A stretch of 64,000 nucleotides of DNA from Bacteroidota bacterium (GTDB lineage: Bacteria; Bacteroidota; Bacteroidia; AKYH767-A; 2013-40CM-41-45). The DNA is taken from assembly GCA_016708785.1 (NCBI GenBank), contig JADJFC010000006.1:185411-249410 (forward strand), written 5' to 3'. The notes beneath the pieces are model-generated. The model was given only the letters and a program-made list of their open reading frames with translations, was not told the origin of the DNA and made no database searches. The translations under genes were made by a program, and so were the position numbers. Of the stretch, positions 1 to 64,000 are shown in pieces. How positions within the stretch are numbered: position 1 is the stretch's first letter; the number at the start of each line of letters is the position of its first letter.

Positions 1-2850
1 TATACTGCTGAGGCCAGACTTACCTTCCGGCGATCAATAACAATTTTATTTCCTTCAATCTTTTCGCTGATAATTATTTTTCCGGTAACATCGGTAAGAG
101 TGAATTCTTTCCAACCCATTCCCGTGGCGATTTCAATTGTAAACGAACCTGAATTCGGATTCGGATAGATACTGATACCTTGATTTGAATTCAAAGCGTC
201 AACAGAAGCAATAACATTCGGCAATGTAAATTCACTTGCACAATCATTAGGATCCAATGCTGTTACAGAATAGGTTCCATTCTGTGTAGGAACAAGCCAA
301 GGTTGCACACCACTGGTAACCGGCACTCCATTATAATACCATTGATACATAATGAATCCTGTCGTTGCAAAGATGGTATCACCAATCTGAACCAATGTAA
401 CAGGTACAGGTACAAATACGTTTATCAGTGAAGCTTGTGTTAATGACGCAGAGCCACCGGAATTTGATGCGGTCAAAGTGATGTTGTATGTGCCGGGGGC
501 ACTATAGCAAATACCGGTTGGATTTGCAGCTGTGCTTGTTGATGGAGTACCTCCCGGGAAATTCCACAAGTAGGAAGTCGCATTTGTAGAATAATTGGTG
601 AAATTTATGCATGCACCAGGACATAGATTTGTTTGCGAGCATATGAAATCAGGAACAGGAGGAGCGCTAGGGACGCACAGATCTGTGTAAGACATTTTAA
701 AACAGATCATATCATAGCCACCGGACGATGTTGAACAATACGTGGGATTGGTAATAGGAAATGCAGATTGAGTACATAAGGCATAATATAAATTTCCGGC
801 ATCATCGAAACGATCATAACCTCCATGGCTATGTTCATAGGTCGGAGAACCAATATAACTTCCATAAAGAAGTGTATCCATATCACGGGTAAATATATTG
901 ACATAGATATCCTGGTAATCAGCCGAAGTTGCCTGGAATGCATTTGGAGTAGTTGGCATATAAGCTCCACCAGAAGTACTAGTTGTAAATCCTGCGCAAA
1001 GAATATGATCGCAATCATCAATCTTGAAAGCACTAGGAATTAGGCATAACGCACCTAAACCATTACCGTAAGCAGTACATAACATAAGAGTGGCGAGAGC
1101 AGGATCAAATTTTGCAAGAAAAGTTCCTGTGTTCTGATTCGTATAAACACTCGGCGATACAGGTACTGTACCCAAACTTCCCCCAAAAACAAAAATATTG
1201 CCTGTAGAATTTACAGCTACTCTAAAACCTTTTTCACCTGAGGTTGTAGGTCCGAAATAAGTTGAATAAGTTAATCCGGATCCACCTGAATTCAGAACAC
1301 TTATAAATCCGTCAATATCTCCAACTCCAACTTTACTACCTTGATAAACACCGGCAGTCACAGGGAAGTTATTACTTAATGTAGCTCCGGTTACTACAAT
1401 ATCTCCGGCTGCATTTTCACAAATTGCTGTTATGATGTCATCACTTATACCTCCAAGGAATGTTGAGAATAACATTGAACTCAGTGAGCTATTCAACTTA
1501 AAAATACATCCATCTGCTCCACCGCCATTCGTTGGTTGGTAGCCTCCAACAGAAGGAAAGTCAGTAGTTGACATTGTATAACATCCAACAACAGGATTAC
1601 CTGACGGATCGATAAACAAATCACCGGCAGTTTCATAAAATCCTGACATGCTTGTAGAACTATTATTTGCTCCGTCATCGTTTGATCCACCAACAAATGT
1701 TGAACCTAATAATTGTGTTCCATCATACGATAATTTAGAAACAAACATATCGTTCATGCCATTATACGTTGAATCGTAAGCCGAAGAACCAACAGGGAAA
1801 TCTGAACTGCTTGTGGTACCGAATACAAATAATTCATCGGTAGAATTACACAACATTCCCAATGGAACATCAGTACTGAATCCGCCTAAATATGTGGCCC
1901 AAACTGTACCTGCATTTACAGGGTCAAACTTATGGATACCAACATCAGTAGACCCTGCATAGGAAATATCATATGCACCAAAACTTGTTGGCCACCCTTG
2001 TCCATTCACAACTGCAGAACCAAAGGTCTTTCCACTTGAATCAAAGGATCCATTGCAACCAAATGCAGAGGCTGTTGAACAACTGAAAGTAGAGAATACG
2101 AGAGCGGGATCGATTACGAATTCACGACCTGCAATATTAACTCCATTAATATCAAATGTAATGTCATGACCATTTATTTTATAATTACATTCTACTTTTT
2201 TCTGTTTTGACCCATCGACAATATAAGCAGCCGGGATTTTTTCAGCGATATTACCAACTGATGTTTGATAGACAAGACTTCCTCCTTTAATAAAAATATT
2301 CTCGACACCTTCTTCATGCATAATAATATCAGAGATTCTTGCTCCCGGATGCAGGATGAGATCATACTTAAAACTTTCTCCGACTGAATAAACTTTCAGA
2401 TCAATATTCGGATAAAGGTTTTCATAGAGAACTTCTGAATATGCATTTACATGTGAGGCCCATTTCGACGGGTCGTTGCCAATATAATAATTTGAATAAC
2501 CGGGAACTGTAGCGCCAGGTTTAATTGACACAGTTGATGAATTTTTAAACGTCACTTTGTACGTGTGACATTTGAGTCTCACATCTTTACTTGCAAGACT
2601 TGCATCATGACCTTTTTTGAGATCTTCCGAATCAAAAAAAGTAAACATGAATCCATCGTTCGTCAGAAATACATTTCCTCCGGGTAAGTCTGAACGGTAC
2701 TTTGCTTGTTCATTCCACTGACCTTTGTTTTCGGCAAATTGAACCGCAGCGTTAGCTGAAAAAACTCCTGTCAGAAATAAAACAGACAAAATATACAGTC
2801 TTAATAAAAAATGGTTTTGAAACTTTTTTGGTGTGAAAAGTGGCTTCATT
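1..2850 (-). CDS. T9SS-secreted large surface protein (signal peptide, SBBP/beta-propeller-like repeats, PKD domain, C-terminal T9SS sorting domain); C-terminal few residues run off window start
   Basis: Minus-strand translation from ATG at 2850: MKPLFTPKKFQNHFLLRLYILSVLFLTGVFSANA... The frame stays open to position 1. The last residues in the window, ISIYPNPNSGSFTIEIATGMGWKEFTLTDVTGKII, are a typical T9SS CTD. It is absent from the ORF track because no stop lies inside the window. Confidence 0.7.
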
Positions 2851-2978
2851 TTAGTGTGTTTGGTTAGAGCAAATGAATGTAGGGAATATTTCGGCATAGC
2901 AAAATGATGTTTTTGGTCAAATGGCTGTAATGTGGGGTGGATTGTTCTTCATTCGCAGGATATCTCAATTTGTTTTAG

Positions 2979-3046
2979 ATCAAGGGTCAAAGGTCAAGGG
3001 TCAAAGGTTAGTAACTGCTACTGACCTTTGACCCTTGACCTTTGAC
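2979..3046. repeat. Family A palindromic intergenic element built from GTCAAAGG/GTCAAGG words (REP-like)
   Basis: Left arm TCAAGGGTCAAAGGTCAAGGGTCAAAGGT, 14-nt loop, then its near-exact reverse complement GACCTTTGACCCTTGACCTTTGA. Homologous copies at 11618-11683 and 13748-13803. Confidence 0.85.
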
Positions 3047-3052
3047 TTGTTT

Positions 3053-4237
3053 TCAACTCGACCTCCCATTAAACGGATTAAACCGCCTCCGTTCGTACTC
3101 GGTTCCGACGGCGCGCTGGATGGATGTTTCGCCATAGCGTTTTCGCATTCTGTCCATGGCCTGGTACAGCTTTACCATTTCTTCACTGTCTTCAAAAAGA
3201 TTGATCTGTTGTCCGCCGCCGACAAGGTGACTAAAACGTACACCAATCAGACGAATGAGCATTCGCCGTTGAAAAAGTTTATCGAATAATTCTTTCGCGC
3301 GATCGATGAGGGTCTGATCATTCGAAGTATAGGGGATGCGCGATTGTGTTGTGTGCGTATCAAAATTGGAATATCGGATCTTTATCGTGACGCATGCTGT
3401 TAACTTATCCTCCGAACGCAATTGAAAAGCCAGTTTTTCCGTCATGGCAACGATGAGCGATTTCAGGTGATTGACGTCTATGGTATCCTGATCGAATGTC
3501 TCCTCGGTAGAAAGTGACTTGCGTTCATTGTATGGCTCTACCGGTGAATTGTCAATGCCGTTCGCTTTCCGCCAGATGGCAATACCATTTTCGCCCAGTA
3601 CATTTTCCATTAATTCCACAGGCATCTTCTGCACGGTCTCAATTTTTTCTACGCCCATGGTCCGCAGTAAATTCGCCGTCTTCTCTCCTACCATTGGAAT
3701 CTTCCGAATGGGCAATGGTGCCAGAAATGTTTTTTCATTCCCGAAATCAATTTTCTGCTGACCGTTGGGTTTGGCCTCGCCGGTAGCTACTTTCGAAACT
3801 GTTTTATTTTCCGACATGCCGAAAGAGATGGGCAGGCCCGTCTCTTTGGTAATTCTGTGACGCAATTCCGTTGCCCATTTATAACAACCGAAAAAACGGT
3901 CCATTCCACTCAGGTCGATATAAAATTCATCGATCGACGATTTTTCGTAGATGGGAACATTCTCCTTAATAATATCCGTGACTGTTTCCGACAACTGACT
4001 GTACCGCTCATAATCGCCGCGAACGATTATGGCATCGGGACAAAGTCGGCGGGCCAGTTTCATGGGCATGGCCGAATGAACACCATATGCGCGGGCTTCG
4101 TAACTGCATGATGCCACTACGCCGCGATCGCTCGTTCCGCCGATCAGAACGGGTTTTCCCTTCAGTTTCGGGTAATCTAAACACGAAACGGAAACGAAAA
4201 ACGAATCCAGATCCATATGTACTATTGAACGATGCAT
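3053..4237 (-). CDS. dinB: DNA polymerase IV (Y-family translesion polymerase)
   Basis: 394-aa ORF. N-terminus VHMDLDSFFVSVSCL matches the conserved Y-family start (HxDxDxFFAxVE). Pol IV palm/finger motifs and a little-finger C-terminus are present. TTG/ATG start region at 4237. Confidence 0.88.
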   Translation of the reverse strand: MHRSIVHMDLDSFFVSVSCLDYPKLKGKPVLIGGTSDRGVVASCSYEARAYGVHSAMPMKLARRLCPDAIIVRGDYERYSQLSETVTDIIKENVPIYEKSSIDEFYIDLSGMDRFFGCYKWATELRHRITKETGLPISFGMSENKTVSKVATGEAKPNGQQKIDFGNEKTFLAPLPIRKIPMVGEKTANLLRTMGVEKIETVQKMPVELMENVLGENGIAIWRKANGIDNSPVEPYNERKSLSTEETFDQDTIDVNHLKSLIVAMTEKLAFQLRSEDKLTACVTIKIRYSNFDTHTTQSRIPYTSNDQTLIDRAKELFDKLFQRRMLIRLIGVRFSHLVGGGQQINLFEDSEEMVKLYQAMDRMRKRYGETSIQRAVGTEYERRRFNPFNGRSS

Positions 4238-4562
4238 GGCGAGAGGGGAAATTGGTAGCTCCGGTGTGGCTCAAGGAATTCGACAACCAAAACCACACCG
4301 GCTAAAGCATTTCTGCAAAGCAACCAAGTCATTAAACAAACCTTCAATAGATTGTACAACAATCATATTGATTGATTCCAATATAATCTATATATTTGCG
4401 CTGTGCAAGAAAAAATAATCAACAAGTTGGTAAATGGTAGCGGCTGAGGGAATTAAAAAGTGAGTGGTAAGTGGTGAGTAGCACTACAGAAGTAATTCAT
4501 CGAAACAATTCGAAATCCGAATTCGCAATTATTAATTATTCATTCTTAATTAAAAAAGAAAA

Positions 4563-5366
4563 ATGGTTTTTAACAACAACATCAAAATTCTACGTCAGCG
4601 TAAAAATCGTACGCAGGACATTATCGCAGGCGAATTGAACGTGAGTCGTTCGACGGTGAACAGCTATGAGAATGGCAGTATTAAAAATCCGACACTGGAT
4701 GCGCTAATGATGTTTTCGAAATACTATAAAGTATCGATTGACACATTGGTAAAAATCGACCTGTCGAAGCTTTCCGAATTTCAGCTTTCGGAGTTGGAGA
4801 GGGGAAATGATGTATATGTAACCGGTTCGCGTTTGCGTGTAATTGCAACAACTGTTGATAGCCAGAACAGAGAGAACATTGAAGTTGTTCCACTCAAAGC
4901 GAAGGCCGGCTACAAAAATGGTTTTGCTGATCCGGAGTTCATAAAAAAACTTCCGACGTTTCAGTTGCCGATCTTATTCAATGACAGAAAATATAGAATG
5001 TTTCAGATTAGTGGCGACTCTATGTTACCAATTCCGGATAAGTCGTATGTGATCGCTGAATACCTTGAAAACTGGTACGACATAAAAGATGGCGAAGCCT
5101 ATGTGTTACTTACTCAGGAAGAAGGAATTGTTTTCAAGATGGTTGAAAATAATCTGAAGAAGAAACGGTCACTTACACTGAAATCGCTGAATACAATTTA
5201 CAATCCATATGACTTAAACGTAAGCGACATCAAAGAAGTATGGAAATTCTGCAATTACATGAGCACAGAAATTCCGGAAAGTAATTTTGCGAAAGATGAA
5301 TTGATTGACAAGTTGTCGAAGTTGGAGACGGAGGTGCAGTCCATTCGGAATATTATTTCTAATTGA
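4563..5366 (+). CDS. XRE-family HTH + S24 peptidase (LexA/CI-like self-cleaving repressor)
   Basis: N-terminal HTH (ILRQRKNRTQDIIAGELNVSRSTVNSYENG). C-terminal S24 catalytic Ser motif QISGDSMLP with a downstream Lys (VFKMV). Divergent from dinB. Confidence 0.8.
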   Translation: MVFNNNIKILRQRKNRTQDIIAGELNVSRSTVNSYENGSIKNPTLDALMMFSKYYKVSIDTLVKIDLSKLSEFQLSELERGNDVYVTGSRLRVIATTVDSQNRENIEVVPLKAKAGYKNGFADPEFIKKLPTFQLPILFNDRKYRMFQISGDSMLPIPDKSYVIAEYLENWYDIKDGEAYVLLTQEEGIVFKMVENNLKKKRSLTLKSLNTIYNPYDLNVSDIKEVWKFCNYMSTEIPESNFAKDELIDKLSKLETEVQSIRNIISN

Positions 5367-5409
5367 TTGGTGAGTAGTAAGTGGTGAGTGGTAAGTAGCA
5401 ATACTTACA
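5367..5409. repeat. Family C repeat (GGTGAGT/GGTAAGT words)
   Basis: TTGGTGAGTAGTAAGTGGTGAGTGGTAAGTAGCAATACTTACA. Homologous copies at 4460-4487, 5511-5552 (inverted), 22424-22478 (inverted) and 37095-37130. Confidence 0.8.
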
Positions 5410-5429
5410 TATTTGCAATAAGAGTCAAG

Positions 5430-5490
5430 AAATAAATGGATAAAAAAGAGGTTGTTGAATCAATCGTCTCTTTTTTATCCATTTATTTTT
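5430..5490. terminator. Bidirectional rho-independent terminator between convergent S24-repressor and PPK2 genes
   Basis: Perfect 21-bp stem AAATAAATGGATAAAAAAGAG / CTCTTTTTTATCCATTTATTT with an 17-nt loop, A-run before and T-run after. Flanked by an inverted pair of family-C repeats. Confidence 0.7.
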
Positions 5491-5510
5491 TTGTAAGCAA
5501 TTTCGTTCTG

Positions 5511-5552
5511 GCAAGTATTGCTAATTACCACTCACCAATTACTACTTACCAG
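5511..5552. repeat. Family C repeat, inverted orientation
   Basis: GGCAAGTATTGCTAATTACCACTCACCAATTACTACTTACCAG is the reverse complement of the 5367-5409 copy at about 85 percent identity. It overlaps the last codons and stop of the PPK2 gene. Confidence 0.75.
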
Positions 5553-6426
5553 ATTCCTTTAGCAGGCTCTTTTTTGCCACCGCCATACTATCTGCATCGG
5601 CTGTACTAACGGCAGGAAATTTCGGATTTATTTCTTTTAATTTATCAAGAATGATTTTTCCAATAAGTTGATGGGTATAATCTTTATCGTCAGCAGGAAT
5701 GATATACCATGGAGATTTTTTAGTGCTGGTATTTTTGAGGGCTTGTTCATATGCTGATTGATAATCATCCCAGAAACCTCTTTCAGTCAGATCAGAGGGA
5801 GAAAACTTCCAGTGCTTTTCTTTATTGTCAATCCGTTCGATAAATCGTTTCGCTTGTTCTTTCTTTGATAAGTGAAGGAAGAACTTTAAAACATGTGTTC
5901 CATTCTGAATAATATTCTTTTCGAAATTAACGATTTGCTTGTATCGATTCTTCCAGAATTTTTCATCAATATTTGCCTTCGTAAAAACACCGGGTAAGCG
6001 TTCAGCTAAAACAATTTCAGGATGGACTTTCGCAATAAGCACATTTTCATAATGCGAACGATTGAAAATAGTGATATGTCCATGCTCGGGTAATTTCTGG
6101 ATATGACGCCACAAATAATCATGCTCCAATTCTTGTGTCGAGGGATGCTTGAAACTATGCACTATCACTCCTTGCGGATTCACACCATTCATGATGTGCT
6201 TGATCGTACTGTCTTTTCCGGATGCATCCATTCCTTGTAAAATGATCAGCAATGATTGGCGATCTTCTGCGTAGAGCTTGTATTGGTAATCTGAAATCTC
6301 ATCAATATCTTTTTGCAGGCTAGCTTTGAATGCTTCCTTATCGATTTTTTTTGATCCGGAACCGGTTGGAAACTTTGAGAGTTTGACTTTGGCGTTGGGT
6401 TTGATTTTGAAGTTGGCGATGTTCAT
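5542..6426 (-). CDS. ppk2: Polyphosphate kinase 2 family (polyphosphate:nucleotide phosphotransferase)
   Basis: 294 aa. PPK2 Walker A-like motif ILQGMDASGKDSTIKH and a lid region. The size is typical of single-domain PPK2. Confidence 0.8.
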   Translation of the reverse strand: MNIANFKIKPNAKVKLSKFPTGSGSKKIDKEAFKASLQKDIDEISDYQYKLYAEDRQSLLIILQGMDASGKDSTIKHIMNGVNPQGVIVHSFKHPSTQELEHDYLWRHIQKLPEHGHITIFNRSHYENVLIAKVHPEIVLAERLPGVFTKANIDEKFWKNRYKQIVNFEKNIIQNGTHVLKFFLHLSKKEQAKRFIERIDNKEKHWKFSPSDLTERGFWDDYQSAYEQALKNTSTKKSPWYIIPADDKDYTHQLIGKIILDKLKEINPKFPAVSTADADSMAVAKKSLLKESGK

Positions 6427-6708
6427 TGTTCTATGATTTATATTTCTCTTTATAAAATATTAAAGACTAAATTTTATAGAGGAAAGGTAATAATTTTAAT
6501 GTCAGATTAAATAAAAAATAACGTGAACACTTAGAACAAAACCCTACTAACAATCCCATTTGCATTGAAACCTAAAAGATTCCTCCTGGATGACCGATCG
6601 CCATCTTTTATATGTCGGAGGGATCTTTTAGGTCAACAAGTCAGACTTTCTATTTAATGCACTTACAATATCTTCATCTTTTCACGAATGAAAATGAAAA
6701 CATGTCTT

Positions 6709-7959
6709 TTACAAATTTAATTTGTTTCCAAAATCTACTTGGTAAAACTTTTCCATTTTGAATGAATCATCAAAATATTCATCTGAAGTAAATTTAAAAT
6801 AGAATACATTATCAATTCTATATGCTTCTACAATTCGCCATGATCCAAATTGAAATGAAACAGTCGGATCCTTAAGACTGTAAAGTTCAAAACCTCCTGA
6901 ACCATAATACTGATATACTCCTACTACATATGAATTGTCGACAAACATTGGCTCTCCCTCAATCGAAATAAGTCTTCTTTTTTCCGGATTATACAATTCA
7001 TAACCCTCCCACTCATATTCAAATCTTTTAATCACAATATATCCACATCGAAAGTCTGCTAAACGATACGTACCAGCGTAAGGAAAATTGGGATTATAGG
7101 TGTTGCGACAAACTTCAAATTGTTTCGGCTTACTATTTAATTTCAAGCAATTTTTCTTATAAATAAAATCGTTAGTATAAATCATTTTCAACGAATCTAT
7201 AACTTTTTTTGTCTTCAGCTCATTTGATTTATCTTCATCTTCAATAACTTTATATAAACTATCTCTATCACCACTTGTTTCATATCGATGATTTACCAAT
7301 GTTGTGTTTCTATGTGCAATCTTATTAAATTCTTCTTCGCCAATTTTTTTTAATGTTGGCTTCAAAGTATTACTTTCCAAATTCCAAAACTTGAACTCTT
7401 TGTTCTTTCTTACCAAACATGTTTCGACAACTGACCTTTTACTATATGTTCCGGCATAATAATCATCGTCTGAATTCAAATCAAAATTTACATAATTCAT
7501 GCCTTGAAGATCTGTCAGAATAAAAGTAGTAGTACTCAGGAAATCCATCGCAAGAATATCATCAATTTTCGATATAAGGAATTCACTATCCGGGATTTTT
7601 ACAAAAATAGTGTCATTCGAAGTTCCGATTAACTTCATTTTTATTTTCCCGCAAAATTTGTTCGTATTAATAAAATCTATTGTCTTTGACAGACTCAATG
7701 AATCCGGATTCAAACATCTCGTATGAAAAGGAAGAAACCTTTCAGCACTAAATCCCCATGAAAACATGGTATCTCTAGTGAACCGATTAGCTTTTAATTC
7801 ATTTATCAATGCAAGGTCTGAAATAGAATCTACATTGATTACAATCAATTCTTCTTTTGGAGCCTCATTTTTACTAAATGGAACATTGCAAGAAATGTTC
7901 GAAATTCCAAAAACACTCAAAATAAATACAGCAATACACTTCTCAATAATTAATCTCAT
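6709..7959 (-). CDS. Hypothetical secreted/lipoprotein, AT-rich, no recognisable domain
   Basis: 416-aa ORF with an N-terminal signal-like segment FILSVFGISNISC. 5-bp gap to the downstream OM beta-barrel gene. Confidence 0.55.
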   Translation of the reverse strand: MRLIIEKCIAVFILSVFGISNISCNVPFSKNEAPKEELIVINVDSISDLALINELKANRFTRDTMFSWGFSAERFLPFHTRCLNPDSLSLSKTIDFINTNKFCGKIKMKLIGTSNDTIFVKIPDSEFLISKIDDILAMDFLSTTTFILTDLQGMNYVNFDLNSDDDYYAGTYSKRSVVETCLVRKNKEFKFWNLESNTLKPTLKKIGEEEFNKIAHRNTTLVNHRYETSGDRDSLYKVIEDEDKSNELKTKKVIDSLKMIYTNDFIYKKNCLKLNSKPKQFEVCRNTYNPNFPYAGTYRLADFRCGYIVIKRFEYEWEGYELYNPEKRRLISIEGEPMFVDNSYVVGVYQYYGSGGFELYSLKDPTVSFQFGSWRIVEAYRIDNVFYFKFTSDEYFDDSFKMEKFYQVDFGNKLNL

Positions 7960-7964
7960 ATAAA

Positions 7965-8552
7965 TTAAAATTTATATGTCAATCCTGTTTGCAATAACGA
8001 TTTTGCAGCTCCGAATTCAACATACATTCCGAAATTATCTGTAAAATAAATTCTTGTACCAATTGAAGCTTCGAAACCCATTGGCGAGTCAATAATTGTA
8101 TAACTATTTAAATATCCTCTTCCGGTTTCATAAGTCATTTTAGCATACCTATAACCTAATCCAACTCCAACATAAGGCTCAAAACCCTCTGAGGAAGGAA
8201 AATACATATTAAATCTCGCGAGAACGCTAAATGTTGAATACGTATCCGATTTACTATAATAATCCGGGTAAGGATCATAGTAAGAATAGCCCATTTCATA
8301 ATCTGCATAGCTAAAATTTACACCGAAGCCAATTTTACCGGAGATTGCCTTTTCATATTTAAGATAAACCGGGCCGGTTATTGCCCTTGTATAATTTGGT
8401 TCAAGCTCACCTATAATTATTACACTTCCGCCCCAGGTTCCCAAACCATAGCCGATGGAAAAACTATTTAATCCGGCACTTTTTGTTTGAGCAAATGAAG
8501 CTTTAAACCAAAGTAATACAACTATGAGAAGAAAATAAAGTTTTAACTTCAT
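7965..8552 (-). CDS. Small outer-membrane beta-barrel protein (OmpW/porin-like fold)
   Basis: 195 aa. Signal peptide ending FAQ. Alternating aromatic/Gly beta-strand pattern. C-terminal TYKF aromatic terminus typical of OMPs. Confidence 0.65.
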   Translation of the reverse strand: MKLKLYFLLIVVLLWFKASFAQTKSAGLNSFSIGYGLGTWGGSVIIIGELEPNYTRAITGPVYLKYEKAISGKIGFGVNFSYADYEMGYSYYDPYPDYYSKSDTYSTFSVLARFNMYFPSSEGFEPYVGVGLGYRYAKMTYETGRGYLNSYTIIDSPMGFEASIGTRIYFTDNFGMYVEFGAAKSLLQTGLTYKF

Positions 8553-8565
8553 CTAATGATAGAAA

Positions 8566-10206
8566 TTATTTCACAACACAAAAATGCGCCGTCATGTTCA
8601 TATCGGGCCCATTTAACTTTATAAAATAATAACCGGAAATTAAATCTGAAGTATTCAATACTACATGACCGTCTGATGAATTATTCAAACTGATAATCTT
8701 TACCAAACTTCCCATTGAATTAAAAACAGAGAGACGACCTTCATTATTTTTAGTAGCAGGAAGAATAATATTTAGCTCATCAGTTGCCGGATTCGGATAT
8801 ACTGAAAGCAATCCTTGCTGAATATTAGTAATATTGGTCAATGTTCCGTTCGGGCGGATTCGGCTTGCACAAATATTTTCCATGTTCTCTCTCCATATTG
8901 CTGTTACAGTGCCATCCAATGAAGGAACAAGAACATAGTCATCATAAAATGGCAAATTGCTAATGTTAACTGCAATGCCATTTTGTTGCCATAATATAGA
9001 ACTGTCCGGTGCAATTTGTTGCGCACGAAATTTACTTCCAACAGTAAAAGTTGCCACAACATTTGTTCCTACTTTAACAAGTTTCGGGTAAGGGTTATAA
9101 CTTGGCAAATCTGAAAGAAGGATCCCGTCCGGTGTCCATAATGAATTTCCGGCAGTATCCAGTTTTTGCATATACACTTTGTAATTAGCTGCTCCAAGAC
9201 GAGGATCATTCCAGATAACAGAAATGGTGTCGTTGGAAATAATTACCTCAGGGTTTGCTTTATAACCGGAAACTGTACAAATTGGTTTGGCACCGCCTCC
9301 GCCCCAAGGCAAATTACCATCAGGGTTGATCTTTGCAATGTAAACATCGCCCGGACTGTTACTATCCCAAACAACGTAAGCATTTGTATCATTATCACAA
9401 ACTACTTTCCATTGATCTCCTCCTCTACCTCCTGCAACAGTAGATATATCAACAGGAGAGGAAATAGTTGAATTTCCTGCTTCATCAAAATGTCCGACAA
9501 AAATATGCGAACCTAAACCACCTGTGGCAGTGGCTACATAGAAACCATTTTTATGATCAGGAGCAGTACGATAATAATATCCACCGCCAGAGTAACTTTT
9601 TGAATTAAGAGGGTAAACCAAATTTCCTGTATTGTCAATATTATTAAAACTGTAATAAGTATTTCCTCCACTTGGAACGAGACCAAAAGTTATTGTTGCT
9701 CCATTATCATTTGAAAAAATATCCAGGTTATCAGTAGAAACATAAATTATACCCCCTTGTTTATTTCCAACAAGAGTTGCAGACGACCATTGAGGAGTAC
9801 CGGCATTATCAAAATATTGACAAAGTAAAGTATCACCACCAACACCAAAACCTCCTTGAATCCATGCCAATAAAATTCCGGATTGCCATTGGATTGCATC
9901 CATCAACCAGATCTCTTTGCCGGCAGCTTGTGTGAAAAATTTGCCATTTGACGCCCACTGAGGATTTCCTAATGAATCAAGATGTTGCCCATATATAGAT
10001 GAACCTACTAATCCATCGCGTTTATCAAGCCAGAAAGAAAACGTTCCTCCATTTCCATCACTGAAAGCACGTACTGCTCTTTGTGACCCGGTTGCATTAC
10101 ACACAAAATAAGTTTGAGTGGAATCATCCAAAAATTGGGCGTTCACATTGTATGTTACCAATGTCAAAATGAAGATTAAAACTGTCGAAAGTAGATTTTT
10201 TTTCAT
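8566..10206 (-). CDS. T9SS-secreted protein with beta-propeller-like repeats and type-A C-terminal sorting domain
   Basis: 546 aa. Signal peptide ending NAQ. Repeated W/G-rich blades. C-terminus VYPNPATDELNIIL...GYYFIKL matches the T9SS CTD. Confidence 0.75.
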   Translation of the reverse strand: MKKNLLSTVLIFILTLVTYNVNAQFLDDSTQTYFVCNATGSQRAVRAFSDGNGGTFSFWLDKRDGLVGSSIYGQHLDSLGNPQWASNGKFFTQAAGKEIWLMDAIQWQSGILLAWIQGGFGVGGDTLLCQYFDNAGTPQWSSATLVGNKQGGIIYVSTDNLDIFSNDNGATITFGLVPSGGNTYYSFNNIDNTGNLVYPLNSKSYSGGGYYYRTAPDHKNGFYVATATGGLGSHIFVGHFDEAGNSTISSPVDISTVAGGRGGDQWKVVCDNDTNAYVVWDSNSPGDVYIAKINPDGNLPWGGGGAKPICTVSGYKANPEVIISNDTISVIWNDPRLGAANYKVYMQKLDTAGNSLWTPDGILLSDLPSYNPYPKLVKVGTNVVATFTVGSKFRAQQIAPDSSILWQQNGIAVNISNLPFYDDYVLVPSLDGTVTAIWRENMENICASRIRPNGTLTNITNIQQGLLSVYPNPATDELNIILPATKNNEGRLSVFNSMGSLVKIISLNNSSDGHVVLNTSDLISGYYFIKLNGPDMNMTAHFCVVK

Positions 10207-10389
10207 AGTATTGTGAATAGTGGTGTGGTGAGAATATCAATTATGTTGAATTTAGAATTAAAAACGACAACCAAACATGTGATTTTATTCAATTGACAGA
10301 CAGACTAAAGGTATAGAATAATAAATGAACTCAAATATTAATTTTAAGGTAATTAGCACCATCGATATTAGTTATTCACTATTCGTTAA

Positions 10390-11595
10390 TCAATGGTGTT
10401 TCTCCAACGACCTCACTGCAAAAAACACAGAAAAAATCGTCAATACCGCTCCCATTAAAAATGGCGCTCCCGGAAAATAAATCGGAGCATTTGCAGATGT
10501 AAAAAAGGAAAACAGATTGGTCATCATTAACGGACCAACGATCGATGTCACACTGATCAAACTTGTCAATGCGCCTTGCAACTCGCCTTGTTCGTTAGGC
10601 GGAACTTGCCCAGACATGACACCTTGCAATGCCGGACCACAGATTCCTCCAAGTGAAAATGGAACAACAATGGCAAACATCATCCAGCTTTTTGTAGCAA
10701 ATGCAAACAAAGTAAATCCGATTACATACAGACTAAGTCCTAAATAGATAGATCGCTTCTGTCCTAATTTTGGAATTACAATGCGGATCAAGCCTGCTTG
10801 AACAATTGCTATCATTAATCCGACAAAGCCTAGTGAATAACCAACCATACGTTCAGTCCACTTGAATTTCTCCATTGTGTAGAATGTCCATGTGCTTTGG
10901 GTAGCATGACTTGCGATGTAAATAAAAACGAGACAAGCGACTAAACTAAGTATCACCGGATAATGCGCTAATCGTTTTAGTGAACCGACAGGGTTCGCTC
11001 TTTTCCAATCAAATTTTCGTCGATGATCTTTGTCTAACGATTCAGGCAAAATAAAATATCCGTAGGCAAAGTTTAACAATGCCAATCCCGCTGCAGCAAA
11101 AAACGGAATCCGTGAGCCATAATGTCCGAGGACTCCACCAAGCACGGGCCCAATAATAAATCCTAGACCGAATGCTGCACCGATCAATCCAAAATTCTGC
11201 GCACGTTTTTCCGGCGTACTGATATCGGCTATGTATGCAGTCGCAGTTGTAAAACTTGCTCCAGTGATTCCTGATATCAATCTTCCTATGAACAACCAGA
11301 CAATCGTCGGTGCAAAACCCATCAGCAAATAATCAATTCCAAATCCGAAAAGCGAGATCAACAAAACCGGTCGACGTCCATACCTGTCGCTCAATGCGCC
11401 AATGATGGGAGAAAACAAAAATTGCATCGTCGCATATGCAAACATCAACCAACCCGCATACGTTGATGCCATACTCAAATCACCACCAATCATTTCTTCG
11501 ATCAACTTCGGCAATACCGGAATGATGATGCCCAGGCCAATTACGTCGATTAGCATGGTGATGAAGATGAACGGTAATGCGTTTTTTGTTTTCAT
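10390..11595 (-). CDS. TetA-family 12-TMS MFS efflux transporter (DHA1, tetracycline-resistance-protein-like)
   Basis: 401 aa. Motif [19 protein letters not shown] [16 protein letters not shown] motif near the C-terminus. Collinear with TetA class proteins. Confidence 0.75.
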
Positions 11596-11617
11596 TTTTG
11601 AAAGGAGTTAAAATAAA

Positions 11618-11683
11618 AGGTCAAGGGTCAAAGGTAAAGGGTCAGACGTGGATAAATGACCTTTGACCCTTGACCTTTGACCC
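11618..11683. repeat. Family A palindromic element (GTCAAAGG words)
   Basis: AAGGTCAAGGGTCAAAGGTAAAGGGTCAG / loop / TGACCTTTGACCCTTGACCTTTGACCC. Lies between the MFS gene start and the DinB_2-family gene stop. Confidence 0.85.
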
Positions 11684-11698
11684 ACGGATTATATCAAC

Positions 11699-12199
11699 TC
11701 ATTTCATTGTAGGCATTCCGTATTTCGCCCAATCTTCCTTAGTCGGGCCATAAGCACCAATGACAGGTAAACCAAGCATTCGCATCAGTACAACCATTTC
11801 TGCACGGTGATGAGCTTCATGTTTGATCAATATTGTCAGGGTTGTTCCACGCTTCCAATTGTCACCATACATATTATCTTCTTTTTGCAGATCGTCAACT
11901 GTCCAGTTCTTTTTTAGCTCTTCTACGATTGACTTTGCTCCTTTTTCATAAGCCTCACAAAGCTCCTTTACTGTTTCACCGGAATAATCTTCTTGTTCCT
12001 TGATGTCAATTTTCAAACCCATCTTGGCCGGCATCTCTTGCTGAGTATGAATAATGTGCCAAGCAAGAAAACCGAGTGTTCTTACATTGGGGTGAACGAC
12101 TTTTGTCAGGCTTTCATCCGTTAGGTTCTTGAACAAATTCAGTGTAGACTGACTTTCATAACTCCAGTCACTGTAGAAATCCTCTAATGTTCTATACAT
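11699..12199 (-). CDS. DinB/YfiT-like (DinB_2 superfamily) putative metal-dependent hydrolase
   Basis: 166 aa four-helix-bundle-type protein. His motifs AWHIIHT and KHEAHHRAEM are characteristic of the DinB_2/DUF664 family. Confidence 0.6.
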   Translation of the reverse strand: MYRTLEDFYSDWSYESQSTLNLFKNLTDESLTKVVHPNVRTLGFLAWHIIHTQQEMPAKMGLKIDIKEQEDYSGETVKELCEAYEKGAKSIVEELKKNWTVDDLQKEDNMYGDNWKRGTTLTILIKHEAHHRAEMVVLMRMLGLPVIGAYGPTKEDWAKYGMPTMK

Positions 12200-12306
12200 A
12201 ATTATGTGTTTTTAATAAGTAAGAAATATGCAGACAAATAAACAGAATAAATCTTTGCTCAACAATGAGTTCAGAAAAATGACAATAAATTAACTTATGC
12301 AAATTA

Positions 12307-12633
12307 TCAATGCTTCAATTTATTCAGGAAATTGATATCCACTGAACCGGTATTCCTGAAGATCATTGTTAAAATTGCAAGTCCAACAGCAACTTCTGCT
12401 GCAGCAACTGCCATGATGAAGAACACAAAAACCTGTCCTGCAGCATCGCCGAAATAAGTTGAGAAAGCAACCAAGAGTAAATTCACTGCATTCAGCATTA
12501 ATTCAACACACATGAAAATGATGATAGCATTTCTTCTGAAAAGAACACCCAACACACCGATACAAAACAGCAGTGTACTTAAAATTACATAATTATTAAG
12601 AGGTATAGTTTGAAAGATCGATCCCATTGTCAA
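12307..12633 (-). CDS. nuoK: NADH-quinone oxidoreductase subunit K
   Basis: 108 aa with 3 TMS. The conserved ND4L/NuoK pattern and operon position after nuoJ. Confidence 0.9.
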
Positions 12634-12634
12634 A

Positions 12635-13128
12635 TTAATTAATTTCTTTTTTACCTAACATAACTGTTCCTACCATTGCAGTAAGAAGTAATATTGATGA
12701 CACTTCAAATGGAAGTGCATATTCGCGAAATAAAACCAAACCAAGATTCTCAATTAAGCCTACATCTGAATTTGGTACAGAAGCAACTGTAGTAGTAGCT
12801 TGACGAAGCGCCCCAACCAAAACAGTCATTAATAATCCACCGGAAACAGTTGCAGCAACTTTTAACCATTTACTCTTATGCGGCTCAACATTGGAATTTA
12901 AATTTAGCATCATGATCACATATAAGAACAAGACCATAATTGCTCCGGCATATACTATGATGTGAACAGCTGCAAGGAACTGAGCATTCATTAAGACATA
13001 ATGCCCGGCAATGGCGAAAAGCAAATGATCAGGTACAATACACTATGCACAGGATTCTTTGATATCACGACCATCAATGCACTTAATATTGCAAGGAATG
13101 CCAGGAAATAAAATAGCGAAATATTCAT
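12635..13128 (-). CDS. nuoJ: NADH-quinone oxidoreductase subunit J (apparent single-base frameshift near 13017-13020)
   Basis: ATG at 13128 gives [37 protein letters not shown]. It then hits a stop after 45 codons. The ORF-track ORF 12635-13024 (TTG start) continues [31 protein letters not shown] in the adjacent frame. One extra T in the TTTT run would fuse both into a canonical about 165-aa NuoJ. Confidence 0.8.
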
Positions 13129-13144
13129 TTTGGGTGTTCTTATT

Positions 13145-13729
13145 TTAATTCCAGCAATTACAATTTGTTATGCTGAAGATTCTTATTCTTTTGAATTCTA
13201 TCACTTCTGAGGTTTGGCGATCACTGATGTCTATTCTTTCATTTACACCTTCCACCAATTTATCTTTTCCGTAGATCATTTCTGATCTGTTCAATGATGT
13301 TGCAACAATTCTATCTGTTAAGAATATCGCTTCCTTTGGACATGCTTCTTCACACAATCCGCAGAAGATGCACCGCAACATGTTGATCTCATACGTAGAA
13401 GCATATTTTTCTTCACGATATAATTTCTCTTCGCCTTTATTCCGCTCAGCAGCAACCATTGTAATTGCTTCAGCAGGACAAGACAAAGCGCAAAGTCCGC
13501 AAGCTGTACAACGTTCTGCACCATTTTCATCGCGTTTCAAAACATGCTGACCACGATATACAGGAGCGAAATCTCTTTTGACTTCGGGATACGATATTGT
13601 CGCCTTCTTCTTAAAGAAATGCCTCAATGTGATCTTCATGCCATTTAAAATAGCAGGCAAATAGATCTTTTCCGCGAAGGTCAGTTCTTGTTTTACTACT
13701 TGTTTGCTTCTATTGGTGAGGCTTTGCAT
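13145..13729 (-). CDS. nuoI: NADH-quinone oxidoreductase subunit I (2x[4Fe-4S] ferredoxin)
   Basis: 194 aa. Two CxxCxxCxxxCP motifs (CTACGLCALSCP, CIFCGLCEEACP). Confidence 0.92.
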   Translation of the reverse strand: MQSLTNRSKQVVKQELTFAEKIYLPAILNGMKITLRHFFKKKATISYPEVKRDFAPVYRGQHVLKRDENGAERCTACGLCALSCPAEAITMVAAERNKGEEKLYREEKYASTYEINMLRCIFCGLCEEACPKEAIFLTDRIVATSLNRSEMIYGKDKLVEGVNERIDISDRQTSEVIEFKRIRIFSITNCNCWN

Positions 13730-13747
13730 CTTTTTAATATTGTTTTA

Positions 13748-13803
13748 GGTCAAGGGTCAAAGGTCAAGGGTCAGGCTTAACCTTTGACCCTTGACCTTTG
13801 ACC
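13748..13803. repeat. Family A palindromic element inside the nuo operon (nuoH-nuoI spacer)
   Basis: AGGTCAAGGGTCAAAGGTCAAGGGTCAGG / cttaa / CCTTTGACCCTTGACCTTTGACC. It occupies most of the 81-bp nuoH-nuoI intergenic spacer. Confidence 0.85.
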
Positions 13804-13810
13804 TAATCAA

Positions 13811-14842
13811 CTAAGAAAGTTTTCCCATCCACCACATCACCATCCCCGTTACAAAGATGTTGGCTATAGCTAATGGCAATAATATTTTCCATCCCAGGTT
13901 CATCAACTGATCATAACGGAAGCGCGGAAGTGTCCAGCGGATCCACATGAATAGGAAGATGAAGAAGAATATTTTTCCGAATAAGAACATGGTTCCAATC
14001 ATGCTTAACCAATTTGGATCTGTTACGAAACGACCGATGAAAGGCATGTTGTATCCACCAAAATAAAGTGTACTGATAACAGCTGATGAAATAAACATGT
14101 TGATGTATTCAGCGAATAAGTAGAATCCAAGTTTCATGGAACTATACTCTGTATGATAACCACCAACCAATTCCGTTTCACATTCTGGAAGATCGAATGG
14201 CGCACGATTGGTCTCAGCAAATGCACAGATAATAAATATCAAAAATCCAAAAGGCTGATAAAACACATTCCAGTGTCCGCCGGCTTGTTGTTCTGCAATT
14301 TCCCGAACACTCAATGTTCCTGTCATCATGATAAGTGCAATGATAGAAAGTCCCATTGCAATTTCATAACTGATCATCTGTGAAGAAGCGCGTAGTGCAC
14401 CAAGCAATGAATATTTATTATTCGAAGCCCAACCGCCAATCATAATTCCATAAACACCGATTGACACAACACCAAAAATGTAAAGTATTCCAATATTCAC
14501 ATCTGTTGCCTGAATCGGGTAAAAATTACCGCCAATTGTTAACCCTTTTCCCCATGGAATTACTGCACTTGTCATGCAGGCCGTCATCATTGCTAAACTC
14601 GGACCGAGAATGAAAAGAAATTTATTCGACACATTTGGAATGATCTCTTCTTTCATGAACATCTTCACTCCATCTGCCATAGGCTGTAAAATGCCAAAAG
14701 GGCCTGCGCGATTCGGACCAAGGCGATCCTGCATAAAGGCCGCCACTTTCCGTTCTGCATACGTAGAGTACATTGCAACTACCAGCGAGATCAGAAAGAC
14801 TGATACGATGATTATTATTTTTATGAGGAGGTAGGTGGACAT
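13811..14842 (-). CDS. nuoH: NADH-quinone oxidoreductase subunit H
   Basis: The conserved NuoH core is present. The ORF-track start at 14884 adds MRINDKRKTINKKR, which is a translation of the family-D repeat. The likely start is the internal ATG giving MSTYLLIKIIIIV... Confidence 0.88.
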   Translation of the reverse strand: MSTYLLIKIIIIVSVFLISLVVAMYSTYAERKVAAFMQDRLGPNRAGPFGILQPMADGVKMFMKEEIIPNVSNKFLFILGPSLAMMTACMTSAVIPWGKGLTIGGNFYPIQATDVNIGILYIFGVVSIGVYGIMIGGWASNNKYSLLGALRASSQMISYEIAMGLSIIALIMMTGTLSVREIAEQQAGGHWNVFYQPFGFLIFIICAFAETNRAPFDLPECETELVGGYHTEYSSMKLGFYLFAEYINMFISSAVISTLYFGGYNMPFIGRFVTDPNWLSMIGTMFLFGKIFFFIFLFMWIRWTLPRFRYDQLMNLGWKILLPLAIANIFVTGMVMWWMGKLS

Positions 14843-14843
14843 T

Positions 14844-14917
14844 CGTTTCTTGTTTATCGTTTTTCGTTTATCGTTTATCCTCATTCGATACGCGAAAGAC
14901 GATAAACGATAAACGAC
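14844..14917. repeat. Family D palindromic element (CGTTTATCG words) in the nuoG-nuoH spacer
   Basis: TTTCTTGTTTATCGTTTTTCGTTTATCGTTTATCC / loop / CGATAAACGATAAACGAC. It abuts the nuoH start codon. Confidence 0.8.
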
Positions 14918-14924
14918 ATTGCAA

Positions 14925-15920
14925 TTAACTATTATACATTTCTTTTCCGCCGACTAAATTCTGGACAACGTTCACATCATTCAGCAATGGCTTGTGGGCT
15001 GGTTCTTCAAGAGTGTAATGATTTTGTGAAATCACAGAGTGACGATCCAGATTTGCAGGGCCATCGATCTTCCAGTCACTTGTTGCCTTCTTTTCGAAAC
15101 GGCAGTCGTTACAGATCCAATCTTTCACTTCGCCGTATTTATCTTTTCGTCCTGTTACACGATACACTTCTTCGCCTTTCAACCACAGTGTAACTTTTCC
15201 TGCACACTTCGGACAATCACGGTGAGCATCGACAGGATTAGCAAACCACACACGACTTTTGAAACGGAATGTACGATCAGTCAATGCACCAACCGGACAA
15301 ACATCGATCATGTTTCCGGAGAAATCATTATCAACTACATTCTGAATATATGTACTGATCTCAGAAACATCTCCACGATTCATGACACCATGAACACGCT
15401 TGTCTGTGATTTGATCAGCCACTTTCACACAACGATAACACAAAATGCATCGCGTCATGTGTAGTTTAATTTTCGAACCGATATCTATTTTTTCAAACGT
15501 ACGGCGAGAAAATTCATAACGTGTTTTTGCAAGTCCGTGCTCGTAAGCCAGATCCTGCAAATGACATTCTCCGGCTTGATCACAGATCGGACAATCTAGC
15601 GGATGGTTGATCAACAAAAACTCAACTACACCAGCACGCGCTTCCATCAAATCAGGTGAAGTTATATTCTGCACTTCCATTCCATCCATTACCGTTGTTC
15701 TACAAGAAGCAACAGGTTTAGGCATTGGGCGAGGATCTTTTTCGGAACCTTTGGTTACTTTTACGATGCAAGTACGGCAGTAGCCGCCACTTGTCTTTAA
15801 TGAAGTATAATAGCACATCGCCGGCGGAACAATTTCCCCTCCAATTAAACGAGCAGCGTTAAGTATCGTTGTACCATCCGGCACTTCAATACTCTTTCCA
15901 TCAATTGTTACTTTTGCCAT
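14925..15920 (-). CDS. nuoG: NADH-quinone oxidoreductase subunit G, short form (2Fe-2S + 4Fe-4S domains only)
   Basis: 331 aa. N-terminal 2Fe-2S ferredoxin fold (CYYTSLKTSGGYCRTCIVKV). His/Cys 4Fe-4S motifs follow (HPLDCPICDQAGECHLQD; CILCYRCVKV). Confidence 0.85.
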   Translation of the reverse strand: MAKVTIDGKSIEVPDGTTILNAARLIGGEIVPPAMCYYTSLKTSGGYCRTCIVKVTKGSEKDPRPMPKPVASCRTTVMDGMEVQNITSPDLMEARAGVVEFLLINHPLDCPICDQAGECHLQDLAYEHGLAKTRYEFSRRTFEKIDIGSKIKLHMTRCILCYRCVKVADQITDKRVHGVMNRGDVSEISTYIQNVVDNDFSGNMIDVCPVGALTDRTFRFKSRVWFANPVDAHRDCPKCAGKVTLWLKGEEVYRVTGRKDKYGEVKDWICNDCRFEKKATSDWKIDGPANLDRHSVISQNHYTLEEPAHKPLLNDVNVVQNLVGGKEMYNS

Positions 15921-15941
15921 AATGGGCTAATCTTTTTTGTT

Positions 15942-17276
15942 TTAATAAACTGCATTACTTACTAATCTTTTCGGGTCAATGACTTTCTTCGAATTCCTAA
16001 CATGATCTTCGAATTCAGCTCTGAAATGTCTGATCGCACTAGCCACTGGCCATGCGGCAGCATCACCTAGCGGACAAATCGTCTTCCCTTCTATCTTCGA
16101 TTGAATGTCCCATAGTAAATCAACATCACTCAATGATCCATGTCCGTCGATGATTTTATGCAACACTTTTTCCATCCATCCTGTTCCTTCACGACAAGGC
16201 GAACATTGTCCGCAGCTTTCGTGGTGATAGAAACGAGTGAAGTTCCAAAGATTTTTTACGATGCTGGTTGTCTCATCCATTACGATGAAGCCACCTGAAC
16301 CAAGCATTGTTCCTGTTGCAAATCCGCCGTCAGCAAGTGATTCGTATGACATCAATCTTGGTTCACCGTTTGCTGTTTTCAAGATCAAGTCTGCAGGAAG
16401 AATTGGAACAGAAGAACCACCGGCTACAACTGCCTTCAATTTCTTTCCATTTTTAATTCCACCACACCACTCATCGCTGTAAATAAAATCTTCAACAGTA
16501 ATTCCCATTTCAATTTCATATACTCCGGGCTTGTTGATGTGACCACTGGCAGAAATTAGTTTCGTGCCTGTGCTTTTTCCAATACCAACTTTTGCATATT
16601 CATCGCCACCATTGTTGATGATTGGAACAACTGCAGCAATTGTCTCGACATTATTTACAACCGTCGGACAACCATAAAGTCCGGCTATTGCAGGGAATGG
16701 AGGTTTGATCCGTGGATTACCACGCTTTCCTTCCAGTGATTCAAGTAAAGCTGTTTCTTCTCCGCAGATGTATGCACCTGCTCCAACTTGAACATACAAG
16801 TCAAGAGAATAATCGCTTCCTAATATATTTTTTCCAAGCCAACCGTTAGCATAAGCTTCATCAATCGCTTGTTCTAATATTCTTGCAACATAAAAATATT
16901 CGCCACGGATGTAGATGTATGATGTATTCGCTCCTAGAGCAAAACTTGATGTGATCATTCCTTCGATCAATAGATGAGGAATGCGTTCCATCAGGTAACG
17001 ATCTTTGAAAGTTCCCGGCTCAGATTCATCGGCATTACAAACTATGTAACGCGCAACACCTTCAGGTTTTGCAAGGAAACTCCATTTCATTCCGGTAGGA
17101 AATCCTGCTCCACCTCGACCACGCAATCCGGATTTCTTTACTTCTTCGACAATGGCTTCAGGCGTCATTGTCTTGATCGCTTTTTCTACAGAAGCATAAC
17201 CGCCATTTTTACGATAAACTTCGTAAGTATTAATACCCGGAATGTGATCGTTATTTAAAAGTAGTTTCTTTCCCAT
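15942..17276 (-). CDS. nuoF: NADH-quinone oxidoreductase subunit F (NADH/FMN-binding, 4Fe-4S)
   Basis: 444 aa. GRGGAGFPTGMKW FMN/NADH-site motif. C-terminal CGQCSPCREG 4Fe-4S motif. Confidence 0.92.
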   Translation of the reverse strand: MGKKLLLNNDHIPGINTYEVYRKNGGYASVEKAIKTMTPEAIVEEVKKSGLRGRGGAGFPTGMKWSFLAKPEGVARYIVCNADESEPGTFKDRYLMERIPHLLIEGMITSSFALGANTSYIYIRGEYFYVARILEQAIDEAYANGWLGKNILGSDYSLDLYVQVGAGAYICGEETALLESLEGKRGNPRIKPPFPAIAGLYGCPTVVNNVETIAAVVPIINNGGDEYAKVGIGKSTGTKLISASGHINKPGVYEIEMGITVEDFIYSDEWCGGIKNGKKLKAVVAGGSSVPILPADLILKTANGEPRLMSYESLADGGFATGTMLGSGGFIVMDETTSIVKNLWNFTRFYHHESCGQCSPCREGTGWMEKVLHKIIDGHGSLSDVDLLWDIQSKIEGKTICPLGDAAAWPVASAIRHFRAEFEDHVRNSKKVIDPKRLVSNAVY

Positions 17277-17278
17277 AC

Positions 17279-17821
17279 TTAATTTCTTGCCTCCGCTTTA
17301 TCAGTGTATGTTTTACGCTTTCCGTCTGCACGAAATCTTTCTACCAATGAATCTACTTTATCAAGACTTAAATTTTCGTAATAGTCTGCTCCTACCTGCA
17401 TCATCGGTGCTGTACCGCATGAACCTAAACATTCAACAGATTTCAAAGTGAACATTCCATCTGAAGTTGTTTGTCCGGTTTTGATGTTCAACTTTTTCTC
17501 CAAATGAGAAATTACATCTTCAGCACCTAACAACCAGCATGAACTTGTTCTGCAAACTTCTATCACACATTTTCCAACAGGCTTCATGTTGAACATTGAA
17601 TAGAATGATGCAACTTCATAAACTTCTACTGGAAGAATTCCAATTACAGAAGCAACATAATCCATCGTCTCACTACTCAACCATCCATCAAATTCCGCCT
17701 GAGCGATATGCAGAATTGGAATCAATGCTGATTTTTGTTTTCCTTCAGGATAACGTTTCATCATTCTCTGTACAAGAGCAAGTGATTCGTCACTGAATTT
17801 TATTTCTTTACCGTTATTCAT
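17279..17821 (-). CDS. nuoE: NADH-quinone oxidoreductase subunit E (2Fe-2S)
   Basis: 180 aa. Thioredoxin-like 2Fe-2S Cys pattern (CRTSSC...CLGSCGTAPM). Confidence 0.9.
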   Translation of the reverse strand: MNNGKEIKFSDESLALVQRMMKRYPEGKQKSALIPILHIAQAEFDGWLSSETMDYVASVIGILPVEVYEVASFYSMFNMKPVGKCVIEVCRTSSCWLLGAEDVISHLEKKLNIKTGQTTSDGMFTLKSVECLGSCGTAPMMQVGADYYENLSLDKVDSLVERFRADGKRKTYTDKAEARN

Positions 17822-17848
17822 TTTTCTTCGGTCAAAATATTTTTTCGA

Positions 17849-19057
17849 TCAGGCGTCTAATTCGCCTGCAATTACATTCATAGAACTCATTGTCAAAATT
17901 GCATCACTTAAGAATGCACCTTTGATCATTTCTCGATAAGCTTGGTAATAGATATAACAAGGACGACGGAAATGTAATCTGAAAGGTTGGCGACCGCCAT
18001 CACTAATCAGATAGAAACCTAATTCACCATTTCCACCTTCAACACAATGATACACTTCGCCTTTTAGAACATCTGTTTCTCCCATTACAATTTTGAAATG
18101 GTAGATCAATGCTTCCATGTTATTATAAACATCTTCTTTCGGAGGCAAATAGAATGATGGAATATCAGCATGGAAAGAAGTTTTGTCTTGCAACTTTTCT
18201 ATTTTTTCCATTGCTTGTCGTATGATTGACATGCTCTGATACATTTCTTCTTCACGAACCATGAATCGATCATATGTATCACCATTTTTTCCGATTGGAA
18301 TTTCAAATTCGAAATCCTGATAAGACGAATACGGATTCATTACACGAACATCGTAATCCACTCCGGCAGCACGAAGATTCGGACCACTGAAACTATAATT
18401 CAATGCACGCTCTGCTGAAATTGGTCCGCAACCAATGGTGCGATCCATAAATATTCTGTTACGCACTAAAAGTTTTTCAAATTCTTTTAGTCCTGCAGGA
18501 AGGTCGGTAACTAGTTTTTTTATTTTACGCCATGCAGTTTCATTGAAGTCTCTTTCGAAACCACCAATGCGACCTATGTTTGTTGTTAAACGAGCACCAC
18601 AGATCTCTTCGTAAATTTCATAAATGTCTTCACGCCACTGAAAAACATAAAGAAAACCTGTCATTGCACCGGTATCAACTCCGATCACACTATTGCAAAC
18701 AAGATGATCGGCAATTCGAGCAAGTTCCATGATGATGACACGCATGTACTCTACACGTTTCGGCAATTCCGCACCGATCAGTTTTTCAACTGTCATGTGC
18801 CAGCCCATATTATTGATCGGCGACGAACAATAGTTCAAGCGATCAGTAAGTGGTGTTACCTGATAAAACGGTTTATGCTCTGCCAATTTTTCAAAAGCAC
18901 GATGGATATATCCAATCGTTGGTTCAGAATCAACAATGATCTCACCATCCATTGTCAACACGTTTTGAAAGATACCGTGTGTTGCCGGATGTGTCGGTCC
19001 AAGATTAAGCGTTGTGTATTGCTTATTATCTTCTTGTATCGCTGGTTTTGATTCCAT
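17849..19057 (-). CDS. nuoD: NADH-quinone oxidoreductase subunit D
   Basis: 402 aa 49-kDa subunit homolog (GPTHPATHG, RAAGVDYD motifs). Confidence 0.92.
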   Translation of the reverse strand: MESKPAIQEDNKQYTTLNLGPTHPATHGIFQNVLTMDGEIIVDSEPTIGYIHRAFEKLAEHKPFYQVTPLTDRLNYCSSPINNMGWHMTVEKLIGAELPKRVEYMRVIIMELARIADHLVCNSVIGVDTGAMTGFLYVFQWREDIYEIYEEICGARLTTNIGRIGGFERDFNETAWRKIKKLVTDLPAGLKEFEKLLVRNRIFMDRTIGCGPISAERALNYSFSGPNLRAAGVDYDVRVMNPYSSYQDFEFEIPIGKNGDTYDRFMVREEEMYQSMSIIRQAMEKIEKLQDKTSFHADIPSFYLPPKEDVYNNMEALIYHFKIVMGETDVLKGEVYHCVEGGNGELGFYLISDGGRQPFRLHFRRPCYIYYQAYREMIKGAFLSDAILTMSSMNVIAGELDA

Positions 19058-19105
19058 TTTATATTTTTTGATTGTGATGATCAGTGAAGATCACACATCA
19101 TTCTA

Positions 19106-19636
19106 CTAATTAAGTTTTTTGAAATTGGCTTTGTCACGACCAAACATTGTATCGTCTTTGTCGTAACGCGTCAGATCTTCGACAGGGTATTCTTTTCTCA
19201 TTGGATGATAATCCATGTCTTCAACGTTGAGTATACGAGTCATTTTCGGATGACCTTTGAAACGAATTCCATAAAAGTCAAATGCTTCGCGCTCCATCCA
19301 ATTTGCTGAAGAGAATATCGGAATCAATGAATCGAATTGAAGATCGTTCAATGTTGTACTTGCTTTGAAACGAATACGAAGATTGAAGACCAGACTATGA
19401 AGTTGATACATCATAGTAAAAGGTTTCGGTTGATCAGGAGTATGAACTCCGCAAGCTGTTGTCAGATAACGAAATTGAAACCGTTCATCATCATACAGAA
19501 ATCGAAAAAGAGAAACGAGAATACTTTTATCGATTGTAATAACTGTAAAATCGTACTGTTGCTCCTTACTTAAAATTGCATCACCGAATTTTTCATTGAT
19601 GGCTTCTGCAACTTGATCTATTGTGGGCTTATCCAT
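19106..19636 (-). CDS. nuoC: NADH-quinone oxidoreductase subunit C
   Basis: 176 aa 30-kDa subunit homolog (ERE[AV]FD[FM]YGI motif: EREAFDFYGIRFKGHP). Confidence 0.88.
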   Translation of the reverse strand: MDKPTIDQVAEAINEKFGDAILSKEQQYDFTVITIDKSILVSLFRFLYDDERFQFRYLTTACGVHTPDQPKPFTMMYQLHSLVFNLRIRFKASTTLNDLQFDSLIPIFSSANWMEREAFDFYGIRFKGHPKMTRILNVEDMDYHPMRKEYPVEDLTRYDKDDTMFGRDKANFKKLN

Positions 19637-19642
19637 GATTAA

Positions 19643-20203
19643 CTATTCTATTCCGTAAGAAGCTAAGAGCTGTTTGTATTCAGGAGAATTTCTGCGACGT
19701 AACGATTCATTTTGAATCAATGTCTGAATGCTCATCACTCCTTCAAGAATTTGTTCAGGACGTGGAGGACAACCGGGAACATAAACATCGACAGGAATGA
19801 TATGATCGATTCCTTGAAGTACAGAATACGAATCGAAAATTCCGCCGCTCGATGCACATGCTCCAACAGACAATACCCAACGTGGTTCAGCCATTTGTTC
19901 ATACACCTGACGAAGAACCGGTCCCATTTTTTTTGCAATCGTTCCCATTACCATTAACAGATCCGCTTGACGAGGAGAGAAACTTAAACGCTCTGATCCG
20001 AATCGTGCTAGATCGTATGTTGATGCCATTGTTGCCATAAATTCAATTCCGCAACAACTTGTTGCAAACGGCAATGGCCAGATTGAATTTTTTCTAGCTA
20101 ATCCAACGACGTGATCAAGTTTCGTTGCAAAAAATCCCGGGCCTTCAAATCCGGCAGGAGCTTGTACGATGTTGACATTGGATGCTGATTGTATATCTTT
20201 CAT
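19643..20203 (-). CDS. nuoB: NADH-quinone oxidoreductase subunit B (N2 4Fe-4S)
   Basis: PSST homolog with CCxxE...GxC...CPP motifs (SCCGIEFM, GACASSGG, VPGCPPRP). The ORF-track start 20341 overlaps nuoA. The internal ATG (MKDIQS...) at 20203 gives the canonical length. Confidence 0.88.
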   Translation of the reverse strand: MKDIQSASNVNIVQAPAGFEGPGFFATKLDHVVGLARKNSIWPLPFATSCCGIEFMATMASTYDLARFGSERLSFSPRQADLLMVMGTIAKKMGPVLRQVYEQMAEPRWVLSVGACASSGGIFDSYSVLQGIDHIIPVDVYVPGCPPRPEQILEGVMSIQTLIQNESLRRRNSPEYKQLLASYGIE

Positions 20204-20220
20204 TTCTTCCTTTCTAAAAA

Positions 20221-20592
20221 CTATTCCCACTTCAATGCGCCTTTTCTGATGATGTAGAAAAATCCTGTTAGTAGTAAACCCATAAATAAAAACATCTCTA
20301 ACAAACCCTGAACACCAAGTGTTTTGAAATTCACAGCCCAAGGGTACATAAATATGACCTCAACGTCGAATAAAACAAAGAGAATTGCGACAAGGAAGTA
20401 TTTGATTGAGAAGGGGATACGGGCATTTCCTTGTGGTTCAATACCACATTCGAAGGTCTCCAATTTTACCTTTGATTTTCGCTTGGGTCCCAGTAAATGA
20501 GTTGCGACCATTGTAGTGACAACGAACCCTGCAGCCACTAAGAATTGAATAAATATTGGAAAGAAGTCGGAGGTTTGACTGGAAGTACCCAT
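20221..20592 (-). CDS. nuoA: NADH-quinone oxidoreductase subunit A
   Basis: 123 aa. 3-TMS ND3 homolog. First gene of the operon. Confidence 0.88.
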   Translation of the reverse strand: MGTSSQTSDFFPIFIQFLVAAGFVVTTMVATHLLGPKRKSKVKLETFECGIEPQGNARIPFSIKYFLVAILFVLFDVEVIFMYPWAVNFKTLGVQGLLEMFLFMGLLLTGFFYIIRKGALKWE

Positions 20593-20623
20593 TTTTGATG
20601 AAATTCAGATGTTTTTATCTGAA

Positions 20624-20665
20624 TAACTGGCAAATTTAAGGTTTTTTGGTTCTGAAATCTTTTAA
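20624..20665 (-). promoter_or_regulatory. Candidate Bacteroidetes sigma-A promoter for nuoA-K (TAAATTTG -7 element)
   Basis: The minus strand reads CCTTAAATTTGCC 38 nt upstream of the nuoA ATG and matches the Bacteroidetes -7 consensus TAnnTTTG. The upstream -33 TTTG element is weak. Confidence 0.3.
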
Positions 20666-20895
20666 ATGTGGCTTTTTTTTGTCACTCATACAGGTTAGTT
20701 TAAAAGAAAATAAGAGGAAGCTATAAACTACTACTTATTAACAACTTAACAAAAATTCTTATTCGACATTTACAGTTAACATCAATTTCTTTTCACGAAG
20801 ATTTTACTAATCAGATGCAGGGAAGGCGTATATTATAGATAGTAGAAATAATATAATCCATTAGGATAAAATATCTATTGTTCAGATGTGATTAT

Positions 20896-21507
20896 TTATT
20901 CCTTATGTTTTTCCTTTTCTGCTTTTGCAATCAAAAGGTTTTTTCGAAATGATTCTTTTTCTTCATTTCCCGGATATGAAACTTCAAAAGTTTCTAAGTC
21001 CATTTCAAATGGAAGTATTAAAGCATCTGATGTTATTTCTTCAACATAACCGAAAACTTTCTGGTCATTGCAGCTATTCATATGTACACCATCTACGTCT
21101 GATGGATAAATAAAATGTGCGGGTTCAATTATTTTAATCAAATCACAACCCTTAAAAACGTAAATCCATTTAAAATCAGAATATAAAATGTAATTAAATT
21201 TTTCACAATAAAGTACGCTCATGATACTCTGATTATCATCAACGCACACAATTAATTCTTTCATTGTTAAATTCAGAAGATAACCATATCCGCTTGCTAA
21301 AATGAAAGCCGTTTTATTATCTCGATCTATTATAATTTGATCATCTCCTTTTTCATATCCTTTGCAAAATGATGCGATCCATTTATTTTCATCAGTCTCT
21401 TCGAATTCAATCAAAATATTATACGATGAAAATTTTCCGAAATGAATCACATTCTTTGTTTCTGATGATGATATTTCATGTAAAATTTTTGCATTCATAG
21501 TCTCCAA
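20896..21507 (-). CDS. Hypothetical cytoplasmic protein, AT-rich orphan
   Basis: 203-aa ORF with no signal peptide and no recognisable motifs. Isolated between nuo and the efflux operon, with 300-bp AT-rich flanks. Confidence 0.5.
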   Translation of the reverse strand: METMNAKILHEISSSETKNVIHFGKFSSYNILIEFEETDENKWIASFCKGYEKGDDQIIIDRDNKTAFILASGYGYLLNLTMKELIVCVDDNQSIMSVLYCEKFNYILYSDFKWIYVFKGCDLIKIIEPAHFIYPSDVDGVHMNSCNDQKVFGYVEEITSDALILPFEMDLETFEVSYPGNEEKESFRKNLLIAKAEKEKHKE

Positions 21508-21686
21508 TAATAAAATCTATCCAAGGTATTTCTTTACAATATAAGTCTCCTCATCGAAGAAATAATAAATACATTTTCATTTTTTTTCGCATTTGTAAAG
21601 GCCAAAATAGATTACTTCCCTATAGTCATTTTTTTTCTAGTTATTGATTTACAATATTATATGAATGTTAAAGCTGCATTTTTAAA

Positions 21687-21719
21687 TTAAACACTTGTTT
21701 AACTTAAACGTTTGTTTAA
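21687..21719. promoter_or_regulatory. Tandem 16-bp palindromes, candidate TetR-family operator
   Basis: TTAAACACTTGTTTAA, one C, then TTAAACGTTTGTTTAA. Each has inverted half-sites TTAAAC/GTTTAA. They lie 30-60 bp upstream of the tetR-family ATG (21749). Confidence 0.5.
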
Positions 21720-21748
21720 TTTTGCCCCCAAAATAATGCAAAACTAGA

Positions 21749-22387
21749 ATGGCAGAATTAACAGTCAGTAAAAGAAAGAAAGAACGGATCCTAGAAGTAT
21801 CGGAAGAACTGTTTGCAGAGTTTGGCTATGATCGAACTTCTGTGAGAATGATTGCACAAAAGGCAAACATCAACATTGCAATGATCTCCTACTATTTCGG
21901 CTCGAAGGAATTACTTTTCACTGAATTGGTAGAATATCGTGCATTGAGTTTTCGTCTACGGTTACAGGATATTCAAAAGGAGATTGAAGATCCAATGAAA
22001 CAAATTGAAATGATGATCGATGGTTACGTCGATAAAGTTTTTGTCAATCACCGTTTTCACAAAATTCTGCATCGACAAATTTCATTACAGAATTCTTCTG
22101 AATTGAATGTACAGATCCAATCGATTCTAATGAAGAATATCAACGAAGTAAAAAACATCATTGAATCAGGCATAAAGAAAAAAGTGTTTCGCCAGGTTGA
22201 TGTGGAATTTTTAATCATCACGTTTTTTGGAACTGTCTCGCAATTTTCTAATTCAAGTGGATTATCACTTAGCCTTCTTAATCTTGATCAGGGAATGCAT
22301 TTAACGCAGATTCCGGAAATGAAAAGCAGGATGAAAAAATACCTGACTGAGCTTTTTGCAAAGTACCTACTTATAACTAATAATTAA
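21749..22387 (+). CDS. TetR/AcrR-family transcriptional repressor
   Basis: 212 aa. N-terminal TetR HTH (RILEVSEELFAEFGYDRTSVRMIAQKANINIAMISYYFGSKE). Confidence 0.85.
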   Translation: MAELTVSKRKKERILEVSEELFAEFGYDRTSVRMIAQKANINIAMISYYFGSKELLFTELVEYRALSFRLRLQDIQKEIEDPMKQIEMMIDGYVDKVFVNHRFHKILHRQISLQNSSELNVQIQSILMKNINEVKNIIESGIKKKVFRQVDVEFLIITFFGTVSQFSNSSGLSLSLLNLDQGMHLTQIPEMKSRMKKYLTELFAKYLLITNN

Positions 22388-22423
22388 TAACGAAAAGTGA
22401 ATAATTACATCGATTAAGAAGCG

Positions 22424-22478
22424 GTGCTACTTACCACTCACCAATTACAAATTACCTTTTACCACTTTACCACTCACC
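22424..22478. repeat. Family C repeat, inverted orientation (CCACTCACC words)
   Basis: GTGCTACTTACCACTCACCAATTACAAATTACCTTTTACCACTTTACCACTCACC. Between tetR and the HlyD-family gene. Confidence 0.75.
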
Positions 22479-22488
22479 AAAATAAAAA

Positions 22489-23529
22489 ATGGAAACTCCA
22501 GAACCAAAAAAGAAAAAGAAAATCGTACCGATCATATTAGTATTGGTCGTCGGACTGATCTTATTTTATGTATTTAACAAGATCACTTATGCTCGTCATC
22601 ATGAGGATACGGATGATGCGCAAATTGACAATGATATCAATCCGGTGATGGCAAGAATTACCGGTTATGTTGATCAAATTCGATTTGAGGACAATCAACT
22701 TGTACATAAAGGCGACACACTTGTTTTGCTGGATGACCGTGACCTACAGATCAGAGTTGAACAAGCAGAAGCTGCTTTGGAAAATGCAAAAGCAGGCGTA
22801 ACAGTTGCTGAAGCAAATGTGAGTTCAGCCATAGCCAACTTTGAAACTGCTAAATCGACGTCGGAAGCAAGTCGTATTCGTGTTTGGAAGGCAACAACTG
22901 ATTACACTCGTTATGAAAATCTGTTAAAGGATAAAGCCATTGCACAACAAAAGTTTGATGTAGCAAAAGCAGAAAAGGAATCAGCAGAAGCAGGGCAAGT
23001 AATTGCACAACATCAACAAGCGGCAGCAAGCGCTATGGTCGAGGCAGCGAAAAAACAAATTTCTGTGGCAAATGCAAATGTGACACTGAAGCACGCAGAT
23101 CTTGATTATGCAAAACTCCAATTGTCGTACGCTACTATTATTGCGCCGGCATCAGGACTTGCTTCTAAAAAAAGCATTCAACCCGGACAACTTGTGAATG
23201 CAGGTGCAAATCTTTTTGCCATTGTGTCTAACAACAGCGTTTATGTTGTTGCCAATTTCAAAGAAACACAACTTGAACAAATGCAAAAAGGAAATTCCGT
23301 CGAAGTTATTGTGGATGCCTATCCAAACACCAAATTGGAAGGCACTATTGATAATTTCTCTGCGGCAACAGGAGCAAAATTTTCTCTTCTCCCACCCGAC
23401 AATGCAACAGGAAACTTTGTGAAAGTAATCCAAAGGGTACCGGTTAAAATTATTTTGAAAAATTCAGAAGCGCTGAAGGATAAGTTGAGGCCGGGGATGT
23501 CGGTGAAGGTGTCTGTGAAGGTAAGCTGA
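22489..23529 (+). CDS. HlyD-family membrane fusion protein (EmrA-like)
   Basis: 346 aa. N-terminal TMS and a long coiled-coil (AEAALENAKAGV...). C-terminal beta-barrel/lipoyl-type HlyD domain. Confidence 0.82.
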   Translation: METPEPKKKKKIVPIILVLVVGLILFYVFNKITYARHHEDTDDAQIDNDINPVMARITGYVDQIRFEDNQLVHKGDTLVLLDDRDLQIRVEQAEAALENAKAGVTVAEANVSSAIANFETAKSTSEASRIRVWKATTDYTRYENLLKDKAIAQQKFDVAKAEKESAEAGQVIAQHQQAAASAMVEAAKKQISVANANVTLKHADLDYAKLQLSYATIIAPASGLASKKSIQPGQLVNAGANLFAIVSNNSVYVVANFKETQLEQMQKGNSVEVIVDAYPNTKLEGTIDNFSAATGAKFSLLPPDNATGNFVKVIQRVPVKIILKNSEALKDKLRPGMSVKVSVKVS

Positions 23530-23610
23530 TTCAAAGTTAAAAGTATTTTAGAAAAATAAATCGCTGCCCAAAGTAAAAAATAAATTACCAATAAATTATC
23601 AAAAGCTCTA

Positions 23611-23655
23611 GGTTCAAGGCCAACTTTGAACTTTGAACTCAGAACTTTGAACTCA
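23611..23655. repeat. Family F tandem repeat (ACTTTGAACT words) upstream of emrB-like gene
   Basis: GGTTCAAGGCCAACTTTGAACTTTGAACTCAGAACTTTGAACTC, then an A-run. Confidence 0.7.
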
Positions 23656-23660
23656 AAAAA

Positions 23661-25211
23661 ATGCCCGAACAAGGTTTCAATAAATGGATCATCACGTTCA
23701 CCGTGATCATGGCGTCGTTGCTGGAGTTGATCGATACAACTGTGGTCAACGTTTCTATGCCGCAGATCATGGGGAATTTGGGGGCGACGTTAGAGGATGT
23801 CGGTTGGCTTGTTACTGCATATGCTGTTGCCAACGTAATTATTCTTCCAATGTCAGGATGGCTTTCTGCGAAATTCGGAAGGAAAAATTACTTCATTTTT
23901 TCAATTGTACTCTTTACTGTCGCTTCATTCTTTTGTGGTAATGCAGATAATATCTGGGAACTTGTCATCTTCCGTTTCATTCAGGGAATTGGTGGTGGTG
24001 CTTTGCTTGGAACATCACAATCAATTTTAGTAGAGACATGGCCGAAAGAACAATTAGGAATGGCTACTGCAATGTTTGGACTCGGAGTAGTTGTCGGTCC
24101 GACTTTAGGCCCAACTCTTGGCGGGTACATCACAGATCATTTTTCTTGGCCGTGGATCTTTTACGTGAACATTCCACTAGGGGTAATTGCTGTTCTATTA
24201 AGTATGGCTTACATCAAAGATTCAAAAGTCGTTCAGAAGATAGGAGCCGTCGATTGGGCCGGAATATTTTTTCTAATCCTTGGAGTTGGTTCACTTCAGG
24301 TTGTATTGGAAAAAGGTGAAGGCGAAGATTGGTTTCAAACGCCATACATTTCTGTATTGACTGCATTATCCGTTATTGGAATTGCATTATTTATCTGGCG
24401 AGAATTAACTGCTGAACATCCGATTGTTAATCTCCGCATTCTGAAAAATCGTGAATTGTCCATCGGAATGTTCACGACATTCATTCTTGGCTTCGGATTA
24501 TTCGGATCGGTATTCGTGTTTCCAATCTTCTGCCAAAATTTACTTGGCTTTACGGCTCAACAAACAGGAGAACTTTTAATCCCAGGCGGTCTGGCAACTA
24601 TATTCATGATGCCAATGGTAGGTAAATTGTTGCAGAGAAAAGTTCCACCCCAGATCATGGCAACCGGAGGATTCATTCTCTTCTTTATTTTTACGTATCT
24701 AATGTCAAACTCAAGTTTGTCGTCAGGAGAAAGCGATTTTTATCTGCCCTTGATCATTCGCGGAATGGGCTTAAGTTTATTGTTTGTCCCTTTGACAACA
24801 CTTGCACTTGGCTCATTAAAACCTGAAAACATTGCGCAAGGAACAGGACTGAATAATATGATGCGACAACTGGGTGGTTCATTCGGTGTTGCTCTTGTAA
24901 CAACATTTATCCATTTACGTCACGCGCATCATCGCAGCGATCTTATCGAACATATCAATCCATTCAATACTGCATTCAATGAACGTTTTCAGGCATATTA
25001 CCACAACTTTCTTTCCAGAGGATTTGATCCTGCGAAAGCGGAACAACTAACTTACAAAGCAATTGACCTAACAGTTGTAAAGCAAACGTATTTGATGACG
25101 TATATGGATGCTTTTTGGTTCATTGGGGTGTTTTTCATTACTTGTATTCCGCTGCTATATCTTCAAAGATTTAACAGGAGTGCGAAGATTTCTGCTGCGG
25201 ATGTGCATTAA
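23661..25211 (+). CDS. DHA2-family MFS multidrug efflux transporter (EmrB/QacA-like, 14 TMS)
   Basis: 516 aa. MFS motif A LSAKFGRKNYF. A 14-TMS hydropathy pattern with the central extra helix pair typical of EmrB. Confidence 0.82.
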   Translation: MPEQGFNKWIITFTVIMASLLELIDTTVVNVSMPQIMGNLGATLEDVGWLVTAYAVANVIILPMSGWLSAKFGRKNYFIFSIVLFTVASFFCGNADNIWELVIFRFIQGIGGGALLGTSQSILVETWPKEQLGMATAMFGLGVVVGPTLGPTLGGYITDHFSWPWIFYVNIPLGVIAVLLSMAYIKDSKVVQKIGAVDWAGIFFLILGVGSLQVVLEKGEGEDWFQTPYISVLTALSVIGIALFIWRELTAEHPIVNLRILKNRELSIGMFTTFILGFGLFGSVFVFPIFCQNLLGFTAQQTGELLIPGGLATIFMMPMVGKLLQRKVPPQIMATGGFILFFIFTYLMSNSSLSSGESDFYLPLIIRGMGLSLLFVPLTTLALGSLKPENIAQGTGLNNMMRQLGGSFGVALVTTFIHLRHAHHRSDLIEHINPFNTAFNERFQAYYHNFLSRGFDPAKAEQLTYKAIDLTVVKQTYLMTYMDAFWFIGVFFITCIPLLYLQRFNRSAKISAADVH

Positions 25212-25214
25212 AAA

Positions 25215-25246
25215 GGAAAGCCGGTCAATTCAGACCGGCTTTTTTG
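25215..25246 (+). terminator. Rho-independent terminator of the tetR-emrAB-like operon
   Basis: AAAGCCGGTC aattca GACCGGCTTTTTTG, a GC-rich 10-bp stem followed by a T-run. Confidence 0.7.
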
Positions 25247-25282
25247 AACCTACTAACTTTATTCACAAAAAAATATTCACTC

Positions 25283-25987
25283 TTATAATTTCGAAATCTC
25301 CCCACTCCCAATGATCTTCGAAGAAATTTTTCCCGGCTCCTGTACGTAATGCACATTCCCGCTTCCCGTGATGGTTACATTCAGATCATTTTTTACATCA
25401 ACTGTACTTGTTCCACTTCCACTGATCGCAACTGCACTTGAAAAACAATTCAGTTCATGTGCATTGATGTTTCCGCTTCCGCTAATACGATAATCTGTTT
25501 CTGCTGAACCGCCATTGAGAACCAAATTTCCTGAACCTGACAGATTTGCTTTCAGTGATTTACTGTTCACCATCACTCTGATATCGCCTGAACCTGATAA
25601 TTTGATATTCATGAAATCACATAGAAACTGACTGCGTGTTACTATATTTCCTGAACCCGTAAGCTCGAGAAGACAAAGATCTTTTACGGTAATATAAATT
25701 GTAACCGGCTTTGTGTATTTGATATTGTCTTCGTCATCGATTACCAGCGAATTGTTTTTTACTGTCGTGTTAATTTTTCCGAGGAGATTATCTTCTGCCT
25801 CAACACGAACTTCCTGAACATCGCCTTGTGTTACATATACATTTGCTGCACTTTTCAATTCGATACCGCTGAATGATTCTAATTGGCGGACTTCTGATGT
25901 TATTTTTCCTGAACCTTCTGTACGACAACCGTATGAAGTTGTAGTTAGGAGAAGGATTGATGCTAGGATTAAAAGATTTGTTTTCAT
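25283..25987 (-). CDS. GIN-domain (DUF2807, putative adhesin head) lipoprotein
   Basis: 234 aa. Lipobox TTTSYGC. Repeated GSGNI/GSGDI/GSGEI beta-helix rungs typical of the DUF2807/DUF4097 clan. Confidence 0.7.
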   Translation of the reverse strand: MKTNLLILASILLLTTTSYGCRTEGSGKITSEVRQLESFSGIELKSAANVYVTQGDVQEVRVEAEDNLLGKINTTVKNNSLVIDDEDNIKYTKPVTIYITVKDLCLLELTGSGNIVTRSQFLCDFMNIKLSGSGDIRVMVNSKSLKANLSGSGNLVLNGGSAETDYRISGSGNINAHELNCFSSAVAISGSGTSTVDVKNDLNVTITGSGNVHYVQEPGKISSKIIGSGEISKL

Positions 25988-26040
25988 TTTGATTTAATTG
26001 TGTGATTTAACTATTTAGTAAATTTATACTTTATGAGAGA

Positions 26041-27429
26041 TTAGAAGCCAATAAATGTTATTCCCACATTAACAGGATATAGAACCGGACCTTCGTTGTT
26101 TTTAAAGAGTGTTGATGCATAGTATTCTCCGTAGACATTAAATCGGCCGTATCCAATTGCTGCTCTGAAACCATAACGGAACGGATTTACATTGTGATTA
26201 CTGAAATCTTTTGCTTTACTGGTCTCGCCTGCAACTTCTACTTTTTGTTTTGTATGTGAACCAACCAGTAATCCAACCATTCCTCCTACTCCAATGTGAA
26301 ATGCATTTTTAGTATTTCTGCTTGTGAAGACTTCAAACATTAATGGAGCCATTAGATACGTTGTTACCAATTTACTCTTTATGTGAGCAACACCGGGAGT
26401 TGTGTCATGGTATGCTGTTGTGTAATCGCTTTTTGTAAGGAGAATATCATTATCGAAGCGATAATTGTTCCATGTAAACCCAAGGCCTGTAAAGAACCAG
26501 ACGTTACTATGTCCAAGTTCAATATTCTTTTGTAAAATGTTTAGTCCAACACTGATTGACTTCTCAACACGCAATTCGAAATTTTCTTTTCCGGGTGAAA
26601 GATTAAATGTTCCGCCATTATCCATATACGAATTTATTCCCATTTCAAATCCGCCCCAGATCGGCTTTGTATTGGAACGTTTGACCTTCACTTCATCCGT
26701 TTTACCAATGAACCATAATTGTGAATCTCCAAGATTGATACGCGTCGTATCCACTTTATTGCTGCCTGTAGAACTGTCGCTCATTTTTATCTTACCAATT
26801 CCGGAAATATTTTCATTTAACTTCTTAGGTAGCGTTTTGTAAATGATCGTTCCGCTGCCACTCACACTTGAATTCAGTTCTTCAGAAGCATCTAATGTGA
26901 TCTTACCGATTCCGGAAATAGAAGCATCCGCTTTTTGCACTTTCAGATCTTCTGCATCGATCTTTCCTGATCCGGGAACACTGAATTCAGCTTCATTGGC
27001 TTTGCCCGTTAATTCAATTTTTCCGGCGCCGGGAACTGTGGCTCTTACTTTAGAAGCATCGAGATCCATTTTAATTTTACCGTTACCGTTTATGATCAAT
27101 TCAATGTAATCGGTTTTGATCGTTGACTCGCTATAGACATCTGCTTTGCCGTCGACGTTAACTTCGTCCAGACTTGGCATTGTAATGAAATAGGTATTGC
27201 CTGTTGAATTGTCGATGTAAAGCGTTTGGTTATTTACATTCGCTTCGTCAGTGCTGATCAATGATCCGACAACTTTTACGGATTGAATCGGATCGATACG
27301 AACGTAAACAGTTGCGATGCTTGTTACTTTGATCTTTGTAAATGGACCTACCTGGAGGTTTGCTGTCTTTTGTCCTTTTGTAGTTGCTGCGATTATAAGT
27401 AATGCAGCGAGGAGTTTTAATGATTTCAT
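26041..27429 (-). CDS. Fusion of GIN-domain (DUF2807) beta-helix with C-terminal outer-membrane beta-barrel
   Basis: 462 aa. Signal peptide. N-terminal half has GxGKI rungs (PGAGKIELTG, PGSGKIDAED, SGIGKITLDA, SGSGTIIY, SGIGKIKM). C-terminal half has alternating hydrophobic beta-strands ending in ITFIGF (OMP C-terminal Phe). Confidence 0.65.
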   Translation of the reverse strand: MKSLKLLAALLIIAATTKGQKTANLQVGPFTKIKVTSIATVYVRIDPIQSVKVVGSLISTDEANVNNQTLYIDNSTGNTYFITMPSLDEVNVDGKADVYSESTIKTDYIELIINGNGKIKMDLDASKVRATVPGAGKIELTGKANEAEFSVPGSGKIDAEDLKVQKADASISGIGKITLDASEELNSSVSGSGTIIYKTLPKKLNENISGIGKIKMSDSSTGSNKVDTTRINLGDSQLWFIGKTDEVKVKRSNTKPIWGGFEMGINSYMDNGGTFNLSPGKENFELRVEKSISVGLNILQKNIELGHSNVWFFTGLGFTWNNYRFDNDILLTKSDYTTAYHDTTPGVAHIKSKLVTTYLMAPLMFEVFTSRNTKNAFHIGVGGMVGLLVGSHTKQKVEVAGETSKAKDFSNHNVNPFRYGFRAAIGYGRFNVYGEYYASTLFKNNEGPVLYPVNVGITFIGF

Positions 27430-27523
27430 ATGTATTGTTATTTGTTGTTTTTCGTTTTATAATAATGGGACGCGGTGGGTGGTGGAGAAGTTACAGGAGC
27501 TTGGAAAAAAATTCTAAAGTCAA

Positions 27524-27610
27524 AACACTAAGAACACAAGTTCACAAAAGTCCACGGAATTTGAGAATTATAGATTCCGTGGGCTTTTGTGAACTTGTGT
27601 TCTTAGTGTT
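27524..27610. repeat. Family G long hairpin (GTGAACTTGTG / CCACGGAAT words), about 37-bp stem
   Basis: AACACTAAGAACACAAGTTCACAAAAGTCCACGGAAT / 13-nt loop / ATTCCGTGGGCTTTTGTGAACTTGTGTTCTTAGTGTT with one mismatch. A related copy is at 47097-47159. Confidence 0.85.
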
Positions 27611-27630
27611 AAAAAATATTTTTGCTTTCC

Positions 27631-28764
27631 TTATTTCCCGCTCGTATGCGACACAGAAAATTTCTTCCCCACATTCACAGCAAAGGTATTCGCATCTTTA
27701 GCTACGGCGATATCTTTTGAGTCGGAAAAATGTTTCAGCTTTTCTGCAGCGAAGTCGAGGATGTTGCCGGGCTCGGATTTTTTAGTGTCTATATTTGCAA
27801 TTCCTAATTCGGCGAGTTCTTCGGTGGTGAAAACTTCGGAGAGATCATTTACCTGGCCTAATTTATGACCGGGCTTTTTTGGATTACTTGGATTTACCGG
27901 CTTATTGGCTTGTAGTGATTCAGAAGGATTTGAAATTGGGTTGACAATTTTGGGGGTGTTTGCTAACTTTTCTTCGGGCAAAATATTCTGCTGAACATTT
28001 TGTTGAATAGGAGATTTCACCGGTGCTTCCTCTTTGCGGATATTTTTTTGTTCTGCAAATGAAGGTGAGACTGACGGAGATTGTTTTACTTTATTGTTTT
28101 CTAATTTACGTTCATTCGTTTTATTCTCATCATTCTTTTGAGAATTATCGTTTTCATGATTATTAGTGGACGGTTTAATGTCTGCGATTGGCGCCGGAGT
28201 AGTTGAGTTATCATTGTGTGGCGCTTTTACCGGAACTTCAGAATTATTTTTATCGTCAGCAATCATTTTCTCATCCTTACGATCGGGACGGAAAATGAAA
28301 TATGCAATGGCGATCAGAATAATTGAAGCGGCAATAGATAAGTTTCTGTACAACGAAGTTGAGAAAGAAATAACTTTCGCTTCTCTTTTTAATGCAGACT
28401 TATTTGCAAAAAGAATTGTGTAGTCAGGAAGTACTCTGGTTTTTTTAACGATGTCCAGTTCTTGAGCAAGCGCAGAATCAACTTTAAGTTGTTGTTCTAA
28501 TTTGATCTTTTCTGCTCCACTCAAATCATTTTCGAAGTAAGCGATCAATCTTTCAGTTCTTGAAGTATCTTCTTTCTTCAAACTGTTTTTATCTGCAAAA
28601 ATAATCGGTTCCGCTTCTATTGCGGTATTAGAAAAAAGTTCGAACTCGGCTTTAAGATCCGGATTTTCATTCAGAAAAACGTGCAACTCTTCCACCTGAA
28701 CTTTGTTCAGCTTACCATCATAAAAATCGATGATATAGAGTTCGTAATTATTTCTTGTGATCAT
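27631..28764 (-). CDS. Putative anti-sigma factor (single-pass membrane protein with N/K/P-rich periplasmic region)
   Basis: 377 aa. Its start is 1 bp after the ECF sigma stop. One TMS (LSIAASIILIAIAYFIF) is followed by a low-complexity Asn/Lys/Pro/Ser-rich segment. No zinc-finger motif is present, so the assignment rests on position. Confidence 0.55.
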   Translation of the reverse strand: MITRNNYELYIIDFYDGKLNKVQVEELHVFLNENPDLKAEFELFSNTAIEAEPIIFADKNSLKKEDTSRTERLIAYFENDLSGAEKIKLEQQLKVDSALAQELDIVKKTRVLPDYTILFANKSALKREAKVISFSTSLYRNLSIAASIILIAIAYFIFRPDRKDEKMIADDKNNSEVPVKAPHNDNSTTPAPIADIKPSTNNHENDNSQKNDENKTNERKLENNKVKQSPSVSPSFAEQKNIRKEEAPVKSPIQQNVQQNILPEEKLANTPKIVNPISNPSESLQANKPVNPSNPKKPGHKLGQVNDLSEVFTTEELAELGIANIDTKKSEPGNILDFAAEKLKHFSDSKDIAVAKDANTFAVNVGKKFSVSHTSGK

Positions 28765-28765
28765 G

Positions 28766-29251
28766 TCAGATAACTCTTTCCGGTGAACCGATGTATTGTT
28801 TTAAAAATAATCGTGCCCGATAAATATATACTTTCACTTGCGACTCATTCAAATCAGTGATCTTCCCAATCTCTTCATAACTGTAGCCTTCGAAATCACG
28901 AAGGGTAATTACAGCTTTCTGAATTTCAGGAAGTAAATTCAGGGCGTCATTCAGTATTTTTTTTACATCTGAATATTGCTCTGAATGAAACAGACTTTCT
29001 TCATTTACTTCTGTATAATCAGAAATATGTTTTTTCTTTCTGATGCGGTCAATCATCGTGTGATAAGCCGTTGTAAACAAATAACTCTTTGCTTTATTTC
29101 CATCCACCTTCTCATGATTCCGCCACATTTTTTCGAATGCATCCTGAACCACATCTCTGGCCTCCTCTTCATCCCTCATGTTCTTGAGGATAAATCGGAA
29201 AAGACCATCAGCGTGTTCATCAACACATTGATTGTACTGGGCGGGTGTCAT
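28766..29251 (-). CDS. ECF (sigma-70 family group IV) RNA polymerase sigma factor
   Basis: 161 aa. Region 2 (DVVQDAFEKMW) and region 4 HTH (YSYEEIGKITDLNESQVKVYIYRAR). Confidence 0.82.
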   Translation of the reverse strand: MTPAQYNQCVDEHADGLFRFILKNMRDEEEARDVVQDAFEKMWRNHEKVDGNKAKSYLFTTAYHTMIDRIRKKKHISDYTEVNEESLFHSEQYSDVKKILNDALNLLPEIQKAVITLRDFEGYSYEEIGKITDLNESQVKVYIYRARLFLKQYIGSPERVI

Positions 29252-29362
29252 TTTTTGTGGTAAAAGTCGTAGTGTTCGATAATGGGACGGGCTTGTTGGC
29301 TGAAAGTTACAGATTTTCTTTTCTGGCAGCTATTGGACTTGAATTCAAGCAGTTACTATCTA

Positions 29363-29436
29363 TCGTGAATCGTATATTGTGAATCGTAAATCGAGTGCAC
29401 CATTCGGATTACAAATTACTATTCTCGAATTACGAC
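29363..29436. repeat. Family E repeat/hairpin (GTGAATCGTA / TTCGTAA words) upstream of sdaA
   Basis: GTGAATCGTAtattGTGAATCGTAAATCGAG ... CTCGAATTACGACC. A short relative is at 47181-47205 (TTCGAATTACGAATTACGAATC). Confidence 0.65.
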
Positions 29437-29459
29437 CCTCTAATTACTACCTTTGCAGC

Positions 29460-30893
29460 ATGACGCAAGAAGAGCAAATTTCAGTATTCGATATGTTTAA
29501 AATCGGAATTGGTCCGTCCAGTTCGCATACCCTTGGACCGTGGCGGGCTGCGCATCGGTTTTTAAGGTCTATCGATGAGCATAATTTGTGGCCGGATGTA
29601 GATCGGATCGTGATTAAATTGTATGGTTCGCTGGCTAAAACGGGAAGAGGACATGGGACTGACATTGCTATTCAGCTTGGATTGTGCGGATTTGATCCTG
29701 TGACTTATGATGTGAATAGTATTACACCTGCAATTACTTCGATTGCGCAAATCAAAAAACTCAACCTTGATTCTAAAAAAGAAATTGATTTTTCTCCGGA
29801 ACGTGATATCGTATTTCTTTTCACCGAATCGCTTCCACTCCATTCAAATGCACTGACTTTTTCTATTTTCAATAACGAACAAATTCTTCTTGAAGAAACA
29901 TACTACTCTGTCGGCGGCGGATTTGTCGAAAAAGATGGCGAGAAAAAATCGAAGGACGAAAATAAAGTGAATCTGAAATTTCCTATCGATAAAGCTTCGG
30001 AATTACTAACCTATTGCGACGACAACAATTTTTCAGTTTCTGATGTTGTGCTCGAAAACGAAAAATCATGGAAGAGTGAAGTGGAGATCCGAACTGGAAT
30101 AATGAACATCTGGAAAGTGATGACTGAATGTATCTATCGTGGTTGCCATACAACAGGAGAATTACCAGGCGGATTAAAAGTTACACGTCGCGCTGCGAAA
30201 TTGAATGAGAAATTCCTCAACGGACAAAAGCATGCAAATTTCAATGAATGGGTATCCCTTTTAAAAGCAGGCGGAAGAGATTTCAAATACACCCTCGACT
30301 GGCTTACTTGCTTTGCTCTGGCAGTCAATGAAGAGAATGCTTCTTTCGGAAGAGTAGTAACTGCACCGACAAATGGCGCTGCAGGTGTAATTCCGGCAGT
30401 ACTTTTATACTATGTTGTTTTTTCTGATAATGTAACGGAAGACAAGATCATTCGCTTTTTAATGACGGCTTCAGAGATCGGTAGCATTTTCAAAAAAGGC
30501 GCGACGATTTCCGCAGCAATGGGCGGTTGTCAGGCAGAGATCGGTGTTTCTTCTGCGATGGCAGCAGGTGCATTAACTGAACGGCTAGGTGGATCACCAC
30601 GACAGGTTTTGATGGCTTCTGAAATTGCAATGGAGCATCATCTAGGTCTCACTTGCGATCCGATAAAAGGGCTGGTGCAAATTCCATGTATTGAACGAAA
30701 TTCCATGGGTGCAATAAAAGCTATCACTGCTGCACAATTGGCATTACACAGCGATCCTACGCAAGCAAAAGTTTCACTCGATGATGTTGTAAGGACAATG
30801 TGGAATACCGCTCTTGACATGAATACGAAATTCAAAGAAACTGCAGAGGGTGGATTGGCAACGAATGTGCCGCTTGGCTTGAGTGAATGTTGA
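29460..30893 (+). CDS. sdaA: L-serine dehydratase, iron-sulfur-dependent, single-chain form
   Basis: Begins [27 protein letters not shown], the canonical SdaA N-terminus. The ORF-track start at 29379 is an upstream extension through the repeat. The Cys-containing beta domain and alpha domain are collinear. Confidence 0.85.
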
Positions 30894-31012
30894 TTTTTGA
30901 CAAGTGGTGATGCACGTTCAATGCAGGTAGCTTCTTTATACTTAAACTTAAACAATCTAATTTCGAAGTTTGAAGGTTTTGTTTATTTTTAAATTAATGA
31001 TCAAATCAAGTC

Positions 31013-31600
31013 TTACTCACCACCACCGCGTAATTGCCTTTCGATATTTCTATCAGGCATGACCCACATTACAGAAACCATTACGAACAGAATTCCTGAA
31101 ATCATTGGGTTTAAAAATGCGGCGCCAATTGCCGTTACATAAGCAAATAAGGAGAAAACACCTTTTGATGTTTGCTTTCTTAAAATATCAGTCATACTTG
31201 AATCATGCGATGAGCTGGACGTGATTGACTTCAATAAAATATAATAGGCAACACCATTCATCATTTGCAAAAATGCATATAGTATCACAGAGTTTGCACT
31301 AAAGTGATTCTCGCCCATGTAAGCTGTACCAAATGGAGTAAGTGAAAGCCAGAATAACAAATGTGTATTTGACCAAATGATCTTTGTATTGACGCTTTTT
31401 ACAGTGTGAAGTAAGTGATGATGATTACCCCAATAGATTGCAATATTTACAAAACTCAATACGTAGCTAACAAAAATTGGAAGCAATGGAATAAAATCTC
31501 TGAATGATTCGCCATGAGGAACTTTCAACTCAAGTACCATGATGGTTATGATGATGGCTATTACTCCATCGGAAAATGCTTCGAGGCGGGTTTTTGTCAT
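31013..31600 (-). CDS. TMEM175-family (DUF1211) potassium channel-like membrane protein
   Basis: 195 aa. N-terminal RLEAFSDGVIAIIITIMVLEL signature (RxxxFSD on TM1). About 6 TMS. Confidence 0.7.
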   Translation of the reverse strand: MTKTRLEAFSDGVIAIIITIMVLELKVPHGESFRDFIPLLPIFVSYVLSFVNIAIYWGNHHHLLHTVKSVNTKIIWSNTHLLFWLSLTPFGTAYMGENHFSANSVILYAFLQMMNGVAYYILLKSITSSSSHDSSMTDILRKQTSKGVFSLFAYVTAIGAAFLNPMISGILFVMVSVMWVMPDRNIERQLRGGGE

Positions 31601-31662
31601 ATTGGATTGGATGAAAAGTAAAAATAGGAAAATAAAATCATCTGAAAGCTTAGCATAAATTT

Positions 31663-31706
31663 TTCTCCCGCAGAATTTCGCAGAATACGCAGAATAACCG
31701 CAGAAA
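31663..31706. repeat. Family B repeat (CGCAGAAT words), direct orientation
   Basis: TTCTCCCGCAGAATTTCGCAGAATACGCAGAATAACCGCAGAAAAAAC. Confidence 0.85.
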
Positions 31707-31837
31707 AAACTCTATGTCCTCAATTTATTTTCTTTGCGTTCGCTATCTTAAAAATTTCTCGAAGTTGAACTCAGATTAAAATATTCTGAAAACAAATTCG
31801 TCTACAAGATTGTTACAATAAAGAAATAGAAACATAT

Positions 31838-32461
31838 ATGAAAAAAGTTGGAATAATAGGTTCAGGAGCAGTGGCTAAAGCTTTGGCAAAAGGTTTTGTA
31901 GCCATTGGTTACGAAGTAAAAATGGGTACGCGTGACAAGAATAAACTCGCCGATATTCAAAATGTCATAGTTGGGAGTATCGCAGAGGCGGCTGATTTTG
32001 CTGACATTATTGTTTTGGCTGTAAAAGGAACTGTAGCTTCTGAAGTTCTCAAACAAATTCACACAGAAAATAAGATCGTAATTGACACGACCAATCCTAT
32101 CGATGACAAGCCTCCGATAAATGGCGTACTTCAATATTTCACGGATAAGAATAGTTCATTGGGAGAAATTCTCCAGAAAGAAAATCCGAATACGCATATC
32201 GTAAAGGCATTCAATTCTGTTGGAAGTGCATTTATGGTCAATCCGGATTTCGAGGGTATAAAGCCTACCATGTTCATTTGTGGAAACAGCGAAGGAGCAA
32301 AAGCGAAAGTGACAGAGATCTTAACTGCTTTCAATTGGGAAACAGAAGATGTAGGCAAGATCGAATCTGCGGGACCGATTGAGGCCCTTTGCCAATTGTG
32401 GTGTTTGCCGGGATTTTTGAATAATCAGTGGTCGCAGGCGTTTAAGTTTTTGAAGAAGTAA
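31838..32461 (+). CDS. NAD(P)-binding Rossmann protein of the F420-dependent NADP oxidoreductase (Npd/ProC-like) family
   Basis: 207 aa. N-terminal GxGxxA (KVGIIGSGAVAKALA). The size and pattern match the NADP_oxidoreductase coenzyme-F420-dependent family. Confidence 0.6.
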   Translation: MKKVGIIGSGAVAKALAKGFVAIGYEVKMGTRDKNKLADIQNVIVGSIAEAADFADIIVLAVKGTVASEVLKQIHTENKIVIDTTNPIDDKPPINGVLQYFTDKNSSLGEILQKENPNTHIVKAFNSVGSAFMVNPDFEGIKPTMFICGNSEGAKAKVTEILTAFNWETEDVGKIESAGPIEALCQLWCLPGFLNNQWSQAFKFLKK

Positions 32462-32482
32462 GCAATGGACTATGGATTAATA

Positions 32483-32523
32483 TTTCCCGCAGAGTTGCGC
32501 AGAATACGCAGAATAACCGCAGA
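32483..32523. repeat. Family B repeat, direct orientation
   Basis: TTTCCCGCAGAGTTGCGCAGAATACGCAGAATAACCGCAGA. Confidence 0.85.
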
Positions 32524-32662
32524 TTTTTAAACTGAGAATTTTCATGGTCTCATTGTGTCCCGATAGTTGTCGGGCTTGTGTTTTCTTTTCTCATTATTTC
32601 TCCTTTTTCTACTTTTTCTCTGTGTTTAATTTTTTTAGGCGCTATCAGATTTTTGAATTCAC

Positions 32663-33481
32663 TTAATCGCGAATAACTTTCCTGCTTATCACTTGACCAG
32701 CCTCATCTTTGATCCTAACAAAATAGATCCCTTTCTCATTCGGTAAAGTTAGCTTTGTATTATCTACAACAACTTCCACTTTTTGTCCTATTGAATTAAA
32801 AGCTTCGACGGAATTTATTTTCCCCTTGTACTGGAGATTAACTATTCCGTCAGTCGTTGGGTTTGGAATAATTTCAAAGCCTGTATTTCCATTCAGGTCA
32901 TCGATTGAATTTGGATTGCAATAGGTAAGAAATTCATTCGAAGAAAATGTAATTGCTGATGGCCCACCGCTGTCCATTAAATCAAAAGTGACTTTTATCC
33001 AGCCGGCACTTACTCCATTTGAATAGGCAATGTACTTTTCGAAAATTGTCCATGGACCCACGCAATCGAAACAACCATAATCGCCAAGTTTGTAGATCGT
33101 ATCATTCGTATATGTAAATGACATGTTACAATCAAGCGGATCACCTAAATCATAAATATTAATTCGTTTTACTCCGAAAGAATTCGTGTCGGAACAAATT
33201 GAGTAGACTGGATTGTGTACATATAAAAAAACAACATTGCCGCCATATGCTGTCTGCCCTTTGAAAAGCTTAAATGTTAAATCCGGAATGTTATCGCAAT
33301 TCAAATCAATTGATCCTGTTGTGTCCGTATCGTAATTTACAACAGAAAAACTGATACGTGGATCAACTATGTATCCACCCCCTGGAGGAATGTCTCCGGC
33401 TATTACTTTCGCTTTTGACGAATTGAATCCTGCGAGGAAAATTAAAATTAGTAAGAAGATTGAAGAGTATTTTGTTTTCAT
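32663..33481 (-). CDS. T9SS-secreted hypothetical protein with type-A C-terminal sorting domain
   Basis: 272 aa. Signal peptide. C-terminus IIPNPTTDGIVNLQYKG...GIYFVRIKDEAGQVISRKVI. Confidence 0.7.
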   Translation of the reverse strand: MKTKYSSIFLLILIFLAGFNSSKAKVIAGDIPPGGGYIVDPRISFSVVNYDTDTTGSIDLNCDNIPDLTFKLFKGQTAYGGNVVFLYVHNPVYSICSDTNSFGVKRINIYDLGDPLDCNMSFTYTNDTIYKLGDYGCFDCVGPWTIFEKYIAYSNGVSAGWIKVTFDLMDSGGPSAITFSSNEFLTYCNPNSIDDLNGNTGFEIIPNPTTDGIVNLQYKGKINSVEAFNSIGQKVEVVVDNTKLTLPNEKGIYFVRIKDEAGQVISRKVIRD

Positions 33482-33573
33482 TGGAAGAAGAATTAGAATA
33501 GTTGAAGTGTGATTAATCTAAATTAGTAAATAATAGATTTTAAAAATTCATTTTTGGAAAATAATTCTGAGGT

Positions 33574-33666
33574 TTTTCTGCGTATTCTGCGAAATTCTGC
33601 GGGAGAAAAAAAACACAAAAGATTATTTCCCGCAGAATTGCGCAGAATACGCAGAAAAACCGCAGA
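33574..33666. repeat. Inverted pair of family B repeats forming an about 30-bp-stem palindrome
   Basis: TTTTTCTGCGTATTCTGCGAAATTCTGCGGGAGAAA, a 20-nt spacer, then TTTCCCGCAGAATTGCGCAGAATACGCAGAAAAACCGCAGA. Confidence 0.85.
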
Positions 33667-33675
33667 GAATTATAC

Positions 33676-33716
33676 AAAAAAAGGCCCGCAGTGAAATTCA
33701 TTGCGGGCCTTTTGAA
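33676..33716 (-). terminator. Rho-independent terminator downstream of lepA (bidirectional form)
   Basis: AAAAAAAGGCCCGCAgtgaaattcatTGCGGGCCTTTTGAAAAAA. GC stem with A-run and T-run on both sides. Confidence 0.7.
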
Positions 33717-33729
33717 AAAAGTTCTTTTT

Positions 33730-35520
33730 TTATGAATCCAATTTAAGGACTGCTAAGAATGCTTGTTGAGGAATTTCGACGTTGCCTACTTGACGCATCC
33801 GCTTCTTTCCCTCTTTTTGTTTTTCGAGGAGTTTACGTTTACGGGAGATATCACCACCATAACATTTTGCAGTTACATCTTTACGTAAAGCTCTTACCGT
33901 TTCACGAGCTATGATCTTTGCTCCAATACTTGCCTGAATGATAATTTCAAATTGCTGACGTGTGATCAACTCTTTCAATTTCTCACACATTCTTTTACCG
34001 AAATCAAATGAGTGTGTACGATGTACCAAAGCTGACAATGCATCCACCGGTTCGCCATTCAGACGAATATCTAATTTCACAAGATCACTTTGATGGTAAC
34101 CGATCGGGTGATAATCGAATGATGCATATCCTTTACTGATTGATTTTAATTTGTCGTAGAAATCGAAAACGATCTCTGCAAGCGGCATGTTGAATGTTAA
34201 CTCAACTCTGTCTGTCGTAAGATAGGATTGACCCATGATCACACCACGCTTACCTATACACAATGTCATGATCGAGCCAACGTAGTCTGCTTTGGTGATG
34301 ATCTGTGCTTTGATATAAGGTTCTTCAATACGTTCCAGGTAATTTGGATCGGGCATTTCAGAAGGGTTATGAATATCACCTTCTGAGCCATCGGTCATGT
34401 ATGCTTTGTAAGATACGTTTGGAACAGTGGTGATCACTGTCATGTTGAACTCACGCTCTAAACGCTCCTGGATAATTTCCATGTGTAACATTCCTAAGAA
34501 TCCACAACGGAAACCGAAACCTAATGCAACAGATGACTCCGGCTGAAATACCAATGAAGCATCATTCAGCTGCAACTTCTCGATCGACTTACGTAACTCT
34601 TCGTACTCGTCAGTATCGACAGGATAAATTCCCGCGAATACCATTGGCTTCACATCTTCGAAACCTTTGATGGCTTCTATGCATGGATTATCTCTCGTCG
34701 TTAGTGTATCACCAACTTTTACTTCACTTGCTTCTTTGATGCCGGAAATGATATATCCAACGTCGCCTGTCTTTACAACATCGCGACTTTCTTTTTCCAA
34801 TTTTAAAATTCCGATATCATCGGCATTGTATTCTTTTCCGGTTGCAAAAAATTTCACTTTATCACCTTTACGGATCTCACCTTCCATGACTCTGTAATAA
34901 GCGATGATACCACGGAATGAATTGAAAACTGAATCAAAGATCAATGCTTTCAATGGTCCATTTGGATCTCCACTTGGTGGAGGAACACGTTTTACGATCG
35001 CTTCTAAAATATCGAAGATACCTAAACCGGTTTTTGCTGAAGCGGGAATAATAGAATCTCTATCGCAACCTACAAGGTCAACGATCTGATCTTTTACTAC
35101 TTCAGGATCGGCTGATGGAAGATCGATTTTATTTAAGACAGGAATAATTTCTAATCCGTGTTCGAGAGCGAGATATAAATTTGAAATTGTTTGTGCTTGT
35201 ATTCCCTGTGCTGCATCGACGATCAACAATGCGCCTTCACAGGCAGCAATTGAACGAGAAACTTCGTATGAAAAATCGACGTGACCGGGAGTGTCGATAA
35301 GGTTCAGAGTGTATTGTTCACCATCGAGATTGTATTGCATTTGTATAGCATGGCTCTTGATCGTGATGCCTCGCTCACGCTCAATATCCATATCGTCGAG
35401 GACCTGTGCTTTTTCGTCGCGCTTGCTGATTGTTTTTGTATACTCCAGCAATCGATCGGCTAACGTACTTTTACCGTGGTCAATATGGGCAATAATGCAG
35501 AAATTTCGAATGTTTTTCAC
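33730..35520 (-). CDS. lepA: Elongation factor 4 (LepA GTPase)
   Basis: Canonical LepA begins at the GTG codon giving (M)[24 protein letters not shown]. The G1-G5 GTPase motifs and the LepA C-terminal domain are present. The ORF-track ATG at 35592 lies inside a family-B repeat and adds 24 spurious residues ([13 protein letters not shown]...). Confidence 0.88.
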
Positions 35521-35563
35521 TTTTGGGGCAATTTTATTAGAAGGATTGCGAAGGTAGTGGAAA

Positions 35564-35656
35564 TCTGCGGTTTTTCTGCGTATTCTGCGCAATTCTGCGG
35601 GAAATAATTCTACATGTTTTTTCTCCCGCAGAATTGCGCAGAATACGCAGAAAAAC
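35564..35656. repeat. Inverted pair of family B repeats upstream of lepA
   Basis: TCTGCGGTTTTTCTGCGTATTCTGCGCAATTCTGCGGGAAA, a 16-nt spacer, then TTCTCCCGCAGAATTGCGCAGAATACGCAGAAAAAC. Confidence 0.85.
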
Positions 35657-35672
35657 AGAAGCCCCTTCGAGG

Positions 35673-36050
35673 CTATAATCCATTTACTTTTCTAAAAATG
35701 TGATCTTTGATTATATCAACATTAAAGTTCACTAAAATACCCAATTTATGTTTAGCCAATTTCAAGTAAGTTAACAGTTGCTTATGATGTACCGGTGCTA
35801 AAGACTCTATGGATTTTACCTCTATAATTACTTTATTCTCTACCAAAATATCCATTCTAAAACCTAACTCTAATTTAGCTCCATCATATACAACTGGCAA
35901 GCCAACTTCAACACGCACATTGAGATTTAATTTTCGAAGTTCATAAGCTAATGCCGCAACATACACTGATTCTAACAATCCCGGGCCCAATTGATAGTGA
36001 ACTTTCATTATTGCTCCACGGATAACGTAGGAGATTTCATTTTCTGTCAT
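35673..36050 (-). CDS. GxxExxY family protein (PD-(D/E)XK nuclease-like)
   Basis: 125 aa. GPGLLESVY contains the GxxExxY motif. The size and architecture are typical of this Bacteroidetes-abundant family. Confidence 0.75.
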
Positions 36051-36128
36051 TTTACAAAAGTAATGACAGATCAGTTTGAAAATTTTACAAAGACAACTTC
36101 CAATAATAAATTAAACAGCAAAGAAGCA

Positions 36129-37085
36129 TCAAAAAACTTTTTTGGCAATCCGACAAGTGGTTTCGGCGTTTCCCATGGTGTAGTAATGCAAACATGGAAC
36201 ACCGGCTTTTTTTAGTTCGATGGATTGATTTGTGCACCACTCGATTCCAAGTTCTTTTACTTCTTTATCGTTCTTGCATTTGTCAATTGCATCGGCAAGA
36301 TCTTCGGGTAGATCGACATGAAATATTTTAGGAAGGATAGTTGTTTGCTTTTTTGTTGTAACAGATTTTAATCCCGGAATGATCGGAACATTGATTCCAT
36401 TCTCTTTGCACTTCTCAACAAATTCAAAATATTTTTTATTATCGAAAAACATTTGCGTCACAATAAATTGTGCGCCTGCATCCACTTTCATTTTCAGATA
36501 ACGCAGATCCGTTTTGAGATTCGGCGCTTCGAAATGTTTCTCCGGATAACCGGCAACACCAAAACAAAAATCTGATGGCGTTACTTCCTGCAATTCTTCA
36601 TCGAGGTACACTCCGCGATTCATATTCGACACTTGCTGAACAAGATCCAATGCGAATTTGTGTCCGCCATAGTGAGGCTCAAATGCAGATTCAGATTTGA
36701 TCGCATCACCACGAAGCAACAACAAATTATCAATTCCCAAATAACTCAATTCAATAAGTGCATTCTCCGTTTCCTCTTTTGAAAATCCTCCGCAGATGAT
36801 ATGCGGAACCGGATCGACATTATAATGATTCAGAATCGCTGCACAAATACTTACTGTTCCCGGACGTTTACGAATGGAAAATTTCTCAAGCAATCCATTT
36901 TCACGCTTCTTGTAAACATATTCTTCACGATGATAAGTAACATCAACGAAAGCAGGCTTGAATTCCATGATCGGATCAAGAATATCATAAATACTTCTGA
37001 TACTCTTCCCTTTTAATGGTGGAAGAATCTCAACTGAGAAAAGTGTTTTGTCAATATTTTTTGAGAGGTGTTCGGTTACTTTCAT
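36129..37085 (-). CDS. metF: 5,10-methylenetetrahydrofolate reductase
   Basis: 318 aa TIM-barrel MTHFR with conserved FSVEILPP and HIICGG segments. Confidence 0.85.
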   Translation of the reverse strand: MKVTEHLSKNIDKTLFSVEILPPLKGKSIRSIYDILDPIMEFKPAFVDVTYHREEYVYKKRENGLLEKFSIRKRPGTVSICAAILNHYNVDPVPHIICGGFSKEETENALIELSYLGIDNLLLLRGDAIKSESAFEPHYGGHKFALDLVQQVSNMNRGVYLDEELQEVTPSDFCFGVAGYPEKHFEAPNLKTDLRYLKMKVDAGAQFIVTQMFFDNKKYFEFVEKCKENGINVPIIPGLKSVTTKKQTTILPKIFHVDLPEDLADAIDKCKNDKEVKELGIEWCTNQSIELKKAGVPCLHYYTMGNAETTCRIAKKVF

Positions 37086-37094
37086 TCTATTTAA

Positions 37095-37130
37095 GTGAGT
37101 GGTAATTGGTGAGTGGTGAGTGGTGAGTGG
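37095..37130. repeat. Family C repeat (GTGAGTGG tandem words)
   Basis: GTGAGTGGTAATTGGTGAGTGGTGAGTGGTGAGTGG between metF and ribE. Confidence 0.75.
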
Positions 37131-37171
37131 CAGGGGCTTTCTTTATTTCAGAGTAATTACTGCTAATTTAA

Positions 37172-37765
37172 TTATTCGTTCGTTATAGAAATGTATCGTC
37201 CGACGTACTTGCCAATAATATCAAACTCAATATTCACATCATCGCCGGGTTTCAGAGTATGGAAGTTTGTATTTTCCCATGTATATGGTATGATTGCAAC
37301 AGAGAAACTGCTTTTCTCTGAATCAACAACAGTTAAACTTACACCATTGATGCAAACAGATCCCTTTTCAACGGTAAGATGCATTGGAGATGGAGCATAT
37401 GAAAAATAAATTCTCCAGCTTCCGTCTTCATTAATGATCTTTTCAACTTTTGCCGTAGTATCTACGTGTCCTTGTACGATGTGTCCGTCGAGACGACCAT
37501 TCATTATCATACATCGCTCAAGATTTACTTTGTCGCCTATTATTAGTTTTCCGAGATTAGTTCTGATCAATGTTTCATCGATTGCAACTACATCATATTT
37601 ATTTCCGGCAACTTTTACAACAGTCAGACAAACACCATTGTGAGCTAAACTCTGATCGACCTTTAATTCAGAAGCAAATGAACATTCGAAAGTGAAACGA
37701 ATATTTGTGCCTTCTTTATGGATAGCACATACCTCCGCCATACTTTCAATAATTCCGGTAAACAT
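37172..37765 (-). CDS. ribE: Riboflavin synthase (alpha subunit)
   Basis: 197 aa. MFTGIIE N-terminus. Duplicated lumazine-binding half-domains (VNLE repeats). Confidence 0.88.
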   Translation of the reverse strand: MFTGIIESMAEVCAIHKEGTNIRFTFECSFASELKVDQSLAHNGVCLTVVKVAGNKYDVVAIDETLIRTNLGKLIIGDKVNLERCMIMNGRLDGHIVQGHVDTTAKVEKIINEDGSWRIYFSYAPSPMHLTVEKGSVCINGVSLTVVDSEKSSFSVAIIPYTWENTNFHTLKPGDDVNIEFDIIGKYVGRYISITNE

Positions 37766-37774
37766 ACTCTTGGT

Positions 37775-40126
37775 TTAATTATTACGTATTAATTGAATTG
37801 TGCCATGTAACTCCTGCACATCCTCGCCAAATATACGATAGAAATGGACTTTACACGTATAAAAATATACACCACTCACACAATCTGCTTTGGATTCCAG
37901 GTCTTTCCCATCCCAAAGCACATCTTTATTCGTTGTTTCAAAAACAATTTTTCCCCAACGATTGAAAATTTTCATTTCAATACTCTTCACATTTTTATAT
38001 GGCGGACAATTTGTTTCCTGATAATCAACCGCAGTAGTGCTATCGCATGGGTGAAAAATATCGTTGACACCATCTCCATCAGGAGTAAACACCGATGGCA
38101 AAACATATTGACGACAAGTATCAACACAAACTGCGAGAGCATTTATCGTTTCATTTCCCACAGAATCTACACCGGTAACTTTATAACATCCTGAAACAAT
38201 TTGAAGATTCGAATGAAGGTAGGTAGTATCATTTGGATCAAGTATAGAATCGATGCGCTCAAATACTGATGAATCCTGAGGGGAATAATAAATATAATAT
38301 TTCAGAACGTCATCTGAGCATAAATGATTCGGATTGATCCATGAAAGGAAATTCGAATTATCGAAACAATCCGACATTACTGTCAATGTAGTAGCGCATG
38401 GCGGAACATTGTCAATTGGTATTCCACACAATATTTGTGAACGATTATATAATGGTGTCGGAATTCCATCTCTTGAATAACTTCCCCGCGATTTAACGTA
38501 GTAACAATACTGTGTACCATTCGCCAAACCGGTATCTGAAAACTGCTTTACGCTTACTGTTGCAATTGAATCATAGATCAAAGTTGCAGGATTCAATCGA
38601 TAAATATCATAAGTGTTATTCGTCCAGGGAACATATTCTTCCCAAGTTAAATTCAATCGATTGTCCGTCGGACTGATGCTCAGAAATATTGTAGATGCAT
38701 TTGTAGAACTTCCTTTTAACGTTGGCACTCCGGCATTGTTATAATACAGATCGACTTTGTATGACCATGGACCAGCAACTGTGTTGATTGCATTATCTGT
38801 AATGGTTGTATCATCCAAATCATTCAACACAGCGAATTGGGTGAAGTTAGTTCCAAAGAAGTCAGATGAATGATATACTCTGTATTCGTGCGGTCCGGGG
38901 AATTGAATCGTATCTAATTCAGTTGGCTTACTCCAATCAACATAGACAGAACCTGTTGTTGCATCCGTTGTTAACACATCAGCATGGGTAAGTACAGGAA
39001 GGTCTTTCCTCAAAGTAGCACAAGTTTGAGGCGATGCACAACTTTCTGAACCGTCTGCAAAAAATGCCGTCACCAAATAACAGTACTCTACTCCTATTGC
39101 AAGACCTTGTCCGTAATTATTGTCGACATAATTTACCGAATCAATACTCTGCAGCGTTGCAAGCAATTGATAACCGGTATAAGAAGGTGCGCCATTGTCA
39201 CAAGGGCAATCAATTGTTCCAGGGTAGTTATTTATTCTTCGATAAACATAATAGCCGATCGCTTCTGCGCAAGGCGATGTACTCCAATTCAACTCAATTG
39301 CATTTCCATTTGCGACAGCAGTAACTGATGTCGGTGCCGGAGCAATGACACGAATGATTGTCGATCTCAATGCTACCAATGAGATACTATCCACCGGTTG
39401 TACATCGCGAGCTTTGAACTGCGCTACATAAGGACTTGAACGAACGTGATGACATTTTGCATCCCAAACAAAACGACCAATTACTGTATCGTTACTTGCA
39501 ACAGTAATTCTTGAATAGGTAGCAGCGTCACCACCAACAAGTGAATCAATAAAGACAGCGCCGTAAGCTGAGATCTCAACAAGATCTTGATCCGGGTCGA
39601 TGTTTGTCACATCAAAAGTCAAGGTCTCACCAGCAAGAACGCAAGTGTCAGAAACAGTTTCAATGAATGGGGGATTATTTGTACACTGTCCAATCAGGAT
39701 CTGCATATCCCTGCGAACATAACCGGCATACCTTCCCTGCTTATATTGTTTGATATGAAAAGCAACATTGTATTCGCCGGGTGTAACCGGAGAATTCCAA
39801 ATGAGATCTCCCGTAAAAGGATCCAGTGAAAATGACACCGACGCATTTGGAAATGTGTAACCGGGAATAGGCACGCCACCATCGCCGGCACATTGCACTA
39901 ATTCATAAGCGAGACTATCACCTTCCGGATCGAAAGCTCCGGGGTTATGAATAAATATTCGGTTCACACATCCTTTGTCAATTGGAGGATAAGTCAGAAT
40001 CGGTGAGCTGTTTGGTCCGAGGTAAGGATTAATGATCAGTTCGCTTTCAACATAAAATGGAACGTCAACAGAGTTTGGAATATTTATTACGCCTTCATTT
40101 CGATTCGGATCTGTAAAGCGTATCAA
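37775..40126 (-). CDS. Large T9SS type-B (CHU_C / gliding-motility-associated C-terminal domain) surface protein, main body
   Basis: 783 aa. The C-terminus YVLPSVFTPDGDGVNDIFHP...IFNRWGKIVFETTNKDVLWDGKD... is the CHU_C/T9SS type-B sorting domain. Ig-like repeats lie upstream. TTG start. A frameshifted N-terminal fragment at 40189-40452 belongs to the same gene. Confidence 0.8.
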   Translation of the reverse strand: MIRFTDPNRNEGVINIPNSVDVPFYVESELIINPYLGPNSSPILTYPPIDKGCVNRIFIHNPGAFDPEGDSLAYELVQCAGDGGVPIPGYTFPNASVSFSLDPFTGDLIWNSPVTPGEYNVAFHIKQYKQGRYAGYVRRDMQILIGQCTNNPPFIETVSDTCVLAGETLTFDVTNIDPDQDLVEISAYGAVFIDSLVGGDAATYSRITVASNDTVIGRFVWDAKCHHVRSSPYVAQFKARDVQPVDSISLVALRSTIIRVIAPAPTSVTAVANGNAIELNWSTSPCAEAIGYYVYRRINNYPGTIDCPCDNGAPSYTGYQLLATLQSIDSVNYVDNNYGQGLAIGVEYCYLVTAFFADGSESCASPQTCATLRKDLPVLTHADVLTTDATTGSVYVDWSKPTELDTIQFPGPHEYRVYHSSDFFGTNFTQFAVLNDLDDTTITDNAINTVAGPWSYKVDLYYNNAGVPTLKGSSTNASTIFLSISPTDNRLNLTWEEYVPWTNNTYDIYRLNPATLIYDSIATVSVKQFSDTGLANGTQYCYYVKSRGSYSRDGIPTPLYNRSQILCGIPIDNVPPCATTLTVMSDCFDNSNFLSWINPNHLCSDDVLKYYIYYSPQDSSVFERIDSILDPNDTTYLHSNLQIVSGCYKVTGVDSVGNETINALAVCVDTCRQYVLPSVFTPDGDGVNDIFHPCDSTTAVDYQETNCPPYKNVKSIEMKIFNRWGKIVFETTNKDVLWDGKDLESKADCVSGVYFYTCKVHFYRIFGEDVQELHGTIQLIRNN

Positions 40127-40188
40127 GAAACGTCCATTACCGGCATAAGTATGAACGTGCTTATATGTATTCTTACTAATGTCATCGG

Positions 40189-40452
40189 CTAACTGAATCT
40201 TCGACTCTCTGTAAAAACGGTCGGACCGGAACCATCACCCAGATAAACAGAATCCAGTCTTGGGCGATCGACATTCACAGACGATGTTTTTGTAAATGTT
40301 ACGATTGTAATTCTATACTTGTAATCAAATGAACTAGCACCTATCCATTCATAGGTAATCTCACCGGCACGATTATGTGTTGCATAACCTGATTTACCAA
40401 ATGCGATCAGAAAAAATAATAAAAGAAAGAAACGAAGTTGTTTCGTCCTCAT
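40189..40452 (-). pseudogene. N-terminal fragment (signal peptide + conserved ATHNRAGEITYEW start) of the CHU_C T9SS gene, separated from the main body by an apparent frameshift
   Basis: 87-aa ORF MRTKQLRFFLLLFFLIAFGKSGYATHNRAGEITYEWIG...YLGDGSGPTVFTE. In the main-body frame the sequence continues upstream of 40126 as ...ISKNTYKHVHTYAGNGRF, matching the conserved N-terminal block of this protein family. Joining them needs a 1-nt indel, probably in the A5 run at 40214-40218. Confidence 0.6.
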
Positions 40453-40461
40453 AGGATATGA

Positions 40462-41586
40462 TTAATAGTTTATAACTTGTTGTTCCATTACATCAGGCAT
40501 CTGGCGATGCTCATATTGTTGCGTTCTCAATTTAGGAATAAATCCGGCTTCACGAATCGCTTCCTGAATTCCATTGGAAGTAAAGCGATGTGGTGCACCT
40601 GCGGCAGACACTACATTCTCTTCTATCATGATCGATCCAAAATCGTTGGCTCCTGCATGCAAACAGATCTGCGCAATTTCCTTTCCTACAGTCAACCAGC
40701 TTGCCTGGATATTCTGAATGTTTGGCAACATGATCCGACTAATTGCAATGGTACGAATATAATCTTCGCCTGTCACTGTATTGTGAACACCTTTTATTCT
40801 ATTCAGCAAAGTACCTTCGTCCTGAAATGGCCAAGGAATAAATGCAATAAATCCTTTAGCATTTGCAGGCTTTTCACTTTGCACCTGGCGTAACCAAACA
40901 AGATGTTCAAAGCGTTCTGCAACTGTTTCTATATGACCAAACATCATCGTTGCTGATGTAGTTATATTCAATTGATGCGCGGCACGCATGACGTCAAGCC
41001 ATTCTCGTCCGGAACATTTTCCTTTAGAGATGAGGCGACGAACCCGGTCGTTCAAGATTTCTGCACCGGCTCCCGGCAATGAATCTAATCCGGCATCATG
41101 CAAAGTTCTCAGCACTTCTGTATGTGTACTTCCTGCTAGTTTAGTGATATGTGCAATTTCAGGGGGCCCAAGTGCATGAAGCTTCAATGTAGGAAAAAGC
41201 TTTTTCAATTCACGGAACAATCCTGCGTAATAATCTAAACCAAGATCGGGGTGATGACCACCTTGAAGAAGTAATTGCTCGCCACCGTAACGGAATGTTT
41301 CCTCGATTTTCCCCTTATATTGCTCAATTGTAGTTATATACGATTCAGCATGGCCCGGTATCCGGTAGAAATTGCAGAATTTGCAATTGGCGATACAAAC
41401 ATTTGTTGTATTCAGATTTCTGTCAATTATCCAGGTAACATTATTATCCGGATGCAAGACTTTTCTCATTCTGAATGCAACATCCATTAACTCGGCAGTA
41501 GGTACTGTTTCATAGAGAAACTGCCCCTCTTCTGCTGATAAAAAATCAAATTCTAGTGCTCTTTTTAAGAGTTGCTCTGAAACCAT
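40462..41586 (-). CDS. Radical SAM enzyme of the futalosine menaquinone pathway (MqnC/MqnE family)
   Basis: 374 aa. CxxxCxFC cluster motif CIANCKFCNF. The length and the C-terminal TIM-barrel extension are typical of MqnC/MqnE/CofH-type enzymes. MqnC versus MqnE cannot be resolved without alignment. Confidence 0.6.
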   Translation of the reverse strand: MVSEQLLKRALEFDFLSAEEGQFLYETVPTAELMDVAFRMRKVLHPDNNVTWIIDRNLNTTNVCIANCKFCNFYRIPGHAESYITTIEQYKGKIEETFRYGGEQLLLQGGHHPDLGLDYYAGLFRELKKLFPTLKLHALGPPEIAHITKLAGSTHTEVLRTLHDAGLDSLPGAGAEILNDRVRRLISKGKCSGREWLDVMRAAHQLNITTSATMMFGHIETVAERFEHLVWLRQVQSEKPANAKGFIAFIPWPFQDEGTLLNRIKGVHNTVTGEDYIRTIAISRIMLPNIQNIQASWLTVGKEIAQICLHAGANDFGSIMIEENVVSAAGAPHRFTSNGIQEAIREAGFIPKLRTQQYEHRQMPDVMEQQVINY

Positions 41587-41687
41587 ATTAATTGTGGAAA
41601 GTTCTGCCTAAACAGAGTATTCATTTCTTTTTTCGTTAGTTGAAAAATATTTTGCCTAATTTCCGCACTTCAAAAATACAACATTAT

Positions 41688-43121
41688 ATGCAGACCACAA
41701 TCCAATTAACACCTTCGTACAAAACTGCAGATTCCATCATTTTACTTCTGGATGACAAAGGAAGCGTCCCTTCCGGTCTTTTTTCAACCACAGAATCTGA
41801 ATTCATCAAAAACGAGCTTAAGGCCGACAAAAAGAGCATTGTAATCAATCAATACAAACGATTGATTTGCATCTATCAGCCTGATTACTCAAAAGATACC
41901 GATTCATTACTGGAACTTTGCCGTCGTATCGGCGATACCTTTCAAGGAGCTTTAAACCGCTCCAAAGAACGTCGTGTTGTGATTGCAGATCTGGGTGAAA
42001 ATCCAAACCTGGCTATGGCTGTAGCAGAAGGTGCCGCTTTGGGAAATTATCAGTTCCTAAAATATCGTGCAGGAAGAAAAAAAGAGGCTAATTCTCTTCG
42101 TGAAATTGCCATCAAAAGCAAAGGACTTCAGGCTGCACAAGTTCGCAACCTGCAGAATATGGTCGATGCAGTTTTACGTGCCCGTACTCTTGTCAATGAA
42201 CCTCAGAATTTCATTACTGCAACTCAACTTGCGAAAGAGTTTGTTGCAATGGGAAAAGAAGCCGGTTTCAAAGTGACGGTTTTCAATAAAGCAAAGATCA
42301 AATCACTGAAAATGGGTGGACTACTTGCCGTAAACAAAGGAAGTCAGCAACCACCGACATTTACAGTAATGGAATACAAACCAAAGAACGCTAAGAACAA
42401 AAAACCATTAGTTCTTATTGGTAAAGGCGTTGTTTATGATACAGGTGGATACAGTTTAAAGCCTACACCAAATTCAATGGATTACATGAAAAGTGATATG
42501 GCCGGTGGAGCTGCTGTTGGTTCAGCAATGTATGCCATTGCAAAATCGAAACTTCCCATCCATGTAGTTGCATTAGTTCCTGCAACCGACAACCGTGTTG
42601 CTGAAGATGCTTATACTCCCGGTGATGTGATCACAATGATGAGCGGACATACAGTTGAAGTTTTGAATACAGATGCAGAAGGTCGTTTGATTCTTGCTGA
42701 TGCATTACACTATGCTAAAAAATACAAGCCTGAACTGGTTTTAGATTTCGCCACACTTACCGGAGCTGCCGCTGCTGCTGTTGGTTCTTTCGGAATCGTA
42801 TGTATGGGAACTCCTACTGACGAACAGAGAATAAAATTAAACAAAAGCGCTAATCGCGTATACGAACGTCTTGCTGAATTCCCATTCTGGGATGAGTACG
42901 ATGATCTGATCAAATCGGATATTGCAGATATGAAAAATATCGGCGGACCAACTGGTGGAGCAATCACTGCCGGAAAATTCCTTCAACGTTATGTCGATTA
43001 TCCTTGGATGCACTTCGATATCGCAGGACCTTCTTACTTACACTCTCCATCAAGTTACAGAGGAAAAGGCGGAACCGGTGTTGGAGTGAGATTCTTGTTT
43101 GACTTTGCTCAGTCGCGATAG
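41688..43121 (+). CDS. pepA: Leucyl aminopeptidase, M17 family
   Basis: NTDAEGRL signature. Catalytic Lys/Asp/Glu block VGKGVVYDTGGYSLKP. An alternative upstream ATG at 41640 adds 16 residues. Confidence 0.85.
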   Translation: MQTTIQLTPSYKTADSIILLLDDKGSVPSGLFSTTESEFIKNELKADKKSIVINQYKRLICIYQPDYSKDTDSLLELCRRIGDTFQGALNRSKERRVVIADLGENPNLAMAVAEGAALGNYQFLKYRAGRKKEANSLREIAIKSKGLQAAQVRNLQNMVDAVLRARTLVNEPQNFITATQLAKEFVAMGKEAGFKVTVFNKAKIKSLKMGGLLAVNKGSQQPPTFTVMEYKPKNAKNKKPLVLIGKGVVYDTGGYSLKPTPNSMDYMKSDMAGGAAVGSAMYAIAKSKLPIHVVALVPATDNRVAEDAYTPGDVITMMSGHTVEVLNTDAEGRLILADALHYAKKYKPELVLDFATLTGAAAAAVGSFGIVCMGTPTDEQRIKLNKSANRVYERLAEFPFWDEYDDLIKSDIADMKNIGGPTGGAITAGKFLQRYVDYPWMHFDIAGPSYLHSPSSYRGKGGTGVGVRFLFDFAQSR

Positions 43122-43166
43122 TTGTCAGTTTGAAACGCTGCGCGTTTTTTAAACACGAAGTTCATT

Positions 43167-43232
43167 AAAATTTTAGCCACGAATACACGAATAAAAAAAT
43201 AATTTATTCGTGAATTCGTGGCTAAAATTTTA
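43167..43232. terminator. Bidirectional terminator hairpin between convergent pepA and pdxA
   Basis: AAAATTTTAGCCACGAATACACGAATAAA / 8 nt / TTTATTCGTGAATTCGTGGCTAAAATTTT. About 27-bp stem with one mismatch. A/T runs flank it on both sides. Confidence 0.7.
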
Positions 43233-43247
43233 GCGGACTCACGATTT

Positions 43248-44339
43248 CTAACGATCGCTCGTCTGCTTTGAAAAAGCCAGAGGCTTCGCATTAATGGTAT
43301 CGTACTCTTCGCGTTTGGCGAGGATGTCGATAGCTGTATAAATTGCTTCGCGGAAAGAATCTTCGTTTGCTTCTCCTTTACCTGCGATATCGTAAGCTGT
43401 TCCGTGATCAGGAGACGTGCGAACGATTGGTAATCCGGCTGTGAAATTTACACCGCTTGAAAAATTCAGTGCTTTGAAAGGAACTAATCCCTGGTCGTGG
43501 TACATGGCAAGAACTGCATCGAATTTACGATGTGTTCCCGATCCGAAAAATCCATCGGCAGAATAAGGACCATACACAAAAATATTTTCGTCAAAACATT
43601 TCTTCACTGCAGGAATGATAATGTCTTTTTCTTCTTTGCCAATTAGTCCATCGTCGCCTGCATGCGGATTTAATCCGAGTACAGCGATCTTTGGCTTACG
43701 AATACCGAAGTCGCGTTTCAATGATGCATTGATCAGTTTGATTTTCTTGGTGATCTTTTCGATCGTGAGTGTTGCTGCAACATCTTTTACCGGAATATGT
43801 CCGGAAACAACTGCAACTTTCAAATTCTCACTCACTAAAAACATGAGGTAATCAGGTGAGTTAAATTCTTCTGCGAGATATTCTGTGTGACCGTTAAATC
43901 TGAATTGATCAGATTGAATATTGCTTTTGTTGATTGGCGCAGTAACAAGTACATCGATCTTTTTATCTTTCAGATCGGCAACTGCATGTTGTAATGAAAG
44001 CAATGCATACTTTCCGCCATCAGCATTTACCTGACCGAATTCTACATGCACATCTTCTTCCCAGCAATTGATCACATTTGTTTTTCGCAAAATGACTTCT
44101 GAAGAATTTTTTACTGTCAGATATTGAAAATCGTTTAAGTTCAAATGCTTTCTATGCAATGAAACCATTTTGTTACTTGCATAGATAACAGGAGTGCATA
44201 CCTGATGCATACGGCTGTCGAAGAAGGTTTTGATGATGACTTCCAATCCAACTCCATTCGTATCGCCGCAGCTGATACCAACTCTGATTCTGCCTTCCTG
44301 CTCTTGATGACTCATAGTAACTTTTGATCTAGGGTGCAA
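43248..44339 (-). CDS. pdxA: 4-hydroxythreonine-4-phosphate dehydrogenase
   Basis: N-terminal IRVGISCGDTNGVGLEVIIK. His/Asp metal-site segments (GHTEYL, NPHAGD, AMYHDQGL). A likelier start is the internal ATG at 44315 (MSHQEQ...). Confidence 0.85.
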   Translation of the reverse strand: MHPRSKVTMSHQEQEGRIRVGISCGDTNGVGLEVIIKTFFDSRMHQVCTPVIYASNKMVSLHRKHLNLNDFQYLTVKNSSEVILRKTNVINCWEEDVHVEFGQVNADGGKYALLSLQHAVADLKDKKIDVLVTAPINKSNIQSDQFRFNGHTEYLAEEFNSPDYLMFLVSENLKVAVVSGHIPVKDVAATLTIEKITKKIKLINASLKRDFGIRKPKIAVLGLNPHAGDDGLIGKEEKDIIIPAVKKCFDENIFVYGPYSADGFFGSGTHRKFDAVLAMYHDQGLVPFKALNFSSGVNFTAGLPIVRTSPDHGTAYDIAGKGEANEDSFREAIYTAIDILAKREEYDTINAKPLAFSKQTSDR

Positions 44340-44400
44340 ACATACCTTTTCGGGGTGACAAATTCAATGGAAATTACGCCCGAATGTGTTTGGAATTGTT

Positions 44401-44446
44401 ATTTCCCGCAGAATTGCGCGGAATACGCAGAATAGCCGCAGAAAAA
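44401..44446. repeat. Family B repeat, direct orientation
   Basis: ATTTCCCGCAGAATTGCGCGGAATACGCAGAATAGCCGCAGAAAAAC. It abuts the stop of the downstream esterase gene. Confidence 0.85.
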
Positions 44447-45700
44447 CTAATTCTTGATAAACTTTCGTACTTCAGTTTTATCTTTGGTTTGAATGGAAAC
44501 AAAATAGGTTCCACTCGAAAGTGAAGATAGATCAATTTTAGTTTTTGGTTCAGAAATGTTCAATAGCAACAATTCCTTTCCTGAAATATCATTGATTCTG
44601 ATTTTATCAATTTTACCTACATTATTTTTCAATGCAATACATAGTTCCGTTGAAACGGGGTTGGGATAAATTTCAAATGAACGTTCTATCTCACTTACTG
44701 TTGTATTCAAATTGAAAGTATTCGGCAATGGTTCAGGATCAGAAGGAGTGCAACCAAGTTGTGTGAATAAGAAATTACTTACGAAGCGGACTGTGGTGTC
44801 CATATATGCAACGTTAGAATAATATGGAACATGTCCAGCACCGAAATAGGTATACATCTGATTGGTTTGCCCAATTGAATCTCCATAGGCGGCAATGGAA
44901 TAACTTCCATCCACTTGCATAATTGGGAAAATGCCAAGTAGATTAATTACATCTGTTGCATAAGGAACAACATCATCAATGGTTCCGTGCATAGACACAA
45001 AAGGAACATCCGTAATTTTTACCAACGTCTTATTGCCCAAAGCACCACAAAGATTTACGACAGCATTTACATCTGATGAGTAACCACTGTTTCCGCTATT
45101 CCCTTCCAGATCGCCTAAAATACTAGTGTCTATTGTCGCAGGCAATTCACTATATTCATTGAGGTATGCAAGATGTAATGCTGTAAATGCACCGGCAGAA
45201 CTTCCGCCTGCATAGATAATATTTGGATCGATCTGATAATCATTTGTTGTTGCAGCGTCTTTTCTGAAAAAACGTATTGCCGCTTTCATATCCTGAACAG
45301 CTCTGTAGACAGTAGCTGTTGTATTAGCTTCATTATACGGGAATGCAATTCCTAATCTGTAATTGATCGTAGCGCAAACATATCCGCGTTTTGCAAAATG
45401 TTCGCAAAGTTGTTGAACATCCAGATCATTTTTTGTTCCGCTTAAAAAACTGCCGCCATGAGCCCAAACAATCAATGGACGCGCAGCCATTGTATCGCCT
45501 TGCGGCTGATAAATATCCATTGTTAAAATAGTATTCACTCCATTGTAATCGAGATTCGCACCGAAGACTACATCATTCGTTGTATCTAAACTTGAAAAAA
45601 CTTCTGTATCGAATCGTGCTGACGAACAATCGACAAGTTGCGCACTCGATGTAAAATATCCTGAAAACAATATGGTGATAAGCGTAACGATTTTTTTCAT
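44447..45700 (-). CDS. T9SS-secreted alpha/beta-hydrolase (esterase/lipase-like) with type-A CTD
   Basis: 417 aa. Signal peptide. HGGSF oxyanion-hole region and GGSSAG nucleophile elbow (GxSxG). C-terminal IYPNPVSTELCIAL...GTYFVSIQ CTD. Paralog of 47218-48774. Confidence 0.75.
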   Translation of the reverse strand: MKKIVTLITILFSGYFTSSAQLVDCSSARFDTEVFSSLDTTNDVVFGANLDYNGVNTILTMDIYQPQGDTMAARPLIVWAHGGSFLSGTKNDLDVQQLCEHFAKRGYVCATINYRLGIAFPYNEANTTATVYRAVQDMKAAIRFFRKDAATTNDYQIDPNIIYAGGSSAGAFTALHLAYLNEYSELPATIDTSILGDLEGNSGNSGYSSDVNAVVNLCGALGNKTLVKITDVPFVSMHGTIDDVVPYATDVINLLGIFPIMQVDGSYSIAAYGDSIGQTNQMYTYFGAGHVPYYSNVAYMDTTVRFVSNFLFTQLGCTPSDPEPLPNTFNLNTTVSEIERSFEIYPNPVSTELCIALKNNVGKIDKIRINDISGKELLLLNISEPKTKIDLSSLSSGTYFVSIQTKDKTEVRKFIKN

Positions 45701-46050
45701 GGTGTGGAGAATTTGGATGAAGATATGTTTTTTCCGTTATATAACAATACATCAGAAAATTCGCAAAAAAAATCCGTGGTCCTTTAGTTTGTATCGGCTA
45801 TTTGATTTTAGAAGAATACAATTACAAGGACCTTTAAAATGGAATTAAAAAGTATTGTAATTTGTGAATAAGTTAACCACATCAACAGGGGAACTTCATC
45901 CGTGGAAGAGGTTTTGAAGCCTATAAGGAGATTGACCCCCCTGTTGCTGTGACTAAAGCAAACTCAAATAGAAATTGAGACATTAAAGTCTATTATCAAG
46001 GGCTTGAGTATACTTTAGTTGTGGTTAATGATACATCTAAAACAAATTTA

Positions 46051-47057
46051 CATGAAAAACATTACCAACACATTCTTGGGATTGATGTTTCAAAAAAACA
46101 TTGGATCTTTCCTTGGTCATCGCCGGGACAAACAAAACGTTGTCTATGAACAGTTTGAAAACAATGCAAAATCGATTCGTCGAATTGGTTTGTGGTTAAA
46201 AAAGTACAATATTGAATGGGATCGGGTATTGGTCTGTATGGAATTCACAGGAATTTATAATCGCCCAATGCTGCAATTTTGCACGCTTAAAAAAATTGCA
46301 GTTTGGATGATCATGCCAATTGAGATCATTCGTTCGATGGAATTCAAAGAGGGAAAAACGATAAAATAGATTCTAAAAAAATAGCTATGTATGCAATTCT
46401 GCATCATGACAAAATAAAAGTATGGCAGCCGGTGTCAAAGAATATAGTCTTGTTAAAGGATCTTCTCGCATTACGTCAGAGATTGATCAAGGTCAGCAAA
46501 ATATTATTGCAACCGATAAATGAATTGAAAGCTATAAAAGATAAAGTTGCAGCAAAGAAACCAAAGTACATTGTAAATCGAGCATTGAGCAGCTCAAGAA
46601 GGAGCTTCACAAAACAGAAGCAAGAATAAAAGATTATAACAGAGGATGAAGTATTGCAAAAAAATTACAACCTGTTGCTAACTATCGGAATTGGGGCTTA
46701 TACAGCCTTAGATTTAGTCTGCTACACAAATAACTCGAATACTACCAAGAGGCTAAACAATTGGCTTGCTACGCTGGAACCGCTCCATTTGAACACTCCT
46801 CAGGAACTAGTGTTCGAGGAAAAACAAGAGTAAGTAAAATGGCTAACCAAAGTCTAAAGACCAACTTAACTTTAGGGGCTGGTCTGTAATAAGAACAAAG
46901 GGGTTCTTGAGAAAATACTATGAAAGGAAACTTGACAAGGGAAGGCAAAAATGTTAGTAGTAAATGCTGTTCGGAATAAACTATTACATATTGCTAGCGC
47001 GGTAATTAGAAATCAAATGCCGTTCGATAGGAATTATTCTAGCCCATTGGCTAGTTA
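46051..47057 (+). mobile_element. Decayed IS110-family transposase gene (multiple frameshifts/stops), remnant insertion sequence
   Basis: Three-frame reading reconstructs MKNITNTFLGIDVSKKTLDLSLVIAGTNKT... / ...FENNAKSIRRIGLWLKKYNIEWDRVLVCMEFTGIYNRPMLQF... / ...IPGVGLYTALDLVCYTNNSNTTKRLNNWLATLEPLHLNTPQELVFEEKQE... (frame-equivalent of ...LACYAGTAPFEHSSGTSVRGKTRVSKMANQSLKTNLTLGAG...), and VVNAVRNKLLHIASAVIRNQMPF. This covers the DEDD N-terminal domain and C-terminal domain of IS110/IS1111-type transposases. ORF-track entries 46019-46369 and 46387-46629 are fragments of it. Confidence 0.75.
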
Positions 47058-47096
47058 ATTAAAAAAACGCTGGGGTATTGTTTTATAACATAGAAA

Positions 47097-47159
47097 TCTC
47101 CTTGTGAACTTGTGATCTACGTGTTTAAAAAACACAAAGTACACAAGTTCACAAGGAGA
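47097..47159. repeat. Family G hairpin (GTGAACTTGTG words) downstream of the IS110 remnant
   Basis: TCTCCTTGTGAACTTGTG / 27-nt loop with an inner GTGTTT-AAACAC stem / CACAAGTTCACAAGGAGA, followed by CCACGGAATATTGAG as in the 27524-27610 copy. Confidence 0.8.
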
Positions 47160-47217
47160 CCACGGAATATTGAGGGATGCAATTCGAATTACGAATTACG
47201 AATCTCTATTCACAGTA

Positions 47218-48774
47218 TTATTGCATCGAAACTCGTTTGCTAACGATTCCTTTATCAGTAGTAACGCGAACAATATAGATTCCATTGCTAAGATTTCCTC
47301 TCAGGAACGTTGATGATGATCCAGACAAATTATCTTTCTTCCAGATCGATCTTCCTGTGATATCAGAAAGTTCTACTGTTTTAATAGTCAGATTTGTTCC
47401 GTCTGCTGAAACAGTGAATTGAGAAGTTGAAGGGTTTGGATAAACCGCAACAATTTTATTCAATATTGATTCAGAGATTCCATCAGGAAGTCCTAAACAA
47501 TAAACGATACGTGGATTTACATAGTTTTGAATTGTATCGATATATGCTAATGCTTTCGCTTTAGACATATCAGGATTAGTTCCTAAACCGTTCATATAAG
47601 CTTGAGTTCCTGCAGAAGCTGAAAGACCTACTGCTTGAGCATAAACTGTCAAAGCAGTTGAATCATACCACTCCCAAGGACCGGCTTCGCCCGGTGCAAA
47701 TGGAGGTGTTGGACGAAGGAATGGGAATAGTCCATCTTCACCGCCATTATTATTATTCGCTGCCAATGTATATGGATCTGTGAAGCCAGCTAAATTGAAG
47801 CAAGCATTATTACCTAATAAATTTGATTTTGTGATCACAGTTTGGCTACCACTTACATCAACAACGAATTGAGGAGGTGTTGTTGGCACGTAAACCGGAC
47901 CATCTCCATAAGGAGCAAATGGATCGTTTGTAACATGGAATGCAACCATTGGAGCATCACCTGCTTCTAACCAAGAACTATCACCTAGTGCACCACCCAT
48001 GTTCAATACGAAACGAATGTTTGAGCTAAATCCAACGTGATTGTTTGGGTTATTAAATTGTGGAAGTCCACCGTAACCATCGAAATCACCTAATATAGCT
48101 TGATTCACATATGGCTGACCGATTTGGAAACCATAAGTTGCATTGTTAGTATTCGATAAGAATTTCGGAAGTTGAATTTCTGACGGCTTGTCTAATGTTG
48201 CATAAGCCATTGCAATGTATCCACCTGTACCTTGTCCTGCAAGTATGATATTATTCGTATCAACTGCATATGTATTTCCTGTATTCGAAACATCTTCGTA
48301 GAAAAAACGAACACAAACTTTTGCATCTTGAATTGCACGATACACGGCTTGTAATAAAGTTCCTGTACGTACATCCTGATCAGGATCTGTTGGAACCCAA
48401 CCTTGACGGTATGTTGCATTTGCTACTACATAACCGCGACGAGCAAATTGAGTACACATTTCTACAGCTGCAGAATCACTTTTTCCTCCTGTAGGATTTT
48501 GGTTAAACACAGCTGGGACAAAACTTCCTGTGTGAAGATAAACGATCAGCGGCCGAATTGGCTCAACATCACCAACTGGCTGATAGATATCCATTTTAAG
48601 ATCCTGTGCAGTTGGTGTTCCTGTAGGGAAAATGGTAATGTTGTTTCCGTAAGTTACGTTTGGTGTTACTGATACATCAGAAAACACTTCTGATAAATAA
48701 CGTTGGGCATTCATAGTTTGCGCAGTGAAAAGCGCAAATGCCAACATCGATAGTTTTAGTAGATTTTTTTTCAT
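47218..48774 (-). CDS. T9SS-secreted alpha/beta-hydrolase (esterase-like) paralog with type-A CTD
   Basis: 518 aa. Signal peptide ending NAQ. Core collinear with 44447-45700 (LHTGSF, RRGYVVANATYRQG, GQGTGG). C-terminus VYPNPSTSQFTVSA...GIYIVRVTTDKG CTD. Confidence 0.75.
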   Translation of the reverse strand: MKKNLLKLSMLAFALFTAQTMNAQRYLSEVFSDVSVTPNVTYGNNITIFPTGTPTAQDLKMDIYQPVGDVEPIRPLIVYLHTGSFVPAVFNQNPTGGKSDSAAVEMCTQFARRGYVVANATYRQGWVPTDPDQDVRTGTLLQAVYRAIQDAKVCVRFFYEDVSNTGNTYAVDTNNIILAGQGTGGYIAMAYATLDKPSEIQLPKFLSNTNNATYGFQIGQPYVNQAILGDFDGYGGLPQFNNPNNHVGFSSNIRFVLNMGGALGDSSWLEAGDAPMVAFHVTNDPFAPYGDGPVYVPTTPPQFVVDVSGSQTVITKSNLLGNNACFNLAGFTDPYTLAANNNNGGEDGLFPFLRPTPPFAPGEAGPWEWYDSTALTVYAQAVGLSASAGTQAYMNGLGTNPDMSKAKALAYIDTIQNYVNPRIVYCLGLPDGISESILNKIVAVYPNPSTSQFTVSADGTNLTIKTVELSDITGRSIWKKDNLSGSSSTFLRGNLSNGIYIVRVTTDKGIVSKRVSMQ

Positions 48775-48844
48775 AGTCAGATTTTTGGTGTCGTAAAATT
48801 AAACAAAAAATAATGATAAAAAACATGATTAATATAATCATTCT

Positions 48845-48876
48845 ACAAAAAAGGCCCCAAATTTTGGAGCCTTTGA
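48845..48876 (-). terminator. Rho-independent terminator of the TonB-dependent receptor gene
   Basis: Minus strand CAAAGGCTCCAAAATTTGGGGCCTTTTTTG. 11-bp stem with one mismatch and a T6 run. Confidence 0.65.
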
Positions 48877-48894
48877 ACCTTACATAATTCCAGC

Positions 48895-51710
48895 CTAATT
48901 CAAAGTGACCAAAATTGAAGCATAAGCCAATCGGCCTACCAGCGGCCCACCATAAACTTCATAATGCATGTTATTCAACAAGTTGGATGCGCCTACTTTA
49001 AAGACAGACTTCAATTGCGGAACTTTTTTACTGATTTGCATGTCTACAACTTCGTAACTTTCTATCTCGCCGGTAAATTGCGGCGAGCCTTCAAAGAGAA
49101 ATCCCTGTACCCATTTGTAGTTGATGTTGTAACTCCAGTTTGAAATTTTGATCTTGTTGAAAAGCATTGCTTCAATATCTCTTCCACCAAATCCAAGATT
49201 GTATTTATTACGCGGTGTATTGTATGCAGGAATAATTGGATCATCGGAACCTTGTTTGTTGAGTTCATTCCATGAATAATTTCCATTGATGCTAAAATAT
49301 TTTCCAATGAAATAATTTAGTCCAATACTGAATCCTTGCGAACTTACTTTGTCTTGTGAATTGCTTGCAATTCTGAACACATCGTTCAACTCAAGGAAAT
49401 CACCACCAAATGGCGAAGTACTTGTAGTAACATCTGCTCCTACAATATAGCCGATAAAATCTGTATAGACACTATAGTAATAATTTGCATCGGCATAAAG
49501 ATTATCAGTCAATGAAGCACGATAACCAACTTCAATCGTCTTTACTTTTTCAGGCTTCACCGGACCAATATTGAAATAACTTAATTTATCCAGATCAGGA
49601 AACCCTGACAAATAATCTCGCAAAGATGGAATAGTTACAAGCGAATCGTAGCCCGTAATATTTCCAAGAAGTTTTGCTCGCCCAACATTGTAATATAAAT
49701 ATTGATCTGTTAAAGTTGGATTTCTGATCGCTGATGAAAACGAAAGTCGTACAACATTTTTCGGGTCAATCGTATAGACCAATGAAGCAGCCGGACTTAG
49801 CAGTAAATCGAAATTCTGATTTTTATCGGCACGAAGCGTAAGGTTGATCTTTAACTTATCCTCTAACACCTTTTTTTCCAGCCCGCCATAAAATCCAAAT
49901 TCATAACTCTCAATTTTGCGTCCTGAAGTATCACTGAAAATTGTACCATCACTTTGCGGAAGATACTTTCTGTAGTTTCCTCCAATTATTACATCTCCAA
50001 ACTTCGGAGTAAGTTTATACTCACCTTGAACGTGTACCAATCGCGACTTATCATAGAACCTTGATCCTCCTTCTGTAAATGATCTGCTGGATGTAATACA
50101 TTGAAGAGTGAATCGAATCGTTGTGTTCCAGGCTCGTAAAACGGAACTGCTTTTTGAGAAACACTGGTAAAATCATCTGCATATTCACGAGAATTATTAT
50201 GATAGAGCTGAAGTGAATCATAATAATTAGCCAGCAGAAATGGATTAATTGATGCAGTATATTCAGCAAATAACTGATCGTAATTCGGATCACTTGGCGA
50301 AGGTGCCTGAGGGTACCCTGGAAAATTGCTTTCCCTGACAAAATATCGATTCTGTGACAAAGACCAAAAACCAACATAGTTAGTACTCCATACATAGTCA
50401 GATTTTGATGCCTGTTGCAAAAGCAATGCAGTAAAATATGCATCATATGATTTACCTGCATCTTCATTCGTAGTATACGCTCTGATAAAGAACTTATTTT
50501 CTTTTCTATATTCAATCCGATTTTGAAAAAACAAAATGTCTTTCAAACTAAATCTGTTGTCGCCTTGATAAACAGTAGTACCTGCCCCAAAAGCAGAATT
50601 GAAAATTATTTCATTCTTAGATTTTGTTTTGTAATGAAGCGCCAAAGATGATTTAAAATTTTCTGTATTGTAATCGACCAAGTCATTTTCAGCATATCCC
50701 GTACGATAATAAGTCATAACACCCGGTCGGATCCTTGGAACTGAATTATAATTACTTGTTGCATAGTATTCATCGCCATAAACATTTACAGCATCATAAC
50801 CACCCGGATTTCCCGGACCATCAGGTGAGTCCGGAGTAGCGCTCATATTATTTGCCTGCCAGTCATTTGCTTTCATGTAGAAGAGATTCAATTTGTATGC
50901 GAATCGTTCATTACCGCTTTTATCTTTAAAAACTTGCGACCAGCGCACAGCAGTTTCGACAAGATTTCTTTCGCCGACTTTAAATGAAACTTCCAGTCCC
51001 GGTTTTACAAACGGACTTCTGGTCGTCATTGCAATTACACCATTGAATGCATTCGGACCATAATACGCAGAACTCGCGCCTGCGATCAGATCGACTTTCA
51101 ATACATCAAGTTCACTTGACCCCAAGAAATTTCCCAATGAAAAATTTAATCCCGGCGATTGATTATCGACTCCATCGATAAGCTGCAATGAACGCACCGG
51201 TGAAGTGCTATTGAATCCGCGGGTATTGACAATTGTAAATCCGAGTGATGCACTCGTAAGATCGACACCTTTCAATGTTCCTAATGCTTCGTAAAAAGAA
51301 TTCTGTGCGCTTTGTTTGATGGCAATCATGTCGATACTCTCAACAGTAAGCGGCGCTTCTTTTTGTTTTTCGGAAACGCGACTACCTGTAATGGTCACAT
51401 CTTTCAATTCAACTTTCTTGGAAGACAATTTGAATGTGACTGGCTTTGAAAAATCGGTAACGACAATTTCGGAAGAACTGTAACCAACCGATGCAACTAA
51501 AATGGTAACCGGGGCTTGTTGCCCGCTTACCGACAATTCAAATTTACCGTCAATATCTGTGCTAGTCCCAATAGAAGTTCCTTTGATAGACACAGATGCA
51601 CCGATGATACTTTCGCCCGTAGAATTATCTTTGATTACGCCGCTGATCTTTTGGGCATTTGCTGCAATTGAAACAAATAACAAACCAACCACTAGTAGAA
51701 TATTCCGCAT
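48895..51710 (-). CDS. TonB-dependent outer-membrane receptor (CarboxypepD_reg N-domain + plug + beta-barrel) with apparent frameshift at about 49989-50046
   Basis: ORF 49989-51710 carries the signal peptide, the carboxypeptidase-regulatory-like domain (ISGVIKD...GASVSIKGTSIGTSTDIDGKFEL) and the plug (TonB-box region, NTRGFNS). ORF 48895-50040 is barrel strands in another frame. The two overlap by 52 bp and both are open there. Confidence 0.7.
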
Positions 51711-51814
51711 CTTTTCTCTTTGTCTTTGGTATCAAACCTAGGTTATTAGTGTGAAATAATCAAGGTTTAATGCGGAAATGTTTTAACATTTTTTGCGTGG
51801 GAAAGGGTAAAAAA

Positions 51815-51874
51815 AATGGTTTAAAAAGTTTAATGGGTTAAATGCGATTGTCAAATTAAACTCTTTAAACCATT
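51815..51874. repeat. Family H element: 25-bp word GTTTAAAAAGTTTAATGGGTT within an 11-bp-stem hairpin
   Basis: AATGGTTTAAAAAGTTTAATGGGTTAAATG ... CTCTTTAAACCATT. The same 25-mer recurs at 55856-55880. Confidence 0.75.
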
Positions 51875-52006
51875 TGAACCAACAAATCCACCTCAAAAGT
51901 TTTAAAGGAATTTACTTTTGCATTATTTAAAATTATTTTCAATTTAACACTTCCAATTAGAATAATAGTTTACTTTGGTATCGTTGAATCTTTTAATTGA
52001 ATTTTT

Positions 52007-52996
52007 ATGATGCTTTACAATTATTCTTCTGCACTCTTTTTAACTGTCAGATATGCATATATTTTACTTATTCTCACCGTTAATCCAATTTCTGCATTTT
52101 CACAAAATTATGTTCCGAATCCGAGTTTTGAGGAAATCGATACTTGTCCAAGTGATTTAAATTATTTCGAGAAAGCTGTTGGCTGGAGAAGTATTTTAAA
52201 TACTCCAGACTTATTTAACAATTGTTCCCAGGGGAGAGTTTCAATTCCAACAAATCAATTTGGTTATCAAGAATTAAAGCCGAATAGTGGTTTTAGCTAT
52301 GCAGGTTTAGCAAGTGGTATTGGCTCAAGTGGTCTATATAACGAAATAATAGGAATTAAACTAAATGAAACATTAATTTCAGGACAAAGGTATTTTTTAT
52401 CGTTTGACTTTTCATCTGGTTTCAATGTTAATGGTCAAGTAAATTGTCAATGTTTTGTTAATAAGCTGGGTGTAAAATTTCTAACTCATTTCGAAGATAC
52501 AAATAATATTTCCCAAACAATAATTAATAATACTGCAACTTTATTTTCAGATTCTGTATTAAGCGACACATCAAACTGGTTGACATTTTCAGGAAGCTTT
52601 ATAGCTGACTCTTCATATTCTTATTTATTGATAGGTAATTTTTTCACACAAGACTCCATGACGTTTAATTGCATTGATGTATCTTCTTCCATTTCATATA
52701 CATATTTAGATAATATTTGTCTATCACAGAATTTAAATGATTGCAATGGTATAATTGCTGACACTAAATTGTGCTCGTTTAACTTGTTTCCAAATCCAAG
52801 TTCAGGTAAATTTTCAATACACAGTGATGAGCAATATTTCAATAATAGTATCGCTAAAGTTTATAATTCAATTGGAGAACTAATTTTAAAGCAAAATATG
52901 AAAGGAGGTGAAAATATTTTCGATTTTAGTAATTTGAACAGTGGACTTTATTTAATTGTATTGAATGAATGTATTCTTAAAATAACTTTATACTAA
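52007..52996 (+). CDS. T9SS-secreted hypothetical protein (AT-rich) with type-A CTD
   Basis: 329 aa. Signal-like N-terminus. C-terminus LFPNPSSGKFSIHS...GLYLIVLNE CTD. Confidence 0.65.
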   Translation: MMLYNYSSALFLTVRYAYILLILTVNPISAFSQNYVPNPSFEEIDTCPSDLNYFEKAVGWRSILNTPDLFNNCSQGRVSIPTNQFGYQELKPNSGFSYAGLASGIGSSGLYNEIIGIKLNETLISGQRYFLSFDFSSGFNVNGQVNCQCFVNKLGVKFLTHFEDTNNISQTIINNTATLFSDSVLSDTSNWLTFSGSFIADSSYSYLLIGNFFTQDSMTFNCIDVSSSISYTYLDNICLSQNLNDCNGIIADTKLCSFNLFPNPSSGKFSIHSDEQYFNNSIAKVYNSIGELILKQNMKGGENIFDFSNLNSGLYLIVLNECILKITLY

Positions 52997-53006
52997 ATAA
53001 AAAACT

Positions 53007-55844
53007 ATGAAAACAAATTCTTATGTCCAAAAATTAATTTTATGTGTCTTAGTCAGTTTAATAAATTATTCTTGTTTTGCACAATGGAAGATTGGCATAA
53101 ATGGGTTGGGTGATATGTGGGGAGAAACGGATCCTGCTAACAAAATTGACGCAATCGGTATTGGCGATTATTTAGGGAATGCTACTCAACCTGCCGCAGC
53201 CCTTGACATTACTATTCCCTATCTATTCAATCAAGGTTCAATGCTTGTGAACCAAGGCGAAGCGATTCGTTCTTCTGCTGCAACAGATTTTAACCACACA
53301 TGGAAAATGTATACATTTCCTGAAACCGAAAAATTTCGGGTAGAAAATCCAAGTAATAGCCCTGACATCAATCTAAGTGTAATGCAAGAAAAGGGCATAC
53401 TGCGCTTACATACAACTGATGGGCTCTATGGTTTAGAAGAGCGAATGCGATTTACTTATGGCTTGGGTGGGCCTTCGGGAAATATCGGCACAACGAAAGC
53501 AGCCATAAGTTACGGCTCCGGTTTTCTTCCAATAGACCAACCTCAAGCTATTTTGAATCTTGGACATCGTTCTAATTTAGGATCTTTAGGTGCACGTACT
53601 TGGATGGACGTCGGTACTTTTATGGTAGATGCAGAAGATCAAATGTATGTTGGGATAAAAGATGATCGCGGCACTGGTGGTGCTGATCGTGGTACTGCTG
53701 TAATTAATTGGGGCGATAACCCTACATCCGGATATGGACCGGATATGCTTAAATTTATTTTCACAAGCGGTTTAAATGCAAGTTCTTCTTCTGATGCTGA
53801 AAAAGTGGATGGTTTAGAAATAGCGCGAATGACTGCATATGGAAATATGGGAATTGGAAATATCTGGAACTTAACCAATATTTTGCCAAAACGAAGGCTA
53901 GACATTTGGGACAATGCGGGTAGCCCAACCTCCAACCCCGCACATGTGAACGGACCGCAATTGCGACTAACAGAAACAGGAAGGACAACCCTCACTGGAG
54001 GGAGATGGACAGAGCTTGAAACAACAGGATTGGGTGATTTTTATATTCATCCATTCGATGGTACTACGAACCGAAATGTTGGAATAAATACGAATATACC
54101 AGGTAATACTCTTGAAATAAAAAGTAATGCCGGTACAGCAATTCCGGGATCAAGTGGTTTGCGTTTTACTTATCTAAATACAACTTCAATTCCTCTTGTC
54201 ACAAATCCATTTGGCAGCACAAGTCCTGCTGTATTGAGTGTAGATAATCAAGGCAATGTTGTTTTAGTTAAAGATGAAACAGTTTCTCCAACGAGCGGAC
54301 TAAATACATGCTCATCAGGAATTCCGGACAACTTTGTTTTGAAAATGGACGTTAGCACAACAAACACAGTTTGTAAAAGTATTGTTTATGATGATGGAAC
54401 AAACGTTGGTATAGATGTTCCGAGTTTATTGCCCCTTCAAAAACTAGACGTCAATGGTAATGTTAATGTCAGAGGTACTGCAATAACAAGCGGACTCTAC
54501 TTCAATAATGCCAAATTTGTTTCTACCGGTGGTTCATCAAGTTCAAATGTTTATTTAGGCACTTCTGCAGGACCGACTACTGCTGCACTAACAGGATATA
54601 GTAATATTTGTATTGGTGGAAATACAGGAACAAGTATGAATTCTTCCGAAACAGATAATATTATGATTGGACAAAATGCCGGAACAAATTTGAGTGGAGC
54701 CGGTGTTGGAGATAACACTTTGATTGGGCGAAGTGCAGGTTTAAATGTTACAAATGGTCTGGAGAATACATTCATTGGCTATAACGCAGGAACGAATTAT
54801 TCTTCAAATCATCATAATACAGCTATCGGAAGCTTCGCAGCTTCATCAGCTACTGGAGTTACAGGCGACAATAATACGTTTATTGGTTATCAGGCTTCAA
54901 CTACTAACGGGACTGCTTTTAGCAATAGCACAGCAATTGGAGTTTATTCATCTGTCGATGCAAGTGATTGTTTAGTTCTTGGGAATGTTAATGGTGTAAC
55001 TCCTACCAATGTCGGTACAAGAGTTTTAATTGGATACACTAATCCTTCAACTGCAGTTAATACCGATTTTCGATTGTATGTAAATTCTGGTGCCAATGGA
55101 CATGCAGGATTTTTTAATGGCGATACTTACAATGCGGGAACTTATTATCCTTCCGATAGAATTTTAAAAATGAATATTCAACCCATTCAAAATTCATCAG
55201 ATATAATAAATCGACTTGAACCTAAGACATATAATTACGACCAAATAAATCATCCCGGAATTAAATTGCCTTCCGGAGATCAATATGGATTAATTGCAGA
55301 AGATTTAGACATGATTCTGCCTGGACTTACAAAGCAATTTACTGCCCCTGCTGTTAAGGATGCTTTAGGAAATATCATAACACAAGAAGAAACGTTTAAA
55401 GGAGTAAATTATACACCCTTAATAAGTTTATTGATTCAAGGCTTCAAGGATCAGCAACAACATATAGATTCGTTGATGATGCGATTAAATAATTTAGAAG
55501 TTGCTATGAACGCGTGCTGCAGCAGCTCTTCAAGCCAACGGACATCTGTTAACAGCATTGACATTGAATTAACTTCGGAAAATTCAATCATACTGAATCA
55601 GAATGACCCGAATCCTTTTGCTGAACAAACAAGAATTTCGTTCAATGTTCCAACTGATGTAATGGAAGCAAAAATTATTTTCTTCGATAACTCGGGACAT
55701 ATTTTGCAAACCGTAAAAATAAACGAACGCGGCGCAGGACAAATAAATGTGTATGGTGAAAAGTTGAGTAGCGGCATTTATAGTTACACACTAATCGCTG
55801 ACGGGAAAGTCATCGATACGAAAAAAATGCTTGTGACAAAGTAA
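53007..55844 (+). CDS. T9SS-secreted tail-fibre-like protein: N/G/T-rich IGxxAG beta-helical repeats + peptidase S74 intramolecular chaperone domain + type-A CTD
   Basis: 945 aa. Signal peptide (CFAQ). About 15 repeats of N[TI]xIG.xAG (NIMIGQNAGT, NTLIGRSAGL, NTFIGYNAGT, NTAIGSFAAS, NTFIGYQAST, STAIGVYSSV). Then SDRILKMNIQPI...YGLIAEDLDMILP...VNYTPLISLLIQGFKDQQQHIDSL, matching the endosialidase/tail-spike C-terminal chaperone domain. Final 90 aa DPNPFAEQTRISFNV...GIYSYTLIADGKVI is a T9SS CTD. Confidence 0.7.
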   Translation: MKTNSYVQKLILCVLVSLINYSCFAQWKIGINGLGDMWGETDPANKIDAIGIGDYLGNATQPAAALDITIPYLFNQGSMLVNQGEAIRSSAATDFNHTWKMYTFPETEKFRVENPSNSPDINLSVMQEKGILRLHTTDGLYGLEERMRFTYGLGGPSGNIGTTKAAISYGSGFLPIDQPQAILNLGHRSNLGSLGARTWMDVGTFMVDAEDQMYVGIKDDRGTGGADRGTAVINWGDNPTSGYGPDMLKFIFTSGLNASSSSDAEKVDGLEIARMTAYGNMGIGNIWNLTNILPKRRLDIWDNAGSPTSNPAHVNGPQLRLTETGRTTLTGGRWTELETTGLGDFYIHPFDGTTNRNVGINTNIPGNTLEIKSNAGTAIPGSSGLRFTYLNTTSIPLVTNPFGSTSPAVLSVDNQGNVVLVKDETVSPTSGLNTCSSGIPDNFVLKMDVSTTNTVCKSIVYDDGTNVGIDVPSLLPLQKLDVNGNVNVRGTAITSGLYFNNAKFVSTGGSSSSNVYLGTSAGPTTAALTGYSNICIGGNTGTSMNSSETDNIMIGQNAGTNLSGAGVGDNTLIGRSAGLNVTNGLENTFIGYNAGTNYSSNHHNTAIGSFAASSATGVTGDNNTFIGYQASTTNGTAFSNSTAIGVYSSVDASDCLVLGNVNGVTPTNVGTRVLIGYTNPSTAVNTDFRLYVNSGANGHAGFFNGDTYNAGTYYPSDRILKMNIQPIQNSSDIINRLEPKTYNYDQINHPGIKLPSGDQYGLIAEDLDMILPGLTKQFTAPAVKDALGNIITQEETFKGVNYTPLISLLIQGFKDQQQHIDSLMMRLNNLEVAMNACCSSSSSQRTSVNSIDIELTSENSIILNQNDPNPFAEQTRISFNVPTDVMEAKIIFFDNSGHILQTVKINERGAGQINVYGEKLSSGIYSYTLIADGKVIDTKKMLVTK

Positions 55845-55855
55845 TGCATTCGATC

Positions 55856-55918
55856 GTTTAAAAAGTTTAATGGGTTTAAGGTGGGCGCAGCACTTTAAAC
55901 CCATTAAACACTTTAAAC
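55856..55918. repeat. Family H element, second copy, forming a 17-bp-stem hairpin between convergent genes
   Basis: GTTTAAAAAGTTTAATGGGTTTAAG gtgggcgcagca CTTTAAACCCATTAAAC ACTTTAAACC. Confidence 0.75.
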
Positions 55919-55932
55919 CATACTTCAACTTG

Positions 55933-58900
55933 TTATTTACTTATCACAAGCGTCCCAGTCTTCCTCGACTTAGCATTCGTATACGTATAAAAATAAACCC
56001 CCGGAACCAGCTCCGTAGTTTCAACCCGGAACAAATGCTCACCACTGTCTAAGTTTCCATCGACAACTGTTTGAACTAGTTTGCCGGTAACATCAAAGAT
56101 CTTAACTGACACGGATTGACTTTCATTCGTTACAAATGCAAAGACTGCATAATCGCCGGCAGGATTCGGATAAACGTATAATGGCGAATTGTTTTTTATT
56201 TCTGAAGTTGATGTTCCAGGCTCGAGAACGATCACTGAATCACATTTCACACATGAATTTGAATCGGTGATGCAAATCATATATGTTCCTGCTGTTAATC
56301 CGGTCACAATTGATGTTGTGAAATTTCCCGGCGTCCATGAATAAGAATAGGGCGGGAATCCTCCTCTGACCGTTGCATCTGCTGTTCCATCAGCACAGGA
56401 AATACAACTTGCATCGGTATGCGAAGTGATCAAACTCAATGAATCATCTTGTGTGAATGTAAATTGTCTGTTCTCAATACAACCTAAGGCATCAGAGATC
56501 GTCACATCTATAGTACCTGAACAACCATTCGAAATTGTTTCTGTGGTTTCGCCGTTACTCCATAAATATGAATAAGGTGCCGAACCTCCACTTACACTCA
56601 ACTCTGCACTTCCTGTACACTCTGCAAAACAAGTATGACCGGAAGACGTTGACGTGACTACAACAGGATCAGGCGACTGCACTAATGCTGATGCAATTGC
56701 TGTGCATCCATGATCGTCTGTTAGAAGTACGCTATATGTTCCGGGTGATAAATTCGTTGCTGAATCTGTTGTTTGTCCTGAAGGTGTCCACAAATAAGTA
56801 TATGGCATTGTTCCGCCACCTACACTTGCAACAATTCTTCCATCGGTATTTCCAAAGCAACTGACATCATAAGGAATCATCAATGCTCCTAATGGCGATG
56901 GCTCCGGAAGGATCACGCCTATGCTATCCTGACATCCCAGATTATCAATTACTACAACAGAATAAATTCCACCAAGAATTTGTGTTGCTGAATTTGTATT
57001 TGAAACATCAGGCAACCAGGTATAACTATATGGTCCTGTTCCTCCTGTTGTGGAAAGAACAATTGATCCATCGTCTGTTGAATTACATGATGTCTCTACC
57101 AATGATGTTACATTTAAATCAGGCAATGATGATGTAGTGACTGTAACGCCTAAATTTCGTGAACATAAATTAGCATCTGATACTACAATCGTATAATTTC
57201 CAGGCGACAATCCGGTTGCTATTGCACTTGATGAGACATTCGGTGTCCATGAAAAATTATATGGAGCATTACCACCTGATGGCGAAAGATTTACTTCTCC
57301 ATTTGCTAGTCCACACGTTGAATTTACAACGGAAGAGATCACCGCCAATCTTGTTGGCTGCAATACAGTTGCCGATTGTGTCGTTGAACAATTGCGACTG
57401 TCTGTTACTCTCACAGAATAATTTCCTGCAAGCAGATTTGTTGCAATAGAATCTGTTCCGCCGGAAGGTGTCCACAAGTATGTATATGGCCTTGTTCCTC
57501 CTGAAGCATTTGCTTCCAAGCGGCCATTATTTCCGCCGTAACAACTAACACTGTCAGCTGTTGAAACAATTGAAAGTTGATCGGGCTGAAGAATTTCTAC
57601 TTGCTGGATCGTAGTACATCCATTGTCATCATTTATTTCTACAGAATAAATTCCGGCTTGTAAATTTGTTGCGACAGAATCAGATCCGCCAACAGGCGAC
57701 CATGAAAATGTCATCGGCGCTTTTGCTCCGGTGACACTCACTGTTGCTGCTCCATTCGAACCGCCAAAGCAACTTACACTGACATTATTTGAAATCGCTA
57801 CAGTCATTCCACTTGCACTATTTACAATTACGGATTGCTCAAGAGTACATCCACGTTGATCTGTTATCGTCACAGAATAATTACCTGCTACAATATTATT
57901 TATCGCCGCTGTTGTTTGTCCGTTAGGTTGCCACAAATAAGTATACGTTCCCGTTCCACCTGAAGCATTAACCTGAGCGCTTCCTGTAGCCGATGCACAA
58001 ATGGAAGTTGTTGAAGATGTTGTTGCTGAAAGTGCAGCAGGATTCGTCAATGTCACTCCTGAATTCACTGAACAATTAAAACTATCTCTAACGGTTACAT
58101 TATATGTTCCTGGTGCAAGTCCTGAGATGGTACTTGATGTTTGTCCACCGACATTCCATAAATAAGTAAGCGTACCTGTTCCTCCTGATGAAATCACTGA
58201 AGCACTTCCATCACTACCATTGTTGCAATTCACAGGAGTGGAAGAAACAGTTGCATTGATAACAGGAGCTTGCGAAATATTAACCGACTCTGTACGTGAG
58301 CAATTATTTACGTCGGTGACAGTGACAGAATAAGAACCGGCAGAAATATTATTGATCGTTGATCCGGTTTGATTTCCCGGCAACCAGTTGTATTGATACG
58401 AACCTATTCCACCACTTACAGTTGCTTGTGCTGAACCTGTTGATCCACCATAACATCTCACATCGGTTTCCGTAACTGAAACAATGATCGGTGTAGGTTG
58501 TGAAATGACAATGTTCATGCTCGCTGGACAACCTGTTACATCTGTTGCTGTCACGGTATAATTTCCGGCTAATAAATTTGTTGCTGTTGAATTTGATCCT
58601 CCTGATGGCGACCAACTATAAGTGTATGGTCCACTGCCTCCTGAAACTGTAACTGATGCTGATCCTCCGGCTTGATTGAAGCAGGTTGCATTCGTAACAT
58701 TGTTCAAGGCAATGATCGGTGATGATGGATTTACAATATTTACAGTTGTCGTCTTCGAACAACCACCTGCATCAGTGACGATCACAGAATAACTTCCGGA
58801 GCACAAATTTGTCGCAGTAGCTGTTGTTTGTCCATCAGACCATGCATACGTAAATGGCGAAGTACCGCCACTCACATTTGCAGTTGCCTGTCCGGCGCAA

Positions 58901-60966
58901 CCCGATGCATCGCATGGCGCATTCACGGCACTTGCATTTACCGTTAGTAATGCAGGTTGAGTAATCGTTGCAGTTGCTGTTCGCTTACATCCTATTGCAT
59001 CGGTAAATTCTACGGTTTGTATTCCGGCACACATGCCACTCAGAGTATCGTTATCACTGCCATTATCCCATTGATAGGTTTTCTGATATGGCGAAGTTCC
59101 GACAGCGACTAATTGTCCATCGCATGCATTCAGACAAGAAACATTTTGCTGAACAATATTCAATGAACAATTACATCTTCCCGGCATATTTGAATCGAGC
59201 CACGATAATCGTCTGCTCATCCAATTTTTCAGATTCTGAATTTCTCCTGCATAAGTTGATGGTTGAGGCGAAGGATTCGGCCACACATATGTTCCAAGAA
59301 TTGGCCATTGATTAAAATTCCAGTCTTTCGATTCATTCAACAAATTTGCAATGGAATCTATTACGCCATTTATATGCGACAGACTTAAAACGTTGTTTCT
59401 GTAATCTGTCCAGCGGCATTTCATCTGATTGGTATAATTCGTATCCTGTTGCAATTTTTGCCACCAGAAAGGAACCTGCCAGCTATCGCCTGTACATGAG
59501 AATAAATATGCCCAGCCGGTTGTATCTGTTGCATCACAATAATTCGCATTTCCATAGGCAATATCGTAATCCCAAACCGGACCGGCTTTCAAAGTCTTTT
59601 CTTTGTCTTTGTACAAATACGAACTGATCCGATATCCATCGACATTCTTGCTCAACTCATTCGAGAAAAAATAATCGATCCATGAACCGTTGCCGATAAA
59701 TTTCTGATAGCCTACAATTGAATCACGAAAATTATTTCCTGCCAAGGCGTTTTCAAAACTATCGACATAAGCCTTAATATATGCCTTTTGCGAAGGAACT
59801 ATACTGTCAGTTGAAGGATAGTCATATTGAATGAAAATATCCTGACCATTTGAATGATTGATTGGCGCATAAGCAGAAGTCCAGCCATCGCCACCACTCC
59901 CTGTTGTCTTATCGATCTTAACTATGTACCCTCCTGTTATATCCGGTGCAGTGATTTCCGTTCTTTCCAGCTTACTTATATCGACACGATTTTTATCGCG
60001 TTTCAGACTTTCCATAAAAACATATACTCCCCAGTATTGTCCATTGAGAACAACATCAACATATTTTGTTCGAACAGCGTAATGACCCATTTCATTTGCG
60101 AGTTGGTATGAAACAACATTTCTGCAAAATGATTTATCGGTATAATTTGCACTAAGGATCCAGTCGTGTTCTGAAGGCATTCCTAACAATGAAGTATCGA
60201 CATTCACTAAACCACTATTATCACGCGTTTCAAAACCAAAAGACTTTTTCGGAAACATTTGTGAACTGGAGCCTCTTACTTCTATTGCAATTTTACCATC
60301 GTAATTATTTGGAACATCAGACACATGATTTCTCAAACCAATTCCATTATCGATGATCTTCATATCGACAATGATCTTTGGATCATCAGGAATTGTTTGT
60401 CCATTTGTATTGATGATCACAATTGGCAATGAGGATTCCGTAAAAATAAATGTCAATGCAGGTGAATTACTGAATTTAATACTCCAACCCGTTAAAGATC
60501 CGGTGACACCGTTGTTAGAATCATCGATGACACGCAATTGCCATGTTCCATTTCCATTCTGGTTATTATTCACTCTCCAAAGATCTCCTTCGGGTTTAAA
60601 CGTTCCTGTGAAAGGCGCGCTTCCGGAAGTGATTGACGTACTTGCGCTATGCTTGAAAACAGTATTCGTGAAATTGTTTCCTGTACCACCGTTGTCAGTA
60701 GTCAGTTCGATCATTGTTCCATCAGGAGCAGCAAGAAAACAATCGATGTCGCGATCTGATCCATGTGAAATATTTATCGTTACGGATTCCAATCCATAAT
60801 TGAAATCGATTGGATTGGCAAGACCTGTAACAGGAATATTAAATCGTGATGTATCGGTCAATGTAATAATTGATCCACCGGAGCCTGTAAAAACCTGTGC
60901 ATTCAAACTATCCTTAGAAAAAAAGAATAGCAGAAATCCACATAAAAAAATCTTGAGTGTTCTCAT
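55933..60966 (-). CDS. Giant T9SS cargo: proprotein-convertase P-domain + CotH kinase-like domain + about 13 SprB repeats + type-A CTD
   Basis: 1677 aa. N-terminus INISHGSDRDIDCFLAAPDGTMIEL...GTWQLRVIDDSNNGVTGSLTGWSIKF is a P-domain. YTDKSFCRNVVSYQLANEMGHYAVRTKYVDVVLNGQYWGVYVFMESLKRD is a CotH block. Then Cys-rich about 70-80-aa repeats with VSGG.GPYTYSW..G.....AT.L.AGNYTVT.TD..GC (SprB repeat). The end YVYPNPAGDYAVFAF...GVYFYTYT is a CTD. Confidence 0.8.
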   Translation of the reverse strand: MRTLKIFLCGFLLFFFSKDSLNAQVFTGSGGSIITLTDTSRFNIPVTGLANPIDFNYGLESVTINISHGSDRDIDCFLAAPDGTMIELTTDNGGTGNNFTNTVFKHSASTSITSGSAPFTGTFKPEGDLWRVNNNQNGNGTWQLRVIDDSNNGVTGSLTGWSIKFSNSPALTFIFTESSLPIVIINTNGQTIPDDPKIIVDMKIIDNGIGLRNHVSDVPNNYDGKIAIEVRGSSSQMFPKKSFGFETRDNSGLVNVDTSLLGMPSEHDWILSANYTDKSFCRNVVSYQLANEMGHYAVRTKYVDVVLNGQYWGVYVFMESLKRDKNRVDISKLERTEITAPDITGGYIVKIDKTTGSGGDGWTSAYAPINHSNGQDIFIQYDYPSTDSIVPSQKAYIKAYVDSFENALAGNNFRDSIVGYQKFIGNGSWIDYFFSNELSKNVDGYRISSYLYKDKEKTLKAGPVWDYDIAYGNANYCDATDTTGWAYLFSCTGDSWQVPFWWQKLQQDTNYTNQMKCRWTDYRNNVLSLSHINGVIDSIANLLNESKDWNFNQWPILGTYVWPNPSPQPSTYAGEIQNLKNWMSRRLSWLDSNMPGRCNCSLNIVQQNVSCLNACDGQLVAVGTSPYQKTYQWDNGSDNDTLSGMCAGIQTVEFTDAIGCKRTATATITQPALLTVNASAVNAPCDASGCAGQATANVSGGTSPFTYAWSDGQTTATATNLCSGSYSVIVTDAGGCSKTTTVNIVNPSSPIIALNNVTNATCFNQAGGSASVTVSGGSGPYTYSWSPSGGSNSTATNLLAGNYTVTATDVTGCPASMNIVISQPTPIIVSVTETDVRCYGGSTGSAQATVSGGIGSYQYNWLPGNQTGSTINNISAGSYSVTVTDVNNCSRTESVNISQAPVINATVSSTPVNCNNGSDGSASVISSGGTGTLTYLWNVGGQTSSTISGLAPGTYNVTVRDSFNCSVNSGVTLTNPAALSATTSSTTSICASATGSAQVNASGGTGTYTYLWQPNGQTTAAINNIVAGNYSVTITDQRGCTLEQSVIVNSASGMTVAISNNVSVSCFGGSNGAATVSVTGAKAPMTFSWSPVGGSDSVATNLQAGIYSVEINDDNGCTTIQQVEILQPDQLSIVSTADSVSCYGGNNGRLEANASGGTRPYTYLWTPSGGTDSIATNLLAGNYSVRVTDSRNCSTTQSATVLQPTRLAVISSVVNSTCGLANGEVNLSPSGGNAPYNFSWTPNVSSSAIATGLSPGNYTIVVSDANLCSRNLGVTVTTSSLPDLNVTSLVETSCNSTDDGSIVLSTTGGTGPYSYTWLPDVSNTNSATQILGGIYSVVVIDNLGCQDSIGVILPEPSPLGALMIPYDVSCFGNTDGRIVASVGGGTMPYTYLWTPSGQTTDSATNLSPGTYSVLLTDDHGCTAIASALVQSPDPVVVTSTSSGHTCFAECTGSAELSVSGGSAPYSYLWSNGETTETISNGCSGTIDVTISDALGCIENRQFTFTQDDSLSLITSHTDASCISCADGTADATVRGGFPPYSYSWTPGNFTTSIVTGLTAGTYMICITDSNSCVKCDSVIVLEPGTSTSEIKNNSPLYVYPNPAGDYAVFAFVTNESQSVSVKIFDVTGKLVQTVVDGNLDSGEHLFRVETTELVPGVYFYTYTNAKSRKTGTLVISK

Positions 60967-61117
60967 GAGAAAATAAGTCTTAATGAATGATTGCGAAACA
61001 GAAAATTCCGGTTCACATCATTGTATTTTACTCTTTAGAGACTTGAAAAGTTGTTCTAAAAATAGCTAAAATAGCTCTAAATGTTACAATTATTTATTTA
61101 TTTCACTGGAACTTTTC

Positions 61118-61510
61118 CTACACCTCAAAAGCAAGAGCAGCAATAACTATCGTAGTACCTGCGAAAAGAGTCCCCTGTGTTTTTAGTCCGGAATAAATCA
61201 AAAAAGAAGAAAACGCCATTCCACTCATAATAATAACAAAAGCAAATATCACTCTTAACAAGTCAAGAGAGTGAATTCTAGAGTTGCTATTTTCAAAAAG
61301 ACTCATTCTTCTTTCATTAAAATTTATCCTTGCAGCTTGCTCTTGTTCTGCACGAGCTTTCAGCCAATTTACACATTCAGGATCTACTTCTTTGTACTTT
61401 GCTAACTCTGCAGCTTCAGGAAGAAAGCTGTCATCTGTTGTTTCTATATGTTCAATTGCAGATGTATTTCCCCTCTGAGCCGCCTTAATTTGACGAGAAC
61501 TCTTTCCCAT
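61118..61510 (-). CDS. Small membrane protein, DUF2335-like (two C-terminal TMS)
   Basis: 130 aa. Hydrophilic N-terminal half, then LLRVIFAFVIIMSGMAFSSFLIYSGL and LFAGTTIVIAALAFEV helices. Confidence 0.5.
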   Translation of the reverse strand: MGKSSRQIKAAQRGNTSAIEHIETTDDSFLPEAAELAKYKEVDPECVNWLKARAEQEQAARINFNERRMSLFENSNSRIHSLDLLRVIFAFVIIMSGMAFSSFLIYSGLKTQGTLFAGTTIVIAALAFEV

Positions 61511-61860
61511 TTCAAAAAAAATTATTTATGACAATAATCGTGATGGGCCTTTTTTATGTCATTGCTTACATTCTTCCAATCTGCTCTAAGATTAGCTTTA
61601 TCAGCAGACCGTTCAATATATTTTGTGTCCGACATATCAACATCAAACAAGTCATTTAAACTTCTCTGATCGGTATGAGAAACAGAAAAACTCCATTCAT
61701 TCCTGAAAAGAATTCCACTAAAAATTTTAAATACTTGTTCATGATTGTTGAACGATTTAAGTGTCCATTTGTTTACACTGCAAAGATATTAAGTAAAACA
61801 GGAAGACTCCAACCAATAAATGATGGATATTATATTATTTAATTAAAAGTTTATTTAAAC

Positions 61861-62355
61861 TCAGTCAAGGAAAACCATTACCTGATTCTTGTCTACTTTA
61901 TCTCCTTTGATGACTTTCACCGATTTCACAACTCCATCGGCCGGCGATTTCAGGATATTTTCCATTTTCATGGCTTCTAAAACAACAATAGCATCGCCTT
62001 TCTTGATTTTTTGGCCACTTTCAACCATAACCTGAAGTACCATTCCCGGCATTGGCGCTTTTATGTCATTAACTTTCTTTCCTGCAGCACCATCAATTCC
62101 CATTTGTTGTAAAAGCTGGTCAAATCGATCTTGTACTTTAACTGTATAAATAGTGCTATTTACCTTAATTTCAAAGCTTTTCTCGTCATTATCATAAGAA
62201 ATTACTTCAGCCGTAAATGATTGGTGATCACTTATAATATGAAATTTTCCTTCTTTGAACTCCAGAACATCGGCATCAAATGGCTTGGTATCTATAGAAT
62301 TACTTCCGTTTTCCGACGCTATTGTGAAGTCCTTTTTATCTACTGTTACTTTGTA
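61861..62355 (-). CDS. Biotin/lipoyl-attachment domain protein (biotin carboxyl carrier-like)
   Basis: C-terminal PMPGMVLQVMVESGQKIKKGDAIVVLEAMKMENILKSPADGVV with the EAMKM biotinylation motif. The likely start is the internal ATG (MYKVTVD...). The ORF-track start is 62400. Confidence 0.7.
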   Translation of the reverse strand, partial: YKVTVDKKDFTIASENGSNSIDTKPFDADVLEFKEGKFHIISDHQSFTAEVISYDNDEKSFEIKVNSTIYTVKVQDRFDQLLQQMGIDGAAGKKVNDIKAPMPGMVLQVMVESGQKIKKGDAIVVLEAMKMENILKSPADGVVKSVKVIKGDKVDKNQVMVFLD

Positions 62356-62454
62356 CATAAAGTAAAGATAGAGATTTTTAACAAAAACTCTTAAAGCCAT
62401 TATAAATATTCGAAAATAAAGTGCTTTTTTTTATTCAAATTCTATCTTTGAACG

Positions 62455-64000
62455 ATGCGAAATTATGCGATTCTAAGTTTCGGACTGATTTTAATATTGT
62501 CCGCTTGCAAGACCACTGAACAAAAAAAATCAAATGGAAAAAAAGATGAGACAATTTATGTTGTTTCAGCTTATGAAAGTGCTTATACAAGAAGAGCTGA
62601 TCTGATAAATACAAAGCTTTTTCTTACACCGCTGTGGAAAAAAAGAGAGATGAAAGGAAAAGCTGAAATCACTTTCAAGCAACATTTTTATCCTTCAGAT
62701 AGCGTCACATTCAATGCTCGCGGGATGACAATAAATTCTGTAACGCTTGTGAATGGCAACGATCGCATTTCGCTCAAATATAATTATGACTCCTTATTAC
62801 TTACCATTCGTCTTCCTCGAACTTATTTATCGGAAGAAATAATTACCGTATCCATTGACTACATTTCAAATCCGGAATCACTGGATATCGGCGGAAGTTC
62901 TGCGATCAACAGCGACAAAGGACTTTACTTTGTTGATGTAGACAGCGTAGACGATAGCAGGCCGACACAACTTTGGACGCAAGGTGAAACACAAAGCAAT
63001 TCTGTTTGGTTCCCTACAATTGAATCACCTGAACAAAAAACAACAACAGAAATTTTTATCACAACTGATTCCGCTTTTAAGACCTTGTCAAATGGCTTGC
63101 TACTTGAAACAATAAACAACAACAATGGCACATTCACCTGGCATTGGAAACAAGATTTTCCTGCTGCTCCTTATCTTGTAATGATCGCTGTTGGCGATTT
63201 TGCAATTGTAAAAGACAAATGGAATGGCATTGAAGTAAGTTATTATGTCGATCCTGCCTATGAAAAATATGCAAGACAAACATTCGGCAAAACTCCGGAA
63301 ATGATGACCTTCTTCTCGAAATTGCTTGGAATAACTTATCCGTGGCAAAAATACAGTCAGATCGTTGTTCATGATTTTGTTTCCGGCGCCATGGAAAATG
63401 TAGCAGCAGTAGTTCACGGTACAAATATGCATCAGGTTCCGGGAACTTATATAGATGACAACTACGAACACTATATCTCACACGAATTATTTCATCATTG
63501 GTTTGGGAACATGGTTACGTGTCGTTCATGGAGCAACGTTACATTGAATGAGGGTTTCGCCAATTATGCTGAATATTTATGGATGGAATACAAATACGGC
63601 AAGACAGTAGCAGAAAGTCATTTGGTGGAAGAGCTGCGGATCTATCTGCGTTCGACAGACAAATCCGATCCTGCTTTGATCCGTTATCAATTTGAAGACA
63701 GAGAAGACATGTATGACAGAGTTTCATACAACAAAGGCGGATGTGTTCTTCACATGCTTCGAAATTATCTTGGCGACTCTGCATTTTTCAAAGGATGCAA
63801 CTTATACCTTACCCAAAATAAATTCTCAAGTACTGAAGCAGACAACCTGCGCCATGCCTTTGAAAAAGTTTCAGGAGAAGATCTGAATTGGTTTTTTAAT
63901 CAATGGTATTACAGAGGCGGTCACCCTATTCTAAATGTTTCATACAAATGGAACAATTCTCTGAAGAAAGAAATTATAACGATCAAACAAGTTCAGGATC
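62455..64000 (+). CDS. M1-family zinc aminopeptidase (aminopeptidase N-like) lipoprotein, 3' end outside window
   Basis: Lipobox LILILSAC. GAMEN exopeptidase motif (FVSGAMENVAAV). HEXXH-18-E zinc site (HELFHHWFGNMVTCRSWSNVTLNEGFANYAE). The frame is open to 64000 and is not in the ORF track because no stop falls inside the window. Confidence 0.85.
   Translation, partial: MRNYAILSFGLILILSACKTTEQKKSNGKKDETIYVVSAYESAYTRRADLINTKLFLTPLWKKREMKGKAEITFKQHFYPSDSVTFNARGMTINSVTLVNGNDRISLKYNYDSLLLTIRLPRTYLSEEIITVSIDYISNPESLDIGGSSAINSDKGLYFVDVDSVDDSRPTQLWTQGETQSNSVWFPTIESPEQKTTTEIFITTDSAFKTLSNGLLLETINNNNGTFTWHWKQDFPAAPYLVMIAVGDFAIVKDKWNGIEVSYYVDPAYEKYARQTFGKTPEMMTFFSKLLGITYPWQKYSQIVVHDFVSGAMENVAAVVHGTNMHQVPGTYIDDNYEHYISHELFHHWFGNMVTCRSWSNVTLNEGFANYAEYLWMEYKYGKTVAESHLVEELRIYLRSTDKSDPALIRYQFEDREDMYDRVSYNKGGCVLHMLRNYLGDSAFFKGCNLYLTQNKFSSTEADNLRHAFEKVSGEDLNWFFNQWYYRGGHPILNVSYKWNNSLKKEIITIKQVQD

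Follow-up and report, generated by a model that had tools for sequence, protein, structure and literature searches.

GGTCAAR-armed palindromes, present in at least two GC classes of bacteria, stand directly 3' of stop codons

By analogy, the closest precedents for the elements considered here are the heptamer simple-sequence repeats of bacteria and the paired repeat sites of Geobacter metallireducens. The heptamer bias of long simple-sequence repeats (LSSRs), together with a proposal of slippage, goes back to Mrazek 2007 as summarised in PMC4679880; an inverted case occurs in one of MacGregor's 170 sets (PMC4679880). The sites of Geobacter metallireducens have been interpreted, without tests, as sites for IHF/HU-type proteins, in a report that gives neither an analysis of stop-codon placement nor a cross-species comparison for them (Aklujkar et al. 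2009, PMC2700814). A further point of reference is provided by the REPs of E. coli, which stall ribosomes when fewer than 16 nt separate them from a stop codon (PMC12306157).

The window, i.e., the whole 64-kb stretch of DNA analysed, contains three palindromes, all of them located as the earlier note had claimed:

2979..3046, no strand: E1, GGTCAAR-armed palindrome; arms 2986-3013 and 3019-3046, 28 nt, 96% complementary
11616..11683, no strand: E2, GGTCAAR-armed palindrome; arms 11625-11649 and 11659-11683, 25 nt, 88%
13745..13806, no strand: E3, GGTCAAR-armed palindrome; arms 13745-13771 and 13780-13806, 27 nt, 89%

Each arm is made of 3-4 tandem heptamers, GTCAAGG or GTCAAAG; the single heptamer word of the earlier note is indeed one heptamer, occurring as two variants. 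Tandem Repeats Finder reports a period of 7 and a 14-nt super-period in all six arms (3.6-4.1 copies). The description of the elements as near-identical holds for the arms, which have a 23-nt core in common (GTCAAAGGTCAAGGGTCAAAGGT), and fails for the apical loops, which bear no relation to one another. Similarly, their halves had been called exact reverse complements, which is true over 19-20 nt only, because in the longest register the G and A forms of the word do not line up; exact pairing is found in an alternative register of the inverted-repeat arms in E2 (11616-11635 / 11659-11678, 20 nt, 100%) and E3 (13755-13773 / 13785-13803, 19 nt, 100%). When the 16-mer GGTCAAGGGTCAAAGG was searched with up to two mismatches, all 11 matches in the window fell within E1-E3, against a mean of 0.01 in shuffled sequence. 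The sense RNAs are predicted to fold strongly (E1, -46.2 kcal/mol, z = -9.3; E2, -41.4 kcal/mol, z = -7.7; E3, -41.9 kcal/mol, z = -8.7). An assembly artefact is ruled out by recurrence in independent contigs: the sequence of E1 is identical in seven of them, that of E3 in three conspecific contigs, and that of E2 in two of three, the third (L117) being an indel variant.

All three elements begin 4-15 nt past a minus-strand stop codon, in a gene context that domain assignments confirm to be the one proposed earlier (dinB, a DinB_2-family gene and the nuoH-nuoI junction):

3053..4237, minus strand: dinB, named DNA polymerase IV (Pol IV) in the source annotations; domains IMS, IMS_C and IMS_HHH
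11699..12199, minus strand: DinB-family gene (PF05163/PF12867)
13811..14842, minus strand: nuoH; stop codon adjoins E3, start coordinate approximate (~14842)
13145..13729, minus strand: nuoI; start 15-18 nt after E3

The true start of nuoH is probably near 14842, since database homologues have 343-344 aa. E1 begins 6 nt past the TGA that ends dinB (3055-3053), and the next minus-strand gene, encoding a T9SS/PKD protein (ATG ~2897), follows some 80 nt further on. E2 starts 15 nt after the TGA of the DinB-family gene (11701-11699); from its other end, 20-22 nt remain to the ATG of an MFS transporter gene (11595). The nuoH stop TAG (13813-13811) precedes E3 by 4-7 nt, and E3 was said to fill the nuoH-nuoI spacer; nearly the whole 81 nt is in fact taken by it, leaving 15-18 nt to the nuoI ATG (13729), where the sequence is A-rich and unpaired. 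The gaps behind E2 and E3 leave no room for a promoter.

Beyond the window, the exact palindromic pattern was found at no fewer than 120 loci in metagenomes, and also in named genomes; at least 109 distinct elements are present among the metagenome matches listed. The family that the earlier note called family A is thus dispersed, as that note had supposed, and is not unique to the three sites. The sample is biased toward the searched pattern, because the loci were found with it, and the gene maps around them are rough, consisting of ORFs of 100 aa or more. Among the matches listed are contigs of about 38% GC, like the source Bacteroidota, and soil contigs of 60-70% GC, showing that family A is present in at least two very different GC classes of bacteria. 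Placement is alike in both. Among the low-GC matches listed, 19 spacers are co-directional, 14 convergent and 2 divergent, where 31% divergent would be expected (P = 3e-4), and all 19 co-directional copies lie closer to the stop codon than to the next start; the corresponding high-GC spacers are 23 co-directional, 7 convergent and 0 divergent (P = 2e-4), with 21 of the 23 co-directional copies listed on the stop side. Family A therefore avoids divergent (promoter-only) spacers and stands directly 3' of stop codons. As short, extragenic, multi-copy palindromes at gene 3' ends, these elements deserve the earlier epithet "REP-like" with regard to placement; they do not with regard to the GTAG/CGTC tag. 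Unselected matches to (GGTCAAR)x3 in named genomes were direct arrays only in 106 of 116 cases, so that family A represents a minority, paired form.

Arms comprise 2-5 GGTCAAR units, the number varying between copies, and the intact words closest to the centre on either side are 3-32 nt apart. Neighbouring units are of opposite type (G next to A) in 82% of pairs, where 49% would be expected; this alternation amounts to a 14-nt super-unit in the source lineage. Of 59 centres, 33 have arrays that stop in phase (GT[CTA]A ... T[GAT]AC); the usual inner ends are GGTYA and TRACC, on either side of an apex of ~4-20 nt that differs from locus to locus, and the flanks of the copies are unrelated. The more stable RNA is the sense strand in 14 copies and the antisense strand in 15 in the low-GC class (17:13 in the high-GC class). 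Sense and antisense RNA are equally stable, and the symmetry lies at the DNA level. Taken together, the lack of strand asymmetry and of U-tracts means that the sequence carries no sign of selection on RNA. Period 7 stands out more generally: 1.79 Mb of retrieved sequence contained 239 perfect arrays of at least three units with this period and at most nine for each of the periods 5, 6, 8, 9 and 10; the searched GGTCAAR arrays themselves account for about 150 of these, and the remaining ~88 are still far above the other periods. At some loci, e.g., L174, L179 and L240, the arms flank apparent pre-existing GC-rich terminator stems, and in Calothrix parasitica (L054) GGTCAAA arrays adjoin TAACTGA arrays.

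Family A is real as a family; it is also one of several, since no fewer than six further word families are found at equivalent sites in the window and word families interchange at orthologous sites. One word-palindrome (33551-33681) lies beyond the canonical terminator at 33679-33713 and is therefore probably outside the transcript. In sister species of ~81% identity, palindromes built from other words are present at two of the three sites: a GTTTGAG-type hairpin of -38.5 kcal/mol at the dinB 3' end (L247-L250) and a GAATGAAGT-type hairpin of -59.3 kcal/mol at the 3' end of the DinB-family gene (L244), the latter word family being found in L228 as well. That both sites are kept by strong hairpins of other families suggests that a hairpin is favoured there or actively regenerated. 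In L228, which is 81% identical overall and ~9% diverged locally, the arms of E3 are 100% identical, with zero substitutions; in L244 E3 has decayed (-20.8 kcal/mol), and in the looser relatives L245 and L246 no palindrome is present between nuoH and nuoI. The hairpins are dispensable by this measure, and a tolerated selfish or neutral element would fit the placement data equally well.

Ordinary Rho-independent terminators are a very improbable identity for these elements, even though a strong hairpin directly past a stop codon is what one would look for, copies are enriched in convergent spacers, and E2 is followed by UUUUAUUUU (alone of the three, it has UUUAUUUU next on the sense strand). 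No U-tract follows E1 (CUAAAACAAAUU) or E3 (UAAAACAAUAUU) on the sense strand, and of the copies listed, just 4 of 27 in the low-GC class and 6 of 29 in the high-GC class have four or more T within 10 nt after the hairpin. A terminator scan flagged none of E1-E3 on the sense strand and E1 alone on the antisense strand, while the window's conventional terminator (33679-33713) has quite a different shape. With the next start codon 15-18 nt beyond E3 and 20-22 nt beyond E2, both stand inside operons that need read-through, and a terminator at a unit end was rejected. Selfish or neutral DNA without RNA function, a by-product of slippage, palindrome templating or copying that persists where it does least harm (after stops and in convergent spacers), is possible, if somewhat unlikely. 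It would account for the equal folding of both RNA strands and the missing U-tracts, for the variable presence of E3, for the probably untranscribed word-palindrome past the terminator and for arms placed around seemingly older terminator stems. Less easily accommodated are the unsubstituted arms of E3 in L228, despite ~19% overall and ~9% local divergence, and the strong hairpins of other families that sister species keep at two of the same sites.

Conceivably, the inverted iterated heptamers might instead be recognised by a nucleoid-associated protein or by a regulator dedicated to them, as proposed for Geobacter metallireducens (IHF/HU-type). Conserved arms with varying centres and spacing, as described in PMC2700814, one word kept across very different GC backgrounds and a symmetry at the DNA level would all suit this idea, which we nevertheless consider improbable: with a 7-bp period, neighbouring sites face different sides of the helix, no protein emerged as a candidate, and the presence of at least six other word families at equivalent sites in the window, together with the swapping of families at orthologous ones, would call for many regulators with interchangeable roles. 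A similarly low probability attaches to non-autonomous transposable elements (REPIN-, MITE- or foldback-like) mobilised by a transposase whose gene lies elsewhere in the genome. Dozens of unlinked copies with a common G/A alternation and in-phase inner boundary, the clustering of three copies within 11 kb, the replacement of families at orthologous sites and, in Geobacter, IS insertions at a constant spacing from similar sites (PMC2700814) all point that way. Against it, flanking repeats of 0, 2, 3, 4 and 5 nt were found at 37, 43, 17, 3 and 2 of the copies listed, compared with a null of 42, 39, 14, 5 and 1, so that target-site duplications do not exceed chance; with arms varying from 2 to 5 units and unrelated flanks, a MITE was rejected. 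A REPIN was rejected likewise, the arms being direct heptamer arrays without internal palindrome and the spacer (3-32 nt) variable, where REPIN spacing is fixed (PMC3116915). Within 8 nt of their ends, CGTC occurs in 4 and GTAG in 0 of 102 listed elements, and neither in E1-E3, which led us to reject membership in the GTAG/CGTC superfamilies of REPs. No Y1 transposase/RAYT, other transposase, reverse transcriptase or integrase domain was present in the ~51 ORFs of the window, and viral contigs searched for family A returned no matches.

How might such palindromes arise and act? We tentatively favour, at slightly less than even confidence, a reading of family A as REP-like, microsatellite-armed palindromes whose origin and symmetry lie at the DNA level and which act as RNA hairpins between and after genes. 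We envision that heptamer slippage would generate the arrays, that the two arms would stay symmetrical as one is mirrored, or corrected, from its partner across the hairpin, and that some copying step would carry arms, though not centres, to new hairpin-prone 3' ends. Once transcribed, a stem of 19-28 bp (-38 to -46 kcal/mol) might serve as an inter- or post-gene hairpin rather than a terminator. It could block 3'-to-5' exonucleases, would be long enough for an RNase III substrate and, starting within 15 nt of the stop codon, may interfere with the terminating ribosome by analogy with the REPs of E. coli. Transcription has to pass through the hairpins at nuoH-nuoI and between the DinB-family and MFS genes, since only 15-22 nt separate them from the next start; there they might govern how stable or how strongly expressed the operon's upstream part is relative to its downstream part. 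The mRNA-stability, decay-barrier and IS-target roles named in the earlier note we likewise regard as inference. Counted in favour of this reading are the non-random, dispersed occurrence of the family, its placement, the symmetry at the DNA level, the reuse of sites across species, the heptamer bias and the marks of common descent or homogenisation of the arms, namely G/A alternation, in-phase ends and the identity of the E3 arms in L228. Slippage and mirroring leave unexplained an identical 14-nt super-unit at dozens of unlinked loci and an AT-rich word in genomes of 60-70% GC.

Family A had been thought uncatalogued, and this stands insofar as Rfam 15 gave no matches at gathering thresholds across the window and literature searches, partly aimed at the source lineage or the word, found no description; the architecture, however, has precedents (PMC4679880, PMC2700814). 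A permissive Rfam search matched only eukaryotic miRNA-precursor models (24-34 bits against thresholds of 59-100), which are generic long-hairpin matches. Among known systems, the eukaryotic Foldback transposons (Drosophila FB, Galileo, Tetris; PMC3573991, PMC4079207) have inverted tandem-repeat arms of variable length and a variable or absent centre, but they are 100-1000x larger and have target-site duplications and transposases, known or suspected, and the resemblance implies no homology. The proteobacterial REP, BIME and REPIN elements (PMC3733652, PMC3116915, PMC12306157) are, like family A, extragenic palindromes at gene 3' ends and within operons; in both, a genome can have more than one family and orthologous spacers show turnover, and the copies of family A within 15 nt of a stop match the stalling distance of E. 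coli REPs (PMC12306157). In contrast to a REP, however, family A has microsatellite arms instead of a unique 20-40-bp imperfect palindrome, is 55-68 bp long with stems twice as long, varies in spacing where the REPIN distance is perfectly conserved (PMC3116915), and lacks a RAYT within the 64-kb window.

Heptamer LSSRs (cyanobacterial STRR, Mrazek's LSSRs, and TAACTGA of Beggiatoaceae, Cyanobacteria and Bacteroidetes; PMC4679880) come closer: they too are 7-nt tandem repeats, mostly intergenic, with one word at many loci and a patchy spread over several phyla, and all six arms in the window are intergenic arrays of at least three head-to-tail 7-nt units. Those repeats are direct arrays on one strand, typically just 5' of starts, whereas the window copies and the palindromic-pattern matches are inverted pairs 3' of stops. 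The "global regulator binding sites" of classes 1-3 in Geobacter metallireducens (Aklujkar et al. 2009, PMC2700814) also resemble family A in architecture: opposite-strand arrays of 3-5 tandem 7-9-nt words lie at variable distance, with tens of copies and several word families per genome, and one pair sits within the proB-proA operon as E3 does within nuoH-nuoI. The words differ (GTTGCTYN, TCTCCGTS[Y], MTYCTGA), the phylum is another, and the likeness is one of description to a class that is itself descriptive, without formal definition. Family A thus represents a widespread yet poorly described kind of bacterial repeat, and a kind that has precedents.

The three palindromes E1-E3 lie where the earlier note had placed them and read as it described. 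Each is an inverted pair of tandem GGTCAAR heptamer arrays (family A), and the two mirrored arrays, or arms, keep a strict 7-nt period in which GTCAAGG alternates with GTCAAAG; because of this alternation, Tandem Repeats Finder also assigns the arms a period of 14 nt, with a 100% match. The near-identity claimed for the three copies holds for the arms, which have a 23-nt core common to all, but not for the apical loops, which are unrelated. The 16-mer GGTCAAGGGTCAAAGG, with up to two mismatches allowed, has 11 matches in the 64-kb window, 11 of 11 within E1-E3, and 0.01 matches on average in shuffled sequence.

Family A palindromes of the window, with arm pairing, folding energy of the transcribed (minus) strand RNA and gene context
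E1, 2979-3046: longest arm pairing 28 nt (96%); -46.2 kcal/mol; 6 nt after the dinB stop, ~80 nt before the start of a T9SS/PKD protein
E2, 11616-11683: longest arm pairing 25 nt (88%), perfect pairing 20 nt; -41.4 kcal/mol; 15 nt after the stop of a DinB-family gene, 20-22 nt before the start of an MFS transporter
E3, 13745-13806: longest arm pairing 27 nt (89%), perfect pairing 19 nt; -41.9 kcal/mol; 4-7 nt after the nuoH stop, 15-18 nt before the nuoI start

The perfectly paired segments are in a register one unit away from that of the longest pairing. The minus-strand RNA folds have z-scores of -7.7 to -9.3 against shuffles, and plus-strand RNA folds about equally well. E1 recurs unchanged in seven independent assemblies from different wastewater samples and E3 in three, while E2 is the same in two of three, a single indel variant being located within an arm in the conspecific contig L117; this recurrence implies that the palindromes are real sequence and not assembly artefacts. 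Three units of the YTTGACC arm suffice to bring TGA into every reading frame, since the unit length of 7 is coprime to 3; the GGTCAAR arm is stop-free in every frame. Each palindrome therefore amounts to a translational stop in three frames on either strand.

The window comes from an uncultured activated-sludge bacterium of the Bacteroidota (class Bacteroidia) with a GC content of ~38%, and type IX secretion sorting tails are present on several of the proteins encoded in it. On the minus strand, nuoA-nuoK (20592 to 12307) are followed by the DinB-family gene, the MFS transporter, T9SS proteins, PPK2, dinB and the T9SS/PKD protein; between PPK2 and dinB, the plus strand carries a LexA-like gene. 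A promoter would not fit between E2 or E3 and the next start, and both must therefore be transcribed through. The nuo cluster (12307-20592) comprises nuoA-K only, nuoLMN being absent from the window, and neither tRNA nor tmRNA genes were found in the window. The LexA-like repressor, which combines an HTH with an S24 peptidase, and dinB are divergently oriented (3053-5366), and a PHP-domain DNA polymerase III alpha-type gene of 986 aa is located further downstream in the same direction (L117, 14673-17633), so that the neighbourhood looks like one of the SOS-mutagenesis type. Two of the three family A copies of the window flank DNA-damage-related genes, an adjacency that is probably coincidental.

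How widespread is family A? The earlier note had proposed a dispersed family, and this is borne out: far from being unique to three sites, the palindromic form (two units and two inverted units, 3-33 nt apart) is found at no fewer than 120 metagenome loci, corresponding to at least 109 distinct elements. The contigs fall into a low-GC class (~36-42% GC), whose samples are mostly wastewater of the same type as the window's, and a high-GC class (~60-70% GC) from soil. A scan of named genomes, each species represented by one genome, for three units in a row, (GTCAARG)x3, returned at least 116 loci in at least 12 phyla; among the matches listed were Nostocales, Bacteroidales, other Bacteroidota, Acidobacteriota, Gemmatimonadaceae, Geobacter, Nitrospirota, Planctomycetota and Chloroflexota. 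Of the 116 matches listed, 10 come with an inverted partner, as in GC-rich contigs of Gemmatimonadaceae (L015, L057), Thiocapsa (L003) and, at 57% GC, a Chloroflexia MAG (L087); the other 106 are simply direct arrays. In three marine contigs of 57% GC (L183, L197, L225), a short perfect GGTCAAR palindrome, AACGGGTCAAGGGTCAAAGGACCCTTGACCCTTGACGAGTT, lies within a long ORF, either as a coding occurrence or as an ORF-calling artefact.

Family A arms contain 2-5 units, most commonly three, and their innermost intact words are separated by 3-32 nt (median 19 nt); the flanks of the copies are unrelated, and some centres are themselves GC-rich stem-loops (e.g., L174, L179, L240 and L231). In the low-GC class, 82% of neighbouring unit pairs join a G to an A variant, where 49% would be expected; in the high-GC class the two variants occur in homogeneous runs. 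At 33 of 59 low-GC copies the array passes into the centre with a truncated unit that keeps the phase (GGTYA ... TRACC), leaving a truly unique apex of only ~4-20 nt. Such lineage-specific details, common to unlinked loci, argue for arms related by common descent or homogenisation, since separate slippage at individual loci would not yield them.

Copies of both GC classes are features of gene 3' ends. Against a null drawn from these contigs' own crude ORF maps (minimum ORF length 100 aa), divergent spacers are depleted both in the low-GC class (19 co-directional, 14 convergent and 2 divergent; 31% divergent expected, P = 3e-4) and in the high-GC class (23, 7 and 0; 25% expected, P = 2e-4). Within co-directional spacers, 19 of 19 low-GC copies are closer to the stop than to the next start (median 32 versus 114 nt), as are 21 of 23 high-GC copies, which lie a median of 5 nt from the stop.

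The window holds at least six further palindrome families built from short repeated words, namely GGTGAGT/AGTAAGT, CGTTTAT, CACAAGT-type, TTCTGCG 9-10-mers, CACGAAT and GTTTAAA 9-mers. These palindromes lie directly 3' of stops or between convergent genes, the sole exception being 51814-51875, and one of them fills the nuoG-nuoH spacer; the CACGAAT family also occurs in L124, L129, L141 and L167.

Other word repeats of the window
Other word palindromes: 5368-5551; 14843-14916; 27517-27617; 33551-33681; 35565-35661; 43159-43239; 47093-47163; 51814-51875; 55853-55921
Direct arrays without inverted partner: 4527-4552; 22369-22391; 23622-23655; 29361-29393; 31669-31705; 32498-32515; 37095-37130; 44407-44443; 47181-47203

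The arrays without an inverted partner include intergenic direct heptamer arrays (e.g., GTGAGTG x5, AACTTTG, ATCGTAA) and CGCAGAAT(T/A) 9-mer arrays. Over 1.79 Mb of fetched DNA, 239 period-7 arrays stand against at most nine for each of periods 5, 6, 8, 9 and 10, an excess of more than 25 to 1 that becomes ~10 to 1 once the ~150 searched-for GGTCAAR arrays are set aside, leaving ~88. A heptamer array is often pieced together from several words: in Calothrix parasitica NIES-267 (L054, ~4871-4960) a GGTCAAA array directly abuts TAACTGA x4, and at L018, L024, L052, L067 and L070 such arrays abut GTCCAAA, CGATAAC, GGAGTTA and CTCCCCA heptamer arrays. One TTCTGCG palindrome lies 11 nt past the stop of a small PDDEXK_3 (PF13366) nuclease-family gene (35673-36050). 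Downstream of nuoK in the relative L246 (13257-13856), inverted GTGAACA/GTGAATA/GCGAATA heptamer arrays, with ~20 units on one side, stand ~550 nt apart and enclose several ordinary GC-rich hairpins, so that word arms can bracket long centres and not only short loops.

The corresponding sites were compared in relatives whose DNA identity to the window is 80-82% (L228, L244 and L247-L250, each), 74% (L245) or 70% (L246).

Orthologous sites in the window and its relatives (energies in kcal/mol of the folded spacer)
nuoH-nuoI: window, family A, -40.3; L228, family A with arms unchanged, -37.7; L244, decayed family A, -20.8; L245, no hairpin, -6.7; L246, zeta-toxin gene inserted
DinB-family gene 3' end: window, family A, -37.3; L228, GAATGAAGT words; L244, GAATGAAGT words, -59.3; L245 and L246, gene not at this position
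dinB 3' end: window, family A, -46.6; L247-L250, GTTTGAG/GTGTGTA words, -38.5
nuoG-nuoH: window, CGTTTAT words; L228, TCGTAAT words; L244, one-arm remnant; L245 and L246, nothing

This comparison indicates that sites persist within a genus-level clade, that word families turn over and that the hairpins are dispensable at greater evolutionary distance. To judge from these sequences, the nuo operon spacers look like insertion-tolerant sites. L244 carries a 23S_rRNA_IVP-family gene between nuoF and nuoG (2707-3102), L246 a zeta-toxin gene and a small ORF between nuoH and nuoI (11048-11823), and L245 a PDDEXK_3 gene before nuoA (3676-4086), of the same family as window 35673-36050.

Might family A belong to a known category? 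We rejected a canonical terminator because a U-tract is lacking and copies lie within operons. A run of at least four T within 10 nt downstream is found at 4 of 27 copies in the low-GC class and 6 of 29 in the high-GC class, and at neither E1 nor E3, and a consensus terminator scan flags E1 alone, on the wrong strand. Ordinary terminators are used in Bacteroidota (PMC3152330, PMC7366714), and the window itself has one at 33679-33713, 16 nt past the lepA stop; it is bidirectional and of conventional form, with a GC-rich stem of 16 bp between an A-tract and a T-tract. A TTCTGCG palindrome immediately beyond it is, by this position, probably outside the transcript. A comparison of sense with antisense stability, a measure that reflects G-U versus A-C mismatches, gave no signal of RNA-level selection (14:15 in low-GC and 17:13 in high-GC copies; Wilcoxon P = 0.93 and 0.45); because the two stabilities are alike, the symmetry of the arms is a property of the DNA. 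Rfam searches, at gathering threshold and permissive, matched no bacterial RNA family and nothing above threshold, the permissive search returning only weak matches to miRNA-precursor models.

Among mobile repeats, REP/RAYT elements were rejected for want of a GTAG/CGTC tag, REPINs because the spacing is variable and the arms are not themselves palindromes, and MITEs because target-site duplication is not above chance; no transposase, reverse transcriptase or integrase domain was detected in the ~51 window ORFs. Phage carriage was rejected on finding no family A match in viral contigs, and CRISPR was dropped because the direct repeats lack regular spacing. An AGTTGA stretch beside E1-E3, considered as part of the element or as its target site, overlaps stop codons and is absent from other copies, and is therefore a coincidence. 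Integron attC sites have a GTTRRRY core and are like family A in their position 3' of ORFs and their variable centre; we dropped them because the words misfit this core, the window lacks an integrase and the neighbours are housekeeping operons.

Family A is a real, dispersed, 3'-end-associated palindrome family with microsatellite arms, one of several such families here, and its word also occurs in direct arrays of many phyla. How might such palindromes arise and act? We infer an origin by heptamer slippage, since this would fit the period-7 excess and the proposal of Mrazek summarised in PMC4679880. Arm symmetry would be maintained by mirroring templated on the hairpin, and some further step would copy arms, but not centres, from locus to locus. 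The effect would plausibly be that of a hairpin within a transcript or at its end: a stem of 19-28 bp so near the stop should resist 3' exonucleases, and it could be a target of RNase III, which cleaves double-stranded RNA of about 20 bp or more. A tolerated selfish element would account for the placement data almost as well. We consider it improbable that family A is the footprint of an undescribed, sequence-specific copying system that acts across phyla and repeatedly overwrites terminator and intra-operon hairpins. Such a system would fit the observations that arms move without centres, that the inner array boundary is in phase, that unlinked loci have a common 14-nt super-unit and that an AT-rich word occurs in genomes of 60-70% GC; it might take the form of a bacterial foldback-like non-autonomous element, or of an enzyme seeding or templating heptamer arrays at hairpin-forming gene 3' ends.

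If the hairpins shape mRNA ends, they would constitute a widespread, unannotated control layer within operons, including core ones such as that of complex I, and would act in groups with little-studied post-transcriptional control, namely Bacteroidota and several soil phyla. Family A would be of high interest should a dedicated mechanism of copying, or a word-specific factor, turn up. In practice, these perfect stems of 50-80 bp will give coverage dips and mis-assemblies, and hairpin-based predictors will label them miRNA-like or terminator-like. Whatever its function, family A joins two separate literatures, those on heptamer microsatellites and on REP-like palindromes, and the replacement of word families at the same sites across species offers a concrete system in which to ask how identical short repeats come to be seeded at many unlinked loci, a question that dates from the reports of cyanobacterial STRR and Beggiatoa TAACTGA repeats. 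Heptamer simple-sequence repeats (STRR, LSSR, TAACTGA) are among the nearest precedents, but are direct arrays and usually lie upstream of start codons. The likeness to eukaryotic foldback transposons is a structural analogy only. In Geobacter metallireducens, a further near precedent is found in the "class 1-3 global regulator binding sites"; these form several families, include one pair inside proBA, were never explained, and have the same architecture as family A, that of inverted pairs at variable distance (PMC2700814).

Follow-up and report, generated by a model that had tools for sequence, protein, structure and literature searches.

CGCAGA-word foldback repeats in Bacteroidota are associated with genes for GxxExxY proteins, predicted PD-(D/E)XK nucleases

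INTRODUCTION

Where dispersed palindromic repeats have an enzyme of their own, the known cases are so far mainly REP and REPIN sequences with their HUH transposases. The related mosaics called BIMEs have IHF, gyrase, and Pol I as protein partners. Small nucleases of the PD-(D/E)XK type also occur as free-standing or intron-borne homing endonucleases, such as I-Ssp6803I. The GxxExxY proteins, named by NCBI's annotation pipeline, form a large family with at least 8,000 clusters at 90% identity. A survey of PD-(D/E)XK proteins lists the corresponding Pfam family, PF13366, as "Unknown" (PMC3424549), and the papers on GxxExxY, PF13366, PDDEXK_3, and TIGR04256 that we read give no function.

Here, we analyze a 64,000-nucleotide stretch of a Bacteroidota genome (contig JADJFC010000006.1, positions 185,411 to 249,410; "the window"), in which an earlier note had pointed out seven copies of a repeat clustered around lepA. 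We see about an even chance that these seven units, which carry no ORF, belong to a family of CGCAGA-word foldbacks that spans the lineage and supplies the cognate flanking repeats of GxxExxY nuclease genes, in a partnership resembling a REPtron.

RESULTS

Seven units of one repeat family lie in the window. A search with an nhmmer profile built from 99 family arms returned exactly the seven units that had been listed before and none besides (all at E≤1.4e-14; next match, E=0.22). They occur as three solo units and two inverted pairs:

31661..31705, + strand: copy 1, solo unit with four CGCAGA words (nhmmer, E=3e-16)
32481..32524, + strand: copy 2, solo unit (nhmmer, E=4.6e-17)
33565-33609, - strand: copy 3 (nhmmer)
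33623-33667, + strand: copy 4 (nhmmer)
33566..33666, no strand: foldback 1, copies 3(-) and 4(+) (folding, -62.8/-65.9 kcal/mol; nhmmer)
35563-35607, - strand: copy 5 (nhmmer)
35619-35659, + strand: copy 6 (nhmmer)
35564..35661, no strand: foldback 2, copies 5(-) and 6(+) (folding, -64.8/-67.7 kcal/mol; nhmmer)
44399..44443, + strand: copy 7, solo unit (nhmmer)

The unit consists of four direct CGCAGA(A) words spaced by 10, 9, and 11 nt, which replaces the 8-nt internal phase proposed earlier. More generally, the basic arm of the family is (T)TTCCCGCAGA followed by one to three further CGCAGA words at 9- to 12-nt spacing. The string CGCAGAAT is found 17 times in the window, against an expectation of 1.95±1.4, and 15 of these occurrences fall within the seven units. 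Copy 1 is located in the intergenic region that separates the divergent TMEM175-like and F420_oxidored genes. The first base of copy 2 is 13 nt past the F420_oxidored stop, and this copy is followed by a small terminator-like hairpin (32559-32574). Copy 7 is 3 nt past the stop of a carboxylesterase gene (44447-45700, - strand). Copy 6 in the window is missing a CCG that all nine other strains have.

The two foldbacks, 98 to 101 nt in length, have folding energies of -62.8 to -67.7 kcal/mol (z = -10.7 to -15.4), whereas the solo units fold no better than shuffled sequences (z = -0.9, +0.3, and -2.1). In foldback 1, arms of 38 to 44 bp surround a 23-nt A/T-rich loop. The earlier description of two cruciforms flanking lepA was thus right as to the pairs and their location, but the stems are about 38 to 44 bp rather than about 30 bp long. 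The neighboring features are as follows:

33686..33712, - strand: canonical GC-rich hairpin with a T-run just past the lepA stop, outside the repeat family (sequence)
33730..35520, - strand: lepA (EF4), 596 aa, GTG start at 35520 (alignment, public gene calls)
35660..35674, - strand: small hairpin AGCCTCGAAGGGGCT, between the GxxExxY stop and the repeat arm (sequence, hairpin scan)
35673..36050, - strand: GxxExxY protein gene, 125 aa, TIGR04256 / PF13366 PDDEXK_3 (HMM, precomputed annotation)

Foldback 1 (33566-33666) is downstream of the lepA stop at 33730 and of the lepA terminator, 85 nt upstream of the start of a Por_Secre_tail gene; foldback 2 (35564-35661) is upstream of the lepA start at 35520, 44 nt before it and 12 nt past the GxxExxY stop codon. 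The hairpin at 33686-33712 is kept in relatives without the repeats (L212 and L214-216; L numbers designate loci). A terminator scan did not call the foldbacks themselves; only the small hairpin at 35660-35674 and the T-run of the arm were terminator-like. The small-stem module represented by this hairpin, a TCGAAG/TTCG loop abutting TCTGCGG, was seen again at other family sites.

A repeat arm overlaps a spurious extension of lepA. Residue 1 of Escherichia coli LepA (3cb4) aligns with residue 25 of the extended lepA ORF, in agreement with the GTG start at 35520 that had been proposed and with the public gene calls. The false extension described in the earlier note does span 24 codons, but its start codon is a TTG (35592) inside the 35564(-) copy. 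The 35621 copy does not supply an ATG start, and the ATG found at 35615 is not in the reading frame of lepA. Contrary to the same note, automated annotation does not carry the extension, as the public gene calls already give the 596-aa product. Where a predicted ORF or N-terminal extension crosses such repeats, annotators should be alert to its being spurious.

The units are fixed in the species. All seven copies are present in every same-species strain that covers the respective site (about ten strains, 97-99.4% identity). Relatives with flanks of only 75-85% identity retain copies 6 and 7 in orthologous positions, as they do many other family sites; for copy 7, these relatives include L156 and L181 (~80% identity). 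At orthologous sites the arms are ~95-100% identical, with diverged loops and flanks. CGCAGA words are still present at the lepA locus of a relative with 70% neighbor-protein identity; their period there is 12 nt. The suggestion that the family is locally proliferating does not hold, since the seven copies are fixed in about ten strains and orthologous copies persist in ~80%-identity relatives. The earlier note had itself named two observations that would speak against its reading, the same copies at orthologous sites and extended orthologous LepA proteins; the first was found, while orthologous LepA proteins are without the extension.

The repeats form a dispersed, intergenic family with constrained arms. 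Eighty metagenome contigs yielded 101 family sites in at least 43 distinct clusters. We estimate the density at about one site per 35 kb. All of these sites are intergenic, with none inside a gene, and their neighbors are ordinary genes, such as those for RecO, RimM, and DoxX. The arms occur in four arrangements: foldbacks (98 nt, with a ~22-nt loop toward which the CCCGCAGA ends point), outward-facing pairs that enclose a 60- to 190-nt spacer, tandem arrays, and solo arms. Inverted doublets of the "-+" type account for 49 sites. The CGCAGA words are invariant, and the linker positions vary and covary between arms (alignment pair 31-73: UA 17, AU 6, GC 5, and CG 2). In the doublet-arm alignment, 95% of cells are paired overall, and 40 cells are changed on both sides, compared with 19.7±2.8 in shuffles (40 reached in 0 of 500).

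Differences between occupants of a single site take several forms. Gains and losses involve whole words (9 or 11 nt), and the loop type is swapped at one site (L141 versus L175). Loops are exactly inverted between related strains in two cases (L163 versus L165 and L171 versus L172), although these sequences come from short-read metagenome assemblies and the inversions could in principle be assembly choices. One site holds 98 nt in one genome and 342 nt in another, and elsewhere one hairpin corresponds to two. The overlapping contigs contained no empty orthologous site, only different occupants; we therefore infer mobility only from dispersal and from differences between site occupants. Mosaic or tandem arrays of alternately oriented repeats with recurrent linkers were seen at L160, L141, L151/L192, and L218, with a period of 146 in L160 and ~73 in L218. 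Other repeat families co-locate with the units.

Among 20 foldbacks examined for target-site duplications, the best direct-repeat lengths equaled the shuffled null, with one 8-nt and two 5-nt cases, as expected. The search for such duplications or a TA flank that the earlier note had recommended was thus indistinguishable from the null. The note's characterization of the units as MITE-like or REP-like stands insofar as they are dispersed, REP-like, hairpin forming, and intergenic; the strict MITE part fails, with no target-site duplications, no TA flank beyond chance, and no DDE transposase found at the loci examined.

Plasmid and viral collections contained no family copies. Rfam gave no match at the gathering score, with only generic miRNA-hairpin matches below threshold, and a literature search for the repeat strings gave no match. 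A scan of GTDB used the 16-mer CGCAGAATACGCAGAA, a pattern too short for 596 Gb, so that most of the 114 loci returned are chance hits or unrelated word arrays; three of them carry GxxExxY genes. No gene family was enriched among the neighbors of arrays in other phyla. Several other repeat classes were considered and rejected. The ends, TCTGCGG/CCGCAGA, are not the R''/R' core sites of integron attC (RYYYAAC...GTTRRRY), and the neighboring genes, which include lepA and recO, are of mixed orientation. CRISPR was rejected from the sequence, DNA uptake sequences because the words are not overrepresented outside the units, and helical-phase iterons because different lineages have different periods, from 9 to 12 nt.

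GxxExxY genes are bracketed by the same words. The GxxExxY protein of the window scores 137.1 bits against the TIGR04256 HMM (cutoff, 35), and its PF13366 assignment is a precomputed annotation. It has the D...(D/E)xK catalytic motif and the αβββαβ core fold of the PD-(D/E)XK superfamily, and the triad D67, E77, and K79 is invariant in 31 homologs. It is a predicted minimal Cas4/RecB-like PD-(D/E)XK nuclease. In the window, repeats are found on the 3' side of its gene only (foldback 2), with none in 36051-36128. The earlier note had made no connection between the repeats and this adjacent gene.

Seven homologous loci were retrieved by protein sequence alone (L218/219, L220, L221, L222/223, L224, L225-229, and L230). 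In six of the seven, the gene neighborhood is unrelated to that of the window, and in all seven the gene is bracketed by CCCGCAGA-word arms. The words CGCAGA/TCTGCG number 6 to 20 at each of these loci, counted up to 350 nt from the gene (~0.3 expected); few or none are further out. L221, which has the same arrangement, is from Aequorivita, a cultivable relative. At L230, an upstream + arm and a downstream - arm constitute 27-nt terminal inverted repeats around the gene; at L225-229 and L224, the gene is inside one unit of a tandem array, beside ORF-less units. The same flanks accompany homologs in Armatimonadota (L044), in another Bacteroidota genome (L094), and, as a TCTGTG variant, in Acidobacteriota (L056). 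The orientation of the first downstream arm is not uniform across loci ("-" at five and "+" at three). The protein-retrieved homologs are all at least 59% identical to the query and represent one GxxExxY subfamily, so the link between gene and repeat could be inherited baggage, for example, a conserved terminator or regulatory site.

Only 1 of the 43 site clusters adjoins a GxxExxY gene, an asymmetry expected of a single-copy gene that acts in trans. The protein is 70-76% identical across genera, and the gene order MTHFR-gxx-lepA is shared by three or four species; together, these observations suggest long vertical inheritance of GxxExxY under purifying selection.

DISCUSSION

The repeats surround GxxExxY genes in genomes whose gene orders otherwise differ, and they are scattered far from those genes as ORF-less units. 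Binding, cutting, and mobilization of the repeats by GxxExxY, like any role at the RNA level, are what we infer from this distribution. The CGCAGA words, which are invariant, would be read by the nuclease and cut in DNA that is either folded or duplex, and this cutting would disperse the repeats. Their uniformity could be maintained by the activity of the nuclease or by ordinary recombination between arms. The gene itself would be inherited mostly vertically. In some genomes (L230, L224, and L225-229) an outward-facing pair or a tandem-array unit encloses the gene, and the other copies would be ORF-less derivatives. Transcripts would carry the foldbacks as highly stable hairpins, just a few nucleotides after a stop codon, where they probably act as 3'-end barriers or insulators; such a role would explain why they are tolerated.

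One alternative reverses the dependence: the CGCAGA arrays would be a preexisting host repeat, GxxExxY a free-standing invader resembling a homing endonuclease, and the ORF-less copies its targets rather than its products. This arrangement is suggested by the Tara loci, in which the ORF is inside one "+-" unit, with a duplicate of ~35 nt (CGCAGAtaaCCGCAaaaaatgggttaaaaa) on either side and a neighboring unit that is intact and lacks an ORF. At L224, similarly, the ORF replaces the inner part of one tandem-array unit, and multiple transfers of PF13366 between divisions have been described (PMC3424549). We nevertheless consider an invader unlikely, as the cross-genus identity and the MTHFR-gxx-lepA synteny are unlike those of typical homing endonuclease genes and the uniformity of arrays at more than 40 sites would be left unexplained.

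Alternatively, the repeats could be nothing but host cis-elements, that is, terminators, stabilizers of RNA 3' ends, or arrays bound by a host protein, which were spread by ordinary duplication and recombination and which GxxExxY merely shares. Family sites are 0 to 15 nt from stop codons, and 16 of 40 are in convergent intergenic regions, an enrichment over the 16% that such regions make up of the background. In addition, the foldback hairpins are extremely stable, and the small hairpin and T-rich arm junctions resemble terminators. Yet 7 of 40 sites are in divergent regions, solo arms are unfolded, and the few arm mismatches show no bias of G·U over A·C relative to transcription (3 versus 2). 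It is also hard to explain as a terminator a hexamer conserved across phyla beside one gene family, and near-identical 98-nt units with common loop types at more than 40 unlinked sites call for a copying process. A role as host cis-elements alone thus seems to us improbable.

Doublet hairpins, extragenic positions, mosaic arrays, and long persistence are also the behavior of REPINs and BIMEs, and the units could be classical REP/REPIN sequences moved by a RAYT (an HUH Y1 transposase) encoded elsewhere, with GxxExxY adjacent by accident. Bacteroidetes RAYTs of subclass 2.6 are indeed flanked by "atypical secondary structures" without GTAG, one of which, in Belliella, is a 122-nt word-like hairpin; most of the REPs listed for this subclass are, on the other hand, short GC hairpins (PMC6006769). 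The units lack both feet, GT[AG]G and CGTC, and taken singly they are not palindromic. About 1.6 Mb, including the window and the family loci, contained no ORF with HUH...Y motifs and no phmmer match to a RAYT probe, although this is a weak test. Incidental adjacency cannot explain the presence of the words at seven of seven protein-retrieved loci, and we regard a hidden RAYT as quite unlikely. A conventional MITE, an internally deleted derivative of an insertion sequence with a DDE transposase, would account for terminal inverted repeats, a length of ~100-200 nt, and intergenic location, but it is largely refuted and very improbable, given duplications and TA flanks no more frequent than in the shuffled null, no related transposase near any examined family site, no plasmid or viral copies, and ORF-carrying relatives that encode a 125-aa PD-(D/E)XK protein.

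The association between GxxExxY and the foldbacks gives a widespread protein family its first testable partner and a concrete substrate hypothesis, and it physically ties a very common nuclease family of unknown function to a specific, phylum-spanning repeat. The link would also account for long intergenic hairpins of a kind found in uncultured Bacteroidota. More tentatively, and with rather less confidence, we raise the possibility that GxxExxY proteins are the dedicated nucleases of an undescribed superfamily of word-array foldbacks, a PD-(D/E)XK counterpart of the RAYT-REPIN system. As such, they would read CGCAGA and create, move, or homogenize repeats in Bacteroidota, Acidobacteriota, Armatimonadota, and probably the PVC phyla.

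Among known systems, the REP/REPIN-RAYT systems of E. coli and Pseudomonas fluorescens share with the present family an extragenic location, a high copy number, and long persistence at orthologous sites. In both, inverted doublets fold into long hairpins whose arms show compensated changes, and a low-copy nuclease gene is flanked by repeats, most of which are far off. The partner in a REPtron is an HUH Y1 transposase, whereas the candidate partner here would be a PD-(D/E)XK (Cas4/RecB-like) nuclease. A REP unit is an imperfect palindrome of 20 to 40 nt with a GT[AG]G/CGTC foot; the unit described here has four direct words, and its consensus, TCTGCGG...CCGCAGA, is without GTAG, GTGG, or CGTC. 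Enterobacterial BIMEs are likewise mosaics in which the repeats alternate in orientation, linker modules recur, and tandem arrays occur. The small TTCG/GAAG-loop hairpins that abut the arms resemble BIME linker modules, but the sequences are unrelated. MITEs such as Correia and RUP have the same short noncoding copies, long terminal inverted repeats, and apparent ORF-carrying source, and differ in their target-site duplications and DDE transposases. The inverted arms of short tandem words recall the FB (foldback) elements of Drosophila. Like PD-(D/E)XK homing endonuclease genes, the GxxExxY gene is a very small nuclease gene embedded in specific repeated DNA; unlike them, it is highly conserved and syntenic across species, and its proposed target would be a multicopy repeat rather than a unique allele.

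Seven CGCAGA-word units surround lepA in the window

A profile built from 99 distinct arms of the family recovered exactly seven units in the window (each E≤1.4e-14; next match, E=0.22), the number that the earlier note had counted. The units and the gene beside foldback 2 are as follows.

31661-31705, plus strand, unit 1
32481-32524, plus strand, unit 2
33565-33609, minus strand, unit 3
33623-33667, plus strand, unit 4
35563-35607, minus strand, unit 5
35619-35659, plus strand, unit 6
44399-44443, plus strand, unit 7
35673-36050, minus strand, 125-aa ORF (GxxExxY gene)

The unit reads (T)TTCCCGCAGAATTG CGCAGAATA CGCAGAAAAAC CGCAGA, and its four words are spaced 10, 9, and 11 nt apart rather than at the 8-nt phase proposed before. 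Against an expectation of 1.95±1.4, the window contains 17 copies of CGCAGAAT, of which 15 lie inside the seven units. The two inverted pairs, units 3 and 4 and units 5 and 6, form foldbacks of 98-101 nt (-62.8 to -67.7 kcal/mol; z = -10.7 to -15.4). The inverted pairs of the earlier note are confirmed, with stems of 38-44 bp instead of about 30 bp. No folding was found for solo units.

Foldback 2 lies only 44 nt from the lepA start. As proposed, lepA starts at GTG 35520: residue 1 of E. coli LepA aligned with residue 25 of the extended ORF. The 24-codon extension begins at TTG 35592, within the 35564(-) copy, and not at an ATG in the 35621 copy; in public annotation, LepA already has its 596-aa form. 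The Bacteroidota -7 box is TAnnTTTG, and positions 35521-35563 contain a near match, TAAAATTG. Judging from this arrangement, lepA may have its promoter right next to the repeat, or its transcription may read through from the GxxExxY gene.

The copies are conserved, and arms of the family probably interact

The source species is an uncultured Bacteroidota of activated sludge, and four NCBI MAGs as well as several ENA assemblies encode a LepA identical to that of the window. We compared fifteen loci from other strains (97-99.4% identity). A copy was present at each of the five sites in every strain whose contig reaches the site. With the same copies at orthologous sites and no presence/absence polymorphism among the fifteen loci, the suggestion of local proliferation is unsupported. 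Strains differ at the repeats by whole-word events only: one additional 11-nt word in strain locus L117, a CCG missing from the window alone, and heptamers gained or lost in another repeat family. The CCG, part of the fourth word of copy 6 at 35656, is present in 9 of 9 other strains; its loss is either a true strain variant or an assembly error. In L117 (GCA_016707305.1), the copy-5 arm in the equivalent of 35560-36050 is longer by one TCTGCGG word, and the GxxExxY gene region carries many 3-7-nt indels; the gene is a pseudogene, or the indels are long-read errors. A relative whose neighbouring protein is 70% identical (L212) has CGCAGA elements with a 12-nt period in the same lepA-flanking regions; a relative at 61% (L214-216) has none there, yet the lepA terminator is conserved.

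In an alignment of 33 distinct foldbacks, pairing covers 95% of the cells in the stem and ends precisely at the fourth word. The words are invariant, while the linkers are variable, with changes in one arm covarying with those in the other. One alignment pair is UA in 17 cases, AU in 6, GC in 5, and CG in 2, and double changes number 40 against 19.7±2.8 in shuffles (0 of 500 reach 40). The few mismatches showed no G·U strand bias (3 versus 2). At orthologous sites with flanks 60-86% identical, the arms are ~95-100% identical as loops and flanks drift. In two pairs of related strains, the 22-nt loops are exact reverse complements in flanks that keep their orientation (L163:1847-1946 versus L165:168-267; L171:6000-6098 versus L172:3320-3419), and the loop type is swapped at one site. 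Unless it is an assembly artefact, loop inversion indicates recombination between arms, which alone could account for the arm covariation. Together with the word-unit indels, the inversions indicate that arms interact and slip at the DNA level. The invariance of the words while linkers and periods drift argues for sequence-specific recognition of the CGCAGA hexamer. Some orthologous sites hold different occupants (98 versus 342 nt of another subfamily; one versus two hairpins); no empty orthologous site was found.

The family is dispersed through intergenic DNA

An exact 27-nt degenerate pattern matched 80 metagenome contigs, giving 101 sites in 43 distinct site clusters. The sites comprise 49 '-+' foldbacks, 98-99 nt throughout, with CCCGCAGA ends facing a ~22-nt loop; 12 '+-' pairs with 60-190 nt between arms, the spacers often bearing small TTCG/GAAG-loop hairpins at both ends; 39 solo arms; and one tandem array of four foldbacks with period 146. 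All are intergenic. Convergent regions are enriched (16/40 sites versus 16% of background regions), divergent regions hold 7/40, and the distance from a foldback to a stop codon is in many cases 0-15 nt. Neighbouring genes are ordinary (RecO, RimM, DoxX, and hemerythrin, for example). Additional sites in flanking sequence suggest a density of about one site per 35 kb, so that five sites in 13 kb represent a local cluster. Rfam has no family for the repeats, and plasmid and viral contigs yielded no copies.

A 16-mer query returned 114 GTDB hits, with at least three GCAGA words nearby in 63 and an inverted TCTGCG partner within 200 nt in 33. CGCAGA-word inverted arrays therefore occur in many phyla, an apparent breadth biased by a query that by itself favours word arrays. 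Examples are L052 (Verrucomicrobiae), L009, L016, and L058 (Planctomycetaceae), L002, L061, and L064 (Thermoguttaceae and an uncultured planctomycete), L089, L105, and others. Neighbours in the 63 loci are mostly unrelated ordinary genes, as they are in the source species, where only 1 of 43 site clusters adjoins a GxxExxY gene. In L068 and L110 (Chitinophagales MAG), '+-' units are nested in a far larger perfect inverted repeat (gctgaggccaccggccgg...ccggccggtggcctcagc).

Other hairpin families occupy the same window

Long intergenic hairpins made of short tandem words, from at least five further families (2982-3050, 11614-11680, 13745-13806, 14862-14918, 27517-27617, 43159-43239, 47093-47163, 51814-51875, and 55853-55921), use the words GGTCAAAGG, CGTTTAT, AACACAAG/CACGGAAT, CACGAAT, and GTTTAA. 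All lie a few nucleotides from stop codons. Two fall in the nuoG/nuoH and nuoH/nuoI gaps and, being inside the nuo operon, cannot terminate transcription efficiently. GTGAGTG/GTAAGTG heptamer arrays, some in inverted pairs, occur at 4451-4479, 5361-5406/5513-5551, 22425-22456, ~30897, and 37086-37132; at 30897, 37111, and 37126, the differences among strains are whole heptamers or 11-nt units. Where copy 7 lies in the window (44394-44446), the ~80%-identity relative L156 (~6100-6232) has a AACACAAG/CACGGAAT-word hairpin abutting it, a presence/absence difference for that family at this junction. L156 also lacks ~45700-47215. The segment may be what is left of an IS beside the hairpin at 47093. 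Within its 46019-46629 part, the ORF at 46019-46369 matches the IS110 DEDD transposase domain weakly and below threshold (E 0.0017).

A predicted nuclease gene is associated with the repeats

The ORF at 35673-36050 encodes a GxxExxY protein (PF13366; TIGR04256, 137 bits versus a cut-off of 35), and downstream of its stop come a small hairpin and foldback 2, in that order. No solved structure was detectable by sequence. A survey of PD-(D/E)XK nucleases lists PF13366 as 'Unknown', with multiple transfers (PMC3424549). In the part covered of the full-text matches naming GxxExxY, PF13366, PDDEXK_3, or TIGR04256, no function was found.

Three of the GTDB 16-mer loci contain a homologue, with a word array at its 3' end in L044 (Armatimonadota) and L094 (Bacteroidota) and three TCTGTG-type words after it in L056 (Acidobacteriota). 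When homologues were retrieved using protein sequence only, the gene had 6-20 words within 350 nt at all seven loci, versus ~0.3 expected, and few or none beyond.

Neighbourhoods of GxxExxY homologues
L218/219: synteny as in the window; 560-nt array of short foldbacks
L220: gene between TrmE and a YARHG-domain gene
L221: Aequorivita; arrays flank the gene on both sides
L222/223: gene between ribonucleotide reductase and an HD-domain gene
L224: IMG/VR contig; 59% identity
L225-229: Tara marine samples
L230: + arm (CCCGCAGAtagCGCAGAtcttCGCAGA), gene, near-perfectly complementary - arm

In L224 and L225-229, the gene sits within one unit of a tandem array, beside ORF-less units. In the Tara loci, ~35 nt (CGCAGAtaaCCGCAaaaaatgggttaaaaa) are duplicated on either side of the ORF, which looks inserted into one unit, with an intact ORF-less unit just upstream; a one-unit difference (+155 nt, partly Ns) separates L225 from L226.

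The best-supported reading, a REPtron-like partnership, has roughly an even chance of being correct. In this reading, a conserved PD-(D/E)XK nuclease gene, for the most part passed on vertically, sits within its cognate CGCAGA-word inverted repeats, and many ORF-less foldbacks and half-units are scattered through intergenic DNA. Anatomy, dispersal, conservation, and the link between gene and repeats are observed; that GxxExxY binds or cleaves the repeats, that it mobilises them, and any effect at the RNA level are inferred. That the gene instead entered a host repeat by homing-like insertion is unlikely, and we consider it equally improbable that the repeats are purely host cis-elements. Movement by an unseen RAYT is doubtful to a slightly greater degree; no HUH or RAYT-like ORF occurs in the compared sequences, a weak test. 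A classical MITE is very improbable, with no target-site duplication or TA flank beyond the shuffled null.

The CGCAGA repeats look like BIMEs, and the system works like REP/REPIN-RAYT. The REP-like label fits only in part: the unit is not palindromic, the repeats lack a GTAG or CGTC foot, and no HUH enzyme was found in the sequences compared. Bacteroidetes RAYT subclass 2.6 is reported to have 'atypical' structures without GTAG; most of the listed ones are short hairpins of GC, and one, from Belliella, is a word-like hairpin of 122 nt (PMC6006769). REPs and RAYTs show the same asymmetry as the present repeats, many CGCAGA arrays lying away from GxxExxY genes.

Follow-up and report, generated by a model that had tools for sequence, protein, structure and literature searches.

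A small, apparently mobile two-gene cassette inserted at a dispersed REP-like hairpin in an uncultured Bacteroidota bacterium

How does a pair of genes that encodes no recombinase come to lie between two copies of the same hairpin, at a site where related species have one such hairpin or none? The question arises in the genome of an uncultured wastewater Bacteroidota bacterium, of which a 64-kb stretch was analysed (the window; all positions are numbered within it). Conserved genes flank the pair on both sides. On the left is a TonB-dependent receptor gene (48895-51710, - strand; Pfam CarbopepD_reg_2, Plug and TonB_dep_Rec_b-barrel), which in the window consists of two ORFs (49989-51710 and 48895-50040) and in the conspecific contigs L001-L010 and L194-L203 is unbroken, at 938 aa. 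On the right is a gene for a 1677-aa CotH / SprB-repeat / T9SS protein (55933-60966, - strand; Pfam).

The initial annotation of this locus reported a 25-bp direct repeat just outside the two genes. The repeat is real: GTTTAAAAAGTTTAATGGGTT occurs exactly, over 21 nt, at 51819-51839 and 55856-55876, both on the + strand, and the match reaches 24 of 25 nt if a 1-nt indel is allowed, so that only the first interval originally given (51818-51844) needs correction, by 1-2 nt. In 100 dinucleotide-preserving shuffles, the chance expectation was 0.00 matches. Copy 1, the putative zone of exchange or duplication, is 168 bp upstream of gene 1 (52007-52996), and copy 2 begins 12 bp past the stop codon of gene 2 (53007-55844), in agreement with the placement first described. 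Each copy also lies, as had been claimed, within its own hairpin of a family that we call H. The upstream hairpin, B (51814-51875), has arms at 51814-51834 and 51855-51875 that are 95% complementary, with folding energies of -18.8/-19.7 kcal/mol (z -3.8/-4.7). The downstream hairpin, A (55853-55921), has arms at 55853-55883 and 55891-55921 that are 87% complementary, with folding energies of -31.8/-30.3 kcal/mol (z -7.2/-5.7); its other arm contains a third copy of GTTTAAAAAGTTTAATGGGTT, on the - strand at 55898-55918, with 2 mismatches.

The net insertion amounts to about 4,037 bp, made up of the segment 51876-55855 and one extra hairpin copy. It opens with a cassette-specific spacer (51876-51930, + strand) that has no homolog in the sister-species copy described below or in any other fetched locus. 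This is followed by a conserved upstream region (51931-52006, + strand), at the first base of which DNA homology with the sister cassette begins. The region is also kept in L191 and L093 and holds a TTTG-type motif resembling the Bacteroidetes -7 element; it is probably the cassette's own promoter and 5' UTR, from which both cargo genes would be expressed. Gene 1 (+ strand) encodes a 329-aa protein with a signal peptide, a CBM-like beta-sandwich and a T9SS type-A C-terminal sorting domain. The sorting domain scores 40.5 bits with Pfam Por_Secre_tail (aa 260-320; cut-off 27) and also matches TIGR04183, and in Foldseek searches the AlphaFold model of the protein (pLDDT 87) matched a T9SS substrate CTD with a TM of 0.82, and CBM4, CBM16 and a gingipain adhesin domain with a TM of 0.55-0.63 (normalised to target). 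Gene 2 (+ strand) encodes a phage-tail-fibre-like protein of 945 aa, with matches to PHROG tail-fibre families over aa 531-831 and an intramolecular chaperone domain (Peptidase_S74) at aa 716-773. Its T9SS CTD is weak (aa 868-942; 20.1 bits, under the cut-off of 23), and its homologs carry PF18962. Judging from these domain matches, the cargo likely pairs a beta-sandwich protein of lectin-like type with a trimeric fibre that resembles a tail fibre, each a surface protein exported by the type IX secretion system. The cassette has these two ORFs alone, neither of which is a recombinase, and no transposase, integrase or other recombinase was found in or beside it. Among the 36 window ORFs scanned there was no Phage_integrase match, and the only recombinase was an unrelated IS110 copy; the 64-kb window contained no tRNA, and the cassette had no Rfam match.

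Base composition had been offered as a sign of foreign origin, on the grounds that the enclosed genes are both AT-rich. Gene 1 is indeed AT-rich (GC 0.291, GC3 0.203), at -2.7 SD from the window gene mean of 0.386 +/- 0.035, but gene 2, at 0.385, sits at the mean; the flanking genes have values of 0.392 (TonB-N) and 0.410 (CotH). Synonymous codon usage, the other comparison proposed, marks neither gene as an outlier (rank 13/45 for gene 1 and 37/45 for gene 2). Since gene 1 of the sister species is equally AT-rich (GC 0.298), low GC is a property of this gene rather than a mark of recent foreign origin.

The evidence for insertion comes instead from related genomes. CotH and TonB receptor orthologs adjoin each other in six related species (L011, L080, L013, L018, L014 and L015), with a gap of 130-330 bp and no cassette between them. 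In the closest of the six, L011 (90% aa identity in TonB), the order is CotH stop, one H hairpin, T-run and TonB promoter. Exactly one H hairpin is found at this site in both L011 and L014, and these are the single-copy empty sites that the initial annotation proposed to look for in relatives; the site in L080, L013, L018 and L015 has neither cassette nor H. The cassette is present, with essentially identical flanks, in 20/20 conspecific contigs, among which neither a circle junction nor an empty allele was seen. There is thus no sign of the ongoing excision that had been considered, in a comparison that has little power because no two of the 20 contigs are less than 99.93% identical.

We regard the cassette as mobile because a sister species holds the same block elsewhere, again between two H hairpins. 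In the sister MAG GCA_031411835.1, the CotH-TonB site (L011) is empty and the cassette lies between a CN-hydrolase gene and a 132-aa gene (L091), the assignment of these two contigs to one genome resting on MAG binning. The L091 cassette is bracketed by two direct H hairpins (L091L and L091R), which share 88% identity over 73 nt and include an uninterrupted match of 28 nt. Conversely, the CN-hydrolase/132-aa site is empty in a MAG of the window species, GCA_016714715.1 (L193), and also in L098 and L095. The two cassette copies are joined to their hairpins by unrelated spacers, of 55 bp in the window vs 205 bp in the sister upstream of the shared core and of 11 nt vs about 27 nt downstream, and so neither copy is a simple translocation of the other. 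At identical amino acids, third-position identity between the species is 0.86 for gene 1, compared with 0.61-0.70 for ten flanking orthologs, which argues for movement of the cassette after speciation; the stretch 54394-55564 of gene 2 is too diverged from the sister copy for alignment. Together with the empty sites in six relatives, the second locus supports the suggestion of a laterally inserted cassette at a family-H site.

Family H itself is a dispersed, REP-like family. It occupies at least 9 independent sites in the genus, in most cases in the gap between convergent genes. Copies from non-orthologous sites are 80-90% identical, and near-identical ones occur at such sites in different species. 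Each copy is a structured 65-75-nt palindrome built of tandem 9-nt GTTTAAnnn units, with 3-4 GTTTAA units per arm at 9-nt spacing and consensus ends ATGGTTTAAA ... TTTAAACCAT; L091R folds as a perfect 26-bp stem with no bulges. At least 7 further sites carry a single copy each and no cassette, and neither the 64-kb window nor the rest of L091 yielded a further H copy. Because H is rare outside the bracketed loci and its other sites are single-copy, double bracketing of the same cassette at two loci is not a background effect. Hairpin families of this kind turn over fast at orthologous sites, and hairpins of another family, TTCTGCG, flank lepA and neighbouring housekeeping genes.

What, then, happened at the CotH-TonB junction? 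The L011 hairpin (9827-9891) aligns with both window hairpins, with 55920-55856 (A) and with 51881-51817 (B). Hairpin A is its ortholog, has it as nearest relative (0.86 identity) and shares with it the loop GCGCAGCAC, the distal arm and the CotH-side flank CCATAyTTCAACTT. Hairpin B is a hybrid and the most divergent H copy, with A as its nearest relative (0.69 identity). Its TonB-side flank (ACCCTTT...AAAAwTG) and its shared arm are of the resident type, while its loop and distal arm (51840-51875) are not of that type and differ from those of L011. The arm variant GTTTAATGGG is confined to hairpins A and B and the L011 hairpin, and both shared arms, in A and in B, bear the site-specific variant AATGGG. 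Beside hairpin B there is also an A-run (51809-51818), which on the - strand is a U-run past the hairpin. This resident sequence is kept beside the hairpin in L011, L014, L080 and both L091 copies and is missing beside hairpin A; it is likely the U-tract of an ancestral CotH terminator, with the cassette now placed between the run and CotH. The inserted DNA begins TTGAACCAAC and finishes ATTCGATC, and terminal inverted repeats are absent. A short target duplication (2-10 bp) is likewise missing, the sole duplication being that of the hairpin arm or the whole hairpin.

These observations support a small mobile two-gene cassette, without a recombinase gene of its own, that inserted into a pre-existing REP-like H hairpin. 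The likeliest route of entry, to which we give roughly even chances, is a Campbell-type integration, in which a circular cassette would join the chromosome by a single crossover between the H copy it carried and the resident H. A cassette flanked by H at an earlier location would be freed by H-H recombination as a circle with one H, and the entry point would be the resident H between the 3' end of CotH and the TonB-receptor promoter. The two H copies would then cross over once, inside the 21-nt stretch of arm in which they now agree exactly. In the product, hairpin A would combine the shared arm with the resident loop, distal arm and CotH flank, and hairpin B would consist of the resident TonB flank and U-run and the shared arm, with its loop and distal arm coming from the cassette. 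Run backwards, the same exchange would remove the cassette, a lone H remaining at the site. The insertion, its junctions, the sister's alternative locus, the dispersal of H and the cargo domains are observed, whereas the circle and the crossover are inferred, as is any choice between RecA and a dedicated protein as the enzyme. Hybrid direct repeats and a single repeat in the empty site, the marks of a Campbell-type event, are both found at the window locus. At the sister's locus, however, the empty sites observed show no ancestral single repeat; L193 and L098 have no hairpin of any kind, and so a resident H must be postulated there. Moreover, homologous exchange takes about 20-30 bp or more, and the exact tracts of 21 nt (window) and 28 nt (L091) are borderline by that measure. 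A threshold of roughly 30 bp for recombination by RecA in E. coli is cited in PMC2884548, and tracts at or below it count, if only as a borderline matter, against the Campbell-type route. So do the unrelated spacers of the two cassette copies, the failure to see a circle junction or an empty allele among the conspecific contigs, and the reliance on MAGs.

Perhaps, instead, the resident hairpin was duplicated. It could have been cut at its two bases, as a cruciform or at a stalled fork, or have served as a template-switch point, whereupon foreign DNA was joined and repair synthesis copied the whole 57-65-nt hairpin to both sides, as a very long target-site duplication from which hairpin B later lost its central part. 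We consider this unlikely, though the likeliest of the alternatives. The presence of AATGGG in both shared arms fits it equally well as it fits a crossover, barring heteroduplex repair or gene conversion. The L011 hairpin aligns full-length with both A and B, and B agrees with A at 39/40 positions over its initial 21 nt and final 19 nt, the AAT/ATT site-specific variant included. The two L091 hairpins have an extra fourth unit in common, and L091L finds its best match in L091R; the cassette ends carry no conserved sequence. It is difficult, however, to see how the centre of B (AAATGCGATTGTCAA vs TAAGGTGGGCGCAGCACTTTAAACCC) could have undergone the complex replacement demanded while the ends stayed near-perfect. 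The finding of the same cassette at H hairpins twice would be left unexplained, L091R is less similar to L091L (0.84) than to H copies unrelated to it (0.87 for L165), and we know of no bacterial enzyme for such whole-hairpin duplication. Could the cassette, on the other hand, be ancestral between CotH and TonB, the hairpin of L011 and L014 being a scar of its loss by recombination or slippage between H repeats? Variable segments often arise when direct repeats on either side recombine and delete what lies between them (PMC2884548), and such an event would leave precisely one H, but independent precise losses would be required in at least 6 lineages, several of them without H (L080, L013, L018 and L015), along with a separate gain at the sister's CN-hydrolase site. 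The synonymous-site identity of gene 1 likewise argues for movement after speciation, and we find ancestral presence quite improbable.

Another proposal is that a dedicated recombinase encoded elsewhere in the genome, with tyrosine recombinases or HUH/RAYT-type proteins as candidates, recognises H and integrates or excises cassettes by an integron-like logic applied to dispersed single sites. Such a protein would account for a conserved, structured palindrome with near-identical copies at non-orthologous sites across species, for the use of H by the same cassette at two loci and for identity tracts short for RecA, and the rapid turnover of hairpin families at orthologous sites implies some mobilising activity. 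Yet no fixed crossover point is visible, because the longest match is in the arm on the gene 2 stop side in the window but in the opposite, distal arm in L091. H also has neither the core sites of attC (GTTRRRY/RYYYAAC) nor a REP-type GTAG/CGTC head, most of its copies are solo and cassette-free, and the 36 window ORFs scanned yielded no recombinase apart from the unrelated IS110 copy; on balance we judge the proposal improbable. A broader version, on which we would likewise place little weight, is that the genus's periodic-unit intergenic hairpin families serve an undescribed system of cassette exchange, acting in trans, as its sites of recombination, with H being the one used by this T9SS cassette. 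If true, this would explain both rapid hairpin turnover and cassette relocation, as an analogue of integrons and pdif modules with dispersed single sites, and would make periodic-unit hairpins more than REP-like debris or terminators. Finally, the cassette may have come by an unrelated route, with H hairpins seeded on its flanks later. TTCTGCG-family hairpins bracket the native lepA region in the same genome, so bracketing by one family is in itself no proof of mobility. The junction anatomy nevertheless disfavours coincidence and makes it a very remote prospect: the insertion point is the orthologous resident hairpin to the nucleotide, with its parts split between A and B, and neither the window nor the rest of L091 has any other H copy.

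The insertion of a cassette into a resident H hairpin has partial parallels in several known systems. As in Campbell-type integration and the repeat-flanked variable segments of Touzain et al. 2010 (PMC2884548), direct repeats bracket the insert, a single copy marks the empty site, and an element without its own enzyme is gained or lost in a way explicable by repeat recombination. The repeat here, however, belongs to a dispersed structured hairpin family and is not a chance repeat or gene fragment, and the sister species has this cassette again, at another hairpin. REPs are recognised insertion hot spots for mobile DNA (PMC3116915, PMC1525189, PMC3733652), and one end of a REP/REPIN element bears a conserved tetranucleotide, GTAG or CGTC (PMC3733652). 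H resembles REP, REPIN and BIME elements as a short dispersed intergenic palindrome, usually between convergent genes, that turns over between species. It differs in its length of 65-75 nt, its tandem 9-nt units and its want of a GTAG or CGTC head, in its occurrence in Bacteroidota rather than Proteobacteria, and in that its insert is a transposase-less gene cassette rather than an IS. No Y1_Tnp (RAYT) match was found in the 64-kb window.

Integron cassettes are circularisable, lack a recombinase of their own and integrate via an imperfect palindromic site, copies of which then bracket the cassette. The likeness to the present recombinase-less cassette between palindromic-site copies is plain, but H does not fit the attC consensus. 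H ends GTTTAAA ... TTTAAAC, so that position 4 of the R' consensus is T and not a purine; its GTT/AAC triplets are outermost rather than beside the spacer, and the GTTRRRY/RYYYAAC core, the two-box arms and the extrahelical bases are lacking. Nor was there an IntI or an array among the 36 window ORFs scanned: H sites are dispersed single copies, and the cassette is a single two-gene unit with its own upstream region. Acinetobacter plasmids carry pdif modules, whose sites are 28-bp XerC/XerD sites, and MITE-flanked composite units such as integron mobilization units (IMUs) end in terminal inverted repeats and are bordered by short target duplications. Both are recombinase-less gene modules that lie between short repeated sites in varied contexts, as this cassette does, but it has neither XerC/XerD sites nor terminal inverted repeats with short target duplications. 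The latter absence also led us to reject a transposon or MITE-flanked composite, and an integrase-borne genomic island was rejected for the lack of a tRNA in the window and of a recombinase among the cassette's two ORFs. An element of the IS200/IS605 type has subterminal hairpins at both ends and an empty site without a hairpin. The sister's empty site (L193, L098), which has no hairpin, is consistent with this pattern, whereas that of the window locus, which keeps one hairpin with parts shared between A and B, is inconsistent with it. A last parallel is provided by the TAACTGA tandem heptamers of Beggiatoaceae, Cyanobacteria and a few Bacteroidetes, which form direct arrays upstream of start codons and no hairpins (PMC4679880). 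Both they and H are intergenic arrays of 7-9-nt units with a patchy phylogeny and filamentous or gliding Bacteroidetes among their hosts, but the units of H are arranged in inverted sets that form long hairpins at gene ends.

The cassette that lies between the CotH and TonB-receptor genes is an insertion with a net gain of about 4,037 bp, the direction of events being read by parsimony over seven species rather than from a formal tree. It consists of two plus-strand genes, gene 1 (52007-52996, a 329 aa ORF) and gene 2 (53007-55844, a 945 aa ORF), and is flanked by two minus-strand genes, one encoding a TonB-dependent receptor (window 48895-51710, two overlapping ORFs in the window) and the other a CotH/SprB-repeat/T9SS protein of 1677 aa. 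Relatives were found by searching with the intact TonB receptor, one genome per species, and the syntenic loci were compared. In six of them (L011, from a sister-species MAG, and the related species L080, L013, L018, L014 and L015), CotH is followed directly by TonB across a gap of 130-330 bp, with no cassette. The TonB receptors of L011 and L080 are 90% and 87% identical in amino acids to that of the window species, and the L011 locus is about 81-84% identical to the window in DNA. The L011 spacer runs from the CotH stop through one hairpin of family H and a T-run to the conserved TonB upstream region, and blastn aligns this hairpin (L011 9827-9891) to window 55920-55856 and to window 51881-51817, the hairpins at the two ends of the cassette. 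One H-type hairpin is also found in the spacer of L014, while the spacers of L080, L013, L018 and L015 are unrelated sequence. The initial annotation had proposed a laterally inserted cassette, to be checked by looking for an empty site with a single repeat copy and to be refuted by relatives that all carry it with identical flanks, together with a composition not significantly different; the six empty loci, two of them with the solo hairpin, bear the proposal out.

All sequences used here are MAGs or metagenome contigs. The window species is an uncultured Bacteroidota that has been assembled repeatedly from activated sludge (e.g. GCA_016714715.1, GCA_016707305.1, GCA_016706265.1 and GCA_963851495.1). 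Look-ups of gene 1 and of a neighbouring esterase (518 aa) gave 20 conspecific contigs, every one of which carries the cassette with identical or near-identical flanks, and none has an empty allele; this population is nearly clonal (at least 99.93% identical over 4.2 kb), and the within-species comparison therefore has no power. The TonB receptor is intact, at 938 aa, in all of the conspecific contigs. The split receptor, 12 indels in the window's copy of an IS110-family element and two unique substitutions in gene 2 jointly suggest that the window assembly is error-prone and contains indel errors, and that the split gene is probably not a real pseudogene. An exact look-up of gene 2 returned no record, the window copy being 2 nt off all other assemblies.

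The direct repeat that had been reported around the two genes is confirmed. The 21-mer GTTTAAAAAGTTTAATGGGTT has exact matches at window 51819-51839 and 55856-55876, and none of 100 dinucleotide-preserving shuffles contained such a match. If a 1-nt indel is allowed the repeat grows to 24/25 nt, so the coordinates originally assigned to it were good to within 1-2 nt, though not exact to the nucleotide. Each copy also forms one arm of its own hairpin, as had been claimed. Hairpin B, on the TonB side (51814-51875), has arms at 51814-51834 and 51855-51875 with 95% complementarity and folds at -18.8 to -19.7 kcal/mol (z -3.8 to -4.7 against shuffled controls). Hairpin A, on the CotH side (55853-55921), has arms at 55853-55883 and 55891-55921 with 87% complementarity and folds at -31.8 kcal/mol (z -7.2); an opposite-strand copy of the 21-mer with 2 mismatches (55898-55918) is its second arm. 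Consensus terminator and promoter scans made no call at either hairpin because the stems are AT-rich, an Rfam search returned only sub-threshold miRNA-precursor look-alikes, and a tRNA scan found none.

The same cassette occupies a second locus in the sister species. The gene 1 homolog that comes closest without being identical (P0056, 90% identity where the two align) is on contig JANOBV010000029 of GCA_031411835.1, the assembly that is also the source of the empty site L011 (contig JANOBV010000053). There (L091), a CN-hydrolase gene lies on one side of the cassette and a convergent 132-aa gene on the other. Two H hairpins in direct orientation (L091 6505-6590 and 10905-10995) bracket it; they are 88% identical over 73 nt, share an exact tract of 28 nt, and fold at -39.4 and -34.8 kcal/mol. 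The CN-hydrolase site is empty in the window species, where the two stop codons lie 14 bp apart (L193, from GCA_016714715.1, the same MAG as the cassette-bearing contig L002), and it is also without the cassette in L098 and L095; none of these three empty sites has an H hairpin. Each species is thus occupied where the other is empty, and the two sister species have reciprocal occupied and empty sites, the placing of two contigs in one genome resting on binning, with identity levels that are mutually consistent.

DNA homology between the two cassettes covers window 51931-54394 at 86%, starting 76 bp upstream of gene 1, and window 55564-55919 at 81%. The ends of gene 2 are 85-87% identical in DNA, but its central and C-terminal part (window 54394-55564, L091 9260-10606), which comprises the repeat-rich head and the chaperone region, is too diverged for alignment; this contrast suggests diversifying replacement of the putative binding region. 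The spacers between hairpin and core are unrelated in the two copies, and blastn of those on both sides, from the window and L091, found no match among all the fetched loci. At identical residues, third-position identity is 0.61-0.70 for ten flanking orthologs, about 0.70 for gene 2 (both ends) and 0.86 for gene 1, values that point to a more recent common ancestry for at least part of the cassette than for the two species. The sister cassette (L091 6873-10886) is decaying, with an in-frame TAG just past the signal peptide of gene 1 and gene 2 split into 660 and 278 aa, and an independent Logan contig (L092) has the same degenerate state. In a third species, whose gene 1 homolog is 78% identical, gene 1 is immediately preceded by a truncated piece resembling gene 2 (L191 1-310 and L190 1-145, matching about aa 140-215 of that gene), which suggests that cassette copies are in tandem or rearranged; the contigs are too short to reach the flanks.

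Gene 1 encodes a signal peptide, a beta-sandwich modelled with confidence (pLDDT 87 on average) and a T9SS sorting domain of type A. The sandwich is similar to the carbohydrate-binding modules CBM4 and CBM16 and to the cleaved-adhesin domain of gingipains, with target-normalised TM values of 0.55-0.63. Residues 531-831 of gene 2 match phage tail-fibre families and include a Peptidase_S74 intramolecular-chaperone domain (aa 716-773), and the C-terminal end is a weak T9SS CTD. Many Bacteroidota have homologous pairs of these genes, in differing contexts. A scan of the cassette itself gave no recombinase, tRNA, Rfam family or defence system (PADLOC models). The enclosed genes had been described as AT-rich, which holds for gene 1 (GC 0.291, GC3 0.203, against a window mean of 0.386 +/- 0.035 over 45 long ORFs) but not for gene 2, whose GC of 0.385 equals the ORF mean. 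In the proposed comparison of codon usage with the neighbours, gene 1 ranks 13th and gene 2 37th of 45 for synonymous codons, so neither stands out. Since low GC is confined to gene 1 and shared by the sister-species gene 1 (0.298), and codon usage is ordinary, composition is rejected as a sign of recent foreign origin.

Family H is a 65-75-nt near-perfect palindrome of 9-nt GTTTAAnnn units, with the consensus AAAAAwwG-GTTTAAAATGTTTAAGGGGTTTAAGGTGT-loop-ACACTTTAAACCCCTTAAACAnTTTAAACCAT. Further copies were sought by a metagenome pattern scan and then with an nhmmer profile; the scan gave 90 stretches, only about 12 of them true H hairpins by nhmmer, most of the stretches being chance single-arm matches in unrelated organisms. 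True H occurs at no fewer than 7 further independent sites, mostly in wastewater metagenomes, almost always as single copies between convergent genes and on contigs that also hold the window's other hairpin families; none of these loci has a cassette homolog or the CN-hydrolase site.

H is one of about seven periodic-unit hairpin families found in many intergenic regions of the window, which has about 15 long intergenic hairpins with arms of tandem 7-9-nt units, the families often being locally clustered. The other units are GGTCAAAGG (2977-3046, 11616-11683, 13745-13806), TTCTGCG (31654-31707, 32473-32526, 33551-33681, 35565-35661, 44392-44445), GTGAGTGG (4451-4479, 5361-5400, 5519-5550, 22425-22456, 37084-37132), TTGTGAAC (27524-27610, 47097-47159), CACGAAT (43159-43239) and TCGTTTA (14843-14916). 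Such hairpins adjoin housekeeping genes (lepA has two of one family, one on each side), and some adjoin an ordinary GC-rich terminator. The orthologous site 3' of pdxA has a different family in each of three sister species: the window has the CACGAAT type (43122-43247), L011 a CTGCG type of about 190 nt and -100 kcal/mol (17345-17630), and L080 the H type (17128-17300); L014 has no hairpin there. This implies that the hairpins are themselves rapidly replaced or mobile, and they behave like REP/MITE-type elements with rapid turnover. Considering that such hairpins also lie beside housekeeping genes, bracketing by one family is by itself no evidence of mobility; the evidence for mobility is the empty sites. 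A literature search found no description of periodic-unit hairpin families in Bacteroidota, the nearest likeness found being tandem TAACTGA heptamer repeats (PMC4679880). Long periodic short-unit arrays that form no hairpin (GTAAAAAGTAATAA... and TTCTCAATCTTCCA...) lie at L192 4262-4480, downstream of a distant pair of gene 1 and truncated gene 2 (41% identity) that adjoins rpmA, so unit-repeat intergenic DNA is not limited to the window's genus.

How did the cassette come to lie between two H hairpins? On the plus strand, hairpin A has in common with L011 the loop GCGCAGCAC, the distal arm and the CotH-side flank CCATAyTTCAACTT, and of all H copies it is closest to that of L011 (identity 0.86). 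Hairpin B shares with L011 the proximal arm and the TonB-side flank ACCCTTT...AAAAwTG, the U-run of a presumed terminator of CotH; its loop AAATGCGATTGTCAA and distal arm ATTAAACTCTTTAAACCATTT are shorter than, and different from, those of L011 and A, and no H copy is more divergent than B. Over 21 nt the arm that A and B share is identical, with a variant, GTTTAATGGG, which of the 19 H copies compared is present in A, B and L011 alone. Given this division of L011 features around an identical arm, A and B look like reciprocal hybrids in which the resident H and another H copy meet inside that arm. The best-supported reading, in which we place about even confidence, is Campbell-type integration, in which a circular form of the cassette with a single H would recombine with the resident H, and a crossover inside the arm now identical in A and B would leave two hybrid hairpins. 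H-by-H excision would give the circle junction ...TAATGCATTCGATC-GTTTAAAAAGTTTAATGGGTT-AAATGCGATTGTCAAATTAAAC... and restore the empty site ...GGGTAAAAAAAATG-GTTTAAAAAGTTTAATGGGTTTAAGGTGGGCGCAGCAC....

Campbell-type integration would account for the hybrid anatomy, the solo H at the empty site, the lack of an element-encoded enzyme and the repeated association of the cassette with H. Against it stand the short identity tracts, 21 nt in the window and 28 nt in L091 (the RecA threshold quoted in PMC2884548 is about 30 bp), the absence of H from the empty sites of the sister locus, and the unrelated spacers. Duplication of the whole hairpin as a target, by staggered cleavage or template switching, would fit the close match of B to A at both its ends, but the centre of B has been replaced and the cassette has used H repeatedly, and we consider this origin unlikely. 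A dedicated H-specific recombinase seems a doubtful proposal. With six relatives empty, an ancestral cassette at this site would have to have been deleted independently many times, which is improbable. H copies other than those flanking the cassettes are absent from the 64-kb window and from the remainder of L091, so the double bracketing at two loci is not background, and it would be a most improbable coincidence for hairpins to have been seeded at the cassette flanks by chance.

Among known systems, the closest in logic include the gain and loss of small variable segments through repeats (PMC2884548) and REP sequences as insertion targets (PMC1525189). Integron cassettes and pdif modules are likewise recombinase-less modules bracketed by copies of a palindromic site, but the cassette site departs from attC of integrons in core sites, arm architecture and integrase. 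H is without the GTAG/CGTC head of classical REPs, and the cassette is without the TIRs and short TSD of transposons and is set apart from tRNA-linked islands by their defining test. A literature search found no description of hairpin-bracketed cassettes in Bacteroidota.

Environmental Bacteroidota differ widely in their accessory genes for cell-surface and secreted proteins, and to our knowledge the movement of these genes without a nearby integrase or transposase is mostly unexplained. The locus offers a clean, nucleotide-resolved case in which a recombinase-less two-gene T9SS cassette has entered a REP-like hairpin. If hairpin repeats generally dock such cassettes, the many hairpin families of these genomes would provide gene shuffling with a substrate, rather than being terminators or junk alone.

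L011 and L080 lack a 768-bp segment (window 61089-61857) that lies between CotH and a biotin-lipoyl-domain gene and has two small ORFs of 140 and 73 aa, neither with a recorded Pfam hit; its junctions show neither hairpins nor repeats. An IS110-family element is polymorphic for presence in the window species (window 45785-47218, L001 3678-5211, L003 4980-5209): intact copies are present in L001, L194, L196 and L197 and fragmented ones in the window, L002 and L004; L003 and the sister species L011 have none. It was inserted a few tens of bp from a hairpin of the TTGTGAAC family, which is not duplicated. In a more distant relative (L016 6195-9992), a 3.8-kb insert of three unrelated plus-strand genes lies between CotH and the TonB receptor, encoding products of 401 aa (with a T9SS-like C-terminus by eye), 242 aa and 355 aa (cytochrome-c peroxidase-like by eye). 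The same mechanism is ruled out for this insert, which has no flanking repeats or hairpins; together with the cassette, it indicates that the CotH-TonB intergenic site has taken insertions more than once.

Follow-up and report, generated by a model that had tools for sequence, protein, structure and literature searches.

A stalked CotH-fold protein of Bacteroidota predicted to be cargo of the type IX secretion system

The CotH gene in the 64,000-nucleotide stretch of Bacteroidota DNA analyzed here (the window) encodes a stalked variant of a large, automatically annotated family of CotH-fold proteins that are predicted to be exported by the type IX secretion system (T9SS). The protein has an N-terminal head composed of a P-domain and a CotH atypical-kinase-fold domain, a stalk of SprB-type units, and a C-terminal T9SS sorting domain (CTD) (Table 1). 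We propose that it is a T9SS-exported, surface-tethered, nucleotide-dependent phosphotransferase carried on a spacer stalk, and we assign this statement as a whole a probability of roughly 0.55. We hold the architecture together with T9SS export with high confidence; that the protein is an active phosphotransferase on a spacer stalk is, in our judgment, about an even bet.

Table 1. Features of the CotH gene and its product, with nucleotide positions counted from the first letter of the window.
Feature	Residues (aa)	Window coordinates	Strand	Remarks
CotH-type ORF		55933..60966	minus	1677 aa, from the first ATG past the upstream stop
Sec signal peptide	1-23	60898..60966	minus	MRTLKIFLCGFLLFFFSKDSLNA; hydrophobic core, then LNA/Q
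N-terminal P-domain-like beta-sandwich	24-166	60469..60897	minus	protease domain absent
CotH atypical-kinase-fold domain	167-598	59173..60468	minus	
Catalytic-loop and metal-binding segment	441-468	59563..59646	minus	NVDGYRISSYLYK...PVWDYD; holds D443, S448, W465, D466
Catalytic Asp	D443			B. cereus D223, B. subtilis D228, PKA D166
Position of PKA N171	S448			B. cereus N228; Asn in characterized CotH, Ser here
Adenine stacking	W465			B. cereus W245
Metal-binding Asp (WDYD motif)	D466			B. cereus D246, B. subtilis D251, PKA D184
Stalk of 13 tandem SprB-type Ig-like units	600-1582	56221..59169	minus	~76 aa per unit
Type A T9SS C-terminal sorting domain	1598-1675	55942..56175	minus	
Long hairpin, probable terminator		55856..55918	minus	15 nt past the stop codon, between convergent genes

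The open reading frame, first proposed in a sequence-only reading of this DNA, is real and runs uninterrupted from the signal peptide to the CTD. The exact protein is deposited at NCBI as MBK6988943.1 under the label 'CotH kinase family protein'. The identical 1677-aa protein, or members of at least 90% identity, can be found in 10 or more independent assemblies. Tandem repeats carry a general risk of misassembly, and a TonB-dependent-receptor-like gene nearby in the window looks frameshifted; both could suggest that the long reading frame is a collapsed or expanded repeat array or a decaying pseudogene. We regard this as next to impossible and rule it out, given that the stalk units share a pairwise amino acid identity of merely 24–49%, which marks the array as old and is too low to confuse an assembler, that the independent assemblies agree, that orthologs with 13 units occupy the syntenic locus in three other genomes, and that the frame is intact from end to end. 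The hairpin 3' of the gene is predicted by RNA folding to have a free energy of -28.2 kcal/mol (z -6.1; 0/200 shuffles as stable), and a CUUUUU run lies directly after its stem; it is probably a terminator. A sigma-70 promoter and terminator scan, with a model not built for Bacteroidota promoters, gave no more matches than in shuffled sequence, and an Rfam search of the window returned no RNA family.

The CotH, P-domain, SprB, and CTD assignments of the sequence-only reading all score above the curated Pfam cut-offs when checked with HMMER. CotH (PF08757) matches aa 228–590 across all 322 profile positions (184.4 bits vs a cut-off of 23.8, E 5e-54), and P_proprotein matches aa 61–165 (38.2 bits vs a cut-off of 21, E 1.6e-9). 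An AlphaFold2 (AF2) model of aa 1–620, the region for which that reading had suggested structure prediction, was built from an alignment of 50 homologs (pLDDT 81, pTM 0.73) and shows a P-domain beta-sandwich and an atypical protein-kinase-like fold such as that of B. cereus CotH. The predicted signal-peptide cleavage site lies before Q24, which is invariant among 50 homologs; secreted Bacteroidota proteins typically expose a Gln at the N-terminus once their signal peptide has been cut off. A Pfam scan of the 1677-aa protein at E<=0.1 gave no match to Peptidase_S8, and the P-domain begins right behind the signal peptide; homologs that JGI labels 'subtilisin-like proprotein convertase family protein' are therefore misnamed. 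Identity with a proprotein convertase or kexin-like subtilase was rejected since no S8 catalytic domain precedes the P-domain.

For the active site, residues were mapped by hhalign profile alignment (probability 97.4) and HMMER alignments, with residue roles taken from two studies of CotH (PMC7821199, PMC12189002). The B. cereus CotH sequence used for this purpose was stitched from a frameshifted public B. cereus-group contig, and its rebuilt numbering reproduces the published Y142 and W245 (PMC12189002). Both Asp residues listed in Table 1 matter in a characterized relative, as B. subtilis CotH loses its activity with either D228Q or D251A (PMC7821199), and in B. cereus CotH the adenine lies between two aromatics, Y142 and W245 (PMC12189002). 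We assessed conservation in 146 representatives of 50%-identity clusters, 33–66% identical to the query, of which ~142 are aligned in this region. D443, S448, K453, and D466 are present in 142/142 aligned representatives, W465 in 141/142, and G345-G346-Y347 in 141/141. B. cereus Y142 maps to a low-confidence stretch of the alignment beside the invariant G345-G346-Y347, and Y347 is the probable equivalent of this stacking Tyr. Conservation on this scale indicates that the catalytic site is under strict purifying selection; we take the strict invariance of its residues to point to a putative working active site, and it is this selection on nucleotide-binding and catalytic residues that suggests a phosphotransferase. 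The position of PKA N171, however, holds Ser in 142/142 representatives, so that metal coordination must differ from that of characterized CotH. Given that the substituting Ser is itself invariant, we favor a putative clade-specific change in metal coordination over the decay of a pseudoenzyme. The earlier description of a surface or secreted kinase-like module on a stalk is reasonable in outline, and its 'kinase-like' needs the caveat of this invariant Ser.

Between head and CTD, SprB (PF13573) matches in 12 stretches (322 bits vs a cut-off of 28, E 1.9e-98). The array consists of 12 canonical units with a period of 75–77 aa and a degenerate first unit, and a unit HMM built from the in-register alignment detects 13, the number previously counted. 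Across all 13 units, C15, G21, W38, G54, D62, and C66 are invariant, giving two invariant Cys per unit. A single unit, predicted with AF2 from a single-unit alignment, folds as a six-strand beta-sandwich (pLDDT 94), and among solved structures it comes closest to phage Ig-like decoration domains, PKD domains, and the stem of GhpA, all weak matches with E>0.01 (stem fragment 9flw: 34% identity, Foldseek E 0.019). The stalk is richer in Ser/Thr than the head (27.7% vs 17.2%) and acidic (60 D+E vs 20 K+R). For the Bacteroidota O-glycosylation motif D[ST][AILVMT] the whole protein has 13 matches, not significantly above the 8.2 +/- 2.7 expected. A search with three stalk units returned only matches of <=400 aa, many of them partial, in which SprB-type units are combined with either type of CTD and with other heads.

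The head belongs to a widespread family. A word-indexed search with aa 1–620 yielded over 5,200 proteins at E<=1e-10; nearly all the best-scoring ones are ~690 aa long with P_proprotein, CotH, and Por_Secre_tail domains and 51–58% identity. An HMMER scan of 1.84 billion cluster representatives gave 12,472 at E<=1e-10 and 3,299, as 50%-identity clusters, at E<=1e-30. Relatives are encoded in at least 586 species-level Bacteroidota genomes, nearly all of them MAGs from water, groundwater, and wastewater, and the carriers include Flavobacteriales (e.g., Fluviicola), Chitinophagales, Saprospiraceae, Sphingobacteriales, and Lentimicrobiaceae. Among 50 aligned members, CotH and P-domain are present in all 50 and the CTD in 49, and SprB repeats occur in two. 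The combination of P-domain, CotH, and SprB array had been called unusual; the head with its T9SS CTD is instead a very common Bacteroidota architecture, and it is the SprB-stalk insertion that is a minority form, yet a conserved one. The novelty of the protein was likewise overstated, given that the exact sequence was already annotated and the stalk idea recurs with other beta-sandwich modules.

SprB-type inserts of 2–13 units are found in the window protein, in L004–L007, and in P0002, P0004, and P0279. Three of these proteins, from the species-level MAGs L004, L005, and L007, have heads 70–73% identical to the query, lengths of 1675–1683 aa, and exactly 13 units each; the L006 protein has eight and P0002, P0004, and P0279 fewer. 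Among the stalked orthologs divergence is far greater in the stalk than in the head, with units at the same position 45% alike vs 35% for units at different positions. In other lineages the place between head and CTD is taken by PKD domains (P0285, P0290), Ig_7 domains (P0299, P0311, P0422), or lamin-tail domains (P0323, P0423). Because beta-sandwich modules are swapped and the unit count is kept while the unit sequence drifts, the stalk looks like an interchangeable spacer.

Other arrangements of the same domains were encountered in these searches. Two short P-domain/CotH/CTD paralogs lie in tandem at 8001–12316 of L001 (a 4.96-Mb JGI contig), downstream, by a few kb, of the genes for a giant CHU_C protein with SprB repeats and for its PorP/SprF, and L002 and L042 have two copies each. 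P0003 (1004 aa, ENA, from a 5.46-Mb contig) has two complete tandem CotH domains without a P-domain, followed by a proline-rich TIPPDT linker and a T9SS CTD. Query aa ~32–170 give 10–13 separate matches in each of P0281 (5764 aa), P0321 (4243 aa), and P0406 (3651 aa), which suggests arrays of P-domain-like modules.

The CTD is recognized by Por_Secre_tail (PF18962) at aa 1598–1675 (48.5 bits vs a cut-off of 27, E 1.1e-12) and by the NCBIfam model TIGR04183 (38.5 bits vs a cut-off of 23, E 8.5e-10), and its family profile matches the solved T9SS CTDs 8glk, 8glj, and 8qb1. Together with the N-terminal Sec signal peptide, this type A CTD gives the protein the make-up of T9SS type A cargo; a Pfam scan of the 1677-aa protein gave no CHU_C match. 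Type A cargo crosses by the T9SS and then meets the PorU/PorV/PorZ/PorQ complex, and this attachment complex cuts the CTD and joins the new C-terminus to anionic LPS (PMC11205867). The annotated parts of the window hold no T9SS core genes. A literature search for CotH with type IX secretion returned nothing relevant, and one for CotH with Bacteroidetes returned nothing on function.

The 13-unit orthologs of L004, L005, and L007 occupy the same chromosomal position as the window gene, flanked on one side by genes for a biotin-lipoyl protein and an M1 peptidase and on the other by a TonB-dependent-receptor-like gene. These shared flanks consist of housekeeping genes only, and the neighborhoods of the short homologs P0028 and P0072 are wholly different, so that we found no conserved operon partner or substrate gene. 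Flanking ORFs of >=100 aa in 52.0–55.8 and 61.1–64.0 kb were scanned against Pfam, and no PorP/SprF gene is present among ORFs of >=80 aa in 50–64 kb.

Some neighboring genes in the window deserve mention in their own right. On the plus strand, 53007–55844 encodes a 945-aa protein with a Peptidase_S74 intramolecular-chaperone domain at aa 716–773 (E 2.8e-9), a type found in phage tail spikes and endosialidases; its C-terminus looks T9SS-sorting-like by eye and falls under the Pfam threshold. Given that this gene and a Por_Secre_tail gene at 52007–52996 are both missing at the orthologous loci of L004 and L007, the two appear to be an insertion beside the CotH gene. At 48895–51710 (minus strand), the TonB-dependent-receptor-like gene falls into two overlapping ORFs (48895–50040 and 49989–51710), which is a frameshift, pseudogene, or sequencing error; its orthologs are single ORFs in L004 (8938–11688) and L007 (11126–13843). 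Between the genes for the biotin-lipoyl protein and CotH, an ORF of 130 aa on the minus strand (61118–61510) has a predicted C-terminal hydrophobic segment and no Pfam match, and is unmatched at the L004–L007 loci. The window is dense in T9SS cargo (8566–10206, 37775–40126, 44447–45700, 47218–48774, and 52007–52996), which beside the CotH protein includes at least four Por_Secre_tail proteins, of which two are BD-FAE esterases oriented in tandem, and one 783-aa CHU_C protein with a type B CTD.

Based on these features, we hypothesize that the Sec signal peptide brings the protein into the periplasm, from where its type A CTD routes it through the outer membrane via the T9SS. If the usual type A fate applies, loss of the CTD would be followed by attachment of the new C-terminus to the cell surface, which would leave the C-terminus cell-proximal and the P-domain/CotH head distal. 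The P-domain beta-sandwich would be packed on the CotH domain as a stabilizing or target-binding module, and the head would act as a nucleotide-dependent phosphotransferase with an extracellular protein, glycan, or lipid as acceptor. The 13 SprB-type units, with their putative disulfides, would serve as the spacer and may hold the head ~45–50 nm from the outer membrane, a length estimated from 13 domains at ~3.5–4 nm each, the typical dimensions of Ig/PKD domains.

Little ATP is available outside the cell or in the periplasm, which counts against a phosphotransferase, as do the invariant Ser at the N171 position and the finding that no conserved neighboring gene points to a substrate. Instead of catalyzing a reaction, the CotH head could serve as a ligand-binding or adhesin module that the stalk presents to particles, polymers, or cells; this would be compatible with an extracellular location and has been proposed for the CotH invasins of Mucorales, which bind host GRP78. 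The two catalytic Asp residues, the Trp that stacks on adenine, and GGY are nevertheless invariant in ~142 diverged representatives, as is expected of an enzyme and not of a binding surface, and the substituting Ser, being invariant too, suggests functional replacement over decay; we thus consider a purely adhesive head unlikely. Many type A CTD cargos of gliding Bacteroidota end up in the medium, and the protein might accordingly be a released exoenzyme whose array mainly binds substrate or matrix, such as floc polysaccharide, a role that would suit the Ser/Thr-rich, acidic stalk and the adhesin or binding annotation that SprB, PKD, and Ig_7 modules often carry. Retention of 13 copies while the unit sequences drift to ~45% identity, and the substitution of unrelated beta-sandwich types for the array elsewhere, are better suited by a length or spacer role, and surface attachment by way of type A CTDs follows an established pathway (PMC11205867), which together make a soluble exoenzyme rather improbable.

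The surface-tethered phosphotransferase also allows a more specific version, which we offer as speculation and think distinctly unlikely to be right as it stands: the clade may comprise ecto-enzymes with a Ser-modified center that use a donor other than cytosolic ATP or acceptors other than proteins, the stalked forms being 'reach-out' enzymes. If so, the Ser would stand in for the Mg-binding Asn, the acceptors might be surface glycans, LPS, or lipids, and neighboring cells or the floc matrix would be modified at a range fixed by the conserved 13-domain ruler. The nearest non-CotH folds of the head include PI4K and Fam20 xylosylkinase.

Several known systems share parts of this design. The CotH proteins of Bacillus (B. 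subtilis; B. cereus PDB 5jd9, 5jda) are ~15–20% identical in sequence to the window protein and are single-domain proteins of ~360 aa in the mother-cell cytoplasm with Asn at the PKA N171 position. The window protein, in contrast, carries export signals, Ser at that position, conserved-Cys inserts at aa 474–500, an extra P-domain, the 13-unit stalk, and a T9SS CTD. Much closer are the short Bacteroidota P-domain, CotH, and T9SS-CTD proteins (~690 aa), orthologous or paralogous, whose heads are 43–58% identical over aa 1–600; they have the same Q-ending signal peptide, invariant residues, and CTD type, but lack the stalk, so that the CTD lies directly behind CotH. Their annotations read 'CotH kinase family protein' or 'subtilisin-like proprotein convertase family protein'. 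The Fam20C protein kinase and Fam20B xylosylkinase show distant structural similarity to the head, with common descent no closer than superfamily in evidence, and work in the ATP-supplied Golgi lumen.

SprB is partnered with PorP/SprF and ends in a type B CTD, and GhpA assembles as a heptamer. Both resemble the window protein in having Ig-like repeats of the same type, an N-terminal head, a stem, and a C-terminal T9SS signal, and both differ from it in their ~6000 aa and adhesin heads. The stalk of the window protein is built of 13 units, its CTD is of type A, its head is enzyme-like, and no PorP/SprF gene adjoins it. In Aureispira GhpA, a precedent with a resolved structure, an N-terminal functional head is followed by a disulfide-bonded Ig-like stem and a T9SS signal (bioRxiv 10.1101/2024.01.29.577165). 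That the window gene is a SprB ortholog was rejected on its type A CTD, its length of 1677 aa, and the lack of a nearby PorP/SprF gene, despite the SprB repeats. Extracellular CotH domains occur in cellulosomes and fungi (PMC12484212, PMC9973265). The dockerin-CotH proteins of bacterial and anaerobic-fungal cellulosomes and the Mucorales invasins place CotH outside the cytoplasm on a scaffold or cell surface, as we propose here; they do so in other phyla, with a dockerin or GPI anchor instead of a T9SS CTD and without a P-domain or SprB-type stalk.

Extracellular CotH-fold proteins abound among the T9SS cargo of Bacteroidota, in fungi, and in cellulosomes. To this picture the locus adds a Bacteroidota clade that keeps the two catalytic Asp residues and the stacking Trp, probably with Y347 as the second stacking aromatic, in which an Asn-to-Ser change has become fixed in the catalytic loop, and in which several lineages have independently set the same head on differing beta-sandwich stalks. 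A defined construct of aa 24–599 with mutants at D443, S448, and D466 would permit a first biochemical test, which makes this protein a well-defined test case for the role of extracellular CotH domains.
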